Under the pieces are notes generated by a model. It did not search any database. It had not been told where the DNA came from and saw only the letters and a list, made by a program, of their open reading frames with translations. Both the position numbers and the translations under genes were made by a program. This document shows, piece after piece, positions 1-64,000 of a DNA stretch of 64,000 nt (the first letter of the stretch is position 1; every line of letters starts with the position of its first letter). The stretch comes from Campylobacterales bacterium (GTDB lineage Bacteria > Campylobacterota > Campylobacteria > Campylobacterales > JALSKU01): positions 8,635 through 72,634 of the forward strand of contig JALUBK010000038.1 in assembly GCA_027044945.1 (NCBI GenBank), given 5' to 3'.

Positions 1-761
1 CTTTCAAGTAATTTTAATATTTCGGTATCACAAGTTTCAACATCAGTCTTTGCAATAAAATCATTATCCATTATTTTATTAAAAACAGATAATTGTGTAT
101 TCATAGCTTTTACAGAATTTTTAAATGCATCTACAGGATCTATTTGTCCATCAGTTTCTATTGTAAATACAATTTTTTCATAGTTTGGATTATCTTCAAC
201 CAAAACCTTTTCTATCTCATAAACTGCTTTTCTTACAGGAGTAAAAAATGCATCTAAAGCTATATAATCACTTTCGATACTATTTCTTATATATTCACTT
301 GCAACATATCCTATGCCTTGTGCAATAACAATTGAAAAACTAAATTCAGCATCTTCATTTAATGTTGCTAAATGAACTTCGGGATTGACAATACTAATTT
401 CATTAGTTTCTAAATCACCCCCTTTTAACTCTTGTGCTCCATTAAAAGTATATTTAATTTCTATTTTATCTGTATTTTCATCATTTATTTTAAATCTGAT
501 ATTTTTTAAATTTAATATAAAAAATGCCACATCTTCAAGAATACCCCGAACACTATCAAACTCATGAGTTACTCCATCAATCTTTAATCCGATAGGAGCA
601 TATCCTACACTACTTGAAAACAAAAGTCTTCTTAACGGATGAGCTAAAGTTATAGCAAAACCACTTTCAAATGGATATGCTATAACTTTTGCAGTATGAT
701 CATCGATATTTTGAACTTCCAAATCTGTTGGCATATATGGTATTGTTTTTATTTTATTCAT
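1..761 (-). CDS. rpoA: DNA-directed RNA polymerase alpha subunit, N-terminal part (3' end runs off the window)
   Basis: Manual translation from ATG at 761-759 gives [54 protein letters not shown], an RpoA N-terminal domain. It lies directly after rpsD as in the conserved alpha operon. It is absent from the ORF track because no stop falls in the window. Confidence 0.85.
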
Positions 762-775
762 ATTAAGCCTTTTTA

Positions 776-1402
776 TTATTTTGAATACAATTCGACTATA
801 TATCTCTCTTCAACAGGGATAACAACCTCTTCTCTTTCTGGAATTCTTGTAAAAATTCCAAAAAATTTATCTTTATCGACATCAACCCACGGAACAATTC
901 CAGTTTGTGCTGTCAATTCAATCGCTCGAATAATTTGAGGATTACTTTTTGATTTTTCTTTTACTTCAATTTTTTGACCTGCTTTTACTCTGTATGAAGG
1001 AATATCAACTTTTATTCCATCAACCAAAACATGACCATGAGTTACAAGTTGTCTTGCAAATCGTCTAGTAGTTGCAAAGCCCATTCTATAAAGCACATTA
1101 TCCAATCTTCTTTCAAGAAGTTGAATCAAATTCTCACCTGTATTACCTTGAATACTGTTTGCATCAGAAAAAAGTCTTCTAAATTGTTTTTCACTTACTC
1201 CATACATAAATTTAGCTTTTTGCTTTTCTCGTAATTGCAAACCATATTCACTTACTTTTGATCTTCTTTGTCCATGTTGACCTGGTGCATATGGTCTTTT
1301 GTCAATTGCACTTTTACCAGCAAGTCTTCTTTCGCCTTTAAGTGCAAGAGATGCTCCTAGCCTTCTTTCTATCTTTTCAACTGGTCCTCTATATCTTGCC
1401 AT
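776..1402 (-). CDS. rpsD: 30S ribosomal protein S4
   Basis: 208 aa starting [12 protein letters not shown]. Conserved S4 sequence and operon position (rpsK-rpsD-rpoA). Confidence 0.97.
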
Positions 1403-1576
1403 TGTTTTATTCTCCTATGATAGCCTCTTATATCTTTAATATTTTTATCCTATTTTCAATAAGACGATTAACTCAATTTTATTTAACTCGATCTCAACTT
1501 TTGTTGAGAAAACTGAAAATCTATTTTTTTATTAGCCATGATTTTCTTCAAGATCAAAATTTACCTTTTGATACTG

Positions 1577-1969
1577 TTATACTCTTCTTCTTTTCGGAGG
1601 TCTGCAACCGTTGTGCGGTAAAGGTGTTATATCTTTAAAAAATGTTACTTTTATGCCTTCATATGCTCCAACACTTTTTACAGCGGTTTCTCTTCCACTT
1701 CCAGGTCCTTGAACTTTAATACCTAATTCTTTTATACCATGTTCTTTAGCTTTAGCAAGTGCATCATCAACAGCTTGTTGTGCAGCATAAGGAGTTGATT
1801 TTTTACTACCTTTGAAGCCTAAGCTTCCAGCACTACTCCAAGCAATAACATTTCCCATTTCATCTGTTACTGTAATAACAGTATTATTAAATGTTGCTGA
1901 AATATATATAATACCTTTAGCGATATTTTTCTTTACAACTTTTTTTCTAGTTACTTTTCTTTTTGCCAT
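1577..1969 (-). CDS. rpsK: 30S ribosomal protein S11
   Basis: 130 aa with the conserved S11 C-terminus [17 protein letters not shown]. Operon order supports the call. Confidence 0.97.
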
Positions 1970-1983
1970 ATTCTACCTCTTGC

Positions 1984-2352
1984 TTATTTAGTAGCTGAAC
2001 CGACAGTTTTTTTCCTGCCTTTTCTTGTTCTTGCATTAGTTTTTGTTTTTTGACCACGAACAGGCAAACCTCTTCTGTGTCTTAAACCTCTATAATTCCC
2101 TAAATCCATCAAAGATTTTATATCCATGGCAACTTGTTTTCTAAGATCGCCTTCAACAGTATAATTCTTTTGAATTTCTTGTCTTATAGCTGCCACTTCA
2201 TCTTCGTTTAATTCATTTACTCTTTTATTATAAGAGATGCCAGTAGCATCCAATATATCTCTAGAAGTTTTAAGTCCTATACCATAAATATAAGTCAAAG
2301 CATACTCTATTCTTTTTTTCATAGGTAAATCTACACCTGCAATTCTTGCCAT
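1984..2352 (-). CDS. rpsM: 30S ribosomal protein S13
   Basis: [10 protein letters not shown]... is the canonical S13 N-terminus. The track start at 2355 is an upstream in-frame TTG; the ATG at 2352 is preferred. Confidence 0.96.
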
Positions 2353-2356
2353 CAAA

Positions 2357-2470
2357 TCATCCTTGTCTTTGTTTGTGTTTAGGGTTTACGCAAATTACTC
2401 TTACTGACCCTCTTCTTTTAATAATCTTGCATTTTGCACACATTTTTTTAACACTTGGTCTAACTTTCAC
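2357..2470 (-). CDS. rpmJ: 50S ribosomal protein L36
   Basis: Not in the ORF track (under 60 aa). Manual translation from GTG at 2470 gives [37 protein letters not shown]. It has the zinc-ribbon C-x2-C...C motif, an AAGGAG Shine-Dalgarno upstream, and sits between infA and rpsM. Confidence 0.9.
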
Positions 2471-2624
2471 TTCAAGCTCCTTGTTTTAATTCCACTAACA
2501 ATCAACTGTTTCTAGGTTTATGGAATTTACATAAACCAATAACTAAAAAAATAGTGGTGCTTTTTTAGTTATTCTTCATACAGTTTCAAAAGGGGAGGAA
2601 TTATACCCTAATTTTAATAAAAAA
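2471..2624 (-). promoter_or_regulatory. Structured 154-nt infA-rpmJ spacer or leader: TATAAT box plus two adjacent perfect hairpins
   Basis: On the minus strand, TATAAT lies at 2605-2600. Hairpin GGTTTATG/CATAAACC is at 2515-2537. The 10-bp A/T hairpin AACTAAAAAA/TTTTTTAGTT is at 2541-2570. AATTCCA near the rpmJ Shine-Dalgarno could alternatively pair with TGGAATT at 2521-2527. Confidence 0.3.
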
Positions 2625-2843
2625 TTACTTATATCTATAAGTTATTCTACCTTTATCTAAACTATAAGGTGTTAATTCAACCTTAACTTTATCGCCAGGC
2701 ATTATTTTTATATAATGCATTCTCATTTTACCAGCTATATGACAAAGCACTTGATGCCCATTATCAAGTTCAACTTGAAATGTAGCATTTGGCAATGCTT
2801 CAACAACTTTACCGTCTATTTCAATAACATCATCTTTAGCCAT
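2625..2843 (-). CDS. infA: Translation initiation factor IF-1
   Basis: 72 aa, [37 protein letters not shown], canonical IF-1. Confidence 0.97.
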
Positions 2844-2868
2844 TCATCCTCCTTTTTATTTTAATGTC

Positions 2869-2894
2869 CTGTTTGTGAACAAGTCCACAAACAG
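2869..2894 (-). other. 9-bp perfect hairpin (CTGTTTGTG / CACAAACAG) in the map-infA spacer
   Basis: The inverted repeat was read directly. It sits in a locally GC-richer 91-nt spacer upstream of infA. Confidence 0.35.
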
Positions 2895-2934
2895 CTCTTC
2901 AGCAGAGTGCCCTCGAGACACTTGTCGCTCTAAA

Positions 2935-3696
2935 TTATGACAAACTAAGTATTTCTGCTCTATTATTAACTATTGCTACGCAATGCTCATAGTGAGATCC
3001 TCTGAGTCCATCTTCACTTATAACTGACCATTTGTCTGCAAGTATTTTTGGTTTTCCCTCTTTTTGGCAAATCATAGGCTCTAAACAAAAAACCATACCA
3101 TTTTTAATTTTAGGACCTGCCTTTGGATTGTGCCCTTCTAAATAATTTGGTATTTCCGGTTCCTCATGTGGTTTTTTACCTATTCCATGACCACAAAATC
3201 CCCTAAGAGGAACAAAACCTTTTGATAAAATAAATTCTTCAGTTTTATAACTTAATTCTTTAAATCTCATTCCTGTTTTTATTGTATCAATAGCATACAT
3301 TAAAGTTTGGTAAGAACAATCGATTAATTTTTGATCTTCTTTTGAAATTTCGCCAACTCCCATAGTTATAGCAGCATCTCCAAAAAATCCATTAAGCTTA
3401 ACACCTATATCAAGCCCCAATATGTCACCTTCTTGGATAACAGTATTATCGGGAATTCCATGGATTATAACTTCATTTAATGAAGTGCAAACTCCAGCAG
3501 GAAAACCATAAAGTCCTTTAAAGGCAGGTATTGCATTATCAAAACTATATATATAATCTTCACCCATTTTATTTATTTCGGCTGTGGTCATTCCTGGCTT
3601 AATTAAATTTCTTAAATACTCTAGAGTTTGAGCGACAATTTTATTTGCCGCTCTTAATTTTTCAATTTCTTCAGCTTTTTTTAAAGATATTGCCAC
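2935..3696 (-). CDS. map: Methionine aminopeptidase type I
   Basis: 253 aa with conserved MAP metal-site context (HGIP, D..G.D.G, CGHGIG, EP). It follows secY with a 1-nt overlap. Confidence 0.95.
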   Translation of the reverse strand: MAISLKKAEEIEKLRAANKIVAQTLEYLRNLIKPGMTTAEINKMGEDYIYSFDNAIPAFKGLYGFPAGVCTSLNEVIIHGIPDNTVIQEGDILGLDIGVKLNGFFGDAAITMGVGEISKEDQKLIDCSYQTLMYAIDTIKTGMRFKELSYKTEEFILSKGFVPLRGFCGHGIGKKPHEEPEIPNYLEGHNPKAGPKIKNGMVFCLEPMICQKEGKPKILADKWSVISEDGLRGSHYEHCVAIVNNRAEILSLS

Positions 3697-4958
3697 TATA
3701 AGCCTACTGCACTAAGTGTTTTATATTTACTCATATAAATTTGAGCCTCTATTTTTCTCATTGTATCTAATGCAACTTGAATTACAATCAAAACTGCAGT
3801 TCCTCCAAAATAGAAAGGAACACCCATAAATTTAACAAGCATCCAAGGCAGTGTTGATATGATTGCCAAATACAATGCACCCCAAAAAGTTAATCTACTA
3901 GCCACTTCATTTAAAAACATAGCAGTAGAATGACCTGGTCTAACACCAGGAATAAATCCACCTTGTCTTTTTAAATTATCTGAAATATCTTTTGAATTAA
4001 AAGCAATAGAAGCATAAAAATATGCAAAAAAGATAACAAAAAGAAACATTAAAAGGTTAAAGAAATAACTATTTGGGCTTAAAAAATCTCTTATCATAAT
4101 AATATATTTATTTGTGCTTGTTTGAACCAATGTTGATGGAAACATTAAAATAGCACTTGCAAAAATAGGAGGAATAACTCCACTTAAATTTAATTTAACA
4201 GGTATATAATTCATAACTCTTTTATTTTGATTTTCCATCATTATTTTTCTAGAATACGAAATAGGAACTCTTCTTTCTCCTAATTCTACATAAATAATAA
4301 AACCAACGGTAATTATAATAATCGCCAACATTGCAAGCACAACTAAAAAATTTAATTCACCTGTATTTACTAATTTTATAGTTCCACCAATAGCACTTGG
4401 AATGCTGGAAACAATTCCTGCAAAGATAATAAGACTTATACCATTTCCTACTCCTCTTTGAGTAATTTGCTCACCAATCCACATCAAAAGCATAGTTCCA
4501 GTTAGCATTGATATTGCAGCAATTGGAATAAATGTGCCCATACTTATCATGATGGCACTTTCGCCTCCTCGTCCAGTTAAGCTATGAAGCCCCATTGAAA
4601 CTCCAACGGCTTGAATAAGAGTAATTGCAACGGTAGCATATCTAATAATTTGCATATATTTTTCCATACCGTCTCTCTCTTTTTTCATTTTACCTAAAGC
4701 TGGAAAAGTTGCTGCCAATAATTCAAATATAATAGAAGCGGTAATATATGGCATAATTCCTAAAGATATAATACTGAGTCTTTGAGCTGCTTTACCACTA
4801 AACATATTAAGCATACCAAGTGCATTATTGCTATTAGTATTAAAAAATTCTTTTACAACATCTATATTTACACCAGGAACTGGAATATAAGCTAAAATTC
4901 TATATGCAAACAAAAATCCTAATGTTATTAAAATTTTATTTGTCAACTCTTTATTCAT
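3696..4958 (-). CDS. secY: Preprotein translocase subunit SecY
   Basis: 420 aa polytopic membrane protein with SecY motifs (ITLGFLF.YR, GIMPYITASII, GISLIIFAGIV). spc-operon position supports the call. Confidence 0.97.
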   Translation of the reverse strand: MNKELTNKILITLGFLFAYRILAYIPVPGVNIDVVKEFFNTNSNNALGMLNMFSGKAAQRLSIISLGIMPYITASIIFELLAATFPALGKMKKERDGMEKYMQIIRYATVAITLIQAVGVSMGLHSLTGRGGESAIMISMGTFIPIAAISMLTGTMLLMWIGEQITQRGVGNGISLIIFAGIVSSIPSAIGGTIKLVNTGELNFLVVLAMLAIIIITVGFIIYVELGERRVPISYSRKIMMENQNKRVMNYIPVKLNLSGVIPPIFASAILMFPSTLVQTSTNKYIIMIRDFLSPNSYFFNLLMFLFVIFFAYFYASIAFNSKDISDNLKRQGGFIPGVRPGHSTAMFLNEVASRLTFWGALYLAIISTLPWMLVKFMGVPFYFGGTAVLIVIQVALDTMRKIEAQIYMSKYKTLSAVGL

Positions 4959-4990
4959 TAAATTCTCCTATAATAAGAGAATTATGAGCA

Positions 4991-5040
4991 GAATCATGTA
5001 ATTCATAATTCATAATTCATAATTCATAATTCATAATTTA
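4991..5040. repeat. Heptanucleotide tandem repeat: (AATTCAT)x5 perfect at 5000-5034, plus degenerate flanking copies
   Basis: Read directly: gaatcatgt aattcat aattcat aattcat aattcat aattcat aattta. It lies in the rplO-secY spacer. Confidence 0.95.
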
Positions 5041-5042
5041 TT

Positions 5043-5444
5043 TTAGCCTCTTCTACTTGTTATAACATTTTCATCTTTGATTTTAGAAGCCAAATCTTTA
5101 GCTCCATTGCCTATCAATTTAACTTTTTTGATACTATTTTTCATTTTATGAATTTTTTTAATATTATCTAATGTTATCTCTTCAAGCTCAGCAATTTTTG
5201 TCATTTTATTAATATTTATAACATATGGTTTTTCTATTTTAGTAGTAAAACCAACTTTTGGAAGCCTTCTTTGCAACGGTTGCTGTCCGCCCTCAAAACC
5301 TCTTTTTATTGAATAGCCTGTTCTACTTTTTTGACCATTCGCACCTCTTGAAGCAGTTTTTCCCATTCCACTTCCTTGTCCTCTTCCTACTCTTTTTTTC
5401 TTAAATGTAGAATTTTCAGCTTTTTCTAAATTATGTAATGCCAT
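5043..5444 (-). CDS. rplO: 50S ribosomal protein L15
   Basis: 133 aa with a Gly-rich N-terminus ([21 protein letters not shown]) typical of L15. Confidence 0.96.
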
Positions 5445-5455
5445 AACTGTTTCCT

Positions 5456-5896
5456 TTATTTTAACATGCTAAGAGCTTTAATAGTTGCTCTAACTACATT
5501 TGCTGGGTTATTTGAACCAAGTGATTTTGTCAAAATATCTTTTATTCCTGCCAATTCAACAACTGGTCTTGTTGCACCACCTGCAATAATACCTGTTCCT
5601 TCACTAGCTGGTTTCAATAACATTCTACTTGCATTAAATTTTATTTCAATATCATGAGATATAGTTGAGCCTTTAATATTTACTTTTATAATATTTTTAA
5701 AAGCATCATCAACAGCCTTTTTGATTGCATCAGGAACTTCTTTGGCTTTACCAAATCCATACCCCACATGCCCTTTTTTATCTCCAATAACTACTAATGC
5801 AGTAAATCTAAATCTTCTACCGCCCTTAACAACTTTTGCAACTCTACCAATATTTACAATTACTTCTTCAAATTCTTCTTTATTATATTTTTCCAT
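5456..5896 (-). CDS. rpsE: 30S ribosomal protein S5
   Basis: Conserved S5 core ([30 protein letters not shown]). Start moved to the ATG at 5896 (MEKYNKEEF), which has AGAGGA 5 nt upstream. The track start at 5926 would overlap rplR. Confidence 0.93.
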
Positions 5897-5909
5897 TAGT
5901 TCCTCTTTA

Positions 5910-6266
5910 CTATAACTTAATGCCATTATCTCTTAAGGCATCTGCAAATGAAACAACTACACCATTATACTGATATCCGTTTCTATCAAAAACAACTTGT
6001 TCAATACTACTTTTTTTAAGAGTTTCTGCAAAATTTTTAGCAATCTCTTTGGCACTTTCTTGATTAGCTTTTAATCCTAGTTTTTTACCATCAACTGAAC
6101 AAATTGTTACACCTTGTGTATCATCAATTGCTTGCGCATAAAGATATCTATTAGACTTAAATATAGTAACTCTTGGAATAGATGAAGTCCCATTTATTTT
6201 AGCTCTTATTCTTTTTTTTCTTTTGATTCTTAAAGCGTTTTTTTGTTTTAATAATTTTTCTCTCAT
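5910..6266 (-). CDS. rplR: 50S ribosomal protein L18
   Basis: 118 aa; RPR..V.KSN..IYAQ.IDD pattern and operon order. Confidence 0.95.
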
Positions 6267-6275
6267 CTTATACCC

Positions 6276-6809
6276 CTATTTACCTGTTTTTCCGGCTTTT
6301 CTGATAATAGTTTCATCAGAATATTTAACACCTTTGCCTTTGTAAGGCTCTGGTGGTCTGAAACTTCTTATATCAGCTGCTACTTGACCTACTTGTTGTT
6401 TATCATCACCTTTTATAGTAATAATATTTTTTTCAACACTTATATTTATACTTTTAGGAATATCATAGTTTATAGGATGAGAAAATCCCAAGTTCAATTC
6501 AAGAACATTACCTTTAACAGCAGCTCTATAACCAACACCATTTATTTCTAATTTTTTTTCAAAACCTGAAGTTAAACCTAAGATTATATTATAACTAATT
6601 GATCTGTAAGTTCCCCAATAAGCTTTACTCTGCCTATCCTCATTTTTTGGTAAAAAAATAATTTTATTATCTTCTATAGAAACTTTTACATTATCTTTTG
6701 TATCCAACTCTTTTTGAGCTTTCCCATTTTTAAATATTATTTTAGCACCTTCAAGTTTTACTTCAACACCTGAAGGTATATCTACAGGTAATTTACCTAT
6801 TCTTGACAT
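6276..6809 (-). CDS. rplF: 50S ribosomal protein L6
   Basis: 177 aa starting [22 protein letters not shown] motif. Confidence 0.96.
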
Positions 6810-6870
6810 ATTTTTCCTTTTTTATTTGTCTACAAACAAGAAAACTTGTTTGAATGCCATAAAAATTAGC

Positions 6871-7266
6871 CTACCAAATGCTACAAAGCAATTCGCCGCC
6901 AACTCTATCCCTAAATGCTACATCATTGCTTAAAACACCTTTAGAAGTGCTAACAATAATTGTTCCATAACCATTTTTAAATTTTTTCAATTCATCTGCA
7001 CCTTTATAGACTCTTCTTCCAGGTTTAGATATTTTTTTCAATTCAGTAATAACACTATTACCATTTTCATCATATTTTAATGTTACAGTGATAAATTTTT
7101 TAACATTTTCCTCTTTAACACTATAATCTTCAATATAACCTTTTTCTTTAAATATTTCCAAAACAGCTTCAACAAGTTTAGAATGAAGTAAAGTTGTATT
7201 GTCCAACTTTCTCATAGAAGCATTTCTTATTCTGGTTAATGCATCAGATACCATATCATTTATCAT
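6871..7266 (-). CDS. rpsH: 30S ribosomal protein S8
   Basis: 131 aa; D...D.LTRIRNA and C-terminal GGE.LC..W. Confidence 0.96.
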
Positions 7267-7275
7267 TTATAATCC

Positions 7276-7461
7276 TTACCAACTAGCTTTTTTAAGTCCG
7301 GGAATTAACCCTTCATTGGCCATTTTTCTAAGACATATTCTACAAATTCCGAAATCTTTATATACAGAATGAGGTCTTCCACAAATTTGACATCTAGTAT
7401 AAGCTCTTGAGCTAAACTTTGGTTTTCTTTGTTGCTTAGCAATCATTGATTTTTTAGCCAT
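7276..7461 (-). CDS. rpsN: 30S ribosomal protein S14, short zinc-binding (type Z) form
   Basis: 61 aa with CQICGRP...CRIC zinc-ribbon cysteines and a C-terminal KASW. Confidence 0.95.
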
Positions 7462-8009
7462 TATTTTTTTCCTTTTGCAAATGGAATTCCTATGAGTTCC
7501 AATAATTTAAAAGCACTTTTATCATCATCTGCTGTTGTTACTATAGTTATATTCATACCGTGAGTTCTTAATATATTATCATATTCAATTTCAGGGAAAA
7601 TTAATTGTTCATCAAGTCCAAAGTTATAATTACCTCTTCCATCAAAACCATTTGTTTTTAATCCTCTAAAATCTTTCACTCTAGGTAGTGCGATTGATAT
7701 TAATTTATCTAAAAATATAAACATTCTATCTTTTCTTAATGTAACTTTTACTCCAACAGGATACCCTTCTCTTACTTTGAAACCGGCAACTGATTTTTTA
7801 GCAACAGTAACAACAGCATGTTGTCCAGCAATCAAAGAGATTGTATCTTGAATATTTTGCAAAATTTTAGCATCTTTTGCAAATTCACCAGCACCAACAC
7901 TTATAATCACTTTTTCAATAGCAGGAATAAGCATAGGATTTTTAATATCCAACTCTTTTGACAAAGCTGGTTTTATCTCATCAGTATATCTCTTTTTTAA
8001 TCTATCCAT
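7461..8009 (-). CDS. rplE: 50S ribosomal protein L5
   Basis: 182 aa; conserved L5 blocks ([16 protein letters not shown]) and operon order. Confidence 0.96.
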
Positions 8010-8011
8010 TA

Positions 8012-8245
8012 CTAATCCTCAACTTTTTGAACATTTGAAATATGTATAGGTTTTTCAATACTTGCAAAACCACCTTTTGGATTTTTTTCAGTTGGTTTTA
8101 CAGCTTTTTTAACTACCTTACATCCAGCAACAATTACTTGAAAAGTTTTAGGAAGCACTTGAAGCACTTCTGCAACTTTACCTTTATCATCTCCAGCAAT
8201 GATTTTTACTTGATCACCTTTTTTAATTTTCAATTTTATTGCCAT
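8012..8245 (-). CDS. rplX: 50S ribosomal protein L24
   Basis: 77 aa with a KOW motif (IKKGD.V.II.G.DKGK). Confidence 0.95.
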
Positions 8246-8613
8246 TATAATACCTCCGGAGCAAGTGAAACTATTTTCATAAAGTTAGCATATCTTATTT
8301 CTCTGCCAACAGGACCAAATATCCTTGTTCCCATAGGTTCTTTTTTTGCATCCAAGATAACAGCTGCATTTTCGTCAAACTTAATCAAAGAGCCATTTTC
8401 TCTTTGAACCTCTTTTTTAGTTCGAACAATTACAGCTTTGACAACTTGACCTTTTTTTACTTTTCCATTAGGAATAGCTTTTTTAACTGATGCAACAATA
8501 ACATCGCCTAAAGTTGCATATCTTCTTTTGCTACCGCCCAAAACTTTAATACACATTATCTCTTTTGCACCGCTGTTATCAGCGATTTTTAATCTTGTAA
8601 AGCTCTGGATCAT
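8245..8613 (-). CDS. rplN: 50S ribosomal protein L14
   Basis: 122 aa starting [25 protein letters not shown], canonical L14. Confidence 0.97.
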
Positions 8614-8906
8614 ATCTTCTCTCCCAATTCACTATCAACATCAACTTTTTTGATGCTCATATCAATGCCTTCAATACTTTCCAATCTATAAGCTTTTTTC
8701 TTACTAATAGGTCTACATTCAATAGCACTTACTATATCTCCAACATTTGATTGATTGTTTTCGTCATGCACTAAATATTTTTTAAATCTTTTTACAAATT
8801 TTCTATATCTAGGGTGCATAACTCTTCTTTCAACCATAACAGTCGCTGTTTTATCGCCAGCTTTGCTTACTACCACACCGTGTATTACTCTTTTTAAAGA
8901 AGCCAT
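8610..8906 (-). CDS. rpsQ: 30S ribosomal protein S17 (with an acidic C-terminal tail of about 15 aa)
   Basis: [39 protein letters not shown] is canonical S17. The ATG at 8906 (MASLKR) is preferred over the track's upstream alternative start at 8915. Confidence 0.94.
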
Positions 8907-8920
8907 AGTTACCAACCTTC

Positions 8921-9115
8921 TTACTTGTTATTTTGAAGAGCAGAGATTGCAGTTTTTATTCTTGCAACATCTCGTCTTGCTTCTTTTATCTCATTAGGAT
9001 TTGTTAACTGCATTGTTTTAAGCTTAGATCTAAGCTTAAAAATCAGCACCTTTTTTTCTTTTAATAATTCTTGTAATTCTTTTAAATTTTTATCATTTAA
9101 ATCAATATATTTCAT
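8921..9115 (-). CDS. rpmC: 50S ribosomal protein L29
   Basis: [39 protein letters not shown] is the L29 pattern. Start is ambiguous: ATG at 9115 is preferred by analogy with the MKY... start of Campylobacter L29, and ATG at 9124 is also possible. Confidence 0.9.
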
Positions 9116-9527
9116 TCTCGCCATCCCTTGTAACTATTTTAGTTTTAAATGGAAGTTTGTGCTTTGCCAAAGTTAAAGCTTCTCTAGCTAATTCTTCGCT
9201 AACTCCAGCCATTTCAAAGATAATTCTTCCGGGTTTAATATTCATAACCCACTCTTCAACTGCACCTTTACCTTTACCCATTCTTACTTCTAATGGCTTA
9301 GATGTGATAGGTTTGTCAGGGAAAACTCTTATCCAACTTTTTGCCATTCTGTTTACTTTTCTAGTCATAGCGATCCTTGCCGCTTCTATTTGACGAGAAT
9401 TAATTCTACCCGCTTCTACAGCTTTTAAGGCAATTTCACCAAAAGCAATAGAACTACCTCTGTAAGATTTACCTCTATTTCTACCTTTTTGCTGTTTTCT
9501 ATATTTTGTTCTTTTTGGCATTAACAT
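9102..9527 (-). CDS. rplP: 50S ribosomal protein L16
   Basis: 141 aa starting [18 protein letters not shown], canonical L16. Confidence 0.97.
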
Positions 9528-9529
9528 AG

Positions 9530-10234
9530 CTAGTTACCTCTTCTATTTCTTCTATTATCTCTTCTATTATCTCTTCTAGGTTTTTTTGTATTCTCAGGTG
9601 CAATACCTTTTGTAAGAACTTCCCCTTTAAAAATCCAAACTTTTACACCTATGATACCATAAGCAGTTTGAGCTTCTGCAAAACCATATTCTATTTTTGC
9701 TCTTAATGTATGCAAAGGAACTCTTCCTTCAAGATACCATTCAGTTCTAGCCATTTCAGCTCCACCAAGTCTTCCAGCAACAGATACTTTAATACCTTTT
9801 GCACCAGATTTTTGAGCATTTTGAATAACTTTTTTCATTGCTCTTCTAAAAGCAATTCTTCTTTCTAATTGCATAGCAACATTTTCAGCAGCAAGTTGAG
9901 CATCACTTCCAGTTCTTCTAACTTCCTGGATATTTACATTAATATCTTTACCTATAAGTTTAGTAAGCTTAACTTTCAACTTTTCTATGTCAGCACCTTT
10001 TTTACCAATAATGATTCCAGGTCTTCCAGCAACAACAGTTACTCTTAATTTTTTAGCTGTTCTTTCTATAATTATTTGAGAAATTCCTGCATAATATAAT
10101 TCTTTTTTAAGAAATTTTCTTATCTTATAATCTTCGCCGATATTCTCAGGTAAATTACTACCAGGGAACCATCTTGAATCCCAATTTCTATTTATTCCTA
10201 GTCTTAGTCCGATAGGATTTACTTTTTGTCCCAT
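9530..10234 (-). CDS. rpsC: 30S ribosomal protein S3 (basic RRDN-repeat C-terminal tail)
   Basis: 234 aa starting [22 protein letters not shown], with KH-domain blocks. Confidence 0.97.
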
Positions 10235-10235
10235 G

Positions 10236-10568
10236 CTATTTATCCTTATCTTGTTCTTTTGATACTTCTACAAAAATATGTGAAGTTGGCTTTCTTATTG
10301 GAGTTGCTCTACCTCTAGCTCTTGGCCTAAATCTTTTAAGAACAGGACCTCTATCTACTCTACAAGATTTTACGATAACCTCTTCAGGCTCATAACCACC
10401 ATTTGCAATTGCACTTGCTATCACTTTAGAAATAACTCCAGCAGCTTTATTTGGCATAAATTCCAAACTAGCGAGAGCAAGTTCTGCATTCATACCTTGA
10501 ACTTCTCTTGCTATTAGTCTTGCTTTAGTAGGTGATAGTCTTATAAATTTTAGTGTTGATTTTCCCAT
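10236..10568 (-). CDS. rplV: 50S ribosomal protein L22
   Basis: 110 aa; SP.KARL.A.....M....A...L.F...KAA pattern and operon order. Confidence 0.95.
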
Positions 10569-10577
10569 TATCTATCC

Positions 10578-10859
10578 TTACTTACCAATCTTTTTCTGAA
10601 CTGAGCCTTTATGCCCTTTAAAAGTTCTAGTTGGAGCAAATTCACCAAATTTATAACCGATATGATTTTCGGTAACATAAACTGGAACAAAATTTCTACC
10701 ATTATGGACATTAAAAGTAAGACCTAACATATCAGGAGTTATTGTGCTTCTTCTTGACCAAGTTTTTATAGGTTTATTATCTTTTGTTTCTTTTGACTTA
10801 ATAACTTTTTTTATCAAATGATCATCAACAAAAGGACCTTTTTTTAGACTTCTTGACAT
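10578..10859 (-). CDS. rpsS: 30S ribosomal protein S19
   Basis: 93 aa starting [33 protein letters not shown] motif. Confidence 0.97.
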
Positions 10860-11690
10860 CTATTTTCCTTTTCTTCTAGATATTATTAACTTATCGCTTG
10901 CTTTTTTACTTCTAGTTTTAAAACCTTTAGTTGGCTTACCCCAAGGAGTAACTGGATGACGACCTGAGTTAGTTTTACCTTCACCACCACCGTGTGGGTG
11001 ATCAACAGGGTTCATAGCACTACCTCTTGTTTGTGGTCTTATTCCTCTGTGTCTATTTCTACCAGCTTTTCCTATAACAACATTAGCCCAGTCTTCATTG
11101 CCAACAACACCTACTGTTGCCATGCATTCACCCAAAACTTGTCTCATTTCACCACTAGGAAGTCTAAGTATTACATATTTATCTTCTTTACCCATAAGTT
11201 GAGCATATCCACCAGCACTTCTTGCTATTTGTCCGCCTTTGCCTATTTTCATTTCTATATTATGTATAATAGTTCCGACAGGAATATTTTTCATTTTCAT
11301 AGCATTACCAGGTTTTATATCAAGACCACTTTCAGCAGCTTGAACTTGATCGCCTACTTTAAGACCTGATGGATGTAAAATATATCTTTTATCGCCATCA
11401 TTATAATTTATCAATGAAATTCTACAATTTCTATTTGGATCATATTCAACTGATGCTACAGTTCCAGCAACTCCAAATTTTCTTCTTTTAAAATCTATAA
11501 TTCTATAATGTTTTTTTACTCCTGCTTCTTTATGCCTTGAAGTAATTCTACCATTATTATTTCTTCCTGCATGAGCATTTAATTTTTTTAATAATTTAGG
11601 AACACTTGGTTTTGCAGTTATATCGCTATTATCAAGTCCTGTCATATATCTTCTGCTAGGAGTATACGGTTTATATGTTTTAATCGCCAT
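10860..11690 (-). CDS. rplB: 50S ribosomal protein L2
   Basis: 276 aa; [13 protein letters not shown] motif. Confidence 0.98.
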
Positions 11691-11691
11691 C

Positions 11692-11973
11692 TTATACCTC
11701 CATACTTTCTATCGCAGCACCTTCAGGTAGCTTTACATAGAATTTTTTATAATTTGCTCTTTTTCCTTCAAGACCTCTAAATCTTTTCACTTTTCCATTT
11801 ACTCTCATAGAATTTACTTTCAAAGGAATGAAACCAAAGTAATTTTTCAAAACTTCTTTTAGTGAATTTTTTGTCATTTTAGGACTTGTTTGAATTACAA
11901 CAACTCCATCTTCTTGAAGGCCCAAACTTTTTTCAGTATATAGTATTGCTTTTATATCAGTAATATCTGCCAT
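11692..11973 (-). CDS. rplW: 50S ribosomal protein L23
   Basis: 93 aa; operon position and L23-like sequence. Confidence 0.93.
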
Positions 11974-11975
11974 CT

Positions 11976-12590
11976 TTAGCCCTCTTTTATAATATTTTCA
12001 AAAACAGCTTTTTCAATAATTATTGTATGATAAGCTGCTGCAAGATATGCATTTAACTCATTTGCTTCTATCAAATAAGCATTATTTAAATTTCTAAATG
12101 CTAAAAAACTTTTTTCATCAATTAATTCTTTAACTACCAATGCATCTCTACATCCAAGTTTATTCAAAATAGTTGATGCATCTTTTGTTTTGCCGGATTC
12201 AACTGAAACAGAATCAACAACAAACAATGCACCATTTTCAGCTTTTTCATTAAGAGCATACTCTAAAGCTAATCTTTTTTGTTTTTTATTAATTTTTTGA
12301 AAATAATTTCTATTATTTTTAGGACCATGAGCCACACCACCGCCTACCCAAATAGGACTTCTGTTTGAACCAGCTCTAGCTCCACCTTTTCCTTTTTGAC
12401 TCCAAGGTTTTTTTCCACCGCCTCTAACTTCGCCTTTGCCTTTAGCTTTAGCAGTATTGGCTCTTAGAGAAGAAAGATATGATTTTACATACAAATACAA
12501 ATTTGATGAATTTACTTCTTTAAAAGAAGTTGGCATTTCCACCTCATTTGCTCTTTCTAATTTTTCATTTAACATAATGGCTTTACTCAT
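11976..12590 (-). CDS. rplD: 50S ribosomal protein L4
   Basis: 204 aa; GGGKKPW.QKG.G.AR.GS.RSP.W.GGG..HGP motif. Confidence 0.96.
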
Positions 12591-13165
12591 TTAATTATCC
12601 TTATCTTACCTACATTTCCATTTGCTCCAGAAATTGCGCCTTTTAAAACCAAGATACCATTTTCTTCATCAAACGATATAACATCATTTTTTACTGTAAC
12701 TTGTGTATTTCCATATTGTCCTGGCATTTTTCTACCTTTTTGAACACGACCTGGCCATTCACAGTTGCCAATAGAACCTGGGGCTCTATGAAATCTTGAA
12801 CCATGACCTCCTGGACCACCTGCAAAATTCCATCTTTTCATAACACCGCTAAATCCTCTACCTTTTGTAGTAAATGTTGCTTTTACTCTTTTGGCTTCTT
12901 TTAAAGGAGTCAAATCAATATCGCCCACTTCTTCATTATTTACTTTAAGTGTAACAAATTTATTGAACTCTTTTGATATGTTATATTTTTTTTGTTGACC
13001 CTGTATAGCTTTATTTGTCTTTTTGTTGCCAGAATAAGCTACTATTGCTTTTTTATTTTCGCCTATTTCGCATACTTTTGCTTTTAAAACTTTGCAAAGT
13101 GTTACTGGAACACTAGGGACACTAATAGTTCTACTCATTCCTACTTTTTCTATTATATATTCCAT
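12587..13165 (-). CDS. rplC: 50S ribosomal protein L3
   Basis: [13 protein letters not shown]...; [18 protein letters not shown] motif. The ATG at 13165 is preferred over the adjacent upstream GTG at 13168. Confidence 0.96.
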
Positions 13166-13168
13166 CAC

Positions 13169-13486
13169 TTACCCCTTTGTGTCCATTGCTCTAACTTCCA
13201 CATTCACTTCAGGAGCTAAATCAAGCTTCATTAATGAATCTATAGTATCAGGTGTAGCCGAAACTATATCGATAAGTCTTGAATGGATTCTCATTTCAAA
13301 TTGTTCTCTTGAATCTTTGTTTACATGCGGAGATCTAAGAACTGTATATCTTTTCATTTTTGTTGGCATTGGCATAGGACCAATTATTTCAGCACCTGTT
13401 CGTTTGACAGCTTCAACTATTGCTGCGACTGATCTATCTAATACTCTGTGATCATAAGCTTTAAGCTTAAGTCGTATTTTTTCCAT
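13169..13486 (-). CDS. rpsJ: 30S ribosomal protein S10
   Basis: [32 protein letters not shown]... is canonical S10. The track start at 13501 adds MKVEI; the ATG at 13486 matches the usual S10 N-terminus. Confidence 0.95.
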
Positions 13487-13541
13487 TATCTCAACCTTCA
13501 TAAAGAACTCGTCGCACTTGCGACCTTATTTTGGAGTTGAG

Positions 13542-13570
13542 ATTATACTTTAATAGATAGATAAAGTCAA
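13542..13570 (-). promoter_or_regulatory. Sigma70-type promoter of the S10-spc-alpha ribosomal superoperon
   Basis: The minus strand reads TTGACT (13570-13565), a 17-nt spacer, then TATAAT (13547-13542), about 55 nt upstream of the rpsJ ATG. The leader contains the small GC hairpin GTCGCA..TGCGAC at 13511-13524. Confidence 0.55.
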
Positions 13571-13632
13571 TATTTAAAGACTGTTTTGTCTATTTTTTAC
13601 TCTTTTTTTTCCTTTATACAAGGAAGAAAAAA

Positions 13633-16131
13633 CTATTTAAGACGAAATTTTTGAATTAATTCTTCTTTTCTTATAGGCTTGGAAAAGATATAACCTTGCC
13701 CCAAATCAACTCCCAAGTGGGTAAGTAATTTCTCTTGTTCTTTAGTTTCAATTCCCTCTGCTACCGTTATATAATTAAAATCTTTAGATAAAATAACTAT
13801 AGCTTTTATAATTTTTACTTTATCATTGTCCTCTGTTATATCATCAACAAATGTTTTATCTATTTTCAACACATCTATAGGAAAATCTTTCAAGTATGAC
13901 ATAGATGAATATCCTGTTCCAAAATCATCTAAAACAATTTCATATCCAAATTTTTTCATTTTATCTAACATTTTTTTTGTTTTTTCTATATTTTGCATTA
14001 TATAAGTTTCTGTAATCTCAAGACCTATGTATTTTATATCTATTTTGGTTTCTTCAATTATTTTTTTAAATTCATCAAAAAGAAGAGTATTATCAAATTG
14101 CCTTGCTGATACATTTATTGTCACATGCTCCAAAGTTGGAATATGATTTTTTAATTCTTTAAAATCTTTGCAAGATTGTCTAAAAGTATATCTACCTATA
14201 TCAAATATGATATCCATTTTCTCAGCAATTGGTATAAATTCTGCAGGAGACACAACACCAAGTATTTTATTTTTCCATCTTATTAAACACTCTAAAGAAA
14301 GAATTTCTTTAGTTTTCAAATCATATTTTGGTTGATATACGATATACATTTCATTATTATAAAGAGCATTTTTTAATTCTTGTTCTATTTCTATTTTTCT
14401 TGAAAATGTATCCAAAAACTCTTTATTGAAAAAAACAAATCTGTTTTTACCCAATAATTTTGCATTATATGCCGCAATATCAACATTTTTCAATAATCGC
14501 TCAGGAGTATCTCCATCTTTTGGATATTGAACTATCCCTATGCTAACAGTTATTTGAATATTTTTAGAATTAATTTCTATAGGTTTTGAAACTAATTGCA
14601 TAATTCTTTTGACAATTATTTCAGTATGCAAAATTTTATCATTTTCATCTACAATAATAGCAAATTCATCTCCGCCTACTCTAAAGACAATATCTCTTGA
14701 GTCTAAATTATTTCTAATTCTTTGGGCAGTTGTTTTTAAAATCAAATCACCTATCTCATGACCTAATGAATCATTAATAAATTTAAAATTATCTATATCT
14801 AAAAACAAAATAGATATTTTAGTTCCAAATTTTTGAGCCCTTTGAATGTAATCTTTTATCCCATCTTCAAAACATTTTCTGTTTCTAAGATTTGTTAATT
14901 TATCATGATTTATTAAAAAATTTATCTTTTTCTCTTGTTTTATATATTCTGTAATATTTAATTTTATTGCTAAATAACCTGAAAGCTCTTTTTCGTTAAA
15001 CAAAGGAATAATGGAGACTTTTTCATAATAGATAGTTCCATCTTTTTTCTTGTTTATAAATTCGCCTGACCATTTTTGATAATTATATAACTTTTTATTC
15101 ATATCATCATAATATTTTTGTGGAGTTAGCCCTGATTTTAATATTCTTGGATTTTGGCCTATGACTTCTTTTCGAGTATAGGCTGTATCTTTTACAAAAG
15201 CATCATTAACATAAGTTATTATTCTATTTTTATCGGTAATAATAATGATATTATCACTATTTTCAACTGCACAAACAAACGAAAAAAACTTTTTATTCAT
15301 CTTTATCAATATAATAAAAATGAAAATATTTGCAAAAAGTAAAACCACAGAAACAATAAAAAACAATCCTGCAATTATTATTATTTCTTTTAAGTTTTTA
15401 TGATATATTTTTGTAATATTTTGATTTAAAAGATTTAACGATTGGGTAATATTAAAATGCTTCAATTTCGAATCAACAGAATTAATAAATAAAATATTTT
15501 TTGATAAAGATTTTACATTTAAAAACATAAGCATTAAATTATTTGTATCATATTTTAAATATATATTATGAACATATTTTAAATCATTATCAATTCTATC
15601 TTTTGGCAAGTCAATTTTATTATATAAATTAACTATATCAAAAGATATATCAATAAGCTTTGTTTTTTCTTTTTGAGTAATATGATTGTTTGCATTAATC
15701 TTTTTTAATAAAATAAATACATAGGATAAAGAACTCATCAAAGTTGCATTATGAGTTTTAAATTCTTCAACCAATCTTTCTTTTTCGCTAATTTTTTTAT
15801 CGATATTGTTTATCTCTTGCTTTAAATTATTTCCAAATTTATGATAAAATTTTTGTTTATTCAGACATTGTATATTTGTTTTTAATTGTTCAATATCATC
15901 ATCTACATTGTCATAATTTATAAACACGATTCTTCCAAGAAGAAAATTATTGATTTTGGCATTATAGACTTTTGTATTAGCAATTATATGAGTGTAATAG
16001 CCATAATTTTTTATTGTTAAACTAATCTTAAATAGTAGAAAAATTAAAAATAGTAGAAAAATTAAAAATAAACTTCCTAATATAAAAATTTTTTTAGTTT
16101 TAATTGTTTTAAAATTTGAACTATTGAACAT
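13633..16131 (-). CDS. Membrane-bound sensory PAS-GGDEF-EAL protein (putative c-di-GMP cyclase/phosphodiesterase) with a periplasmic N-terminal domain of about 220 aa
   Basis: 832 aa. TM1 spans about residues 14-37 and TM2 about 255-285. PAS block IIITDKNRIITYVNDAF. Intact GGDEF (RVGGDEFAI). EAL-domain motifs are ECLIRW, DDFGTGYSS, KIDKTFV, AEGIET..Q and GQGY.FSKP. Confidence 0.85.
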   Translation of the reverse strand: MFNSSNFKTIKTKKIFILGSLFLIFLLFLIFLLFKISLTIKNYGYYTHIIANTKVYNAKINNFLLGRIVFINYDNVDDDIEQLKTNIQCLNKQKFYHKFGNNLKQEINNIDKKISEKERLVEEFKTHNATLMSSLSYVFILLKKINANNHITQKEKTKLIDISFDIVNLYNKIDLPKDRIDNDLKYVHNIYLKYDTNNLMLMFLNVKSLSKNILFINSVDSKLKHFNITQSLNLLNQNITKIYHKNLKEIIIIAGLFFIVSVVLLFANIFIFIILIKMNKKFFSFVCAVENSDNIIIITDKNRIITYVNDAFVKDTAYTRKEVIGQNPRILKSGLTPQKYYDDMNKKLYNYQKWSGEFINKKKDGTIYYEKVSIIPLFNEKELSGYLAIKLNITEYIKQEKKINFLINHDKLTNLRNRKCFEDGIKDYIQRAQKFGTKISILFLDIDNFKFINDSLGHEIGDLILKTTAQRIRNNLDSRDIVFRVGGDEFAIIVDENDKILHTEIIVKRIMQLVSKPIEINSKNIQITVSIGIVQYPKDGDTPERLLKNVDIAAYNAKLLGKNRFVFFNKEFLDTFSRKIEIEQELKNALYNNEMYIVYQPKYDLKTKEILSLECLIRWKNKILGVVSPAEFIPIAEKMDIIFDIGRYTFRQSCKDFKELKNHIPTLEHVTINVSARQFDNTLLFDEFKKIIEETKIDIKYIGLEITETYIMQNIEKTKKMLDKMKKFGYEIVLDDFGTGYSSMSYLKDFPIDVLKIDKTFVDDITEDNDKVKIIKAIVILSKDFNYITVAEGIETKEQEKLLTHLGVDLGQGYIFSKPIRKEELIQKFRLK
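16033..16068. repeat. Perfect 18-bp tandem duplication (tagtagaaaaattaaaaa x2)
   Basis: Read directly. It encodes the duplicated FLIFLL in TM1 of the GGDEF-EAL protein (LFLIFLLFLIFLLF). Confidence 0.95.
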
Positions 16132-17050
16132 TTTTTGGCAATTCCCCTGTTAAAGACTTTAAAAATGATACTATTTTATCAACATCATTATTGTTTATAT
16201 TTTTACCTAATTGGTGCTTAACCATAAACTTGACAACATTTTTTAAATTATTAAATCTTCCGTCATGAAAGTATGGTGCAGTTAATGCAATATTTCTCAA
16301 AGTTGGGACTTTAAATAAATATTTATCATTAGGATTTTTTGTAACATCATATCGTCCTAAATTACTACTATTCGCATCCATTACATTACCAAATTTTGCA
16401 TATAAATTCCCACCAATATTTATCCCGTTATGACAAGCTATGCATCCTATTTTTTTAAAAAGCTCATATCCCTCTTTTTGCTCTTTTGTTAAGGCATTTT
16501 TGTCCCCTCTTAAGTATTTATCAAAAGGAGAATTTGGAGTAATAAGTGTTTTTTCATATTCTGCTATCGCATCAGCTATATTTTTCTTAGTAACTCCATC
16601 TTTATATATGCTTTTAAACTCTTTATTGTAATAACTATTATTTTTTAAAACTTTAACCAAATTAGAAACTGTATTTCCCATTTCGACATGATTTGTTATC
16701 GCATCCATAGCTTGTTCTTGCAAATTTTTAGCTCTACCATTCCAAAATTGAACAAAATTATATCTACTGTTTAAAACTGTCGGAGCATTTACATTATCTT
16801 TTTGTCCATTAACCCCTATGGATACTTTTTTATTATCATCGCCGCCTTCACTAATGATATGACAATTTTCACAAGAAATTTTATCATTTTTAGAAAGAAT
16901 TGGGTCAAAAAATAATTGATGACCAAGTTTAACTTTTTTAGGATTTACATCAGTAACTTTCAAAGGTATTGGAGTAATCAATGCGGAAAATAAATTAACT
17001 TGTAATAAGCAAGATAAAATAATTAAACATTTAAAATATTTTTTATACAT
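16121..17050 (-). CDS. Periplasmic di-haem cytochrome c peroxidase (CCP/MauG family)
   Basis: 309 aa with a signal peptide. Two CxxCH haem motifs (CENCH, CIACH) in CCP-like context (FFDP.LS.....SC..CH; VPTLRN...TAPYFHDG). Its 3' end overlaps the GGDEF-EAL start by 11 nt. Confidence 0.85.
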   Translation of the reverse strand: MYKKYFKCLIILSCLLQVNLFSALITPIPLKVTDVNPKKVKLGHQLFFDPILSKNDKISCENCHIISEGGDDNKKVSIGVNGQKDNVNAPTVLNSRYNFVQFWNGRAKNLQEQAMDAITNHVEMGNTVSNLVKVLKNNSYYNKEFKSIYKDGVTKKNIADAIAEYEKTLITPNSPFDKYLRGDKNALTKEQKEGYELFKKIGCIACHNGINIGGNLYAKFGNVMDANSSNLGRYDVTKNPNDKYLFKVPTLRNIALTAPYFHDGRFNNLKNVVKFMVKHQLGKNINNNDVDKIVSFLKSLTGELPKNVQ

Positions 17051-17082
17051 TCTAAGCTTTCTTCTTTTATTAAATTAAAACT

Positions 17083-17106
17083 ATTATAACATATTTTTGC
17101 TATAAT
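17083..17106. promoter_or_regulatory. Divergent -10 boxes in the CCP / ATPase intergenic region
   Basis: Plus strand: extended -10 TGcTATAAT at 17098-17106, 24 nt before the ATG at 17130. Minus strand: TATAAT at 17088-17083, 33 nt before the ATG at 17050. Confidence 0.35.
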
Positions 17107-17129
17107 ATTAAAAAAGTGAAAGTAAAAAT

Positions 17130-18212
17130 ATGCCTTTATCTCAACTTGAATTATTATATGATAAGGATTTTAGTAAATTAACTCTTTTAAACAGAAAATT
17201 TAAAATTAACGAAAAGAAAGTAATTATTTGTGCCCCTAGACAAAGTGGAACAACTTCTATTTTATATAAACATATTCAAAATTATGAAAAAAATAGTTTT
17301 TTATACATAGACTTTCATGACTTTAGAATAGATAAAGACAATATCAAACAATATTTAAATAATTTTATTAAAAAAAATCATATAACTCTTTTGGTCATTG
17401 ATAATTTTGATTTTTCTTTTAAATTGCCACCATGCGAAGAGATAATTGTAACAACAGATAATACAAAACAAAATTTAAAAAATTTCACTAAAAAGTTTTT
17501 ATATCCTTTAGACTTTGAAGAATTTATTGCTTTTGCAAAAAAAAATTCCAATATTGAACATATGTTTAATCTTTTTGCAAACGAAGGAACTTATCCAAAA
17601 GTAACATATTCAAACGAACAAGATAAGATCAAAATTATCCAAGATATTATTTTTAAAATTTTACAAAATAAAAAAGAATTAAAAATTTTTTCCCTATTTT
17701 GCATTTTTCAAAGTTCCAAAATATCATTGTATAAAATTTTTCAAATAGCAAAAGAACAGATAAAGATATCGAAAGATTTATTTTATGAAATGGCGGAAAA
17801 TTTCAAAAACAGACAATTAATCATTTATCTTGAAAAATACAATTCACCCAATACAACAAAAAAAATATATCTCATAGATTATACTCTTAAAAATGCTCTT
17901 ACTTATCAAAAAGATTTCATAAAAAGATTTGAAAATATTGTTTTTTTAGAATTATATAAAAAAAGAGGTGATATATATTTTAGCGATAATGTAGATTTTT
18001 ATATTCCAAAAGAGAACTTAGCAATTTTGAGTATTCCTTTTTTGCCTGAAAATCTTTTAAAAAATAAAATCTTAAAAAGAAAGAAACACTTTAAAAAATT
18101 AAATATAAAAAAAGTGGAAATTATAAGCCTTGGAAATGAAGCTAAATTTGAAGATGACAATATAAAATATGAAATTATTCCATTTTGGAATTGGGCTAAT
18201 TCATTAAGCTAA
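17130..18212 (+). CDS. AAA_14/DUF4143-like ATPase-fold protein with degenerate Walker A and B motifs
   Basis: 360 aa. N-terminal P-loop region VIICAPRQSGTTSILY resembles the GPRQ.GKTT of AAA_14-family proteins but has A for G and T for the invariant K. The Walker B-like segment is LLVIDNFDF. Confidence 0.5.
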   Translation: MPLSQLELLYDKDFSKLTLLNRKFKINEKKVIICAPRQSGTTSILYKHIQNYEKNSFLYIDFHDFRIDKDNIKQYLNNFIKKNHITLLVIDNFDFSFKLPPCEEIIVTTDNTKQNLKNFTKKFLYPLDFEEFIAFAKKNSNIEHMFNLFANEGTYPKVTYSNEQDKIKIIQDIIFKILQNKKELKIFSLFCIFQSSKISLYKIFQIAKEQIKISKDLFYEMAENFKNRQLIIYLEKYNSPNTTKKIYLIDYTLKNALTYQKDFIKRFENIVFLELYKKRGDIYFSDNVDFYIPKENLAILSIPFLPENLLKNKILKRKKHFKKLNIKKVEIISLGNEAKFEDDNIKYEIIPFWNWANSLS

Positions 18213-18895
18213 TTATTTGCATTTATTTGATACCCCAATCCAGAAATATTTTTAATAAAATTATAGTCAGTTTTTGCTCTAAATCTTTTTATAAAAGTTC
18301 TTACAGCAGCATCATTAACATTTTTATTGCTCCAAACTTTAGCTTTAATTTCATCATGGGGAACAAAAGAGCCAATACCATCAATTAAAACACTGATAAA
18401 TCTTAATTCTTTTTTTGTTAATTCTATTTTTTGATTATTTTTATATAAAATATGTTTTGTTCTATTAAATTGATAATCATTTATTAAATTTACAACATCA
18501 TCGATAGACAATTTTTTTGAAGCTATCTCTTTAATTGTTTTTAAAAGTTCATCCACATCAATAGGTTTTATAAGATATTTATCTATTCCTATATCGATAG
18601 CGGTCAAAAGCTTTTCTTTTTCACTAAAAGCAGTCAATAAAATAATAGGTGTATTTTTAGAAATATCTTTTATAATTTTAGACATCTCCAATCCATTCAT
18701 AACAGGCATCAATATATCGCTAACGACAATATCGGGCTGATATTTTTTAAATAATTTTACCCCTTCATCTCCATTGCTTGCAACAATAAATTTTTTAAAT
18801 TCATCTTTTATAGTATTTTTTAAAAGATTTCTAATTTTTTCTTCATCTTCTACATACAAAACAGTTAATTTTTGACAAATATTATCTTTTTTCAT
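18209..18895 (-). CDS. Two-component response regulator, OmpR-type winged-helix output
   Basis: 228 aa. REC domain (LYVEDEE..., DIVVSDILMP.MNG, LLTA, YL.KP). C-terminal ELTKKELRFISVL...VR..I.R.R.K...I....G.GY. Confidence 0.85.
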   Translation of the reverse strand: MKKDNICQKLTVLYVEDEEKIRNLLKNTIKDEFKKFIVASNGDEGVKLFKKYQPDIVVSDILMPVMNGLEMSKIIKDISKNTPIILLTAFSEKEKLLTAIDIGIDKYLIKPIDVDELLKTIKEIASKKLSIDDVVNLINDYQFNRTKHILYKNNQKIELTKKELRFISVLIDGIGSFVPHDEIKAKVWSNKNVNDAAVRTFIKRFRAKTDYNFIKNISGLGYQINANN

Positions 18896-18908
18896 TTAAA
18901 AACCAATC

Positions 18909-20111
18909 CTATAATTTAATTTCAAAACAAGCACCATCGCAATTATTATAAACATCAATAGCACCTCCGTTTTGCTCTATTATTTTTTTACTCATGTAAA
19001 GGCCTATACCTGTTCCTTGGGAACTATGCTTTGTTGTGAAATAAGGATCAAAAATTTTATCAATTATATCTTTTTTTATTCCTCCGCCATTATCACATAT
19101 TATAATTTTTACAGATTTTTCTTTTTTTATATCAATAAAAATTTTTCTATCCTCTGTTTTGTTTAAAATCAAAGCATCTTTTGCATTATTTAAAATATTT
19201 AAAACAACTTGCAAAAGCTCATTTTTATGGCCATTTATAATTATACTATTTTTAATATTAAAAATTATTTTAATATTGTTACTTTTAAATGTCTCTTTAA
19301 TAATTAAAATAGCTTCTTTTATAAGTTTTTGAACATCAATTTGACTTTTTTCTTTATTTTGCTTAAAAAAATTTCTAAAATCATCTATGGTTTGGGACAT
19401 TCTCTTTATAACTTTTTGACTACTTTTATAATAAATTGTAAATTTATGTTTATCATTTTGAATAAAAAAAGACTTTTTTAAATTAAAAAGAAGAATATCG
19501 AGTTCACTTAAAGGTTGTCTCCATTGATGGGCAATATTTCCTATCATTTCTCCCATAGAAGCAAATCTGGCCTGTTGAAACATTATCCTATCTTTTTCTC
19601 TGTTTTTTTCAACTTCTTTTTTTATTCTTTCTTCAAGATTGGTGTTTAATTTTTTTAATTGTTCAGTTTGTTTTTTTATTCTTTCTTCAAGGGTTAAATT
19701 CAAATTTTCTAACTCTTGCTCTTTTTCTAATAATTTATTGGAATTTTCTACTGCTTTTGTTACATCATATCTAATGGCAATAAATTCTAATATTTCACCT
19801 TTTTCATTTAATATAGGAATAACAGTTGTGTTGACATAAAAAACAGAACCATCTTTTGCTAAATTTTTGACCGTAGCTTTATATATTTTTTTTGAAAGTA
19901 TAGTATCCCAAAGTTTTTTAAAAATTTTTTTAGGAACATCTGGATGTCGGACTATATTATGATTTTTTCCTATTAATTCTTCTCTTGAATATTTAGAAAT
20001 TTTACAAAATTCATCATTAACAAATGTAATAATACCATTTATATCAGTTTTGGAAACGATATTATTTTCTTCGATTGCTTGTATATATTGTTCAAGCAAT
20101 TTGGCACTCAA
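18909..20111 (-). CDS. Cytoplasmic PAS-domain sensor histidine kinase
   Basis: 400 aa with no TM segment. PAS (GIITFVNDEFCKISKYSREELIGKNHNI.RHPD), coiled coil, H-box IAHQWRQPL, N-box LNNAKDA, and G-boxes DNGGGI / GTGIGL. The only in-frame start near carA is a TTG at 20111, so the start is uncertain. Confidence 0.85.
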   Translation of the reverse strand: MSAKLLEQYIQAIEENNIVSKTDINGIITFVNDEFCKISKYSREELIGKNHNIVRHPDVPKKIFKKLWDTILSKKIYKATVKNLAKDGSVFYVNTTVIPILNEKGEILEFIAIRYDVTKAVENSNKLLEKEQELENLNLTLEERIKKQTEQLKKLNTNLEERIKKEVEKNREKDRIMFQQARFASMGEMIGNIAHQWRQPLSELDILLFNLKKSFFIQNDKHKFTIYYKSSQKVIKRMSQTIDDFRNFFKQNKEKSQIDVQKLIKEAILIIKETFKSNNIKIIFNIKNSIIINGHKNELLQVVLNILNNAKDALILNKTEDRKIFIDIKKEKSVKIIICDNGGGIKKDIIDKIFDPYFTTKHSSQGTGIGLYMSKKIIEQNGGAIDVYNNCDGACFEIKL

Positions 20112-21229
20112 AGCATATTTGCAAATTGTTTAAATATGTATTTACTGTCATGAGGACCCGGACTGGCTTCTGGATGATGTTGCACTGAAAAAATAGGATA
20201 ATTTTTATATTTCAATCCTTCTATCGTTTGATCAAACAAATTAACATGTGTTATCTTCGCTATTTCACATATTTCATTAGGAACATTATAATTATGATTT
20301 TGTGCTGTAATTTCAACAATTTTACTTTCAAGATTTATAACAGGATGATTTCCTCCGTGTTGTCCAAATTTAAGCTTATAAGTAGGATAACCTTGCGCTA
20401 TACTTAAAAGTTGATGCCCTAAACAAATAGCAAACATTGGAACTTTTGCTTCAATAAGTTTTTTTATTTCTGCGACTTCATTTTTTAATACCAAAGGATC
20501 TCCGGGACCATTTGATAAAAATACACCTTTTATCTCATTATTTTTATATCTTTGTATGATATTTTCTGCACTAAAATCATGAGGAACAACTTCCACTTCC
20601 AATCCAACTTCACTTAATTCATTTAAAATATTTTTTTTAATACCAAAATCTATGGCAATTATTTTTTTCTCTTTTTTTATCTTTTCATTATATGACATTG
20701 TTTTATGGTTCCAAGCACCTTTATCATGAATGTATGTTTTTTTTGTGCTTACTTCTTTGATATAGTTTATCTCTTCAATTCTAGGAGAGTGTTCAAGCAT
20801 TTGCTTTAACTCTTTTTTATCTGAAATTTCAGTAGAGGCTATCATCATCAAAGATCCATTATCTCTAATAGTTTTAGTTAAAATTCTTGTATCTATATTA
20901 CAAATTCCCATAGCATTATGTTTTATCAAAAAATTATCCAAAGATTCTTCTGCTCTAAAATTTGAATATCTTTTTTGATAATTTCTAACAATAACACCAC
21001 TGGCATAAATACAATCGCTTTCCAAATCATTTTTATTGCAACCTACATTTCCAATTTCAGGCATAGTAAAAACTATAAATTGCCCTGCATAACTAGGATC
21101 ACTGATGATCTCTTGATATCCGCTCATGGAAGTATTAAAAACTATTTCACCCGTTTTAGTTCCTTTGCTCCCAAAACTATTTGCTTCAAAAAAAAGTCCA
21201 TTTTCAATATATAACCATACTTTTTGCAT
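20108..21229 (-). CDS. carA: Carbamoyl-phosphate synthase small (glutamine amidotransferase) subunit
   Basis: 373 aa; TGYQE..TDPSY.GQ motif, GATase catalytic ICLGHQ and HHPE. Confidence 0.95.
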   Translation of the reverse strand: MQKVWLYIENGLFFEANSFGSKGTKTGEIVFNTSMSGYQEIISDPSYAGQFIVFTMPEIGNVGCNKNDLESDCIYASGVIVRNYQKRYSNFRAEESLDNFLIKHNAMGICNIDTRILTKTIRDNGSLMMIASTEISDKKELKQMLEHSPRIEEINYIKEVSTKKTYIHDKGAWNHKTMSYNEKIKKEKKIIAIDFGIKKNILNELSEVGLEVEVVPHDFSAENIIQRYKNNEIKGVFLSNGPGDPLVLKNEVAEIKKLIEAKVPMFAICLGHQLLSIAQGYPTYKLKFGQHGGNHPVINLESKIVEITAQNHNYNVPNEICEIAKITHVNLFDQTIEGLKYKNYPIFSVQHHPEASPGPHDSKYIFKQFANML

Positions 21230-21230
21230 T

Positions 21231-21788
21231 TTACATCATCCCTATTTTTCTAAGCTCTTCTTGATAAAGTTTTTCAAAAACAATAGAATATTCATCGCTT
21301 CCTGGTATTAATTTTCTTTTGTAATTTCTTATCTTGTCTAGCACAATATCTTCAATATCTTCAAATCTATCCAAATACATTTCTATAGAATTAAAAATAA
21401 TATTTTTCACTCTATTGTCTGAAACATTAAATTCTATTAAATCATTTTGAATAAGCCCATCTAAAATCAAATGTGCTACATTGTTATATCTATCTTCTTT
21501 TGAAAGAATTACACCATATTCATTAGCTAATTTCTTTTTAATAAGCCAAAACATATTTCTTTGATCAACTTGCATAAAATCCATTTTATCTTCATTTTCG
21601 TCCATAATCTCATAAACTCTTTCTTCTAAAACAAGTTCTTTTTGCATATCTTCTTCTAAAATATTTTGTGCTATTTTAGCCACTGGTTCAACACCTTCTA
21701 TCATTTTTATAAAAGATGTGTTTAATAAATCTATTGATATTTTATTTGCTACATAAGGAGCATGAGGTTTGCTTAGTTTCATTATCAA
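21231..21788 (-). CDS. Conserved hypothetical protein (DUF507-like; position equivalent to C. jejuni Cj1495c, from memory)
   Basis: 185 aa acidic soluble protein with no motif I can assign. The family call rests on synteny next to carA and my recollection of DUF507. Confidence 0.4.
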   Translation of the reverse strand: MIMKLSKPHAPYVANKISIDLLNTSFIKMIEGVEPVAKIAQNILEEDMQKELVLEERVYEIMDENEDKMDFMQVDQRNMFWLIKKKLANEYGVILSKEDRYNNVAHLILDGLIQNDLIEFNVSDNRVKNIIFNSIEMYLDRFEDIEDIVLDKIRNYKRKLIPGSDEYSIVFEKLYQEELRKIGMM

Positions 21789-21843
21789 AAACCTTAATTA
21801 TTTTATTTTGATTTATTTTATCTAAATTTTTGTAAAGAGCTTA

Positions 21844-22356
21844 TTAAAATGGAGGACCTTTTAACAAAATATTTGTTATTTTAGATGCTTCTTGTGGAGG
21901 CATTTTTGCCATTATTTTTGATATTTTATTTGCTTCAAGATTAAAAAGTATTTTTGCAGCTTCGTTTGCTTTCATTGAAGAGAGTATTTGTGCAGCAGCA
22001 GAAGCTCTCATTTTTGAATAAGTCTCACTAATTTTATCATCTTTAGCTTTTTTAATAGCCTTTAGTAATTCTTTGTTTTCTTGAAGCATATTTTTAATAT
22101 TTGTTTCTTTTTGCTTAATTTGTATCAATGTAGCATTTATTTCTTTTTCTTTTTTTTCAAGCACTATTTTTTTCTTATCAAGAAGTGCATTCGTTGCAGC
22201 TCTTAAAGCATCATAAGCCTCTCTTGCATTATCTATTTGTTCTATTTTTTGTTCTAATTCACCTTTTCTTTGGTTGAAAATTTGATTACATTCATAAGTT
22301 TGATCAGCCGCAAATAATGTCTTTAAACAAAATAAAAAAATAATTATTTTTTTCAT
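21844..22356 (-). CDS. Secreted coiled-coil protein with a MgtE_N / MotE-like domain (Cj1496c-like)
   Basis: 170 aa with signal peptide MKKIIIFLFCLKTLFA and a coiled-coil middle. The C-terminal region SAAAQILSSMKANEAAKILFNLEANKISKIMAKMPPQEASKIT resembles the MgtE N-terminal / FlbB / MotE repeat. Its start overlaps the upstream gene's stop by 4 nt. Confidence 0.5.
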   Translation of the reverse strand: MKKIIIFLFCLKTLFAADQTYECNQIFNQRKGELEQKIEQIDNAREAYDALRAATNALLDKKKIVLEKKEKEINATLIQIKQKETNIKNMLQENKELLKAIKKAKDDKISETYSKMRASAAAQILSSMKANEAAKILFNLEANKISKIMAKMPPQEASKITNILLKGPPF

Positions 22357-22865
22357 GATATTTTCTCTAATAATTTTAATAATCCATTTATAAGATCTAT
22401 CGGCTCAGGAGGACAACCTTTGATCCATAAATCAACTTTTACATCACTCATGATTCCATCTTTTATAGCATAAGAATCCTTAAAAACTCCTCCATCCATT
22501 GTGCAATCTCCGACTGCTATAACATATTTTGGATTTGGAGTTAATTCGTATGCATTATGCAAAGGATACTCCATGGCTTTAGTCAAAGGACCTGTTATCA
22601 TCAAAGCATCTGCAAATTTTGGAGAAGGCACAAAAGAAATTCCAAATCTTTCAAGATTATAATACGGATTTGAAAGAGCATTTATTTCTACTTCACAAGC
22701 ATTACAACTTCCTGTGTCAATTTCTCTTATAAAAAAACTTCTCTTAAAACTTTTATTTATTGAATCTTTTAATTTTTTTCCTAAAATTTCTATATTTTCA
22801 TTTGTAAATTCCAAATCTTCAGTCAAAATTTTATTTTTAAATCTTATTTTTGCTATATCTATCAT
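22353..22865 (-). CDS. NuoB / HycG / HyfI-like small subunit, [4Fe-4S] ligands retained
   Basis: 170 aa. Four cluster cysteines are in canonical contexts: TGSCNACEVE (C54, C57), GDCT (C121), GCPP (C151). GAGGAG Shine-Dalgarno 5 nt upstream. Confidence 0.85.
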   Translation of the reverse strand: MIDIAKIRFKNKILTEDLEFTNENIEILGKKLKDSINKSFKRSFFIREIDTGSCNACEVEINALSNPYYNLERFGISFVPSPKFADALMITGPLTKAMEYPLHNAYELTPNPKYVIAVGDCTMDGGVFKDSYAIKDGIMSDVKVDLWIKGCPPEPIDLINGLLKLLEKIS

Positions 22866-22888
22866 TTTAGCTCCTCAACTCTATTATT

Positions 22889-24409
22889 CTAAAGGTCATT
22901 GCCCGCATAACTCAAACTTAAACTTTTATTAACAAGCGGAAAATCACCTATAACATCACCTAAAACTGCAAATTGTATACTTTGCCAATTCATAAAAGAT
23001 GGATCTCTTGGCTTAAATCTAACAATTTTTTTATCTTTTATTTTAACATAAATAGATATATTACCTCTACTGCTTTCACTGTATCCAAAAGTTTCCCCAT
23101 CTTTAATCTCTCCAACTACTCTAAGCTCTGGATTTTTAATTTGTGAAAGATAATCAAAACAAACATTTAAAATATAAAAGCTATTTTTTATATCGGAAAT
23201 TTTTACTTTTATTCTATCATATACATCTCCCTCTTTTTGAACCATTGAATTAAAATCTATATTATCATAAATTAAATATGGATGTTCTTTTCTAAAATCG
23301 CTTTTTCTCCCACTCCCTCTTGCAGTAAAACCAACACAAGAAAGTTCTTTTATTGTATCTTTTTTTATTCTTCCTGTTGTTTCGAGTCTTTCCAAAATAG
23401 AAGCTGATTTGTGCAAAATTTCTACCCATTTGTCAAATTTTTTTTCAATTTTCGATAAAAGTTTTAAACAATTTTTTGTATCAACTATAATATTTTTACC
23501 AACACCGCCAATAACAATAAAATCTTTAAAAAATCTATTTCCGCTTAATTTTTTAATAATTCTCATGATTTCTTCTTTTAAGGCTGAAATACCAGCAGAG
23601 CCAAAACTATATCCCGCATCTTGAAAAATTCCAGATACATCAGAAAGCAAACAAGAAATTCTTTCAAATTCAGCACCAATTACTCGTAAATATTTAGCTG
23701 ATTTTGAAACTTTTATATTTGATATTTTTTCAACTGCCATAGCATATGCAAGAGAATAAGAAAGTGCATTATCTCCAGAAATTCTTTCGCTTATTTTTAA
23801 AACTTCATCTATGCTTTTGCCAACACATAATTTTTCTATCCCTCTGTGAGTATAAAAATGTCTAATTTCTAATTGTAAAATAGGCTCTCCGGACATTCCA
23901 AATCTAAAATGACCCGGTTCAATAACACCTGCATGAATTGGACCAACCAAAACAGTATAAACCCCTTCACTTGTTATATCTTTTGTTTTGTATTCTTTAT
24001 AAGTTTTTGGAACTTCATCAATAGAATTTTTAAAAGGGTGAAAATTTTCTGGATACACTTCACTATGCAAGCATAAACTTCTAAGATCAGGATGGTTTAA
24101 AGGTTTATATCCAAAAAGATCATATATTTCTCTTTCAAACCAATTAAGAGCTGGTATTTTTGATGCTAAACTTTCGAAAGAATTATCCTTAACCTCTTGT
24201 TCTAAAAGAAAAAAATAATCCTTTTCTTTATAAGCATATAAATATTTTATTTTGTTTCCATCTGCAAAAGCATTACATAAATCACAATCCAAATCATTGA
24301 AAATAAATAAAGATAAAGATGACAAATTATCTGTTTTTATTTTTATAAGATTATCAACCTCAACAAAATCTTTGATATAATAATCAACTCTTTTAAATAA
24401 ATTTTTCAT
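22889..24409 (-). CDS. Fused NuoC-NuoD / HycE / HyfG-like large subunit lacking the NiFe-binding cysteines
   Basis: 506 aa. NuoC-like block NWFEREIYDLFGY.P.NHPD. Large-subunit block GPIHAGVIEPGHFRF...LEIRHFYTHRGIEKL. The L1 position reads ERISGDNALSYS (expected R.CG.C...H). The C-terminus reads SLSLSYAGNDL (expected DPC..C..R/H). No Cys occurs in the last 89 residues. Confidence 0.85.
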   Translation of the reverse strand: MKNLFKRVDYYIKDFVEVDNLIKIKTDNLSSLSLFIFNDLDCDLCNAFADGNKIKYLYAYKEKDYFFLLEQEVKDNSFESLASKIPALNWFEREIYDLFGYKPLNHPDLRSLCLHSEVYPENFHPFKNSIDEVPKTYKEYKTKDITSEGVYTVLVGPIHAGVIEPGHFRFGMSGEPILQLEIRHFYTHRGIEKLCVGKSIDEVLKISERISGDNALSYSLAYAMAVEKISNIKVSKSAKYLRVIGAEFERISCLLSDVSGIFQDAGYSFGSAGISALKEEIMRIIKKLSGNRFFKDFIVIGGVGKNIIVDTKNCLKLLSKIEKKFDKWVEILHKSASILERLETTGRIKKDTIKELSCVGFTARGSGRKSDFRKEHPYLIYDNIDFNSMVQKEGDVYDRIKVKISDIKNSFYILNVCFDYLSQIKNPELRVVGEIKDGETFGYSESSRGNISIYVKIKDKKIVRFKPRDPSFMNWQSIQFAVLGDVIGDFPLVNKSLSLSYAGNDL

Positions 24410-25848
24410 CCCGAGATAACCTCCACTGCTTTTTGCATAAGATTTTGCATACCATCTGGTATATTAATACCAAGATATAGCATAACTGCCACAAGAAGAA
24501 ACATTGACCAATCCATCCATTCGCTACTTTTTTTGCTTTCGGTAGTATCACCCATAAGCATATAAGAAAAAAGATATACAAAACCACCAAAAATAACAAC
24601 TAAACAAAATAATATAAAAAATATCTCCCAATACAAATGTGCTTTAAAAGCTGAAACAATAATCAAAAATTCACTGGCAAACATATTAAAAGGAGGCATT
24701 CCGGTAATCCCCAATACTCCTATGCTCACCAATAATGCAGTCAATGGCATACTTTTATAAAGTCCTCTTATAGAAAAAATATCCCTTGTATGAAAATTAA
24801 CCAATATCTCTCCAACACTTGAAAACATCAATCCCTTAGCAAAGGCATGATTTATCAAATGAAATAAACCAGCAAAAGCACCTATTTTATTGCCTATACC
24901 AAAAGCAAATGCTATAAGGCCCATGTGTTCCATTGAAGAATAAGCTAATAATCGTTTATAATCTTTTTGCCGAACAATAGAAATCGTCGCTATAAAGACT
25001 GTAAGCAATCCTATAAAAAGAAGTAACGAAGAAGCAAAATGCTCTATTGAAGTCCTATCTATCACCGCTTTTAACCTTAAGATAACATAAAATGCAGAAC
25101 TAAGCAAAACTCCACTCATCAAAGCACTAGTAGGGGTAGGAGACTGAGAGTGAGCGTTTGGTAACCATGAATGCATAGGAGCAAGTCCTGCTTTGGTTCC
25201 AAAACCAACCAAAAAAAGAACAAAAGCCATTTTTAAAAGAGATGGATTAAGTTGTTTGCCTATTGCTATAATATTTGTCCAATCAAGAGCAGACATACCT
25301 TCTCCTAATATATGATATGTCGCAAAATAAAGTGTAATAACACCAAAAAGACCAATAGCTATACCAAATGAACAAATGATAATATATTGCCAAGAAGCTT
25401 TTATGGCATCTTTCGTATTATAAAAACCTATCAAAAATGTTGTAGATAGTGTTGTGCCTTCTATGGCTATCCAAACTATGCCAAAATTATTAGATAATAA
25501 AACTAAACTCATGCAAAATACAAAAAGATTCATCCAAAAATAAAATACTTTGATTTTTTCCTCTTTTAAACCATTTTCAAACTCTTTTTTCATGTAACCT
25601 ACTGAATATACAGATACACAAAAAAATAAAAATAAAAGTGCAGTCAATATAAGAGCATTTAACGAATCCAAAAATAAAAAATGATTTAATTCAAAAATAA
25701 TATCTTTATGCAAAACTGTTTTCATTTTATCAAATGATATAAAAAAGAGTATAAGTGATATAAAAATTTGTGTTATATATGTAATTTTTAAAGAAATAAA
25801 TCTTGTAATCACAGCCCAAACAAGTTCAATAATTAATATGCTTAACAC
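24406..25848 (-). CDS. HyfF / NuoM-N-like antiporter-type membrane subunit
   Basis: Polytopic protein with the Mrp/NuoMN signature region (GTKAGLAPMHSWLPNAHSQSPTP.SALMSG). Start re-assigned to the GTG at 25848, preceded by AAGGAG with a 7-nt spacer. The track ATG at 25884 would overlap the upstream gene by 32 nt. Confidence 0.85.
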   Translation of the reverse strand: MLSILIIELVWAVITRFISLKITYITQIFISLILFFISFDKMKTVLHKDIIFELNHFLFLDSLNALILTALLFLFFCVSVYSVGYMKKEFENGLKEEKIKVFYFWMNLFVFCMSLVLLSNNFGIVWIAIEGTTLSTTFLIGFYNTKDAIKASWQYIIICSFGIAIGLFGVITLYFATYHILGEGMSALDWTNIIAIGKQLNPSLLKMAFVLFLVGFGTKAGLAPMHSWLPNAHSQSPTPTSALMSGVLLSSAFYVILRLKAVIDRTSIEHFASSLLLFIGLLTVFIATISIVRQKDYKRLLAYSSMEHMGLIAFAFGIGNKIGAFAGLFHLINHAFAKGLMFSSVGEILVNFHTRDIFSIRGLYKSMPLTALLVSIGVLGITGMPPFNMFASEFLIIVSAFKAHLYWEIFFILFCLVVIFGGFVYLFSYMLMGDTTESKKSSEWMDWSMFLLVAVMLYLGINIPDGMQNLMQKAVEVISG

Positions 25849-25852
25849 TATA

Positions 25853-26503
25853 TTACTCCTTAAAATTTGTAATACTATTTTCATCTATATCATCTTCATT
25901 TTGACTGATATGATGAATAATAATCGAAGCCATGGTAACTCCAACAACAACATCAAAGAAAATCCCTATTTCTACAACAAGTGGCATTCCATATGTAACA
26001 GAAGTAGCAACAAGCATAATGCCATTTTCTAAAGTTAAAAAACCAATTAATTGTGTTATAGGTTTTTTTCTTGAAACCATAATAAATGCACCTATAAAAA
26101 TAATCGATAATGAAATAGGAAATATTTGCTTTGATATAATTGTTCCACCAATATGAATATATCTTGTTAATAAAAATGAACTAATAATAATTACAGCTAT
26201 AATCATTAATGAATTTGTTATATTTATATAAGTTTTAATTTCTCTTTGTATATTCATTTCATCAATTGCTTTAAAAAGTGCATAAGGGATAATAATTCCC
26301 TTAATTACCAATGTCAAAAATGAACTCATATATAAATCAGCAGAACCGCTATATATAGCAGTGCCAAGTATAGCAAATGCAACAAAGAAAGATTGCAAGG
26401 CATATACTCTAACAGAAAAATACAATCTATCGCTTGTAATTTGTAAGATAGAAAGCATTAAAACAAAAGAACCTAAAAGCTCTATAAAATTAGAAAACAC
26501 CAA
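25853..26503 (-). CDS. HyfE-like small membrane subunit (NuoK-related)
   Basis: 216 aa, the same length as I recall for E. coli HyfE (unverified). Multi-TM protein. GTG start with a perfect AAGGAGG 5 nt upstream. Confidence 0.75.
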   Translation of the reverse strand: MVFSNFIELLGSFVLMLSILQITSDRLYFSVRVYALQSFFVAFAILGTAIYSGSADLYMSSFLTLVIKGIIIPYALFKAIDEMNIQREIKTYINITNSLMIIAVIIISSFLLTRYIHIGGTIISKQIFPISLSIIFIGAFIMVSRKKPITQLIGFLTLENGIMLVATSVTYGMPLVVEIGIFFDVVVGVTMASIIIHHISQNEDDIDENSITNFKE

Positions 26504-26510
26504 AACCTCC

Positions 26511-27446
26511 TTAAAGCCTGTAAATTATCATAGATATTAAAGACAATACAAAAGCAAACATCATAATATCTGAAATTCTAAAATATCTTAATTTTGCCAA
26601 TGTTAATTCGCCAATACTTATTATAATAGCAAGAGTTGACACTTTTAAAAAATATATAAAAATACCAAATAAAATTGCCCAAAAACTATTTGTTTGATAA
26701 AAGCCAAAAGGCATAAATATAGTAGAAAATAGAGTTAAAAAAATACCTGTTTTTACACAAGAACCTATTTCCAAAAGTGCCAAATTTCTACCAGATGCAT
26801 CTAATATCATCGCTTCATGAATCATTGTTAGCTCTAAATGTGTTTCAGGATTATCTATCGGAATTCTACCCGCTTCAGCTATTGTCACAAAATAAAGTGC
26901 TATAAGAGCCATGATAGAAGATACAGGATATTTTATAAATATATCTCCATGAATTTTATCAAAAATATTAGCAATATTACTAGAATCACTTTGAAGAGCA
27001 AAAGTAAAAATTACCATTATCAGTGTAGGCTCCGCCAAAGAGCCAACAAACATTTCTCTACTGCTTCCAAGTCCTCCAAAAGATGAACCTTGATCAAATC
27101 CATAAAGAGCTAAAAAAAATGTTCCTAATGCTAAAATATAAACTAAAGCTATAATATCCCCACTAAATCCAAGCAAAGTTTTATCGCTAAAAACGGAGAA
27201 AAACCCAGCTACTGTGATAGGAACTATTGCTACAATAAATGGTGCAATAATAGATATATAAGAAGCATCACTTGATAAAACAACTTCTTTTTGAAAAAGT
27301 TTATATATATCAAAATATGCTTGAAAAAAAGATGGCCCTTTTGCCCCTCTTAAAAAAGATTTTGTTTTATGCATAAGAGTAATCAAAAATGGGGACAATA
27401 AAACAATAACTAAAAATTGTATTAATGCAATAATAAAATTATTCAT
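26511..27446 (-). CDS. HyfC / HycD / NuoH-like membrane subunit
   Basis: 311 aa polytopic protein. NuoH-family-like loop GRIPID.PE...EL.MIHEAM and position after the HyfB-like gene. Confidence 0.8.
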   Translation of the reverse strand: MNNFIIALIQFLVIVLLSPFLITLMHKTKSFLRGAKGPSFFQAYFDIYKLFQKEVVLSSDASYISIIAPFIVAIVPITVAGFFSVFSDKTLLGFSGDIIALVYILALGTFFLALYGFDQGSSFGGLGSSREMFVGSLAEPTLIMVIFTFALQSDSSNIANIFDKIHGDIFIKYPVSSIMALIALYFVTIAEAGRIPIDNPETHLELTMIHEAMILDASGRNLALLEIGSCVKTGIFLTLFSTIFMPFGFYQTNSFWAILFGIFIYFLKVSTLAIIISIGELTLAKLRYFRISDIMMFAFVLSLISMIIYRL

Positions 27447-27447
27447 C

Positions 27448-29433
27448 TTAATTTCCTTTTATGCTATAAAATAATAAAGAAATAACAGCAATAAGTATAT
27501 ATAAAATATACATATGAGTTGAATTATTTTCAACTTTTTTATATATAAAATAACTGGTTTTCATAAAAGCTTTTGTTAATAAATCATATATTTTTTCTAC
27601 ACTATCACTTGAATGTGCCTTATACTCCAATTTTGGGAAAAAATATTTTTTCTTGTTTTCTACTTTATATACTTTTTCTTCTGGATTATAAAAAAATGCA
27701 AAAACTTTTCTTATCGGTTGGGAAAAACCACTGGCACTATATTGACTTCTTGGAGTAATATTTTTTTGCCCACAACCCCAAGTAGAACACATTCTTGTTT
27801 TTGTATTTGCAAATTTTTTGATAAAAAGATAAACAGTTGCTCCAAGAAAAAAAGATGCCAACAATAATCCAATAGGAGATATATGGCCAAATGAATAATT
27901 TGGTGTTGAAACAATAAATACATGAGAAGATGCATATTCTTGAATTGGAATATTAAACAAAAGATGAGTTATAGGAGAAACAAAATATATAACAATATTT
28001 GGGAAAAGTCCAAATATCGCACACATTAATGCCAAAAACCCCATACTATAAAGCATATATTTTCCAACTTCTTTGCTCTTGGCAGCACTCTTGCTTTTAC
28101 TTTTACCTAAGAAAGAAACACCTATAACTTTTACAAAACAAGCTGCTGCAAAAGCTCCTGTCAAAGCAAGCATAGAAGCAAACAATGGCACAAATACATG
28201 AATAATATTCAAATCAATTTTATTACTTAGCAATAAAGATTGATAAGTTAGCCATTCACTAACGAAACCATTAAATGGAGGAAGTGCTGATATGGAAATA
28301 GAGCCTATGATAAAAAATAATGAAGTCCAAGGCATCAACTTTATAAGTCCGCCATATTGTTCCATGTCTTTAGTATGAGTTCTAAGCAAAATTGAACCTG
28401 CCCCCATAAAAAGCAATCCTTTGAAAATTGCATGATTGTATGTATGGAAAAGTGCAGCCAAAAGAGCAAATGCAGCTAAAATCTTATAGTTATAAGAGTA
28501 AAAAAGCATACTACTTCCAAGCCCTAATAATATAATTCCGATATTTTCTATACTATGATAAGCAAGAAGTTTTTTTAAATCGTGCTGAGCTAAAGCATAC
28601 ATAACTCCAAATAAAGCCGATAATGAACCTAAAATCAAAACTATAAAACCATACCACCAAGGGATAGAATCAAAAAAGTATAAATAAAATCTAACAAACA
28701 TATAAATAGCTGTTTTTATCATCACTCCACTCATGAGCGCTGATACATTTGATGGGGCAACAGGATGTGCATGTGGCAACCAAACATGAAGAGGAAACAT
28801 GCCTGCTTTTGTTCCAAAACCAATAAGAACAAACAAAAAAACTAAAAATTTTGTAGTAGGATCTAAACTAACATGGCACCAATGGCTAAACTCAAATGAT
28901 CCTGTTTTTAAATACATAAGAACAAAAGCAGAAACAATAAAGGCAGTTCCAAGATGTGTCATAAATATATAAATAAATCCACCACTTCTGTTTTCATCCT
29001 TTTTATAATCGTAAATAACAAGAAAAAATGATAAAGTTGACATAAGCTCCCAAAATATTACAAAAGAAAAAGCATTTGCACTACTAACAACAAAAATCAA
29101 GGAAGCAATAAAAGATGTATATATGAAAGAAAAAAGTCTTTTATGATGATAATCTTCGTCAAAAATATAATTTAATGAGTAAATCGACACAGCAAAAGAA
29201 AGTGTTGAAATGATCATAACAAAAAATAAACAAAGTGCATCCAAGTTAAAAGAAAAATTTAAAAATGGAATATTAGAATGAAAAAAAGTGCCCGTTATTG
29301 TTTTGCCACTCATTAACAATATAACACTATAAATAAATAGTGTTAAACTACTAAAAACCTGAACGATCAAAGATAATTTAGGTTTTATAAAAAACAATAT
29401 TGGCAATATTGTTAATATTATGAAAAATGTCAT
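27448..29433 (-). CDS. HyfB / HycC / NuoL-like antiporter-type membrane subunit
   Basis: 661 aa. Signature GTKAGMFPLHVWLPHAHPVAPSNVSALMSGVMIK and LLAYHSIENIGIILLG. The ATG overlaps the stop of the upstream fliJ-like gene (ATGA), with AGGAG 7 nt upstream. Confidence 0.88.
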   Translation of the reverse strand: MTFFIILTILPILFFIKPKLSLIVQVFSSLTLFIYSVILLMSGKTITGTFFHSNIPFLNFSFNLDALCLFFVMIISTLSFAVSIYSLNYIFDEDYHHKRLFSFIYTSFIASLIFVVSSANAFSFVIFWELMSTLSFFLVIYDYKKDENRSGGFIYIFMTHLGTAFIVSAFVLMYLKTGSFEFSHWCHVSLDPTTKFLVFLFVLIGFGTKAGMFPLHVWLPHAHPVAPSNVSALMSGVMIKTAIYMFVRFYLYFFDSIPWWYGFIVLILGSLSALFGVMYALAQHDLKKLLAYHSIENIGIILLGLGSSMLFYSYNYKILAAFALLAALFHTYNHAIFKGLLFMGAGSILLRTHTKDMEQYGGLIKLMPWTSLFFIIGSISISALPPFNGFVSEWLTYQSLLLSNKIDLNIIHVFVPLFASMLALTGAFAAACFVKVIGVSFLGKSKSKSAAKSKEVGKYMLYSMGFLALMCAIFGLFPNIVIYFVSPITHLLFNIPIQEYASSHVFIVSTPNYSFGHISPIGLLLASFFLGATVYLFIKKFANTKTRMCSTWGCGQKNITPRSQYSASGFSQPIRKVFAFFYNPEEKVYKVENKKKYFFPKLEYKAHSSDSVEKIYDLLTKAFMKTSYFIYKKVENNSTHMYILYILIAVISLLFYSIKGN

Positions 29434-29849
29434 ATTTTTCTCCTACTAAAATTCATAACAGAAATTTCATCAATCATTTTTTGTTCCTCTTTTTTATCTT
29501 TTTCTATTTTTTCTTTAATAATCAAATCCTCGAGATATTTAACCTTCTCAAATTCAATTAATGCAGTTTTATAATCTTTTTGCAGTTTTGATAATTTTTC
29601 TTTTTTTTGTATAAGCAAAAGCTGTTTTTCTTTTTTTGAATGAATAAGTGTTTCGAAAGAATAATTGTAAGCCATTATAATAGAAAATTTTCCACTCTTT
29701 GGACTTTTTAAAGATTTTATATCGTTTATTATTTTTTCTATTTCAAATTCGTTTTTTTTTATTTCTAAATTCAAGATAGTTATAGTATTCTCTATTGTTT
29801 CAATTTTTTGTTTTTTGATTTTTAACAATTGAGAATACTTTGTTTTCAT
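29430..29849 (-). CDS. FliJ-like coiled-coil protein (HP0256 / Cj1497c-like, from memory)
   Basis: 139 aa, all-helical and Lys/Glu-rich. N-terminus is MKTKYSQLLKIKKQKIETIEN. It lies immediately downstream of purA, as I recall for H. pylori HP0255-HP0256. Confidence 0.45.
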   Translation of the reverse strand: MKTKYSQLLKIKKQKIETIENTITILNLEIKKNEFEIEKIINDIKSLKSPKSGKFSIIMAYNYSFETLIHSKKEKQLLLIQKKEKLSKLQKDYKTALIEFEKVKYLEDLIIKEKIEKDKKEEQKMIDEISVMNFSRRKI

Positions 29850-29866
29850 TTTTTGTTTAGTAACCC

Positions 29867-31969
<2,103 letters not shown>

Positions 31970-31973
<4 letters not shown>

Positions 31974-33082
31974 GAGATTTCTTTAAAATAAACTTCATTA
32001 AATATTTTATTGGCTGTGCCATCATATTTTCTATCGTTCATTTCATCAAGTATTAACTCAAGAGCATTTAAAACCCAAGAAGCTTCATAAGGTTCAATAA
32101 TTCCCATATGATTAATACGAAAAAGATTTCCTTTTAAATGTTCTTGACCTCCTGCAATATTTACTTCATATTTTGTTTTAAGTATTTTTCTGATTTCGTC
32201 TGCTTTTTCATTATAAACCGCACTCATGGCAATTGCAGGATTTTTTGGATATATTTGAAATCCTATTGCCTTCAAAGCTTCCAAACTAGCTTTACTTCTT
32301 GCTTTTGTTCTTTTATAAAATTCATTTATTCCAATTTTATTGATTTTATCAAGCATTGCATTTAAGCCAATGATAATAGTAGTAGCCGCTGTCCATGCAG
32401 TAGAATTTTCTCTTTGTTTTTTAAGCTCTGTTGCAAGATTAAAATAATATCCAAAACTTCTTTTTTCTATCTTTTTTATAGCATTTTTACTTAAACCTAT
32501 CATAGACAATCCAGGAGGAAGCATAAAAGCTTTTTGACTGCCACTTAATAAAACATCTATATTGGTTGTATCTATTTTTTCAACACCAACTGCAGTAATA
32601 CCATCTGCTATTACAGTAATATCAGGATTTATCTCTTTAGCAATCTTAGCTACCTCTTCAACAGGATGTCTAAGCCCTCCTGCACTTTCGCAAACTTGAA
32701 TACATAAAGTATCTATATCTTTTTGATTTGTTAAAGCCTTTTTTATATCTACTGGATTAGCTGGAGTATTCCATTCATATTTAAGCTCAATCAACTCTAA
32801 CCCAAAAGCTTGAACTATTTTTCCAAATCTTTCTCCAAATTTACCAGCATTTATAGTAAGTGCTTTTTTTTGACAAAAATTTGTAACAGCTGCCTCCATA
32901 GCACCCGTTCCGCTTGAGCTTAAAAGCAAAACTTCATCCATATTAAAAATTTTACTTAATTTTTCTCTCACTTGTCTTAATATCTGCGAAAATTCCGGTG
33001 TTCTGTGATGAATTGTAGGCTCACTCATAGCCATTCTAATATCTTCACTAACCGCTGTAGGTCCTGGTGTTAAAAGTAACAT
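31970..33082 (-). CDS. Class V PLP-dependent aminotransferase (AGXT / serine-pyruvate / SerC-like)
   Basis: 370 aa. MLLLTPGPT...HR..EF N-terminus and PLP-lysine context SGSQKAF. Confidence 0.8.
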
Positions 33083-33097
33083 TTTATTATCTCTCCT

Positions 33098-35077
33098 TTA
33101 TATTTTCATTCCCTTGATTTCTGTTTTAACATAAGGTTTTCCAAACATTTCCATAGCTTTTTCTTTTATGTTTTTTATGGTAAAACCAAATTTTTTAAAC
33201 AACTCTTTTGCTGGAGCACTGGCACCAAAACTATGCATACAAATAACTTCATCTGCATATCTATACCATTCTATTCCGCTTCCAGCTTCCACTGCTAAAA
33301 CTTTAGTATTTTTGTCTATTACTTTATTTATGTATTCTTTTGATTGTTCGTTAAAAATTTCCATACAAGGAATACTTACAACATTTGCATTGATTCCTAC
33401 AAGCTCAAGATGACAAGCTGCTTGAAGAGACGGCATCAATTCGCTACCACTTGCTATAATAGTCAAAACTGCATTTTCTCTTTTTGTCACCAAATAACCT
33501 CCGTTTTCTATCTCCCCATATGCTCTAAAAGGTTTTAAAGTTTTTAAATTTTGACGACTCAAAACAAAACCACTAGGAGCATTAAGATTTAATGCCACTT
33601 TCCAACAAGCAACATTTTCACTTGCATCTGCTGGTCTAAATAGATAAAAATTTGGCAATGCTCTAAATTGGCTTAATTGTTCTATAGGCTGATGTGTAGG
33701 ACCATCTTCTCCAACACCTATACTGTCATGGGTCCATATAAAATATCTTTTCAATCCCATTAATGCAGAAAGTCTAACTGCTGGCTTCATATAATCGCTA
33801 AAAATAAAAAATGTTGCATCAAACGGTAAAAATAAACCATATAGACTGATTGCATTAGTAATAGCAGCCATTGAATGCTCTCTGATACCAAAATGAATAT
33901 TTTTTCCGTTTGGAAAATCTCCCATATTGGCAAGATTTGTTTTATTAGAAGGCGACAAATCCGCACTTCCTCCTAAAAATCCGGGAATTGCTTTAGATAT
34001 TGCATTTAATATTTGATGATTGCTAACTCTTGTAGCTATTTCGCTTCCTGCTTCAAATTTTGGCCACTCAATTTTAGAAAAATCTGGATTTAAAAGAGTT
34101 TTTAATGTTTCATTTTGTTCCACCAAAGGTGCTTCATTTAAAAGCTTTTTCCACTCTCGTTCAGCCAAATCACCTTTTTCTATAGCACATCTAAATCTAT
34201 GTAAAACATCTTCGGGAATAAAAAATTTCTTTTTAGGATCAAAACCAGCTCTTTTTTTTGAACATTCTATATCTTCTTCTCCAAGAGGAGAACCATGTGC
34301 AGATGCTTTACCTTCATAAGAGCAAGAACCCTTTGCTATAATAGTATGAGCTATGATAAGAGTAGGTTTTTTTTGATCATTTAAAAGCTCAAAAGCTCCA
34401 TCAATCTCTTCATAATCATGCCCATCAACTTCTATAACATTCCAATTTTGAGCTTCAAATCTTTTTTTTACATCTTCGCTCCAAGCCAATGAAGTATCTC
34501 CTTCTATTGTTATATGATTTGAATCATATAACAAAACTAAATCTTCAAGTTCATTTCTACCGGCCATAGCACAAGCTTCGTAGCTAATTCCCTCTTCCAA
34601 ATCTCCATCACCGCAAAAACAATAAACTTTATGATTTATAATTTTTGCTGTTTCGCTATTTAATAATTTTTTAGCATATTTACAAGCCATAGCAAAACCA
34701 ACCGCATTTGCCACTCCCTGTCCAAGAGGACCTGTTGTTACTTCAATGCCTGGCACTTCACCATATTCTGGATGACCTGGTGTTTTAGAATCAAGTTGTC
34801 TAAAATTCTTTAAATCTTCTATTGATATATCATATCCACAAAGATGCAAAAAAGAATAAATCATGGCACTCGCATGACCTCCACTAAAAACCAATCTATC
34901 CCTATTTAACCATTTTGGATTTTTAGGATTATGACTTAATCTTTCAGATAACACAGTAAGAACATCAGTTATGCCCAAACAAACACCAGGATGTCCGCTA
35001 TTGGCTTTTTGAATCATATCAACACTTAGAAATCTTATAGTATCTGCCATTTTTTTTAACATTTGTTTATTTTCCAT
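33098..35077 (-). CDS. tkt: Transketolase
   Basis: 659 aa; RFLSVDMIQKANSGHPG, GDGDLEEGISYEA and HDSIGVGEDGPTHQPIEQL motifs. Confidence 0.97.
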   Translation of the reverse strand: MENKQMLKKMADTIRFLSVDMIQKANSGHPGVCLGITDVLTVLSERLSHNPKNPKWLNRDRLVFSGGHASAMIYSFLHLCGYDISIEDLKNFRQLDSKTPGHPEYGEVPGIEVTTGPLGQGVANAVGFAMACKYAKKLLNSETAKIINHKVYCFCGDGDLEEGISYEACAMAGRNELEDLVLLYDSNHITIEGDTSLAWSEDVKKRFEAQNWNVIEVDGHDYEEIDGAFELLNDQKKPTLIIAHTIIAKGSCSYEGKASAHGSPLGEEDIECSKKRAGFDPKKKFFIPEDVLHRFRCAIEKGDLAEREWKKLLNEAPLVEQNETLKTLLNPDFSKIEWPKFEAGSEIATRVSNHQILNAISKAIPGFLGGSADLSPSNKTNLANMGDFPNGKNIHFGIREHSMAAITNAISLYGLFLPFDATFFIFSDYMKPAVRLSALMGLKRYFIWTHDSIGVGEDGPTHQPIEQLSQFRALPNFYLFRPADASENVACWKVALNLNAPSGFVLSRQNLKTLKPFRAYGEIENGGYLVTKRENAVLTIIASGSELMPSLQAACHLELVGINANVVSIPCMEIFNEQSKEYINKVIDKNTKVLAVEAGSGIEWYRYADEVICMHSFGASAPAKELFKKFGFTIKNIKEKAMEMFGKPYVKTEIKGMKI

Positions 35078-35091
35078 ATTTTTCCAACCTT

Positions 35092-35946
35092 TTAATTTTT
35101 AAAATATTTTTCTATTATTTGAACAAATAAATTTGAAAGCTTAGAATCAAATTTATTTGCTTCTATTTCCAACTTTTTAACCATTTCATCTCTTGTTTGT
35201 AAAGCTTTATCTAAACCCAAAAGATTTACAAAAGAGTTTTTGTTTTCATCGTTACCTGTTGTTTTTCCAGCTTCTTTTTCATCTTCTGTTACATCAATAA
35301 TGTCATCTTGGATTTGAAACAAAAGCCCCAGTTGCTCACCAAATTTAAAAAGATTATTTTGTAATTTTTTATCCAATCCTACTATAATTGCACCCATTTT
35401 TAGGCTGACTGCTATTAATTTGGCAGTTTTGTGAATATGCAAAAATTTTAATTCTTCAAAATTCAAGATTTTATTTTCAAAATAACAGTCTATCGCCTGA
35501 CCAATTACCATTCCACCAATACCACCATAAAAAGACAATTCTTTTATCAGTTCTATTTTTACATCACTTCTTAAAGGTGCTTTTGAAATAATATAAAAAG
35601 CTTCAGTATTAAGAGCATCTCCGCTAAGTATAGCCGTTACTTCATCATATTTTTTATGCAATGTCTCTTCGCCTCTTCTTAGATCAGCATTATCCATAGC
35701 AGGCAAATCATCATGAATCAAAGAATAAGTATGCAAAAACTCAACTCCAAGAGCAACACTGTAAGCATTTTTCAACAAAAGAGGATTGTAAGCATCAACT
35801 ACACTCAATAATAAACGAGGTCTAAATCTTTTCCCACCTGCTAATAACATTTTTGACAAAGCATCATTAAAAATTGGATGAAAGCTTTCTACACTGGGAA
35901 TATTGGACCTTAAATATTTTTCAAAATCATCCATAAAATTATCCAA
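35092..35946 (-). CDS. ispA: Farnesyl diphosphate synthase (polyprenyl synthetase)
   Basis: 284 aa; first DDxxD region LIHDDLPAMDNADLRRG and second FQIQDDIID. Confidence 0.93.
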   Translation of the reverse strand: MDNFMDDFEKYLRSNIPSVESFHPIFNDALSKMLLAGGKRFRPRLLLSVVDAYNPLLLKNAYSVALGVEFLHTYSLIHDDLPAMDNADLRRGEETLHKKYDEVTAILSGDALNTEAFYIISKAPLRSDVKIELIKELSFYGGIGGMVIGQAIDCYFENKILNFEELKFLHIHKTAKLIAVSLKMGAIIVGLDKKLQNNLFKFGEQLGLLFQIQDDIIDVTEDEKEAGKTTGNDENKNSFVNLLGLDKALQTRDEMVKKLEIEANKFDSKLSNLFVQIIEKYFKN

Positions 35947-35947
35947 T

Positions 35948-36979
35948 TTATCTCCTAAAATTTACAAAAAATTGAAAATGATTTCTACTAAAAAGCAAAT
36001 AAATTCTATTTTTTTTCATTGTTGTTAAAAATTTTTTAATTGATTTGCGTGATTTTATAAAATAATTATTAATCTTTAATAATTTATCGCCCTTTTTAAT
36101 ACCCAGTTTATACATTAAAGAATTTTTCATCACATAAGAAACACTTAAGTTATATTTTAAATAAAGCCCTAATGTTTCCAAAAAAGTTTCCCCCAATATT
36201 TCACTGCTAACTCTTTTTTTCAATTTTATTATTTGAGCATATATATTTTTTCCTCTTTTATATTTTACAATAATTTTGCTTCCTATGGGCAAAAATAATA
36301 TATATTTATCTAATTGATTTAAATTTTCAAATTTTTTATTGTTTATAGAAATAATTTCATCATTTTTGTGCAAATAGATATGCTTAAAAAATGGATTTCT
36401 ATATTTTACAAAAATATTATTATTTTTTTGATAAAACCTTAAGCCACTATCAGCATATTTAATTTTTTTAGATTTTAAAAATCTTAATATAAAATCACTA
36501 TCTATAAAATTATTTTTACCAATACCCAATCCATAATCAGAACAACACACACAAGCAATCAAAGAATTTGAAGATACTGGTTTTTTTAAAACTGAAAAAC
36601 CATCAATACCATTTCCAAAATTTGATATTTCATTTAAATGATAATTTTTATGATTTATAACAGCTACTTTTTTATATTTACAAATTGTTTTTAAACTAAA
36701 AGATTTGAATTTAACAGGCTTATGTTCTTTTTTGGAATAAAATAAATATAATCCCAAAAAAGGATCTCTTTTGATATAATTTTTAAGATGTTGTTTTGAA
36801 TATAATAATATTTTATGTTTTGAAATCGCTATAGCATATTTATCTTTTATTTTCACAAAAGAATTTATATTTCTTTTATAACAAGTTTTAAAGTCCTGTT
36901 TTATAGGTTCAATACCAGTTGAAAATAAATATTGAACAAAGCAAAGTAACAATATAAGAATTTTTACAATATTCTTCAT
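35948..36979 (-). CDS. Periplasmic protein with PDZ-like C-terminal segments (Cj1643-like position)
   Basis: 343 aa with a signal peptide. PDZ-like stretches (NDEIISINNKKFENLNQL; GIKKGDKLLKINN). The tkt-ispA-PDZ-ybaB order matches what I recall in C. jejuni. Confidence 0.5.
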   Translation of the reverse strand: MKNIVKILILLLCFVQYLFSTGIEPIKQDFKTCYKRNINSFVKIKDKYAIAISKHKILLYSKQHLKNYIKRDPFLGLYLFYSKKEHKPVKFKSFSLKTICKYKKVAVINHKNYHLNEISNFGNGIDGFSVLKKPVSSNSLIACVCCSDYGLGIGKNNFIDSDFILRFLKSKKIKYADSGLRFYQKNNNIFVKYRNPFFKHIYLHKNDEIISINNKKFENLNQLDKYILFLPIGSKIIVKYKRGKNIYAQIIKLKKRVSSEILGETFLETLGLYLKYNLSVSYVMKNSLMYKLGIKKGDKLLKINNYFIKSRKSIKKFLTTMKKNRIYLLFSRNHFQFFVNFRR

Positions 36980-36982
36980 TAT

Positions 36983-37294
36983 TTATTTTTCAATGCCTCC
37001 AAGAGAGCCTAGCATTTTAGAAGCAATAAATTTTTTATTTTCTTCAACCATTTTCAACACATCATTAATGCCGCTTATTAATAAAATTTGCATAGATTCT
37101 TTATCTTCTAGCAAAGAATCATCTATAAAAATATCAATAATTTCACCATTTCCATTTGCACTGACTTTAACAAGACCGCCACCACTTTTGGCAATAAATT
37201 CTTTATTTTTACTTTCTTCTTCCATTTTTTTTGCTTGATCTTGAACCTCTTTTAACATATCACCCATTTTACTAAAATCTATATTTTCAAACAT
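36983..37294 (-). CDS. ybaB: YbaB/EbfC family nucleoid-associated protein
   Basis: 103 aa; M..M.KQAQ.MQE-like N-terminus followed by SGGGLVKV...G.GE...I.ID.S. Confidence 0.85.
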
Positions 37295-37652
37295 ATCTTT
37301 TTATTTCCTTGATTTTATTTTTTTTATTTACAAAAAGCACAGACGGTTTAAATTTTTTCATCTCTTTTTTAGTTAAAGATGCATAAGCGATAATAATAAT
37401 CTTATCTCCAATCTCTACTTTTCTAGCTGCTGCACCATTTAAACAAATCACTCCACTATTTCTTTTACCAGATAAAACATAAGTAGCAAATCTTTCTCCG
37501 TTATTAATATTTACTATTTCTACTTTTTGTCCTACTTTTAATTTTGCTTTTTCAATAAGCTCTTTATCTATTGTTATAGAACCGATATAATTTAAATTTG
37601 CCTCTGTAACTGTTGCTCTGTGAATTTTACTATAAAGCATCATAATTTGCAT
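37287..37652 (-). CDS. panD: Aspartate 1-decarboxylase
   Basis: [21 protein letters not shown] contains the G-S self-cleavage site. The start is ambiguous among three ATGs at 37652, 37643 and 37640. Confidence 0.92.
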
Positions 37653-37722
37653 GTTTTTATTCCTATAATAATATAAAATACATTATTATATCAAAATAAA
37701 ACTTTAAAAAGAAACAAGAAGC

Positions 37723-37757
37723 ATCCAAAACGAATTGAAGAAAACAGTATTTTGGAT
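37723..37757 (-). terminator. Possible terminator hairpin after the kinase / CheY-like operon
   Basis: 8-bp inverted repeat ATCCAAAA...TTTTGGAT with a 19-nt loop, followed on the minus strand by a T-rich tract. Lies in the 180-nt gap before panD. Confidence 0.25.
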
Positions 37758-37832
37758 ATTTATATTGTAAATAATTTGGTCAAAAAATAGTAGTTCAAGT
37801 CACGAAATTTATAAAAACAAAAAAGTATATTT

Positions 37833-38216
37833 TTAATACAAATCTTCTATTAATTTGTTTATCTTTTCATTTAAAATATGTTCTCTGATAGGTTTTACAA
37901 GAAAGTCATATATACCTTTATCGCTAACTTCATATTTTTTGCTTTCGTCAGTTGTCAAAACAATAACTGGTATGTTTTTAAAATTTTCATCTGCTGTAGT
38001 ATAATCTAAAAATTTACTTCCATTCATTACTGGCATCATCATATCAAGAAGTATTAATTGTATATCTTGGTGCTCTCTCAAAACTTTTAAAGCTTCCAAT
38101 CCATTAGAAGCTTCAAAAACTTGATTTACATTTTCATTTTTTTTTAATATTGAACTTACCAATTTTAAATTTATAAAATCATCATCTACTGAAAGCACAT
38201 TTATTTTTTTGCCCAT
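37833..38216 (-). CDS. Single-domain CheY-like response regulator
   Basis: 127 aa. REC motifs (VLSVDDD, LILLDMMMP.MNG, VLTT, FL.KP). Confidence 0.88.
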   Translation of the reverse strand: MGKKINVLSVDDDFINLKLVSSILKKNENVNQVFEASNGLEALKVLREHQDIQLILLDMMMPVMNGSKFLDYTTADENFKNIPVIVLTTDESKKYEVSDKGIYDFLVKPIREHILNEKINKLIEDLY

Positions 38217-38220
38217 TTTT

Positions 38221-41200
38221 TTACCTTATATATTTCTCTAAAATTTCATCTATTTTTTGCTTATTGATAACTTTTCCTATTACCTCATCAGCTTCAGACA
38301 AGCTATCTTCTTCATTGTCGGCAAATTCCACAAGAATACTCCTTTGCCCTCTTTCTCGCTCCATTTTATCAACTTCTTCTATAATATCTTCTGTATCTAC
38401 AAACTCTATTGTTTCATCAAACATAATTATTTTATAATGATAAGCTTCCATATTGATTATAAATTCATCATAGTTGGTAACAAAATCAGATGTATAACCT
38501 TTTTCCAAAATAATATTATTCAAAATTTTAGTCTCTATCTTATTGTTTTTAAATATTAAAACATCTTTGGTCGCAACATCACTTTTGTTTTCTTCAAAAT
38601 CATTATAATCGAAATTACTCTCATATTTATCTTCTTCATCATTAGAAGCTATGTCATAAAAATTATCATATTCAAGTTGCTCTTCTTTTAACTCTTTGTT
38701 TTGATTAATATCAAAATCTAAAAACATCTTTAATACTTTTTCAATATCTGCTTTTCTTAAAGGCTTAGAAACATATTCATCTAACCCTTCTTTTAAAAAT
38801 GTTTCCCTATCTCCTGCAACAGCATTTGCGGTTAATGCAATAATTGGAGTATGAGGCAAATTATTTTGATTTTCATATCCGATAATAGCATGAGTCGCAT
38901 CAATACCATTCATAATAGGCATAGCTATATCCATAAATATTATATCATACTGATTTTTTCTATACATATCTAAAGCCTCTTGCCCATTATTAACTATTGT
39001 TACTTTAAATCCAAAATTATTCAATGTTTTTTCAATCAATTTTTGATTTATCGCATTGTCTTCTGCAACAAGAATATTAATATCAGTGTTTTTTGTTTTT
39101 GGCTTCTCTTTTTTTATTCTTTGTGTAAAAACTTCCTCTTTTAAAACCTCTTTTTGTTTCTCAACTGGCTTTTTTATTTCATTGGTTAAAAATTCTTTTT
39201 GCTCATTTTCCTTTTTTTCTTCTTCATGTTTATTTATAATATCAACATTTTTTTTCATATTTTCTATTTTACTTATAGTATTATCTTTTTTATATTCAAC
39301 GGACTCGTCATAACTATTTTTCTCATAAAATTTTTCTTCTAAAAATGTTTTTAAAATAAATTCAATATTGTCTAATTTAATAGGTTTTGTAACATATTCA
39401 TCAAAACCTTCATTCAAAAATCTTTCTCTATCTCCTTGCAGTGCATTTGCAGTTAGTGCAATAATTGGAGTATGTTTAAGTTTTCTGTCAAGTTCATAAT
39501 TCAAAATAGTTTTAAGAGCCCTGACTCCGTCCATGATAGGCATAGCAATATCCATAAAAATTAAATCAAATTTTCTATTTTGAAACTCTTCTACTGCTTC
39601 TTGCCCATTATTTGCAAGAACAATCTTTGCTCCAAATTTTTCAAGAGTTTTTTTGATAAGTTTTCTATTTATTTCATTATCTTCTGCTACCAAAATTTTA
39701 ATACCTTTTTCTTCTTTGACAAATTCTTTTGGTTTTATTTCGATCGTTTGTTTTTTGCTTTGATTATCATTTTCTTTTTCAAGCTCTTTTTTAAACTCCT
39801 CGATTTTTGGAAGAAACTCTTTTTGTTTTTCAAGAATATTATTTAATTTGGTAACATTTATTGGTTCATATAAAGGTTTTATAAGGTTAGAAGTATATTT
39901 ATCCACATCATTTTTCATTGATGATTTTAAAATTATAATTCCAGGAATTTGTAATTTTTTATATTTTTCTATATCTTCTTCTTTTATGAAATCAACATCA
40001 AGAATTAAAAAATTTATATTTTTTCTATAAATAAGCTTTTTTATCTCTTGTTCTGCATAAAAAAATTCTACACTACATCCAAAATATTTTAAATAATCAT
40101 GTGTATATTGTGCATGATTTTTTCTATTCATTTCACTTGACAATAAAGCACATTTATATTGGGAGAATTTATTTTTAGTGCTTTCTTCGTTTGACGGAGA
40201 TTCGTTAAATTTAAGAGTAAAGAAAAATTTTGTTCCTTCTCCTTCAACACTTTCTAAATCAAGTTTACCTCCCATCATAGCTATATATTTTGAAGATATT
40301 GTAAGTCCTAAACCTGTTCCACCATATTTTCTGGTAATTGTAGAATCAGCTTGAGAAAAAGCATTAAAAATTGTTTTAATCTTATCTTTAGAAACACCGA
40401 TGCCATTGTCATGAACAGAAAATCTAACTTTTGTTTTACCAAATTCATCAACTTCGCTAACTCTTTTAATTTCAACATCAATTTCTCCATCAATAGGAGT
40501 AAATTTAATAGCATTACTTAAAAGATTGACTAAAACTTCTTTTATTTTTGTTGGATCTCCACTTAAATAATTATTCAAACTAGGATCCATGTAAAAACAT
40601 AATTTAATATTTTTTTCTGCGGCTTTTGCACCAAAAACTTCTACTGCATGTTCAAATTCATCTATAGGGGAAAATAATATCTCTTCTATCTCGACCTTAT
40701 CGCTTTCTATTTTTGACAAATCCAAAATATTATTTATAATATCAAGAAGATTATCAGAACTTTTTTCTATAACATCAACAAACTCTTTTTCTTCATCGCT
40801 AAGATCTGAATTTTTTAGAAGTTCTGTAAAACCAATGATTCCATTTAATGGTGTTCTAATTTCATGAGACATGTTTGCCAAAAATATACTTTTTGCTTTA
40901 GTTGCCTCCATTGCATCTTGTCTGTCTTGTTGAATTTGATCTATCGCTATTTCGATAATTTTATACCCTTTTTCAACATCTTCAATTGTTTGAAAATCAA
41001 TTTTTTCATCTATATCTGCTAATTGACCTACTTTTGAAAATAATTTTTCAAGTTCTCTAATGCCACCTCTTATGTATCTATCAATAAAAAATCCAATAAT
41101 CAATAAAAAAATAACCAAAATCAAGATACCGACTATTATAATCAGTTGAGGTCTAATTTGATTTGCCAATAAACTTGCTGTATCTGAGCTAATTGCCGAA

Positions 41201-42066
41201 GAAATAAAATCTTCTGCTTGATTTAAAAGATTTATTTTTATATTCATCAACTTAAGCCATTTGGATAAACTAATATTATAATTACCTGTATTATCTCCAT
41301 TAATAATTTTAATTTTTGAGTTTATTATGGCTTTATATACATTTTTTGATCCTATATTGTGAAAAAGAACAAAAAGTCTATTATTAAGATCTTGATTCAT
41401 TATCTCTGTGTTTAATGTTGTCAAATCTGGCAAACTAAATATTTTCATCCATTTAGAAAATTCATTCTTGTTTAAAGGTTTTCTTTTTGTTAAAATATAA
41501 GATATATAACCTTTTTCTTTTGAGCTTTTTTCTATTTCTTTTAATAAATTAATTTTAAGTGCATTTTCTGAAAATATTCTAGGAGTTTGTTGAATATTTA
41601 AAATCTTCTTATATTCTTTATATATATAAAAATTTATTTTAGAATAATAATTAAAAAACATTTTATTAAAAGAAATTTGTTGTTGATCCACAGCTTTTCT
41701 TATAAAAAATATTTTTGATAAATATTGAAAAATTCTTTTGCTTCTTATGTCAATAGATCTGTTTTTATAATAATCATCAAATTTTGTAATCGCCTGATTT
41801 GTTTCTTCTCTTTGTGCAATCAAAGAACTTTTTCCAAGTTTTTCTTTGCTTCCCATATATACTGCACTAAAACTTCTTTCTTTCCCTAAATTTAATAATA
41901 AATTTTTTAGAACTTTATCAGATTTAAGATTGTTTTCTATTTTTATATTGTTTTGATATTGATCGTAAGTTTGATATGCAAAATACAAAGACAAAACAAG
42001 AAGCAAAGACAGTGGGAATAAACTTATAAGCTTTAAACTAGAGCCAGTATTTAATTTTAATTTCAT
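38221..42066 (-). CDS. Giant hybrid sensor histidine kinase: NIT-like periplasmic domain, TM, HisKA-HATPase, degenerate REC-like region, two tandem REC domains, C-terminal REC-like tail
   Basis: 1281 aa. NIT-like pattern: LLLNLGKERSFSAVYMGS...AQREETNQAI, with a second half ...SSKEKGYISYIL. TM at about residue 310. H-box FLANMSHEIRTPLNGI. G2 box GGTGLGLTIS. Two about 60%-identical REC domains (ILVAEDNEINRKL...FMDIAMPIMDG...ALTANA and ILVAEDNAINQKL...FMDIAMPIMNG...ALTANA). Confidence 0.85.
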   Translation of the reverse strand: MKLKLNTGSSLKLISLFPLSLLLVLSLYFAYQTYDQYQNNIKIENNLKSDKVLKNLLLNLGKERSFSAVYMGSKEKLGKSSLIAQREETNQAITKFDDYYKNRSIDIRSKRIFQYLSKIFFIRKAVDQQQISFNKMFFNYYSKINFYIYKEYKKILNIQQTPRIFSENALKINLLKEIEKSSKEKGYISYILTKRKPLNKNEFSKWMKIFSLPDLTTLNTEIMNQDLNNRLFVLFHNIGSKNVYKAIINSKIKIINGDNTGNYNISLSKWLKLMNIKINLLNQAEDFISSAISSDTASLLANQIRPQLIIIVGILILVIFLLIIGFFIDRYIRGGIRELEKLFSKVGQLADIDEKIDFQTIEDVEKGYKIIEIAIDQIQQDRQDAMEATKAKSIFLANMSHEIRTPLNGIIGFTELLKNSDLSDEEKEFVDVIEKSSDNLLDIINNILDLSKIESDKVEIEEILFSPIDEFEHAVEVFGAKAAEKNIKLCFYMDPSLNNYLSGDPTKIKEVLVNLLSNAIKFTPIDGEIDVEIKRVSEVDEFGKTKVRFSVHDNGIGVSKDKIKTIFNAFSQADSTITRKYGGTGLGLTISSKYIAMMGGKLDLESVEGEGTKFFFTLKFNESPSNEESTKNKFSQYKCALLSSEMNRKNHAQYTHDYLKYFGCSVEFFYAEQEIKKLIYRKNINFLILDVDFIKEEDIEKYKKLQIPGIIILKSSMKNDVDKYTSNLIKPLYEPINVTKLNNILEKQKEFLPKIEEFKKELEKENDNQSKKQTIEIKPKEFVKEEKGIKILVAEDNEINRKLIKKTLEKFGAKIVLANNGQEAVEEFQNRKFDLIFMDIAMPIMDGVRALKTILNYELDRKLKHTPIIALTANALQGDRERFLNEGFDEYVTKPIKLDNIEFILKTFLEEKFYEKNSYDESVEYKKDNTISKIENMKKNVDIINKHEEEKKENEQKEFLTNEIKKPVEKQKEVLKEEVFTQRIKKEKPKTKNTDINILVAEDNAINQKLIEKTLNNFGFKVTIVNNGQEALDMYRKNQYDIIFMDIAMPIMNGIDATHAIIGYENQNNLPHTPIIALTANAVAGDRETFLKEGLDEYVSKPLRKADIEKVLKMFLDFDINQNKELKEEQLEYDNFYDIASNDEEDKYESNFDYNDFEENKSDVATKDVLIFKNNKIETKILNNIILEKGYTSDFVTNYDEFIINMEAYHYKIIMFDETIEFVDTEDIIEEVDKMERERGQRSILVEFADNEEDSLSEADEVIGKVINKQKIDEILEKYIR

Positions 42067-42101
42067 AATATAGTCCTTTAACTAAATAAATTATACTAAT
42101 T

Positions 42102-42821
42102 TTAAATATGATTAAACAATTTAATCTCTTCTTTATAGATATCAAAAAATGTTTTCATATCTGCATAGTTTTGATTTTTTATATTTTTTTCCATATTTTT
42201 TAAAATAGGAATCAAATCATCAAATTTTAAATTTTGAGCCATGCTTATCAAAGTGGAAATAATATTTAAAATACTTTTATAATTATTTTCAGAAATTTTA
42301 TTTTCAATTTGTAAAATATATTTTTTATTTTCTTCTTTAAAATCCCTCAACAGCTCTTCAAAAAACTCTTCCTTAAGACCTAAATTTTGCATAAGCTCTG
42401 CTTTATTCAAATTTTTTTCTTCATTTAGCAAAGATTTTAAAATAAATTTTTCTTTTATACTTTTTCTTTCTCTTATTTTTTGTAAATTTACTTTTTTAAA
42501 ATTGGTAAAATCTATTCCGTATATAATTTTTATATTAACAACATTATTTATAGGAAAAATTTCGCTTATTGTTATTTCAGCTTCAATGGTTTCTCCATTT
42601 TTTTTGGGTATCAATACTTTATTTGCAGAATTTTTGGAAAAATTTATAAAATCCACCCATTCAAAATAATCAAATCTATAAAAATATCCCTCTTCTTTTA
42701 AAAATAGATTGCTTACATCGCCAATTTTATCATTAAATTCTTCTATATCTTGACATTCAAAAAGTGTTAAACTATTTTTATCGATTGCTAATAAATTATT
42801 GCACCCATCATAATATATCAA
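42102..42821 (-). CDS. Hypothetical signalling protein: PAS-like N-terminus plus C-terminal HPt-like four-helix region lacking the phospho-accepting His
   Basis: 239 aa. The C-terminal NYKSILNIISTLISMAQNLKFDDLIPILKNMEKNI fits the HPt pattern (..aHtLKGsa.nLG...L......E) with Ser at the His position. By-eye assignment only. Confidence 0.35.
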   Translation of the reverse strand: MIYYDGCNNLLAIDKNSLTLFECQDIEEFNDKIGDVSNLFLKEEGYFYRFDYFEWVDFINFSKNSANKVLIPKKNGETIEAEITISEIFPINNVVNIKIIYGIDFTNFKKVNLQKIRERKSIKEKFILKSLLNEEKNLNKAELMQNLGLKEEFFEELLRDFKEENKKYILQIENKISENNYKSILNIISTLISMAQNLKFDDLIPILKNMEKNIKNQNYADMKTFFDIYKEEIKLFNHI

Positions 42822-42878
42822 AATTACTCCTAAAACCTACATTTTACAAATTGTAACTTAAATAAGATTAAAATAATA

Positions 42879-43385
42879 TTATATTTTTATATTTTTATAA
42901 AAGTAAATATGCCAAATCCCATTTTCGTTTTTAGAATAATGCTCAAATCCTTTTTTTCCAAGAACAGAATACAATGGAGTTGCTTCAAAAGTATTGATAA
43001 TATGCAATATTTTTCCATTTAAGTTTTCAATATTTTGCATAATAACTCCAAACGGATCAATACCTTTAGCTAAACTATCTCTTACATCTAAGTCTATTAT
43101 TTGATTTTCTTTTAACCAATTTGGCTTATCATTTTTAATATCAATCTTCATATCAGGATAGGCTTCATAAAATTCTTTTTCTAATCCATTTTTTTTATTT
43201 ACAATAAGCAATAAATCTTTAATATCTACATTTAATTGGTCAGCAATATTTTGCAATGTTGTTTCCTCTTTCATGTTTATATCAACATTTTTTACCTTCA
43301 TAACTTCTTGTAATGCTGAAATTATTTTGTTATTATTTTTAATCTCAGCAAAAGTTGTATCACCATGAAATATTTTTTTTATCAT
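42879..43385 (-). CDS. DUF1858 + DUF2249 (TusA/SirA-like fold) domain protein
   Basis: 168 aa. N-terminal T..EI.......ALQ.. pattern. C-terminal LDVRDSLAKGIDPFGVIMQNIENLNGKILHIINTFEATPLYSVLGKKGFEH matches the DUF2249 pattern as I recall it. Confidence 0.45.
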   Translation of the reverse strand: MIKKIFHGDTTFAEIKNNNKIISALQEVMKVKNVDINMKEETTLQNIADQLNVDIKDLLLIVNKKNGLEKEFYEAYPDMKIDIKNDKPNWLKENQIIDLDVRDSLAKGIDPFGVIMQNIENLNGKILHIINTFEATPLYSVLGKKGFEHYSKNENGIWHIYFYKNIKI

Positions 43386-43504
43386 TTTAAACTCCCAATT
43401 TTTTTTAAAGGAATATTATAACATTTTAAATATTAATTTTTATTAACCATTTATTAAGATTTTATAGATATAATACTTTTTAATAAAGATTAGGAGGAAA
43501 AAAA

Positions 43505-44248
43505 ATGGCTCTTTATGATAGAGAATATATAAAAAATAAGATATCTGAAAATATATCTGAAAAATCAAGCAATAATGAAAAAAGTAATCTTGCTGTTTTT
43601 ATCAAGCAAACTTATCAACTTTTTGCGGCTTCTTTATTATCGGCAAGTGCTGGAGCATACATAGGCACAATTTATTTAGTAAATTCTCTTGTAAAAATAG
43701 GAGCAAACGGACAACCAACCGTCGCTGGATGGTTTTGGGGGCTTGTAATACTTGAATTTGTTTTACTTTTTGGGCTTATGACGGCAAAAAAGAAAGAAGG
43801 TTTAAATCTTATTTTACTTTTTGCTTTTACTTTTGTAAGTGGATTAACTCTTGCACCTATGCTTTCATCATATTTAATGCTACCAAATGGAGCATCCATC
43901 ATAACCGAAGCATTTGTTTTGACAACTGTTGCTTTTGGAGGATTGTCTATATTTGCAATGAATACAAAAAGAGATTTCTCTGCAATTGGAAAAATGCTTT
44001 TTATAACATTAATAATAATTATTGTGGCAAGTCTTATTAATATTTTTACAAAAAGTCCATTGTTCCAGCTTGTCATAGCAAGTGTAGGGGCTATACTTTT
44101 TAGTGCTTTTATTCTTTATGATACACAAAATATAATAAAAGGCAAAATAGAAACTCCTATTGAAGCAGCTGTAAGCTTATATCTTGATTTTTTAAATTTA
44201 TTTATTTCTCTTTTACAAATTCTTGGAATTTTTTCAAGCAGAGACTAA
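43505..44248 (+). CDS. Bax inhibitor-1 / YccA family membrane protein
   Basis: 247 aa with seven predicted TM segments. The FIKQTYQLFAASLL start and C-terminal YDTQNII......P..AA..LYLDFLNLF are typical of the family. TAGGAGG Shine-Dalgarno. Confidence 0.85.
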   Translation: MALYDREYIKNKISENISEKSSNNEKSNLAVFIKQTYQLFAASLLSASAGAYIGTIYLVNSLVKIGANGQPTVAGWFWGLVILEFVLLFGLMTAKKKEGLNLILLFAFTFVSGLTLAPMLSSYLMLPNGASIITEAFVLTTVAFGGLSIFAMNTKRDFSAIGKMLFITLIIIIVASLINIFTKSPLFQLVIASVGAILFSAFILYDTQNIIKGKIETPIEAAVSLYLDFLNLFISLLQILGIFSSRD

Positions 44249-45027
44249 TTGAGAGGGGATCTTTCCCCTTTAATATACAACACTTCAAACTCCAAATAAT
44301 CAAGAGGATAATTTTGTATAAGCTGTTTTGTATCAACATAGCTTAATTTTCTTTTGCCTCCGCTTACTCCACTTTTTTTGATATAACGAAATTTAGAAAG
44401 ATTATCTGAAAAATACAATTTATTCTTTTCTATTTCAAATTTGATATTGTAATATTTTTGAAAAATTTTGATTATATTTTCATATTTTGGTAAAAAAGAT
44501 TTTAAACCTGCTGTTTTATAAATAGTTTTAAATGTTCCTTCACAAAAAATAGAAACAGCACACTGATTTGATATTTTTGAAAAATTTTTTATAACTTTTT
44601 CTATATTATGACACCATTGCAAAGATGATGAAGAAATCATAAGGTCAAAATTATGATTTTTTAATTCATTCTCATAAAACAAATCATCTTCATAATTAGC
44701 ATTTAATATTTTTATTTTATCGCTTTTGGGATGAAGTTTACACATAGTTTTTGATATATCAATGCCTATAAAATTATCCAATTCCCAATCTATAAGTTTA
44801 TATATTTCACCACAACCACAACCAAGATCAATAATTTTCTTTGGATGAGTATCAAGCCATGAGATAAGTTTTTTAGCAACTTGTTTTTGAATAATATTGT
44901 ATTCGTTATAATTTTTTGCATTTTTAGAAAACTCTCTTTCTACAGATTGTTTCACTTTGTTTTTTCCTTTTTTGTTAAAGATTGTTTCTCTTAATTGTTT
45001 CTTTAATATTTTTTCGATATACTTCAA
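44245..45027 (-). CDS. SAM-dependent methyltransferase, BioC-like (malonyl-ACP O-methyltransferase candidate)
   Basis: 260 aa. FSKNAKNYNEYNIIQKQVAKKL followed by SAM motif I IIDLGCGCGE. Confidence 0.55.
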   Translation of the reverse strand: MKYIEKILKKQLRETIFNKKGKNKVKQSVEREFSKNAKNYNEYNIIQKQVAKKLISWLDTHPKKIIDLGCGCGEIYKLIDWELDNFIGIDISKTMCKLHPKSDKIKILNANYEDDLFYENELKNHNFDLMISSSSLQWCHNIEKVIKNFSKISNQCAVSIFCEGTFKTIYKTAGLKSFLPKYENIIKIFQKYYNIKFEIEKNKLYFSDNLSKFRYIKKSGVSGGKRKLSYVDTKQLIQNYPLDYLEFEVLYIKGERSPLN

Positions 45028-45074
45028 AGCTAATCAGGGTATTTTACCCTATTTTTAATAAAAGGATATTTATT

Positions 45075-45422
45075 ATGACAACCATTGTTTTGGTTTTACA
45101 ATTTGTTTTAGCTATAATATTAACAATAGCCATACTTTTACAAAAAAGCTCTTCTATTGGTTTTGGTGCTTATAGTGGAAGTAATGAATCGCTTTTTGGT
45201 GCTAAAGGACCTGCTGGTTTTTTAGTAAAATTTACTTTTATAGTAGGTTTTTTATTTATAGTAAATACTTTAACGTTAGGATATTTTTACAACCAATCAA
45301 AAAAAGCTTCTTTAGCAGAAAAAATAAAAATAGAAAAACCAATCAAAAAAGCCCCAATAGTTCCGACTTTACCGACAACTACAAAAACCAATGAAACCCC
45401 AAAAGCACCCACAACAAAATAA
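45075..45422 (+). CDS. secG: Preprotein translocase subunit SecG
   Basis: The ATG at 45075 (AAAGGA Shine-Dalgarno upstream) gives MTTIVLVLQFVLAIILTIAILLQKSSS..., the SecG signature. The track ORF start at 44982 is an upstream read-through. Confidence 0.85.
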   Translation: MTTIVLVLQFVLAIILTIAILLQKSSSIGFGAYSGSNESLFGAKGPAGFLVKFTFIVGFLFIVNTLTLGYFYNQSKKASLAEKIKIEKPIKKAPIVPTLPTTTKTNETPKAPTTK

Positions 45423-46404
45423 TATAATTTTTTTAAAAAAAGGAGTCAAAATAACTTTGCTCCTTTTTTTACTTCCAATCTTTTTATATGGAGATGCTCA
45501 TATCTTTGTTTATCATAGATTTGGAGACAATAGATACAAAAGCACAGATACTTCTATTAAAGAGTTAAAAAAAGAGTTTAATTTTTTTAAAAAAAATAAA
45601 TATAAAGTTATAAAACTTGAAACTTTGATAAATGCAATTAAAAACAAAAAAGATATTAATGACAAATGGGTAGTATTAACAATCGATGATAATTTTCAAA
45701 GTTTTTGGACAAATGGTTTTAAAATTTTTAAACAATTTCATTATCCCTTTACAATTTTTGTATATGTTCAATCGGCTGAAAAAAAATACCCAGACTACAT
45801 GAGTTGGAAAGAATTAAAAGAGATAAATAAATATGGATCTATTCAATATCACTCTTATTCACATCCTCATTTAACTTACAAAAGCGATAAAGAGATAAAA
45901 GCAGATTTTATCAAAGGTTTAAAAATATTTCAAAAAAGAATGGGATTTAAACCAAAATATTTTGCTTATCCTTATGGAGAATTTGATACAAGAGTTCAAA
46001 AAATAGTAAAACAATTTAATTTTCAAGCAATATTAAATCAAAACATAGGAGCAATTAGTAAAAATAGCAATATATACAATTTAGATAGAAATGCTCTCGT
46101 AGGAAAAACTTTTTTAAAAAGAGACTTGAGATACAAAGATTTAAAAATTAAGTGGATTAAACCAAAAGTTTATCCAAAAAATGGAATTTTAAAAGAAATT
46201 ATGGCAAAATTATATAATAAAAGTATTAAAAATATTAGTTATTATCTTAGCGGATATGGATGGCATAAAACAAATATAAAAAATGGAATAATAGATATAA
46301 ATATTGACAAAAAGCTAATCCATCAAAGAAATAGAATAGTTATCAAAGTTGGAAATAAAATAAAAACAAAACTTTTAATAAAGGACAAATATGGAACTAA
46401 ATGA
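45391..46404 (+). CDS. Secreted polysaccharide deacetylase (NodB / CE4-like) family protein
   Basis: 337 aa. [23 protein letters not shown] and FAYPYGE blocks. The start is uncertain: ATG at 45391 overlaps secG by 32 nt, and an alternative TTG at 45457 follows AAGGAG. Confidence 0.7.
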
Positions 46405-46951
46405 AATAAAAGAAAAAACTAAAGAAAGTATGCAAAAAAGCATAGAATCTTTAAAAAAAGATTTTACAACTCTTAGAAGCGGAAAAGTATCTATTAGTAT
46501 ACTTGATAATATAAAAGTTGATTATTACGGAACTCCTACAGCACTAAATCAAGTAGCAACTATTTTAGCAACAGATGCAACTACTATCACTATAACACCA
46601 TGGGAAAAAAATGTTTTAAAAAGCATTGAACAATCCATCCAAAGTGCCAATATAGGGGTCAATCCTAACAATGATGGAGAAAATATCAAACTATTTTTTC
46701 CTCCAATGACAGTTGAACAAAGAGAAGAAAATGCTAAAAAAGCTAAAGCCATGGGAGAAAAAGCAAAAATTGCCATAAGAAATATAAGAAAAGATTCAAA
46801 TAATAAAACAAAACAACTCGAAAAAGAAAAAGAGATAACAGAAGATGAAAGTAAAAAAGCTCATGAAGATATTCAAAAAATAACAGATAATTTTACAGCT
46901 GAAATTGACAATCTTGTCAAAAACAAAGAAGCTGAACTTATGAAAGTTTAA
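46391..46951 (+). CDS. frr: Ribosome recycling factor
   Basis: 186 aa; F..LR.GK.S...LD.I.VDYYG..T.L.Q.A pattern. Confidence 0.96.
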
Positions 46952-46952
46952 T

Positions 46953-47561
46953 ATGAATTTAAAACAAATATATAAAGACAATGGGGCACTTTTAGAGGGG
47001 CATTTTTTACTTAGTAGCGGAAATCATTCAAATTTTTATCTTCAAAGTGCAAAAGTTTTGGAAAATCCAAAAACAGCCGAAATTTTAGCTAAAAATTTAG
47101 CTAAAAAAATTAAAGAAGCCAATATTCAAATAGATACTGTCTGCTCTCCTGCACTTGGTGGAATATTGGCAGGATATGAACTTGCAAGAGCTTTAAATGT
47201 TAGATTTATTTTTGCAGAAAGAGTTGATGGTAAAATGACAATAAGAAGAGGCTTTGAGATTATAAAAAATGAAAATGTTTTAATTTGTGAAGATATTATT
47301 ACTACCGGTGGATCAGCACTTGAAGCTGGAGAAGTTGTTAAATCTCTTGGCGGAAATATTGTTGGATTTGCTGCTATTGCAAATCGCGGATTTTGTAAAA
47401 TTTATGGAGAAGATAAAGAGCAAAAAAAAGAGTGTAAATTGCCAAAAAACTTACCATTTTTTGCACTTGGAAATTTCGAATTTGAAATCTATAAACCCAA
47501 CAACTGTCCTATGTGCAAAGAGGGGACAAAAGCTATCAAACCAGGAAGCCGAGGAAATTAA
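46953..47561 (+). CDS. pyrE: Orotate phosphoribosyltransferase
   Basis: 202 aa. GHF.L.SG.HS..Y.Q and PRPP-binding loop [13 protein letters not shown]. Confidence 0.93.
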
Positions 47562-48022
47562 TGAAATGGAGGGATATCAAAAAGGGTAAAAAAAATAAAA
47601 AAATAAAAAACATAAATAACAACATTCCTTATGCTTCTATCCCTTCAAAAATAAAAGCATTTTTAACAGATATGTTTATGATTATGATGCCTTTGGCATA
47701 TACAGTTACATATGTTATAATGAATGGAAAAAATGATATGCAAAATTCACTCGCAGGAAGAAACTCCTTGTGGATAGTTTATGGTTTAATTATGGCTTTA
47801 TTTTGGTCAATCAAAGGACAAAGTCCCGGATATAAAGCTTATAATTTATACCTTGTAGATACAAAAACAATGAAAAAACCATCTTTTTTAAAATCAATTT
47901 TAAGATATCTTTTTTTTGTTATATCAGCCACAACTATTATTGGTGAATGTATTGCATTTTTCAGAAAAGATAAAAAAACACTACATGATTTATTCAGTGG
48001 CACTTTTGTCATTGAAAAATAA
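47561..48022 (+). CDS. RDD family membrane protein
   Basis: The ATG at 47561 overlaps the pyrE stop (TAATG). AS..KR..A...D pattern (ASIPSKIKAFLTDMF), TM helices and late R..HD (KKTLHD) are typical of RDD domains. Confidence 0.6.
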   Translation: MKWRDIKKGKKNKKIKNINNNIPYASIPSKIKAFLTDMFMIMMPLAYTVTYVIMNGKNDMQNSLAGRNSLWIVYGLIMALFWSIKGQSPGYKAYNLYLVDTKTMKKPSFLKSILRYLFFVISATTIIGECIAFFRKDKKTLHDLFSGTFVIEK

Positions 48023-49119
48023 TGTTTTTACTTAGCGGATTTTTCTTTTGGTATTTTGCCGGTATTGGTATTTATATCATTTTTTTACCCAAAATATTAA
48101 GTTCCATTGGATATTCTCCTATTCAAATAGGTATTATATTTTCTATTATTCCTTTAATGAGATTTTTGACACCTTTTTTATTTTTAAAAATTTTTAATTT
48201 AACAAAAAAAATTTATCAATATTCTCTTTTTATATCTCTTTTAGGGATTATTGCCCTATTTTTTACTATACATAATTTCTATCTTTTACTTTTAAGTATT
48301 GCAATATTTGGAGGAGCAAATGGTCTCATCATGCCTTATGTCGATACTATAGCACTTGAAAAATTACAAAAAAATTATGGAAAAAGCAGACTTTGGGGTT
48401 CTTTAGGATTTATGTTAATAGGACTTATTCTTGCAAAATATTTAAATGGTTATAAAATCGGACTCTATTTTTATCTTATTGTTGATATTTTTGTCTTTAT
48501 ATTTGGTGTATTAATATCACTCGATACTAAAAAATTCAACCTTCAAAAAGACAAGAAAACTAAAAATAATTTTTCACTTTTAAAATATTGGCAATTTTGG
48601 CTTAGCATTCTTCTTGTGCAAATATCTTTTGGATTTTTTTATAATTTTTTCACAATATATGAAAATGCACATGGAATTTCTTTGAAAATGGTCAGTTATT
48701 TATGGAGTGTATCCATAATTTGTGAAATTGTCATGTTTGCCTTTCAAAATAAAATTTTAAATTTTAATATTTTAAACTTGATAAAATTTTCTATTTTTAT
48801 AACATCGCTAAGATGGCTTCTTTTATATCTATTTCCATCGTTATTGGCAGTTTCGTTTTTAACTCAAACATTTCATGCTATAAGTTTTGCTCTTTTTCAC
48901 ACAGCAACCATAACATATCTTTATAGATTATATGAGCAAAAAAAATTATCTATGCAGTTTTATCACGGTATTTCATATGGACTTGGAGGTTTTATAGGAT
49001 CTTTACTTTCAGGATATTTTTATGGAAAATATTTATTTTTAGTAGCTTTTCTTATAGCCATATTATCTTTAATAATTTTGTTTTTTGCACCCAATAATAA
49101 GGATATCTATAACAATTAG
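48022..49119 (+). CDS. MFS-type transporter (MFS_1_like)
   Basis: 365 aa with about 12 hydrophobic segments. YGK.R.WGS.GF loop between TM helices. Substrate unknown. Confidence 0.6.
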   Translation: MFLLSGFFFWYFAGIGIYIIFLPKILSSIGYSPIQIGIIFSIIPLMRFLTPFLFLKIFNLTKKIYQYSLFISLLGIIALFFTIHNFYLLLLSIAIFGGANGLIMPYVDTIALEKLQKNYGKSRLWGSLGFMLIGLILAKYLNGYKIGLYFYLIVDIFVFIFGVLISLDTKKFNLQKDKKTKNNFSLLKYWQFWLSILLVQISFGFFYNFFTIYENAHGISLKMVSYLWSVSIICEIVMFAFQNKILNFNILNLIKFSIFITSLRWLLLYLFPSLLAVSFLTQTFHAISFALFHTATITYLYRLYEQKKLSMQFYHGISYGLGGFIGSLLSGYFYGKYLFLVAFLIAILSLIILFFAPNNKDIYNN

Positions 49120-49133
49120 ATACCCTTGTTGTT

Positions 49134-50945
49134 TTATGCTTCTTTTTTTCGTGCCATTCTTTTTCTTATGGTTGGATCAAGATATCTTTTTCTAAGTCTT
49201 ATGCTTTTTGGTGTTACTTCTACTATTTCATCGTCTTCTATCCATTCCAATGCCGATTCAAGAGTTATAGCTCTTGGAGGGACAAGTTTGATAGCTTCAT
49301 CAGCACCGCTACTTCGAACATTTGTAAGATTTTTACCTTTTATAGGATTTACATCCAAATCATTTGTTCTTGCATGTTCGCCTATAATCATACCAGTATA
49401 AACTTTATCTTGAGGCTTGATAAACAAAGTTCCCCTATCTTGTAAATTAAACAAAGAATATCCAAGTGCAACTCCATTTTCCATAGAAATCAGAGCACCA
49501 TTCATTCTGTGTTCAACAGTTCCTCCAAGAGGTCTAAAATCTAAAAAGGAATTGTTTAAAACACCTTCTCCTTTGGTATCGGTTAAAAATTGACTTCTAA
49601 AACCTATAAGCCCCCGTGCTGGAATCTCAAATTCCATTCTTGTCTGTCCATCATTCATAGGAACCATAGATATCATTTCAGCTCTTCTTTTTCCAAGTTT
49701 TTCTATAACAACACCTGTAAAATCATCTGGGGCATCAATAACTAAAAGTTCATAAGGCTCCATTTTAACACCATTTTCTTCTTTAATAATAACTTCTGGT
49801 CTTGCAAGTGAAAATTCAAAACCTTCTCGTCTTAAATTTTCAGCCAATATTGTTATTTGCAATTCGCCTCTTCCTGAAACTTTAAAACTTCCTTCACCAA
49901 TATTTTCGTATTTCATGGCAATATTTGTTTTCATTTCATTTTCAAGTCTTTCTTGAAGTTTATTTGAAGTTACATATTTGCCTTCAGTTCCAGCCAATGG
50001 GGAATTATTAACCGCAAAAACAACAGATAAAGTAGGTTCTTCTATATGCATAGGATCTAATGGCATAGGATTAGCCGGATCTACCAAACTATCTCCTATA
50101 TCAAGTGCTTCAAATCCAGCGATAGCTACTATATCACCACTATATGCTTCATCTATATCGATTCTATCAAGTCCTAAAAATCCAATTAACTTGCTTACTC
50201 TTCCAGTTATTCTTTCTCCATTGCTTTTTGCTAAAAGTATATTTTGATTTTTTTTGATAACCCCATTAAATATTCTTGCTATTCCAATTTTGCCTACAAA
50301 ATTATCATAATCAAGTGTAAAAACTTGGATTTGTGTAGGATTATTTATATCTCCTTTAGGAGCTGGAACTTCTTTGATGATAGTTTCAAAAAGAGGTTCT
50401 AAATTTTTATTTTCATCTTCCATGTTATATTTTGCATAACCATCTCTAGCTGCTGCATAAATTACAGGAAAATCAAGTTGATCTTCGCTGGCTTCCATAG
50501 CTACAAAAAGATCAAATATTTCATCCACAACCCTATCTGGATCAGCTGCTGCTTTATCTATTTTATTAATTACCACAATCGGCTTTAATCCTAAAGAAAG
50601 TGCTTTTTTAACAACAAATTTTGTTTGAGGCATAACACCCTCTTGTGCATCTACTAGCAAAAGCACTCCATCAACCATTTTCAAAACCCGTTCAACTTCA
50701 CCACCAAAATCAGCATGACCTGGAGTATCAATTATATTTATTTTATAATTATTATGAATAATTGCCGTATTTTTTGAAAGAATAGTTATCCCTCTTTCCT
50801 TTTCTAAATCATTACTATCCATGACTCTCTCGGCAACTTTTTGATTGTCTCTAAAGGTATGTGACTGTTTAAGTAATTCATCAACCAATGTAGTTTTTCC
50901 ATGATCAACATGAGCAATAACTGCTATATTTCTAATCTCTTGCAC
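49134..50945 (-). CDS. typA: Translational GTPase TypA/BipA
   Basis: 603 aa. [40 protein letters not shown]-like domains. Confidence 0.96.
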
Positions 50946-51017
50946 TAATTTTCCTTATTATCTTTTATATAAAAATGCATTTTATCTAAAACAAGCTGAA
51001 AAAGAAAGAAAAAATTT

Positions 51018-51034
51018 TGGAATGAATTTTGCTT
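51018..51034 (+). promoter_or_regulatory. Sigma54 (RpoN) promoter upstream of fliK
   Basis: TGGAAT-gaatt-TTGCTT. GG at 51019-20 and GC at 51031-32 (GG-N10-GC), 32 nt before the fliK ATG. Confidence 0.65.
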
Positions 51035-51066
51035 TAATAACATAAACTTATATTTTAAGGCTTACA

Positions 51067-52587
51067 ATGAATTTATTATTAGCAATGAACAGCAATGAAA
51101 TATCAGAACTTTTATCTTTGAAGAATGGAAAAACTTCTCTTTCAAAAGAAAAAGGAATACCTGTTAATATTCAATCTGAATTTAAAGATTTTTTAACTAA
51201 TTTATTAAGTGATACAAAAATTCAAACAGATGATAAAAACAAATTGCTTTCAAACGATAAAAATAATAATCAAGAAACAAAAGAAACAAAGCTAAATCTT
51301 TTAAATAACGACGATAAACAACCACCTGCTAAAAAAATAACATTAAATGAATTATTGAATTTCGTCTTGTATCTAAAATCAAATGGACTTAAAGGAAATT
51401 TTCCAACAGATACAAAAAAAATAGATACTATTTTAACTGATAAAAAAGCAATTTATGATTTTAAAAATATAAAAAATATAAAAGATTTATTTCAAGTAGC
51501 AAAAAAATATAATATAAAAATAGAAAAATTTGAATTTTTTAAAGAAGATGATAAAAAAATAATTTTGACAACAAAAAAAGATATAGAAAAAATAATTAAA
51601 AAAACCGATACCGTTTCTAATTTTCAAAAACAACCGTTAGAAAAAATAGACAAACAAATAAAAACAAAAAACACCAAATCTACAAGTGAAGAAATATTAA
51701 ATTTATCAAAAAACAAGCAAATTAAAAAAACCGATACCGTTTCTAATTTTCAAAAACAACCGTTAGAAAAAATATTGCAAAATATATCCAATAATCATAA
51801 AAAAGAGATAAAAGAACCCATAATTCAAAATGTTTCAAAAAATAAAATATCATTAAAACAATCTCAATCTGTGCAAACAAAAAATGATTTACCTATTATT
51901 AATAATACAAATGTATCGAAAAATATTTCTAGCATGAAGAAAAAAGACAAGCATGTTCTTACAAAAGAAAAAGGGATAAAAATTGCTTCAAATTTTGATA
52001 CAGATAAAAAAACTTTACAAGCCAAAGATATTATTACCCACAAAAAAACAAAAACGATACAAAAGCATCATTCTAAAAATCAAGCAAAAATTGAAAAAAA
52101 TATTCCACAAACAAATCCTACGGATGCTCCCGAAAAACATATATTTACTTCTGAAAACAATATAGGAAAAATAGATACAAATCATCAAAATATACAAATA
52201 AAACAAACTTTACAATATTTTGCAAACGATTTACATCAAGAAATTCAAAATTATAAGCCTCCTCTTAGCAGGATTAAAATGACATTAAATCCTAAAAATT
52301 TAGGAAATGTTGATGTAAGCATTGTAAGCAGAGGCAATAATTTACAAGTCAATATCAGCTCAAACAACAATACAATGGCAATTTTTACACAAAATCAAGC
52401 AGAATTTAAAAATTCTTTAGTAAATATGGGGTTCAGTAATTTGAACATGAATTTTAATTCAAACTCAAATAGCCATAATGAACAAAGACATAAATCAAAC
52501 AAGGAAAACAACAATTTTGAAGAAATTAATGACAACGACATGGAAAATCAACAAACAATCACACTTATTGTGCCAAAATATATATAA
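51067..52587 (+). CDS. fliK: Flagellar hook-length control protein FliK
   Basis: 506 aa. Low-complexity Lys/Asn-rich ruler region and C-terminal Flg_hook-type domain (IKMTLNPKNLGNVDVSIVSRGNNLQVNISS). Followed by flgD-flgE genes. Confidence 0.8.
   Translation: MNLLLAMNSNEISELLSLKNGKTSLSKEKGIPVNIQSEFKDFLTNLLSDTKIQTDDKNKLLSNDKNNNQETKETKLNLLNNDDKQPPAKKITLNELLNFVLYLKSNGLKGNFPTDTKKIDTILTDKKAIYDFKNIKNIKDLFQVAKKYNIKIEKFEFFKEDDKKIILTTKKDIEKIIKKTDTVSNFQKQPLEKIDKQIKTKNTKSTSEEILNLSKNKQIKKTDTVSNFQKQPLEKILQNISNNHKKEIKEPIIQNVSKNKISLKQSQSVQTKNDLPIINNTNVSKNISSMKKKDKHVLTKEKGIKIASNFDTDKKTLQAKDIITHKKTKTIQKHHSKNQAKIEKNIPQTNPTDAPEKHIFTSENNIGKIDTNHQNIQIKQTLQYFANDLHQEIQNYKPPLSRIKMTLNPKNLGNVDVSIVSRGNNLQVNISSNNNTMAIFTQNQAEFKNSLVNMGFSNLNMNFNSNSNSHNEQRHKSNKENNNFEEINDNDMENQQTITLIVPKYI
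51595..51648. repeat. Copy 1 of a perfect 54-bp direct repeat inside fliK
   Basis: attaaaaaaaccgataccgtttctaattttcaaaaacaaccgttagaaaaaata, identical to 51721-51774. Encodes IKKTDTVSNFQKQPLEKI. Confidence 0.95.
51721..51774. repeat. Copy 2 of the perfect 54-bp direct repeat inside fliK (126-nt period, in frame)
   Basis: Identical to 51595-51648 by direct reading. Confidence 0.95.
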
Positions 52588-52597
52588 AGGATAAACG

Positions 52598-53260
52598 ATG
52601 GTTTCAGATATGATAAATACAATCCCAACAACAACAAACAAATCTTCAATAGTAACAAATCCAAAAAGTATTCTTGGTAAAGATGATTTTATGAAACTTC
52701 TTTTGACAGAATTAAAATATCAAGATCCTACAAACCCAATGGATACTGAAAAAATACTTGCACAAACTTCACAACTTGCTACACTTGAATCAACAGACAA
52801 TACAAATAAAACTTTGGAAAAATTATCTTCTCAGCTTGAGGCAAGTAGTAATTTAGGAATGGTTTCGGCAATAGGAAAAATGGGTAGCCTCGGAACAGAT
52901 AGTATTTCTCTTTTAAAAGGTTCAAAACCAAATTTTGACTTATATTTTAAAAACGATATTCAAAGTGGAAAAGTTTATATTAAAGACATGAAAGGAAATA
53001 TTGTAAAAACATTTTTATTAAAACCACAAAAAGCTGGAGTTCTTTCATTTAGTTGGGATGGAACAAACAATAGCGGACAAAGGGTTTCTGCTGGCAGTTA
53101 TAGCATTAGTGCAAATTATATTGATGACAAAAATGATAATTTAACTACACAATATGGCACTTATCCTATTAGTTCCGTAAAATTTAATAACGGTAAAGCA
53201 CTTTTAAAACTTGGAAATAATTATTATTCTCTTAATCAAGTCAAAGAAATATATGAATAG
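52598..53260 (+). CDS. flgD: Flagellar hook capping / assembly protein FlgD
   Basis: 220 aa. LGKDDFMKLLLTELKYQDPTNPMD is the FlgD signature. C-terminal FLgD Ig/tudor-like region (F.WDG.NN.G......G.Y). Confidence 0.92.
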   Translation: MVSDMINTIPTTTNKSSIVTNPKSILGKDDFMKLLLTELKYQDPTNPMDTEKILAQTSQLATLESTDNTNKTLEKLSSQLEASSNLGMVSAIGKMGSLGTDSISLLKGSKPNFDLYFKNDIQSGKVYIKDMKGNIVKTFLLKPQKAGVLSFSWDGTNNSGQRVSAGSYSISANYIDDKNDNLTTQYGTYPISSVKFNNGKALLKLGNNYYSLNQVKEIYE

Positions 53261-53269
53261 GGTTGAAAA

Positions 53270-54730
53270 ATGAATACATCATTTTATAACGGAATAAGCG
53301 GAGTTAAAACAAATCAATTTGCCATAGATACTTGGTCTGACAATATAGCAAATCAAAATACCTATGGCTTTAAAGAAAATTTACCAGAATTTGAAACACA
53401 ATTTTCTCAAGCTTTAAGTAGCACAGAAAACAACCCTGTTGCCAGTGATATAGGTCTTGGAAGTGCTATTCAAGGAACTTCGCTAGATCTATCTCAAGGA
53501 GAACTAATAAATACTGACAGAAATTTTGATACTGTTATAAATGGAAATGGATGGTATGCTTTTGAAGGCAAAAACAAAACTTATTACACAAAACTTGGTG
53601 CTTTTTATAAAGACAAAAATGGAGATTTGGTTAATGCAAATGGCGAATATCTTCTCGGAACAAGCAATCCAAGCATAAAACCTGTAATTTTACCCAAAGA
53701 AAAATTACAAAATTTTGGATCAGTTTATACAAAAAACGGTTCAAAAGATCCGACAGTATTTACTGTAAATTTAGACAAAAATACTCCTCTTGGAAATATT
53801 AACAATCAAACTAAATTGCATCTTCCAACTTTTTTATATACTCCTCCAGTCCCAACTAAAAATGTATCTTTCGGAGCAAATTTAAATAATGAAGTAAAAT
53901 CAACAATAGATCCAACAACAGGAAAAGAAATCGCTAAAAGCTCAGATCATTTTATGACAAGCCTTATTAATCAAGACGGCAATAAAAACATACTTGATAT
54001 GACTTTTACAAAGCAATTTCCTACTTCTAGTGAGGGTAGTTTATGGAATGCGGATTTTAAAATATTAAAAAATGATGGCACAAAAACTCCAGGAGTTACT
54101 TATGATCCGACCAAATATTTAACTTATCCAAATGAAAACACTTTATATCAAATTGTTGATAATAAACAAGGAACATTAAAATTTAATGGAACAGGAGCAT
54201 TAATTGAAGCAAATATACCCTCATTAAACAATGAAGGAGTGCCTATAAAATTAAATCTCGGAACACCATTAAATCCTAAAATTCCAAATAGTGGATATGA
54301 CGGAATGACAACTATAAAAGGATTGGGACATGAAAGTAAATTTGCTAAAAATGATGGCACAGAAGAAGGTTTTTTAAAAAATTACCAAATACAATCAAAT
54401 GGCAATATAACAGCTGTTTTTAATAATGGAGAAAGTGCATCTGTCGGAAAAATAGCCATTTATCATTTTCAAAACGAAGGAGGACTTCAAAAAATTGATA
54501 ATGATATGTTTGTAGCAAGCGACAACAGTGGAAAACCATTTTTTTATACAAAAGATGGTCATAATATAGACGGAGACAATATTTTAACAAACAAACTTGA
54601 AGATAGCAATGTTCGTTTAAGTGTAGCTTTGAGCGAACTTATTGTCGTGCAAAAAGCATTTGATGCAAGTGCAAAAAGCATTACAACAAGCAATCAAATG
54701 ATAAAAAAAGCTATCAACATGAAAACATAA
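53270..54730 (+). CDS. FlgE-paralog hook/rod-family protein (HP0908 / Cj0043-like position)
   Basis: 486 aa. N-terminal Flg_bb_rod (FYNGISGVKTNQFAIDTWSDNIAN.NT.GFK) and C-terminal Flg_bbr_C (LE.SNV.L...L.ELIV.QKAF.A.AK.ITTS.QM). Confidence 0.75.
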   Translation: MNTSFYNGISGVKTNQFAIDTWSDNIANQNTYGFKENLPEFETQFSQALSSTENNPVASDIGLGSAIQGTSLDLSQGELINTDRNFDTVINGNGWYAFEGKNKTYYTKLGAFYKDKNGDLVNANGEYLLGTSNPSIKPVILPKEKLQNFGSVYTKNGSKDPTVFTVNLDKNTPLGNINNQTKLHLPTFLYTPPVPTKNVSFGANLNNEVKSTIDPTTGKEIAKSSDHFMTSLINQDGNKNILDMTFTKQFPTSSEGSLWNADFKILKNDGTKTPGVTYDPTKYLTYPNENTLYQIVDNKQGTLKFNGTGALIEANIPSLNNEGVPIKLNLGTPLNPKIPNSGYDGMTTIKGLGHESKFAKNDGTEEGFLKNYQIQSNGNITAVFNNGESASVGKIAIYHFQNEGGLQKIDNDMFVASDNSGKPFFYTKDGHNIDGDNILTNKLEDSNVRLSVALSELIVVQKAFDASAKSITTSNQMIKKAINMKT

Positions 54731-54732
54731 AA

Positions 54733-54749
54733 TGGAATGAAAATTGCTT
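54733..54749 (+). promoter_or_regulatory. Sigma54 (RpoN) promoter upstream of flgE
   Basis: TGGAAT-gaaaa-TTGCTT. GG at 54734-35 and GC at 54746-47, 44 nt before the flgE ATG. Nearly identical to the fliK promoter. Confidence 0.65.
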
Positions 54750-54793
54750 CATTTCATACACAAAAACTAAAAACTTTATAAAAGGATCTAAAA

Positions 54794-56545
54794 ATGATGA
54801 AATCATTATGGGCTGGAGTTTCTGGGCTACAAGCAAATCAAGTAGCAATGAATGTAGAAGGAAACAATATAGCAAATGTAAATACAGCTGGCTTTAAGTA
54901 TAGTAGAGTAAATTTTGCAGATCTTTTAAATCAAACATCAAAAATAGCAACAGCACCTCAAGGAGAACTTGGTGGAAAAAATCCTATGCAAGTAGGTCTT
55001 GGATCTCAGGTTAGCTCTATCACTAAAATTTTTAAACAAGGCTCAATCCAATCAACAGACAAAAACACAGACCTTGCTATATCAGGAGATGGCTTTTTTG
55101 TTGTTAGTCCAGATGGCGGAAAAACATATGATTTTACAAGAAATGGAGATTTTGTATTTGATGCTAATGGTAATTTTGTTGATAGCAATGGATATATTGT
55201 TCAAGGTTGGTCAAGAGATCCCCTAACAGGACAAATAGATACAAGTGCACCAATAAAAAATATAACTATCCCTGCTGGTCTCACAACTCCAGCAAATCCT
55301 ACTTCCAAAGTAACTTTAAAAGCAAATCTTAATTCAGGACCGTCAATAAAAAACAAATCATTAATTTATTCTTTGGATAGCAATGGAAATAATACAAGTG
55401 ATCAAGTTAAAGCTGGAGCGACAGATAAATTGGATTTTGGCTCACTTTTTAACGAAACAGGTAATTCATTAACCATGAAAGATGGGGATAATTTTAAAAT
55501 TAGTTTTGATGGAGGTTCAACCTATCATACTTTAACATACAGCACAGATGGAGATGGCACTTCAGATGATGGCAAATTTCAAACTACAGAAGGGCTTAGA
55601 GAAGAACTACAAAATTTGGCACAACAAGTAAACTCCAATGCTACGGTTATCGTTAATGATCAAGGAAAGTTTGAAGTAAAAAATAGCACATCAGGCAGTG
55701 ATTTAAACATAAAAACAGAAGCAGGTTCGCAAAATAATCAAAATTTGTTGGATATGATGACTCCACTTGATGGAATAATACCAGCAGATGGAAGCTCTAA
55801 AATATCTCAATCTTTTTATAGTGCAACACATGCATCTAGTATTGATATTTTTGACTCATTGGGAACAAAACATACTCTAAGAACTTCTTTTAGAAAATTA
55901 ACTCAAGATTCTAGCGGTTCTACTTGGCAAATGATTTTAAGTGTTCCAGAACCAGGAGAAATAAACACAACTACTCCAAAAAATTATTTGGTAGGAACAA
56001 TAAAATTTAATTCTGATGGCTCTTTGGCAACTTATGCTCCATCAAGTATAAGTTTTACTGGTAACAATGGCTCAAAACCAAAACAAACAGTTCAATTAAA
56101 ACTTGGAACCGCCAATCAATTTAACGGAATGACTAGTTATGATGCAACTTCAAACACTTCAGGAATCAGCCAAGATGGATTTCCTGGTGGAGATTTAGAT
56201 GGTATCAGAGTAGATGAAACGGGAACTTTGATAGGAAGTTTTACAAATGGCAGAAGTTTTGGTTTAGCTCAAGTTTCTATGGCAAGTTTTGCAAATGATG
56301 TAGGTCTTGAAAGCAATGGAGGTGGAACATACATACAAACTTCGAACTCTGGAGATCCAATTATTGGTCAAGCAGGAACTGGAAAAAGAGGCTCTATTCA
56401 AGCCAGTTCTTTAGAAATGAGCAATGTTGATTTAAGTAGAAGCCTGACTCAACTTATAGTTATCCAAAGAGGATACCAAGCAAATGCTAAAACAATAACG
56501 ACTTCAGATCAAATGTTAAATACTCTGCTTCAGTTGAAACAATAA
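54794..56545 (+). CDS. flgE: Flagellar hook protein FlgE
   Basis: 583 aa. MMKSLWAGVSGLQANQVAMNVEGNNIANVNTAGFK N-terminus, and C-terminal LEMSNVDLSRSLTQLIVIQRGYQANAKTITTSDQML. Confidence 0.9.
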   Translation: MMKSLWAGVSGLQANQVAMNVEGNNIANVNTAGFKYSRVNFADLLNQTSKIATAPQGELGGKNPMQVGLGSQVSSITKIFKQGSIQSTDKNTDLAISGDGFFVVSPDGGKTYDFTRNGDFVFDANGNFVDSNGYIVQGWSRDPLTGQIDTSAPIKNITIPAGLTTPANPTSKVTLKANLNSGPSIKNKSLIYSLDSNGNNTSDQVKAGATDKLDFGSLFNETGNSLTMKDGDNFKISFDGGSTYHTLTYSTDGDGTSDDGKFQTTEGLREELQNLAQQVNSNATVIVNDQGKFEVKNSTSGSDLNIKTEAGSQNNQNLLDMMTPLDGIIPADGSSKISQSFYSATHASSIDIFDSLGTKHTLRTSFRKLTQDSSGSTWQMILSVPEPGEINTTTPKNYLVGTIKFNSDGSLATYAPSSISFTGNNGSKPKQTVQLKLGTANQFNGMTSYDATSNTSGISQDGFPGGDLDGIRVDETGTLIGSFTNGRSFGLAQVSMASFANDVGLESNGGGTYIQTSNSGDPIIGQAGTGKRGSIQASSLEMSNVDLSRSLTQLIVIQRGYQANAKTITTSDQMLNTLLQLKQ

Positions 56546-56555
56546 AAAATTTGCT

Positions 56556-56587
56556 ATAATAAGTTCTAAAAATTTAGGACTTATTAT
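56556..56587 (+). terminator. Long A/T hairpin between flgE and thyX (possible flgE terminator, abutting the thyX start)
   Basis: ATAATAAGT...ACTTATTAT is a perfect 9-bp stem, plus an inner CTAAA/TTTAG pairing. It ends 1 nt before the thyX ATG. No U-tract follows. Confidence 0.3.
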
Positions 56588-56588
56588 A

Positions 56589-57209
56589 ATGCAAGTAAAA
56601 CTTTTAAATTCAACTCCTTTAATTATTTGTGCGAATGCCATAAGAACTTGTTGGCAAAGTTTTGATAAAAGCGATAATGGTGGAGAAAAAGACAAAGAAT
56701 TAATAGATCGTGTTGGTAATAAATTTAAACATGCTTCTACATTAGAACATATTAATTATAATTTTTACATAAAAGGCATCAGCAGGGCTTTATTACAAGA
56801 ATTAGCAAGACACAGAATGGCAAGCTTGAGTGTAAAATCAACAAGATACACACTTAAAGAATTAAAAAATGAAGTAAAATTTACTCCTAAAGATATAGAT
56901 AGAGCAAAAAAATATTTAGTTTTTACTGATGTAGCAATAGTAAATGAAATGAGCATAAAAGCTTTGGAAAATCTAAGAATCGTTTTAACTGAAGGCATCA
57001 GTAATGATAAAGCAAAATATTGTTTGCCTGAAAGTTATAAAACAGAATTAACTTGGAGCATAAATGCAAGAAGCTTGCAAAATTTTCTTACTTTAAGGAG
57101 TTCAAAACAAGCATTATGGGAAATACAAAAATTATCAAATAAAATTTATGAAACACTTCCTCAAGACCATAAATATTTATTTGAACATTGTATTCATACA
57201 GCACCTTGA
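56589..57209 (+). CDS. thyX: Flavin-dependent thymidylate synthase ThyX
   Basis: 206 aa with the ThyX motif RHRMASLSVKSTRY (RHRxxSxxxxSxR). Confidence 0.93.
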   Translation: MQVKLLNSTPLIICANAIRTCWQSFDKSDNGGEKDKELIDRVGNKFKHASTLEHINYNFYIKGISRALLQELARHRMASLSVKSTRYTLKELKNEVKFTPKDIDRAKKYLVFTDVAIVNEMSIKALENLRIVLTEGISNDKAKYCLPESYKTELTWSINARSLQNFLTLRSSKQALWEIQKLSNKIYETLPQDHKYLFEHCIHTAP

Positions 57210-58555
57210 TCTATCATAGAATCAGCTACTTTCTTAAATCCTGCTATATTGGCTCCTGTCAATAAATCATCTTTGCAACCGTATTCTTTAGCTGTTTCAT
57301 AAGATATATCAAAAATATTTTTCATAATTTTTTTAAGTTTTGCATCTACTTCATTAAAACTCCAATTTGACATACTCGCATTTTGGCTCATCTCAAGCTG
57401 ACTTGTTGCAACACCTCCAGCATTTGCCGCTTTGGCTGGTCCAAAAAATATTTTATTTTCTTTTAAATATCTAACAGCATCTGGAACTGTTGGCATATTT
57501 GCACCTTCATTAACCAATTTACAACCATTTTTAACTAATGCTTTTGCATCAATAAGGCTTAATTCATTTTGTGTAGCACTAGGAAAAGCACAATCACATT
57601 TAACTTGCCAACAGGCATGTCCGTTTTTAGGATATTTTGAAACAGGAATATATTCTGCATCTGGACAAAGTTTTACATATTCGCTTAATCTTTTTCTTTC
57701 TATCTCTTTTATCGCTTTTAATGTTTCAAGGTCTATCCCTTTTTTATGGTATATAGTTCCTCCACTATCACTACAAGTAACTGGTTTTGCACCCATTGAT
57801 AAAAGTTTTTCTATAGTATAAATAGCAACATTTCCGGCACCCGAAACAGCACAAACTTTTCCTTTTAAAGAATCTTTATATTTATTCAAAATATGTTCTG
57901 CAAAATACACAGACCCATATCCTGTTGCTTCTGTTCTTGCTAAAGAGCCTCCCCAATTTAACCCTTTTCCTGTCAAAACACCTTCAAATCTGCCTGTTAT
58001 TTTTTTATATTGACCAAACAAATATCCAAGCTCTTCTTTTCCAACACCTATATCACCGGCAGGAATATCTCTTCTTTCTCCTATATGACGAGAAAGCTCT
58101 ATCATAAAAGCTTGACAAAATTTCATAATTTCATTTTCACTTTTTCCTTTAGGATTAAAGTTGCTTCCGCCTTTAGCTCCGCCAATATTTAATCCTGTTA
58201 ATGAATTTTTAAAAATTTGTTCAAACCCTAAAAACTTTATAATACCAAGATTGACCGTAGGATGAAATCTAAGACCCCCTTTATATGGGCCTATTGCCGA
58301 ATTAAATTGGACTCTGTATCCTATATTTGTTTGTATGTTTCCATTGTCATCAAGCCAATTTATTCTAAAAATTATCGTTCTTTCAGGGATAACAATCCGT
58401 TCTAAAATATTATATTTATCATATTTATCATATCTCTCAAGAAGAGGCACCAAAGAAGAAAGAACCTCTTCTGTTGCTTGATAAAACTCAACTTGACCCG
58501 GACTGTTTGTTACGATTTGTTTCAATACTTTATCAATATATTTTAGAACAGACAT
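57194..58555 (-). CDS. gdhA: NADP-specific glutamate dehydrogenase
   Basis: 453 aa. GPYKGGLRFHP, catalytic-Lys region GGAKGGS and GAGNVA Rossmann motif. Converges on thyX with a 16-nt overlap. Confidence 0.95.
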   Translation of the reverse strand: MSVLKYIDKVLKQIVTNSPGQVEFYQATEEVLSSLVPLLERYDKYDKYNILERIVIPERTIIFRINWLDDNGNIQTNIGYRVQFNSAIGPYKGGLRFHPTVNLGIIKFLGFEQIFKNSLTGLNIGGAKGGSNFNPKGKSENEIMKFCQAFMIELSRHIGERRDIPAGDIGVGKEELGYLFGQYKKITGRFEGVLTGKGLNWGGSLARTEATGYGSVYFAEHILNKYKDSLKGKVCAVSGAGNVAIYTIEKLLSMGAKPVTCSDSGGTIYHKKGIDLETLKAIKEIERKRLSEYVKLCPDAEYIPVSKYPKNGHACWQVKCDCAFPSATQNELSLIDAKALVKNGCKLVNEGANMPTVPDAVRYLKENKIFFGPAKAANAGGVATSQLEMSQNASMSNWSFNEVDAKLKKIMKNIFDISYETAKEYGCKDDLLTGANIAGFKKVADSMIDQGAV

Positions 58556-58590
58556 GTTATCCCCTTTTGTATTTTTAAAAGATTTTTAAT

Positions 58591-59856
58591 TTATTTTAAA
58601 AATTTATCTTCAAGTTCCTTTTTATAAGCATCAAGATCAAAATCTTTTAACATAGAAACACCATCTTCAATAGCTGCTTTTGCAACCGCATAAGATTCAA
58701 ACACTGCTATTCTTTTATCAAATGGGGATGGTATAATATAATTTTTTCCATATTTTAACTCATTTCCATAAGAATAAGCATTTCTAACATAATCAGGTAT
58801 TTCTTCTTTTGCTAATGCTGCTAATGCTTTTGCAGCCGCTACTTTCATATTTTCAGTTATTTTTGTAGCCCTAACATCTAAGGCACCTCTAAAAATAAAA
58901 GGGAAACCTAATACATTATTTATTTGATTTGGATAATCACTTCTTCCTGTTCCGATATATGCATCATCTCTAACTGCTAAAACTTCTTCAGGAGTTATTT
59001 CAGGTGTTGGATTGGCACAAGCATATATAATAGGACTAGAAGCCATGCTTTTTACCATATCTTTGGTAATAATACCAGGGCCAGAAAGACCAAGAACCAT
59101 ATCGGCCCCTTTCATAGCATCCGCAAGTGTTCTATCATCAGTTTCTATAGCAAATTCTTGTTTATATTTATTTAAGTCATCTCTTTTTGTTTGAATAACA
59201 CCTTTAGAGTCAAGCATCACAATATTTTTAACGCCTAAATTTCTATACATTTTAGCACAAGCTGTTCCAGCAGCTCCAGCTCCTATAACTACAACTTTCA
59301 AATCTTCTACTTTTTTACCGCTAATATCAAGCACATTAATAAGACCTGCGGTTGAAATAATAGCAGTTCCGTGTTGATCGTCATGAAAAACAGGAACATT
59401 ACATATCTCTTTAAGTTTATCTTCTATCTCAAAACATTTAGGTGCTTTTATATCTTCAAGATTAATTCCACCAAAACTATCAGCAATCGCAGCAGTTACT
59501 TCAATGATTTTATCTGCATCTTTTACATTTAACTCAATATCAACCGCATCAACATCGGCAAATTTTTTAAACAAAACTCCTTTGCCTTCCATGACAGGTT
59601 TTCCTGCAAGTGCACCTATATCTCCAAGTCCCAAAACTGCAGTGCTATCTGTAACAACAGCTACTAAATTACCCTTGTTTGTATATTTATATGCCAAAGA
59701 AATATCTTTTTCTATCTCTTTACAAGGAATTGCAACTCCGGGTGTATAAGCCATTGAAAGCTCTTCAGCCGTATTGCAAGGCTTTTTAAGCAAAGTTCCA
59801 GTTTTACCGCCTATATGATAATCCAAACATTTTTGTTCCCATTCAGTTTTGCTCAT
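58591..59856 (-). CDS. NAD(P)-dependent malic enzyme (short MaeB-type, no PTA domain)
   Basis: 421 aa. YTPGVA, VVTDSTAVLGLGDIG, FHDDQHGTAI and GAGAAG motifs. Confidence 0.92.
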   Translation of the reverse strand: MSKTEWEQKCLDYHIGGKTGTLLKKPCNTAEELSMAYTPGVAIPCKEIEKDISLAYKYTNKGNLVAVVTDSTAVLGLGDIGALAGKPVMEGKGVLFKKFADVDAVDIELNVKDADKIIEVTAAIADSFGGINLEDIKAPKCFEIEDKLKEICNVPVFHDDQHGTAIISTAGLINVLDISGKKVEDLKVVVIGAGAAGTACAKMYRNLGVKNIVMLDSKGVIQTKRDDLNKYKQEFAIETDDRTLADAMKGADMVLGLSGPGIITKDMVKSMASSPIIYACANPTPEITPEEVLAVRDDAYIGTGRSDYPNQINNVLGFPFIFRGALDVRATKITENMKVAAAKALAALAKEEIPDYVRNAYSYGNELKYGKNYIIPSPFDKRIAVFESYAVAKAAIEDGVSMLKDFDLDAYKKELEDKFLK

Positions 59857-61252
59857 TGTTATCCTCCATAAATTGTATTAATTTTTTTACTCTCTTTATT
59901 AATTCATCTTTTCCGATGATGCACATTATATCATATATGGATGGGCTTACTGCACTTCCAACGATAGAGATTCTGATAATTTGTGCTATATTTTTAAGTT
60001 TTAAGTCAAATTTGTGTAGAAACTTCCCAATCATTTCATTATAATCAGCTGGGGTCTTTAAAGATTTGTTATAATTTTTTAAAAAATCTAAAAATTTCTC
60101 GGCTATTTTTTTTGAATCAACTTTTAAAAATTTTTTAACCGCTTTTTCATCATACTCGCTAGGTTTTTCAAGAATCAATCTTGCTTTTTCTGCAAACTCT
60201 TTTAAAGTTTTTGCCCTCTCTTTTAATGCATCAATTAAAATCTCTTTTTTTTCAATATTTTCCAAATTTACATCAAAATATTTTAATTCTTTTATAATTC
60301 TTTCATAACTTGATTCTTTTATAAAATGAGAATTTAACCATAAAAGTTTTTCTTTATTATAAGCTGAAGCTGATTTATTTATATTTTTTGGATCAAACAT
60401 TTTAAGCATTTCATCCATACTAAATATCTCTTGATCTCCATGGCTCCAACCAAGTCTAACAAGAAAATTCAGCAATGCTTCTGGCAAATATCCTTCTTTT
60501 TTATATTCCATAACATCCATAGCACCATCTCTTTTGGAAAGTTTTTTCCCTTGAGGATTAAGTATCATAGGAACATGATAAAAATTTGGCAAATCCCAAC
60601 CTAAAGCATTATAAATAATTATCTGTTTTGGAGTATTGCTAAGATGATCATCTCCTCTAATAATATCTGTTACCCCCATTTCATGATCATCAATAGTAAC
60701 AACAAAATTATAAGTAGGAGTCCCATCACTTCTTGCAATAATAAAATCATCCATAACATCATTTGTATTAACAGAAATTGTACCTTTTATTCCATCTTTA
60801 AAAGTAATATTTTTATTTATTGGAGTTTTTATTCGAACGACTGGAGAAATACCTTCTGGGGGAGTTCCTTTAAAATCTCTATACCTTCCGTCATATTTTG
60901 GTCTTTTTTTCAATTTCATTTGAGATTCTCGAAGTTCGTCCAACTCTTCTTTACTCATATAACAATAATAAGCTTTATCCTCGTCAAGGAGTTTTTGTAT
61001 ATATTTTTTATAAATATCAAATCTTGTTGATTGATAAATAATCTTGCCGTCTTGCTTTAAACCAACCCATTTAAAAGCTTCTTCTATCGCTTTAGCAGCC
61101 TCTTTGGAATTTCTTTTTAAATCTGTATCTTCGATACGAAGTAAAAATTTTCCATTATTTTTTTTAGCCCACAAATAACTATATAAAGCCGTCCTAAGCC
61201 CTCCGATATGCAAATATCCTGTAGGACTTGGAGCAAATCTGGTAATAACCAT
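59843..61252 (-). CDS. gltX: Glutamyl-tRNA synthetase
   Basis: The ATG at 61252 gives MVITRFAPSPTGYLHIGG (HIGH motif), with KLSKR later. The track start at 61300 is an upstream TTG extension. Confidence 0.95.
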   Translation of the reverse strand: MVITRFAPSPTGYLHIGGLRTALYSYLWAKKNNGKFLLRIEDTDLKRNSKEAAKAIEEAFKWVGLKQDGKIIYQSTRFDIYKKYIQKLLDEDKAYYCYMSKEELDELRESQMKLKKRPKYDGRYRDFKGTPPEGISPVVRIKTPINKNITFKDGIKGTISVNTNDVMDDFIIARSDGTPTYNFVVTIDDHEMGVTDIIRGDDHLSNTPKQIIIYNALGWDLPNFYHVPMILNPQGKKLSKRDGAMDVMEYKKEGYLPEALLNFLVRLGWSHGDQEIFSMDEMLKMFDPKNINKSASAYNKEKLLWLNSHFIKESSYERIIKELKYFDVNLENIEKKEILIDALKERAKTLKEFAEKARLILEKPSEYDEKAVKKFLKVDSKKIAEKFLDFLKNYNKSLKTPADYNEMIGKFLHKFDLKLKNIAQIIRISIVGSAVSPSIYDIMCIIGKDELIKRVKKLIQFMEDNNEQN

Positions 61253-61344
61253 AATACACCTTTTTAAAATATTAATTATGATTTTAGCAGAGTTTCGCAA
61301 AAATTATGATAAAATTATGATTAATTTTTAAAAAAGGAAAATTT

Positions 61345-62190
61345 GTGATAAAAAAAGTTTTAAAATATTTATTGGCTGTATTTTTTATAAGTGGGTCTTT
61401 ACATGCGGGATTAGTAGATGGTGTTTCAATTTTAGTAAACAATACACCTATAACACTTTATGAAATAAGTGAATATTCACAAAAATTCCATATTTCTACC
61501 CAAGAAGCAGTAAAAATATTAATTCAAAACAAAATTGAACAAAATTTGATAAAAAAATATAATATTGAAGCAACTGATGATGATATAGAAAATGAAATGG
61601 AAAAAATGAGTTCGGCCTCAGGAATGTCTATTATGGATTTTAAAAATTATCTTGAACAAAACGGCATAGATCTTAATGAATACAAAAAAGATTTGGCAAA
61701 AAAAATAAAACAAGAAAAATTATATAAAAAAATAACATCTACTAGAATCACAAAAGCAACAAAAAGCGATATGGAAACATATTATCAAAATCACTTAAAT
61801 TTATATTCAATTCCAAAAATGATTGAAGTCATACAATATACTTCTAAAAGCAAACAAAATTTGGCAAAAATGATAAACAATCCTATGTTAAATATCGCGG
61901 GAATAAAGACAAAAGACGAAATATTGAAATCAAAACAAATAAACCCTAGATTGCTTTTTATCTTGCAACAAACAAAAGAAGGTGATTTTACTCCAATATT
62001 GACTTTCAAAAATAGTTTTGCAAGTTTTTATATAAAAAGAAAGATAGATGTTACTCCAATACCATTTGAAAAAGTAGAGAATAATATTTTTGCTAAAATA
62101 ATGAATCAAAGAGAAAAAGATATAATAAAATCATATTTTGACAAACTTATTTCTGAAGCAAATATTAAAATAATAAGAGCACCGCAATAA
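61345..62190 (+). CDS. Periplasmic SurA-like chaperone (SurA_N domain; Cj1289-like position)
   Basis: 281 aa with a GTG start and signal peptide. DGV.I.VNN.PIT..E pattern. The gltX / surA-like / accC arrangement matches what I recall for C. jejuni Cj1288c-Cj1290c. Confidence 0.55.
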   Translation: MIKKVLKYLLAVFFISGSLHAGLVDGVSILVNNTPITLYEISEYSQKFHISTQEAVKILIQNKIEQNLIKKYNIEATDDDIENEMEKMSSASGMSIMDFKNYLEQNGIDLNEYKKDLAKKIKQEKLYKKITSTRITKATKSDMETYYQNHLNLYSIPKMIEVIQYTSKSKQNLAKMINNPMLNIAGIKTKDEILKSKQINPRLLFILQQTKEGDFTPILTFKNSFASFYIKRKIDVTPIPFEKVENNIFAKIMNQREKDIIKSYFDKLISEANIKIIRAPQ

Positions 62191-62200
62191 TTGATGCTCT

Positions 62201-62557
62201 TTAATCATTGAAAAAATAATCTTCACTTTCGTTTATATCAAAAGTTGTTGATGAAGTTTTATTTGTATCTGTTCTTGTAACAACAACTTTCCATTTACCT
62301 TTAATTCTTCCAGGAATAAATCTGTAGTCATAGGCTGAACCATAATCTTGAGGAATAATAACATATCTAATTCTGTCATCTTTGGGAGTTTGAGGAGAGA
62401 TCCAGTGAAATTTAAGCTTAATGTTATTTGAAGAATCAGATCTATCTAAAAAATAGGTGCATATTATACTATTTTCCTTTTTTTTACATTTTACCGAACT
62501 TGCCTGTAAAATAACAAAAAAAAGAAAAAAAGAAAAAAAGAAAAAAAACTTTTTCAT
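62201..62557 (-). CDS. Small secreted hypothetical protein
   Basis: 118 aa with a Phe-rich signal peptide MKKFFFFFSFFLFFVILQA. AGGAGAGGA Shine-Dalgarno upstream. No recognisable domain. Confidence 0.55.
   Translation of the reverse strand: MKKFFFFFSFFLFFVILQASSVKCKKKENSIICTYFLDRSDSSNNIKLKFHWISPQTPKDDRIRYVIIPQDYGSAYDYRFIPGRIKGKWKVVVTRTDTNKTSSTTFDINESEDYFFND
62516..62548. repeat. A-rich octanucleotide repeat: (AAAAAAAG)x3 followed by A8
   Basis: Read directly as A8-G-A7-G-A7-G-A8. It encodes the FFFFFSFFLFF signal-peptide core of the 118-aa ORF on the minus strand. Confidence 0.95.
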
Positions 62558-62583
62558 TTCCTCTCCTCTTTTTGTTTCAAAAA

Positions 62584-63912
62584 CTAACTTAAATAATTAG
62601 TATCATAATTGTTTTCAATAAAATCGACATTTTTCATCATTTTTTGATGAAAAGGAATAGTTGTTTTAATGCCTTCAACTCCAAATTCATTTAAAGCTTC
62701 TTTCATTTTTGCTATAGCTCTTTTTCTATCTTCTGCCCAAATTATAAGCTTTCCAATCATTGAATCGTAATATGGAGAAACAACATAATTACAATATACA
62801 TGTGAATCAATTCTTACATTTCTACCACCTGGAATAATCCATTTCGTAATTTTTCCAGGACTTGGTATGAATTTATTAGGATCTTCTGCTGTAATCCTAC
62901 ACTCAATAGCATGACCTTTTAAAGTGATATCTTCTTGCGAAGGCAATCTTTCACCTTCTGCTACTTTTATCATTAATTCAATAATATCCAAACCGCTAAC
63001 CATTTCACTAACAGTATGTTCAACTTGCAATCTTGTATTCATTTCCATAAAATAAAAATTTTTATCACTATCTACCAAAAACTCAAAAGTCCCTGCACTT
63101 TTATATCCAATGGCTTTTGTCGCCTTTATTGCTGTGTCATGTAATTTTTTTCTTATTGTTTCATCTAAAATAACAGCAGGAGATTCTTCTATAAGTTTTT
63201 GGTGTCTTCTTTGTAAAGAACAATCTCTTTCTCCTATATGAATAGCGTTTCCATATTCGTCTGCAACAACTTGAACTTCTATATGTCTTGGATTTTTTAT
63301 ATATTTTTCCATATACAAAGTTCCATCTCCAAAAGCATTTAATGCTTCACTTCCTGCAGACAAAAAAGCATTTTCAAGATTTTCTTCGCTTTCGACAATC
63401 CTCATGCCTCTTCCTCCGCCTCCTGCACTTGCTTTGACAATCACAGGATACCCTATCCATTTTGCAGTTTTTTTAGCATCTTCTAAATCTCTTAAAGCCC
63501 CTTCACTTCCTAAAATCACAGGAACTCCAGCTTTTTTCATCACTTCTTTGGCTTTTGATTTATCACTCATTGTAGCCATAAGTTCTACTGAGGGGCCTAT
63601 GAAATTTATCTTTTGATGTTTGCATATTTCTACAAAATTTTGATTTTCACTCAAAAAACCATATCCAGGAAATACGGCATCACATCCACTTATATCAATA
63701 GCAGACATAATAGAAGGAATATTCAAATAACTTTCATTTGATTTGGCACCGCCTATACAAATAGCTAAATCTGCAAATTTTAAATACTCAGCATCTTTAT
63801 CAGCAGTAGAATAAATAGCAACAGCAGTTTTGCCCATCTCTTTTATAGTTCTTATAGCCCTTAATGCGATTTCTCCTCTGTTAGCAACAAGTATTTTTTG
63901 AATTTTTTTCAT
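62584..63912 (-). CDS. accC: Acetyl-CoA carboxylase biotin carboxylase subunit
   Basis: 442 aa. ILVANRGEIA.R, GGGGRGMR and EMNTR.QVEH motifs. Confidence 0.97.
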   Translation of the reverse strand: MKKIQKILVANRGEIALRAIRTIKEMGKTAVAIYSTADKDAEYLKFADLAICIGGAKSNESYLNIPSIMSAIDISGCDAVFPGYGFLSENQNFVEICKHQKINFIGPSVELMATMSDKSKAKEVMKKAGVPVILGSEGALRDLEDAKKTAKWIGYPVIVKASAGGGGRGMRIVESEENLENAFLSAGSEALNAFGDGTLYMEKYIKNPRHIEVQVVADEYGNAIHIGERDCSLQRRHQKLIEESPAVILDETIRKKLHDTAIKATKAIGYKSAGTFEFLVDSDKNFYFMEMNTRLQVEHTVSEMVSGLDIIELMIKVAEGERLPSQEDITLKGHAIECRITAEDPNKFIPSPGKITKWIIPGGRNVRIDSHVYCNYVVSPYYDSMIGKLIIWAEDRKRAIAKMKEALNEFGVEGIKTTIPFHQKMMKNVDFIENNYDTNYLS

Positions 63913-63929
63913 TTTTATAACTTCTTAAT

Positions 63930-64000
63930 TTATATTTTTTCTACACAAAAAATTGGTTGGTCATATTCAACAGGCTCTCCATCATTGACTAAAATTTCCA
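63930..64000 (-). CDS. accB: Biotin carboxyl carrier protein, C-terminal end (5' part outside the window)
   Basis: Manual translation gives ...EILVNDGEPVEYDQPIFCVEKI*, the typical BCCP C-terminus. It lies directly upstream of accC. Confidence 0.75.
   Translation of the reverse strand, partial: EILVNDGEPVEYDQPIFCVEKI

Follow-up and report, generated by a model that had tools for sequence, protein, structure and literature searches.

A Six-Gene Cassette Predicted to Encode an Ehr Complex in an Uncultured Campylobacterales Lineage

Introduction

Ehr (energy-converting/Ech-hydrogenase-related) complexes are published as group-4-like complexes without CxxC motifs and have been catalogued since 2005 (Coppi 2005) and 2013 (Marreiros et al. 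2013). The ehr operon of Geobacter sulfurreducens (GSU0739-0745) comprises ehrA-1 (NuoL-like), ehrB (NuoH-like), ehrC (HyfE-like), ehrD (HyfF-like), ehrL and ehrS (PMC7894505), and the same six subunit types are described for the Ehr of Margulisbacteria (PMC6349859). In Geobacter proteomes, all Ehr subunits were detected, with a higher abundance under formate than under hydrogen-containing conditions (PMC7894505). A 2026 paper terms the Geobacter Ehr ‘already nonfunctional’ (PMC13194489). Our literature search found no description of Ehr in Campylobacterota.

Ehr complexes share their module architecture with the Q-module and P-module of complex I (NuoB, NuoCD, NuoH, NuoK, NuoL/M/N), including a single N2-type cluster in the NuoB homologue and the conserved Glu and Lys residues of the antiporter-like subunits. 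In contrast to complex I, Ehr has no NuoI, NuoA, NuoJ or N-module, and its small subunit carries a C-x-x-C rather than a tandem CC. The Pyrococcus furiosus complexes MBH and MBS (Mbx) (PDB 6cfw, 6u8y) are likewise Mrp-linked and of group 4 type, but their subunits number 13–14, compared to six in Ehr, and include a ferredoxin-accepting protein of the NuoI type as well as the small Mrp subunits. MBS provides the precedent of a hydrogenase-derived complex with a changed substrate.

Layout and Gene Content of the Cassette

The DNA analyzed here (the window) is a stretch of 64,000 nucleotides from a 77-kb metagenome scaffold. The host differs from that of the Geobacter system, as it belongs to an uncultured Campylobacterales lineage; its TypA is 81–83% identical to that of Sulfurospirillum and Campylobacter. 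Six genes are packed on the minus strand between positions 22353 and 29433. They encode EhrA (27448–29433; HyfB/NuoL-like antiporter-type subunit, 661 aa; PF00361, 2.6e-55; NCBIfam ‘hydrogenase 4 subunit B’, 2e-200), EhrB (26511–27446; NuoH/HyfC-like membrane subunit, 311 aa; PF00146, 5e-32), EhrC (25853–26503; HyfE-like membrane subunit, 216 aa), EhrD (24406–25848; HyfF-like antiporter-type subunit, 480 aa; PF00361, 3e-56; NCBIfam ‘hydrogenase 4 subunit F’, 2e-133), the large subunit EhrL (22889–24409; fused NuoC-NuoD/HycE-like, without NiFe ligands, 506 aa; PF00329, 2e-11 and PF00346, 7e-42) and the small subunit EhrS (22353–22865; NuoB/HycG-type with one [4Fe-4S] site, 170 aa; PF01058, 4e-28). 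For EhrC, the match to NCBIfam NF008556 ‘hydrogenase 4 membrane subunit’ (1.9e-24) spans the full length with a score below the curated cut-off. The 480 aa of EhrD follow the public gene call, and an upstream ATG at 25884 would extend it to 492 aa. From ehrS to ehrA, the intergenic gaps amount to 23, −4, 4, 7 and 1 nt. The tight six-gene arrangement reported in an earlier note on this DNA is thus borne out by the ORFs, the gaps and the Pfam and NCBIfam families.

The subunit types and their order are those of the Geobacter Ehr, a likeness that is judged by gene content, gene order and published description, and both large subunits are devoid of the NiFe cysteines. As with Geobacter Ehr and the group catalogued by Marreiros et al. 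2013, the complex is kin to both group 4 hydrogenases and complex I. Going by gene content, gene order and the Cys-less large subunit, the cassette encodes an Ehr complex, as the earlier note had proposed, and is an ordinary member of the catalogued type, not a new variant.

Among solved structures, E. coli formate hydrogenlyase (FHL; PDB 7z0s) contains the closest relatives of four of the six subunits, namely HycC for EhrA (7z0s_C, 5e-65), HycD for EhrB (7z0s_D, 9e-36), HycG for EhrS (7z0s_G, 1e-33) and HycE for EhrL. The membrane subunits EhrA, EhrC and EhrD resemble the HyfB-, HyfE- and HyfF-type subunits of hydrogenase 4 (Hyf). Matches to P. furiosus subunits are found as well (MbhL, 6e-39; MbsL, 3e-25; MbsH, 8e-42). 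Unlike FHL and Hyf, the cassette lacks the NiFe site, the HycF/HyfH 2x[4Fe-4S] subunit and HycB/HyfA, and the window contains neither FdhF nor maturation genes. Specifically, a Pfam scan of 47 ORFs of the window, outside the short ones in the ribosomal-protein region, revealed no Hyp, HycI, FdhF/HyfA or 2x[4Fe-4S] protein, and none occurs in the public gene calls from flgD to the glutamate dehydrogenase gene. This agrees with the earlier note, which had also listed NuoI-type subunits as missing, and applies to the window only.

The Former NiFe Site of the Large Subunit

EhrL and E. coli HycE (7z0s_E), both NuoC-NuoD fusions, align over the two ligand motifs (HMMER, E = 5e-50). HycE ‘sdrvCgiCgfahs’ pairs with EhrL ‘serisgdnalsys’, and HycE ‘sldpCysC’ with EhrL ‘slslsyag’, which places the four ligand positions at Ser211, Asn214, Ser500 and Gly503. 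The former L1 motif ERISGDNALSYS (residues 208–219; 23753–23788, minus strand) thereby stands opposite HycE RVCGICGFAHS, and the former L2 motif with the C-terminal tail, NKSLSLSYAGNDL (residues 494–506; 22892–22930, minus strand), opposite SLDPCYSC. The final Cys of EhrL is residue 417, so the last 89 residues are Cys-free. A by-eye register had suggested the loss of both Cys pairs, a Cys-free C-terminal end and a complex that is not a [NiFe]-hydrogenase; the alignment arrives at the same result, with no conserved Cys pair at L1 or L2 and all four ligands replaced. Judged from these alignments, the complex cannot hold a Ni-Fe centre.

The replacement residues are conserved themselves. The best 120 homologues all lack the ligand Cys and have ISGD[N/H] and NKSL[NS]LSY[AS]GND[LM] in common, and a metagenome scan yielded at least 594 relatives. 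In a 31-sequence alignment of EhrL, S211, G212 and D213 (S-G-D) are invariant, as are N494, K495, S496, L499, S500, Y501 and G503. Over L1, the aligned Cys-less members read SGD, or SGN/SGT, with AGD in three; the signature common to Cys-less relatives is S-G-D-x with the C-terminal tail NKSxxLSY[SA]G, and the large subunit ends at the same position family-wide. The alignments thus show a former metal site that is rebuilt with fixed residues across a large cross-domain family: Ser takes the place of Cys1 and Cys3 and Gly that of Cys4, the residue preceding Cys2 is an invariant Asp, and the C-terminal end is conserved. The Cys2 position itself varies (N/S/T/E/H/A/M), which makes the pocket unlike a simple new metal site, and the signature also differs from that of MBH and MBS.

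An AF2 model of EhrL (pLDDT 83.6, pTM 0.86) has HycE as its best structural match (TM 0.85). Ehr (KISGDHSFAH) and Nqo4 (RMDYLHSFAH) share an R-x-x-x-x-x-S-F-A-H context. In contrast to complex I, however, the quinone-binding Tyr (Nqo4 Tyr87) corresponds to Gly212 in EhrL, and the beta1-beta2 loop is of hydrogenase length and hydrogenase-like rather than NuoD-like. Quinone is no obvious acceptor.

The Small Subunit and the Membrane Arm

EhrS has exactly four Cys (54, 57, 121 and 151), which align with the cluster Cys of HycG and MbhJ and do not vary among 14 family copies; a Fer4 motif was not found in it. In the membrane arm, EhrA carries Glu in TM5 and TM12 and Lys in TM7, TM8 and TM11, a set that is complete in nine out of ten relatives (the exception, L033, has Asn at the TM8 Lys). 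The EhrB loop RIPIDNPETHLELTMIHEAMIL is nearly invariant across phyla. Two membrane positions of EhrC (LENG, VEIG) are acidic in 15 of 15 family copies, Glu throughout except for one Asp copy at each position. Of the five residues listed for EhrA, EhrD retains all except the TM8 Lys, which is absent here and in every relative examined, an observation that counts against the explanation favoured below. The comparison shows that Ehr has kept the charged residues which complex I, MBH and FHL use for coupling and ion transfer. Both the intact cluster site of EhrS and the picture of a complex-I-like, probably ion-translocating module, put forward in the earlier note, are in keeping with these data.

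Distribution and Gene Order across the Family

Across 92 related bacterial and archaeal loci, the order A-H-E-A-L-S is dominant and only the six core families recur; a conserved partner gene or neighbouring oxidoreductase was not found in these loci. Of the small subunits collected from related loci, 44 out of 82 are shorter than 200 aa and without a Fer4 motif, which makes absence of the connector the common state. It also matches the Ehr of Geobacter and Margulisbacteria, and the view that a six-subunit version without connector is unusual finds no support. Some 15 small subunits carry a fusion to two Fer4 motifs, Methanoperedens-type members have an extra 2x[4Fe-4S] gene between EhrL and EhrS, and in one clade the neighbours are formate dehydrogenase and NuoE/F-like genes, matching a published description. 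These modules are hints at redox coupling. Similarly, in three loci the cluster is immediately preceded by atpG-atpD-atpC, which hints at a link to the ion gradient.

Possible Function of the Complex

Based on this comparison, we consider it rather probable that the Ehr complex is a working ion translocator and not a hydrogenase, preferably a redox-coupled one. A complex-I-like membrane arm, made up of the NuoH-like EhrB, the HyfE-like EhrC and, as a pair of antiporter-like subunits of the Mrp type, EhrA and EhrD, would be capped by two proteins, EhrL and EhrS, the latter with one [4Fe-4S] cluster. A reaction or binding event in a pocket between EhrL, EhrS and EhrB may drive, or be driven by, the movement of H+ or Na+ along a path through EhrA, EhrD, EhrC and EhrB. 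Because the cassette encodes no NuoI/HycF-type wire, in the preferred version electrons would pass directly between the EhrS cluster and a soluble carrier of low potential, either ferredoxin or flavodoxin, and the electron acceptor would be a small molecule in the pocket. The complex could run either forward (pumping) or in reverse (gradient-driven reduction of the carrier). The missing NuoI/HycF-type subunit and conserved oxidoreductase neighbour also mean that the role of the EhrS cluster could be structural only.

This leads to the main alternative, which we regard as unlikely on balance, namely that Ehr is a redox-independent or merely redox-gated cation/proton antiporter of the Mrp kind, in which EhrL and EhrS form a structural plug or sensor and the cluster turns over no electrons. 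Most family members, this cassette included, lack both the NiFe site and the wire, none of the 92 neighbourhoods offers a conserved redox partner, the ion-transfer residues of the antiporter-like subunits are preserved and EhrA resembles MrpA/MrpD (7qru_A, 2e-53; 6z16_A, 6e-47). Nonetheless, the four cluster Cys of EhrS are invariant, and conservation across the complex is highest in the segments that form the pocket, namely GPxHAGxIEPGHFRF, the SGD and the C-terminal tail of EhrL and the NuoH-like loop. Such conservation exceeds the needs of a passive cap. Moreover, Fer4 modules are retained or gained in several clades, or formate dehydrogenase and NuoE/F-like genes lie alongside, which speaks against this alternative.

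Decay of a formate-hydrogenlyase or Hyf-type hydrogenase into a non-functional remnant would explain the loss of all NiFe ligands and the lack of hyp and hycI in the window, and would fit the verdict on Geobacter Ehr in PMC13194489. This explanation is strongly disfavoured. The six ORFs are intact, and the dN/dS of each gene is 0.05–0.10 in comparison with the closest relative (L035; 75–85% identical, from the same sampling project), which shows strong purifying selection as estimated from this pair. Together with the retained ion-transfer charges, this points to a functional complex rather than a decayed hydrogenase. Campylobacterota, Aquificota and Methanoperedens have the replacement residues in common without variation, gene order is kept in dozens of lineages, and the proteomic detection in Geobacter, with its higher abundance on formate, argues in the same direction.

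Equally improbable in our view is a flagellum-associated energy module, co-expressed with its neighbours and energizing flagellar export or rotation. Upstream, outside the complex, the stop of a fliJ-like gene (29430–29849, minus strand; PF02050 FliJ, 8.8e-13) overlaps the ehrA start (ATGA); downstream, also outside it, the start of a gene for an MgtE_N-domain protein (21844–22356, minus strand; PF03448, 1.2e-7) overlaps the ehrS stop (ATGA), and a fliK-flgD-flgE cluster lies at 22 kb from the cassette. This adjacency is missing in L035, where the operon stands alone: 350 nt of non-coding DNA precede it, the gene that follows is unrelated and convergent, and neither fliJ nor the MgtE_N gene lies beside it. 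The flanks also differ in L001, L002, L013 and L034 and in the other Campylobacterota loci inspected. In the Nautiliales locus L003, an MgtE_N-DUF507-carA trio is located near the cassette, but in convergent orientation and preceded by unrelated ORFs without similarity to fliJ. The stretch from hisZ to carA consists of tightly packed housekeeping genes on one strand anyway, and the family occurs in archaea and bacteria amid unrelated surroundings. The gene context, to which the earlier note attached meaning, hence does not carry over to the relatives.

Finally, a true hydrogenase that binds its metal centre via non-cysteine ligands is scarcely credible: the hydrogenase-like fold, the conserved Glu of the beta1-beta2 loop (IEPGHF) and the sister sequences with all four NiFe Cys inside the family speak for it, but maturation genes are absent near the cassette in all loci inspected, every known [NiFe] site has four Cys, and Ehr presents a Gly at Cys4 and a variable residue at Cys2.

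Identity of the cassette

All six minus-strand genes between 22353 and 29433 are present with the coordinates and sizes that the earlier note had claimed, and their subunit families were assigned with Pfam and NCBIfam. Read along the minus strand, they encode a HyfB/NuoL-type antiporter-like subunit of 661 aa (EhrA; 27448-29433; NF005086, 2e-200), a NuoH/HycD-type subunit of 311 aa (EhrB; 26511-27446; PF00146, 5e-32), a HyfE-type subunit of 216 aa (EhrC; 25853-26503; NF008556, 2e-24), a HyfF-type antiporter-like subunit of 480 aa (EhrD; 24406-25848; NCBIfam, 2e-133), a NuoC-NuoD fusion of 506 aa (EhrL; 22889-24409; PF00329 and PF00346) and a NuoB-type small subunit of 170 aa (EhrS; 22353-22865; PF01058, 4e-28). 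The gaps between the genes, counted from ehrS to ehrA, are 23, -4, 4, 7 and 1 nt. The length of EhrD is that of the public gene call, and an upstream ATG would give 492 aa; EhrC, which is NuoK/MrpC-like, matches PF00420 weakly (7e-4). In a promoter and terminator scan of 18-36 kb of the window, sites were no more numerous than in shuffled sequence, so the scan carries no information on where the operon begins or ends.

Homologues of the group 4 [NiFe]-hydrogenase large subunit without the two CxxC NiFe motifs are known as Ehr (PMC10284858, PMC10432482, PMC4758237), for Ech-hydrogenase-related or energy-converting hydrogenase-related, a name for which PMC4758237 cites Coppi 2005 and Marreiros et al. 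2013 as sources. Ehr complexes have been reported from Geobacter, Mycobacterium tuberculosis, nitrifiers, Methanoperedens and candidate phyla, and no paper on Ehr in Campylobacterota was found in our literature search. EhrL is such a group 4 homologue, with both CxxC motifs missing. The Geobacter sulfurreducens cluster comprises ehrA-1 (NuoL-like, GSU0739), ehrB (NuoH-like), ehrC (HyfE-like), ehrD (HyfF-like), ehrL and ehrS (GSU0745) (PMC7894505 supplement), and the window is colinear with this published listing (GSU0739-0745), with the same gene content and order. In Margulisbacteria the Ehr is likewise made up of these six types of subunit, with NuoI fused to NuoB (PMC6349859 supplementary note 4). 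EhrS of the window carries no Fer4 motif. The guess of the earlier note that this is an Ehr is borne out by the Cys-less large subunit and the six-subunit composition, which make the cassette very probably an Ehr complex. It is a regular member of the catalogued family and not a new variant.

The lost NiFe site and the retained cluster

When EhrL was searched with HMMER against all PDB chains, the top match was E. coli HycE (7z0s_E, 5e-50), and no Ehr structure was found among the matches. HycE RVCGICGFAHS lies over EhrL RISGDNALSYS and SLDPCYSC over SLSLSYAG, and in this register the NiFe ligand positions Cys1 to Cys4 correspond to Ser211, Asn214, Ser500 and Gly503. The final Cys of EhrL is residue 417. 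The Cys ligands of the group 4 motifs L1 (RxCGxCxxxH) and L2 (DPCxxCxxH/R) are thus absent, as had been claimed from the sequence, and the complex is almost certainly not a hydrogenase, in keeping with the same reader's conclusion. An AF2 model of EhrL alone (pLDDT 83.6) is also closest to HycE (TM 0.85), followed by fused NuoCD chains. It is confident except for residues 140-188, where pLDDT falls below 50; this segment includes the family's most conserved motif, GPIHAGVIEPGHFRF, and its folding probably depends on contact with the small and NuoH-like subunits.

Quinone is no obvious acceptor, because the equivalent of Nqo4 Tyr87 (T. thermophilus numbering) is Gly212 in the HMMER alignment with 2fug_4 and the beta1-beta2 loop is hydrogenase-type (IEPGHF). 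This loop is two residues longer than in 2fug_4, and in the resulting approximate loop alignment no EhrL residue matches the quinone ligand His38. Respiratory complex I differs further in its CCxxE N2 motif, which is not matched in EhrS, and in its NuoA, NuoJ and NuoI subunits, of which the cassette encodes no homologues.

EhrS has four Cys in total (Cys54, 57, 121 and 151), which match the proximal [4Fe-4S] cluster Cys of HycG and MbhJ one-for-one, so that the claimed retention of the cluster ligands stands. Its C-N-A-C-E motif is the hydrogenase-type C-x-x-C of HycG/MbhJ and not the tandem CC of complex I. The proximal cluster Cys are therefore shared with the group 4 hydrogenases (Hyc/Hyf/Ech/Mbh), whereas the L1/L2 ligands are not, and neither a NuoI/HycF/EchF/MbhN-type subunit nor Hyp/endopeptidase genes were found among the scanned window ORFs. 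No Hyp protein, endopeptidase, 2x[4Fe-4S] ferredoxin-like protein or formate dehydrogenase was detected in 47 window ORFs scanned with Pfam or in the public gene calls of the flgD-to-glutamate-dehydrogenase stretch, which agrees with the reported lack of connector and maturation genes in the window.

Conservation across the family

The NiFe Cys are absent in all of the best 120 database homologues of the large subunit. These carry ISGD[N/H] and the C-terminal NKSL[N/S]LSY[A/S]GND[L/M], with the protein ending at the same residue, and they include Campylobacterota MAGs (56-80% identity), Venenivibrio of the Aquificota (51%) and many Methanoperedens archaea (around 41%). A profile-guided scan of metagenome contigs yielded at least 594 confirmed relatives; a single-protein genome scan with too-specific peptide patterns had returned only four true family loci. 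Among the Cys-less large subunits that can be aligned over both motifs, Cys1 is replaced by Ser (Ala in three), Cys3 by Ser and Cys4 by Gly, while the Cys2 position is variable and directly preceded by Asp (Asn or Thr in a few). Ten residues (S211, G212, D213, N494, K495, S496, L499, S500, Y501 and G503) are invariant in a 31-sequence alignment, in which GPxHAGxIEPGHFRF is mostly invariant as well. Judged from these alignments, the Cys replacements are a fixed family signature and not decay.

All four NiFe Cys (ERICGACS...NKSFELCYACIDR) are present in 7 of the 98 large subunits from the collected loci (L058, L062, L065, L066, L069, L070 and L098), each of them partnered by a small subunit fused to two Fer4 motifs (7/7). 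These Cys-bearing members are genuine hydrogenase sisters, and as close relatives they offer natural comparison pairs for experiments. A rough neighbour-joining tree places them within the Cys-less radiation, so that more than one loss of the NiFe site is possible, but this tree has no support values and permits no conclusion on single versus multiple loss.

The comparison of residues covered Campylobacterota, Aquificota, one archaeal type and others, and the four EhrS Cys are invariant throughout. In EhrA, the TM5 Glu, TM7 Lys, TM8 Lys, TM11 Lys and TM12 Glu are kept across relatives with one exception, L033, where the TM8 Lys is Asn. No family member examined has the TM8 Lys in EhrD, the segment reading SGVLLSSAFY. 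EhrC retains an acidic residue at both membrane positions in relatives, and the loop RIPxDNPETHLELTMxHEAMIL of the NuoH-like subunit is nearly unchanged. Compared with the closest independent relative (locus L035; 75-85% amino-acid identity), each of the six genes has a dN/dS of 0.05-0.10, values that are rough since dS is saturated. A recent remark treats the Geobacter Ehr as nonfunctional (PMC13194489). The low dN/dS, the kept EhrS Cys and the kept coupling and ion-transfer residues do not fit a decaying hydrogenase, which is very improbable.

Gene order and genomic surroundings

All ORFs were clustered from 92 loci with a family member. The large subunit recurs in 90 of these, the antiporter-like subunits in 76, the small subunit in 74 and the NuoH/HyfE-like subunits in 59. 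Beyond the six core families, only generic two-component regulators and clade-specific housekeeping genes recur in the 92 neighbourhoods, and no conserved partner gene was found. The dominant order is A-H-E-A-L-S, with S first in a minority. Small subunits are short and without a Fer4 motif in 44 of 82 cases, which makes the form without a connector, as in the window, the common one; the earlier view of it as unusual does not hold, the Geobacter cluster having the same content and order. The Methanoperedens type adds a 112-aa 2x[4Fe-4S] gene and a Usp gene, and locus L033 (P0094) is flanked by formate-dehydrogenase-like and NuoE/F-like genes, as published for Ehr. In three metagenome loci (L055, L056:1284-11389 and L103), ATP synthase gamma-beta-epsilon genes lie directly upstream of an ehrS-first cluster, an adjacency that may point to a connection with the ion gradient. 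Across the family, the six genes behave as a self-contained module, which is both mobile and persistent and has no conserved partner gene.

In the window, stop and start codons overlap at both ends of the cassette, between a fliJ-like gene and ehrA on the upstream side and between ehrS and an MgtE_N-domain gene, itself followed by DUF507 and carA, on the downstream side. In the closest relative (L035), the cassette is preceded by 350 nt of non-coding sequence and followed by an unrelated gene in convergent orientation. In the Nautiliales locus L003, the MgtE_N-DUF507-carA trio and the cassette are convergent and the trio is not preceded by a fliJ-like ORF, and the flanks differ again in four other Campylobacterota loci. 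The fliJ/MgtE_N adjacency is not conserved, so a flagellar linkage is rejected and a meaningful gene context is not supported. We take the position in the window to reflect the move, specific to this lineage, of an autonomous operon into a dense run of housekeeping genes.

Several Campylobacterota MAGs (L034:1-12545, also L001, L002:88-12542 and L013) carry a nested twin. The orthologue of the window cassette is immediately preceded there by a divergent Ehr-like set, HyfB2-NuoH2-HyfE2-HyfF2-(DUF167)-large2 (36-38% identical), with the motifs ISGNE and NKSCDLSYAGSDL, and the small subunit of this set (43-47% identical) is found directly downstream of the orthologue. Of this arrangement, only the inner six genes occur in the window. 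In four loci, which represent at least three lineages, Ppx/GppA phosphatase genes occur within 5-10 kb of the cassette (L002:15669-17138, L013, L029:83-1051 and L031:14520-20185, the last also with a polyphosphate kinase), which is maybe a coincidence.

Proposed working and significance

The conserved charged residues suggest that the complex is likely a functional ion translocator, in which an event, chemical or binding, in the EhrL/EhrS/EhrB pocket would be coupled to H+ or Na+ movement. A redox event is favoured because the cluster ligands are invariant, because several clades carry added Fer4 or FDH/NuoEF components and because the complex descends from a hydrogenase; even so, that the complex is redox-coupled is a tentative proposal, for which we see close to an even chance. 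Electrons would then enter at EhrS straight from ferredoxin or flavodoxin, since no NuoI-type subunit is encoded. In published work, Ehr subunits of Geobacter were more abundant on formate in proteomics (PMC7894505), and coupling of FDH to Ehr was suggested for certain candidate phyla. The chief competing explanation is an Mrp-like antiporter, redox-independent or redox-gated, which fits both the lost electron wire and the absence of partner genes. In a comparison with Mrp-type antiporters, EhrA has the full charged set, EhrD is without the TM8 Lys, and no MrpB/E/F/G genes are present. The invariant EhrS Cys and the Fer4 or FDH/NuoE/F-type additions weigh against this explanation. A carbonic-anhydrase-like or CO2-hydration role, by analogy with NDH-1 CupA and DAB, was considered and dropped, as no supporting feature was found.

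An improbable but more specific version of the redox-coupled reading is that Ehr has made a new non-NiFe reaction site from the old hydrogenase pocket (the invariant Ser-Gly-Asp, the Ser...Gly and a fixed C-terminal carboxylate) and uses it, together with its single [4Fe-4S] cluster, to act as a gradient-coupled ferredoxin/flavodoxin oxidoreductase. If so, it could supply reduced low-potential carriers for rTCA-cycle autotrophs (Campylobacterota, Aquificota, Nitrospira), and the nested twins of some Campylobacterota could be two specialised versions or a supercomplex. Ehr is among the few widespread complex-I relatives without an assigned reaction, and in papers up to 2023-2026 no function is given to it. 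The TypA protein encoded with the cassette is 90% identical to that of an 'Epsilonproteobacteria bacterium' MAG and 81-83% identical to those of Sulfurospirillum and Campylobacter, which makes the host an uncultured member of the Campylobacterales. The window adds an example from this order but opens no new route to Ehr function, as the host is represented only by a 77-kb metagenome scaffold (ENA ERZ23497056, REYS20-1_SAMN12239310 scaffold_45); what is of more use here are the findings at the family level.

Other features of the window

A flagellar hook cluster on the plus strand (51067-56545) comprises a FliK-like gene, flgD, a FlgE-like gene (486 aa) and flgE (583 aa). A hybrid histidine kinase of 1281 aa (38221-42066) combines a NIT (nitrate/nitrite-sensing) domain with two receiver domains, and an 832-aa DAHL-PAS-GGDEF-EAL protein (13633-16131) is encoded beside a di-haem cytochrome c peroxidase.
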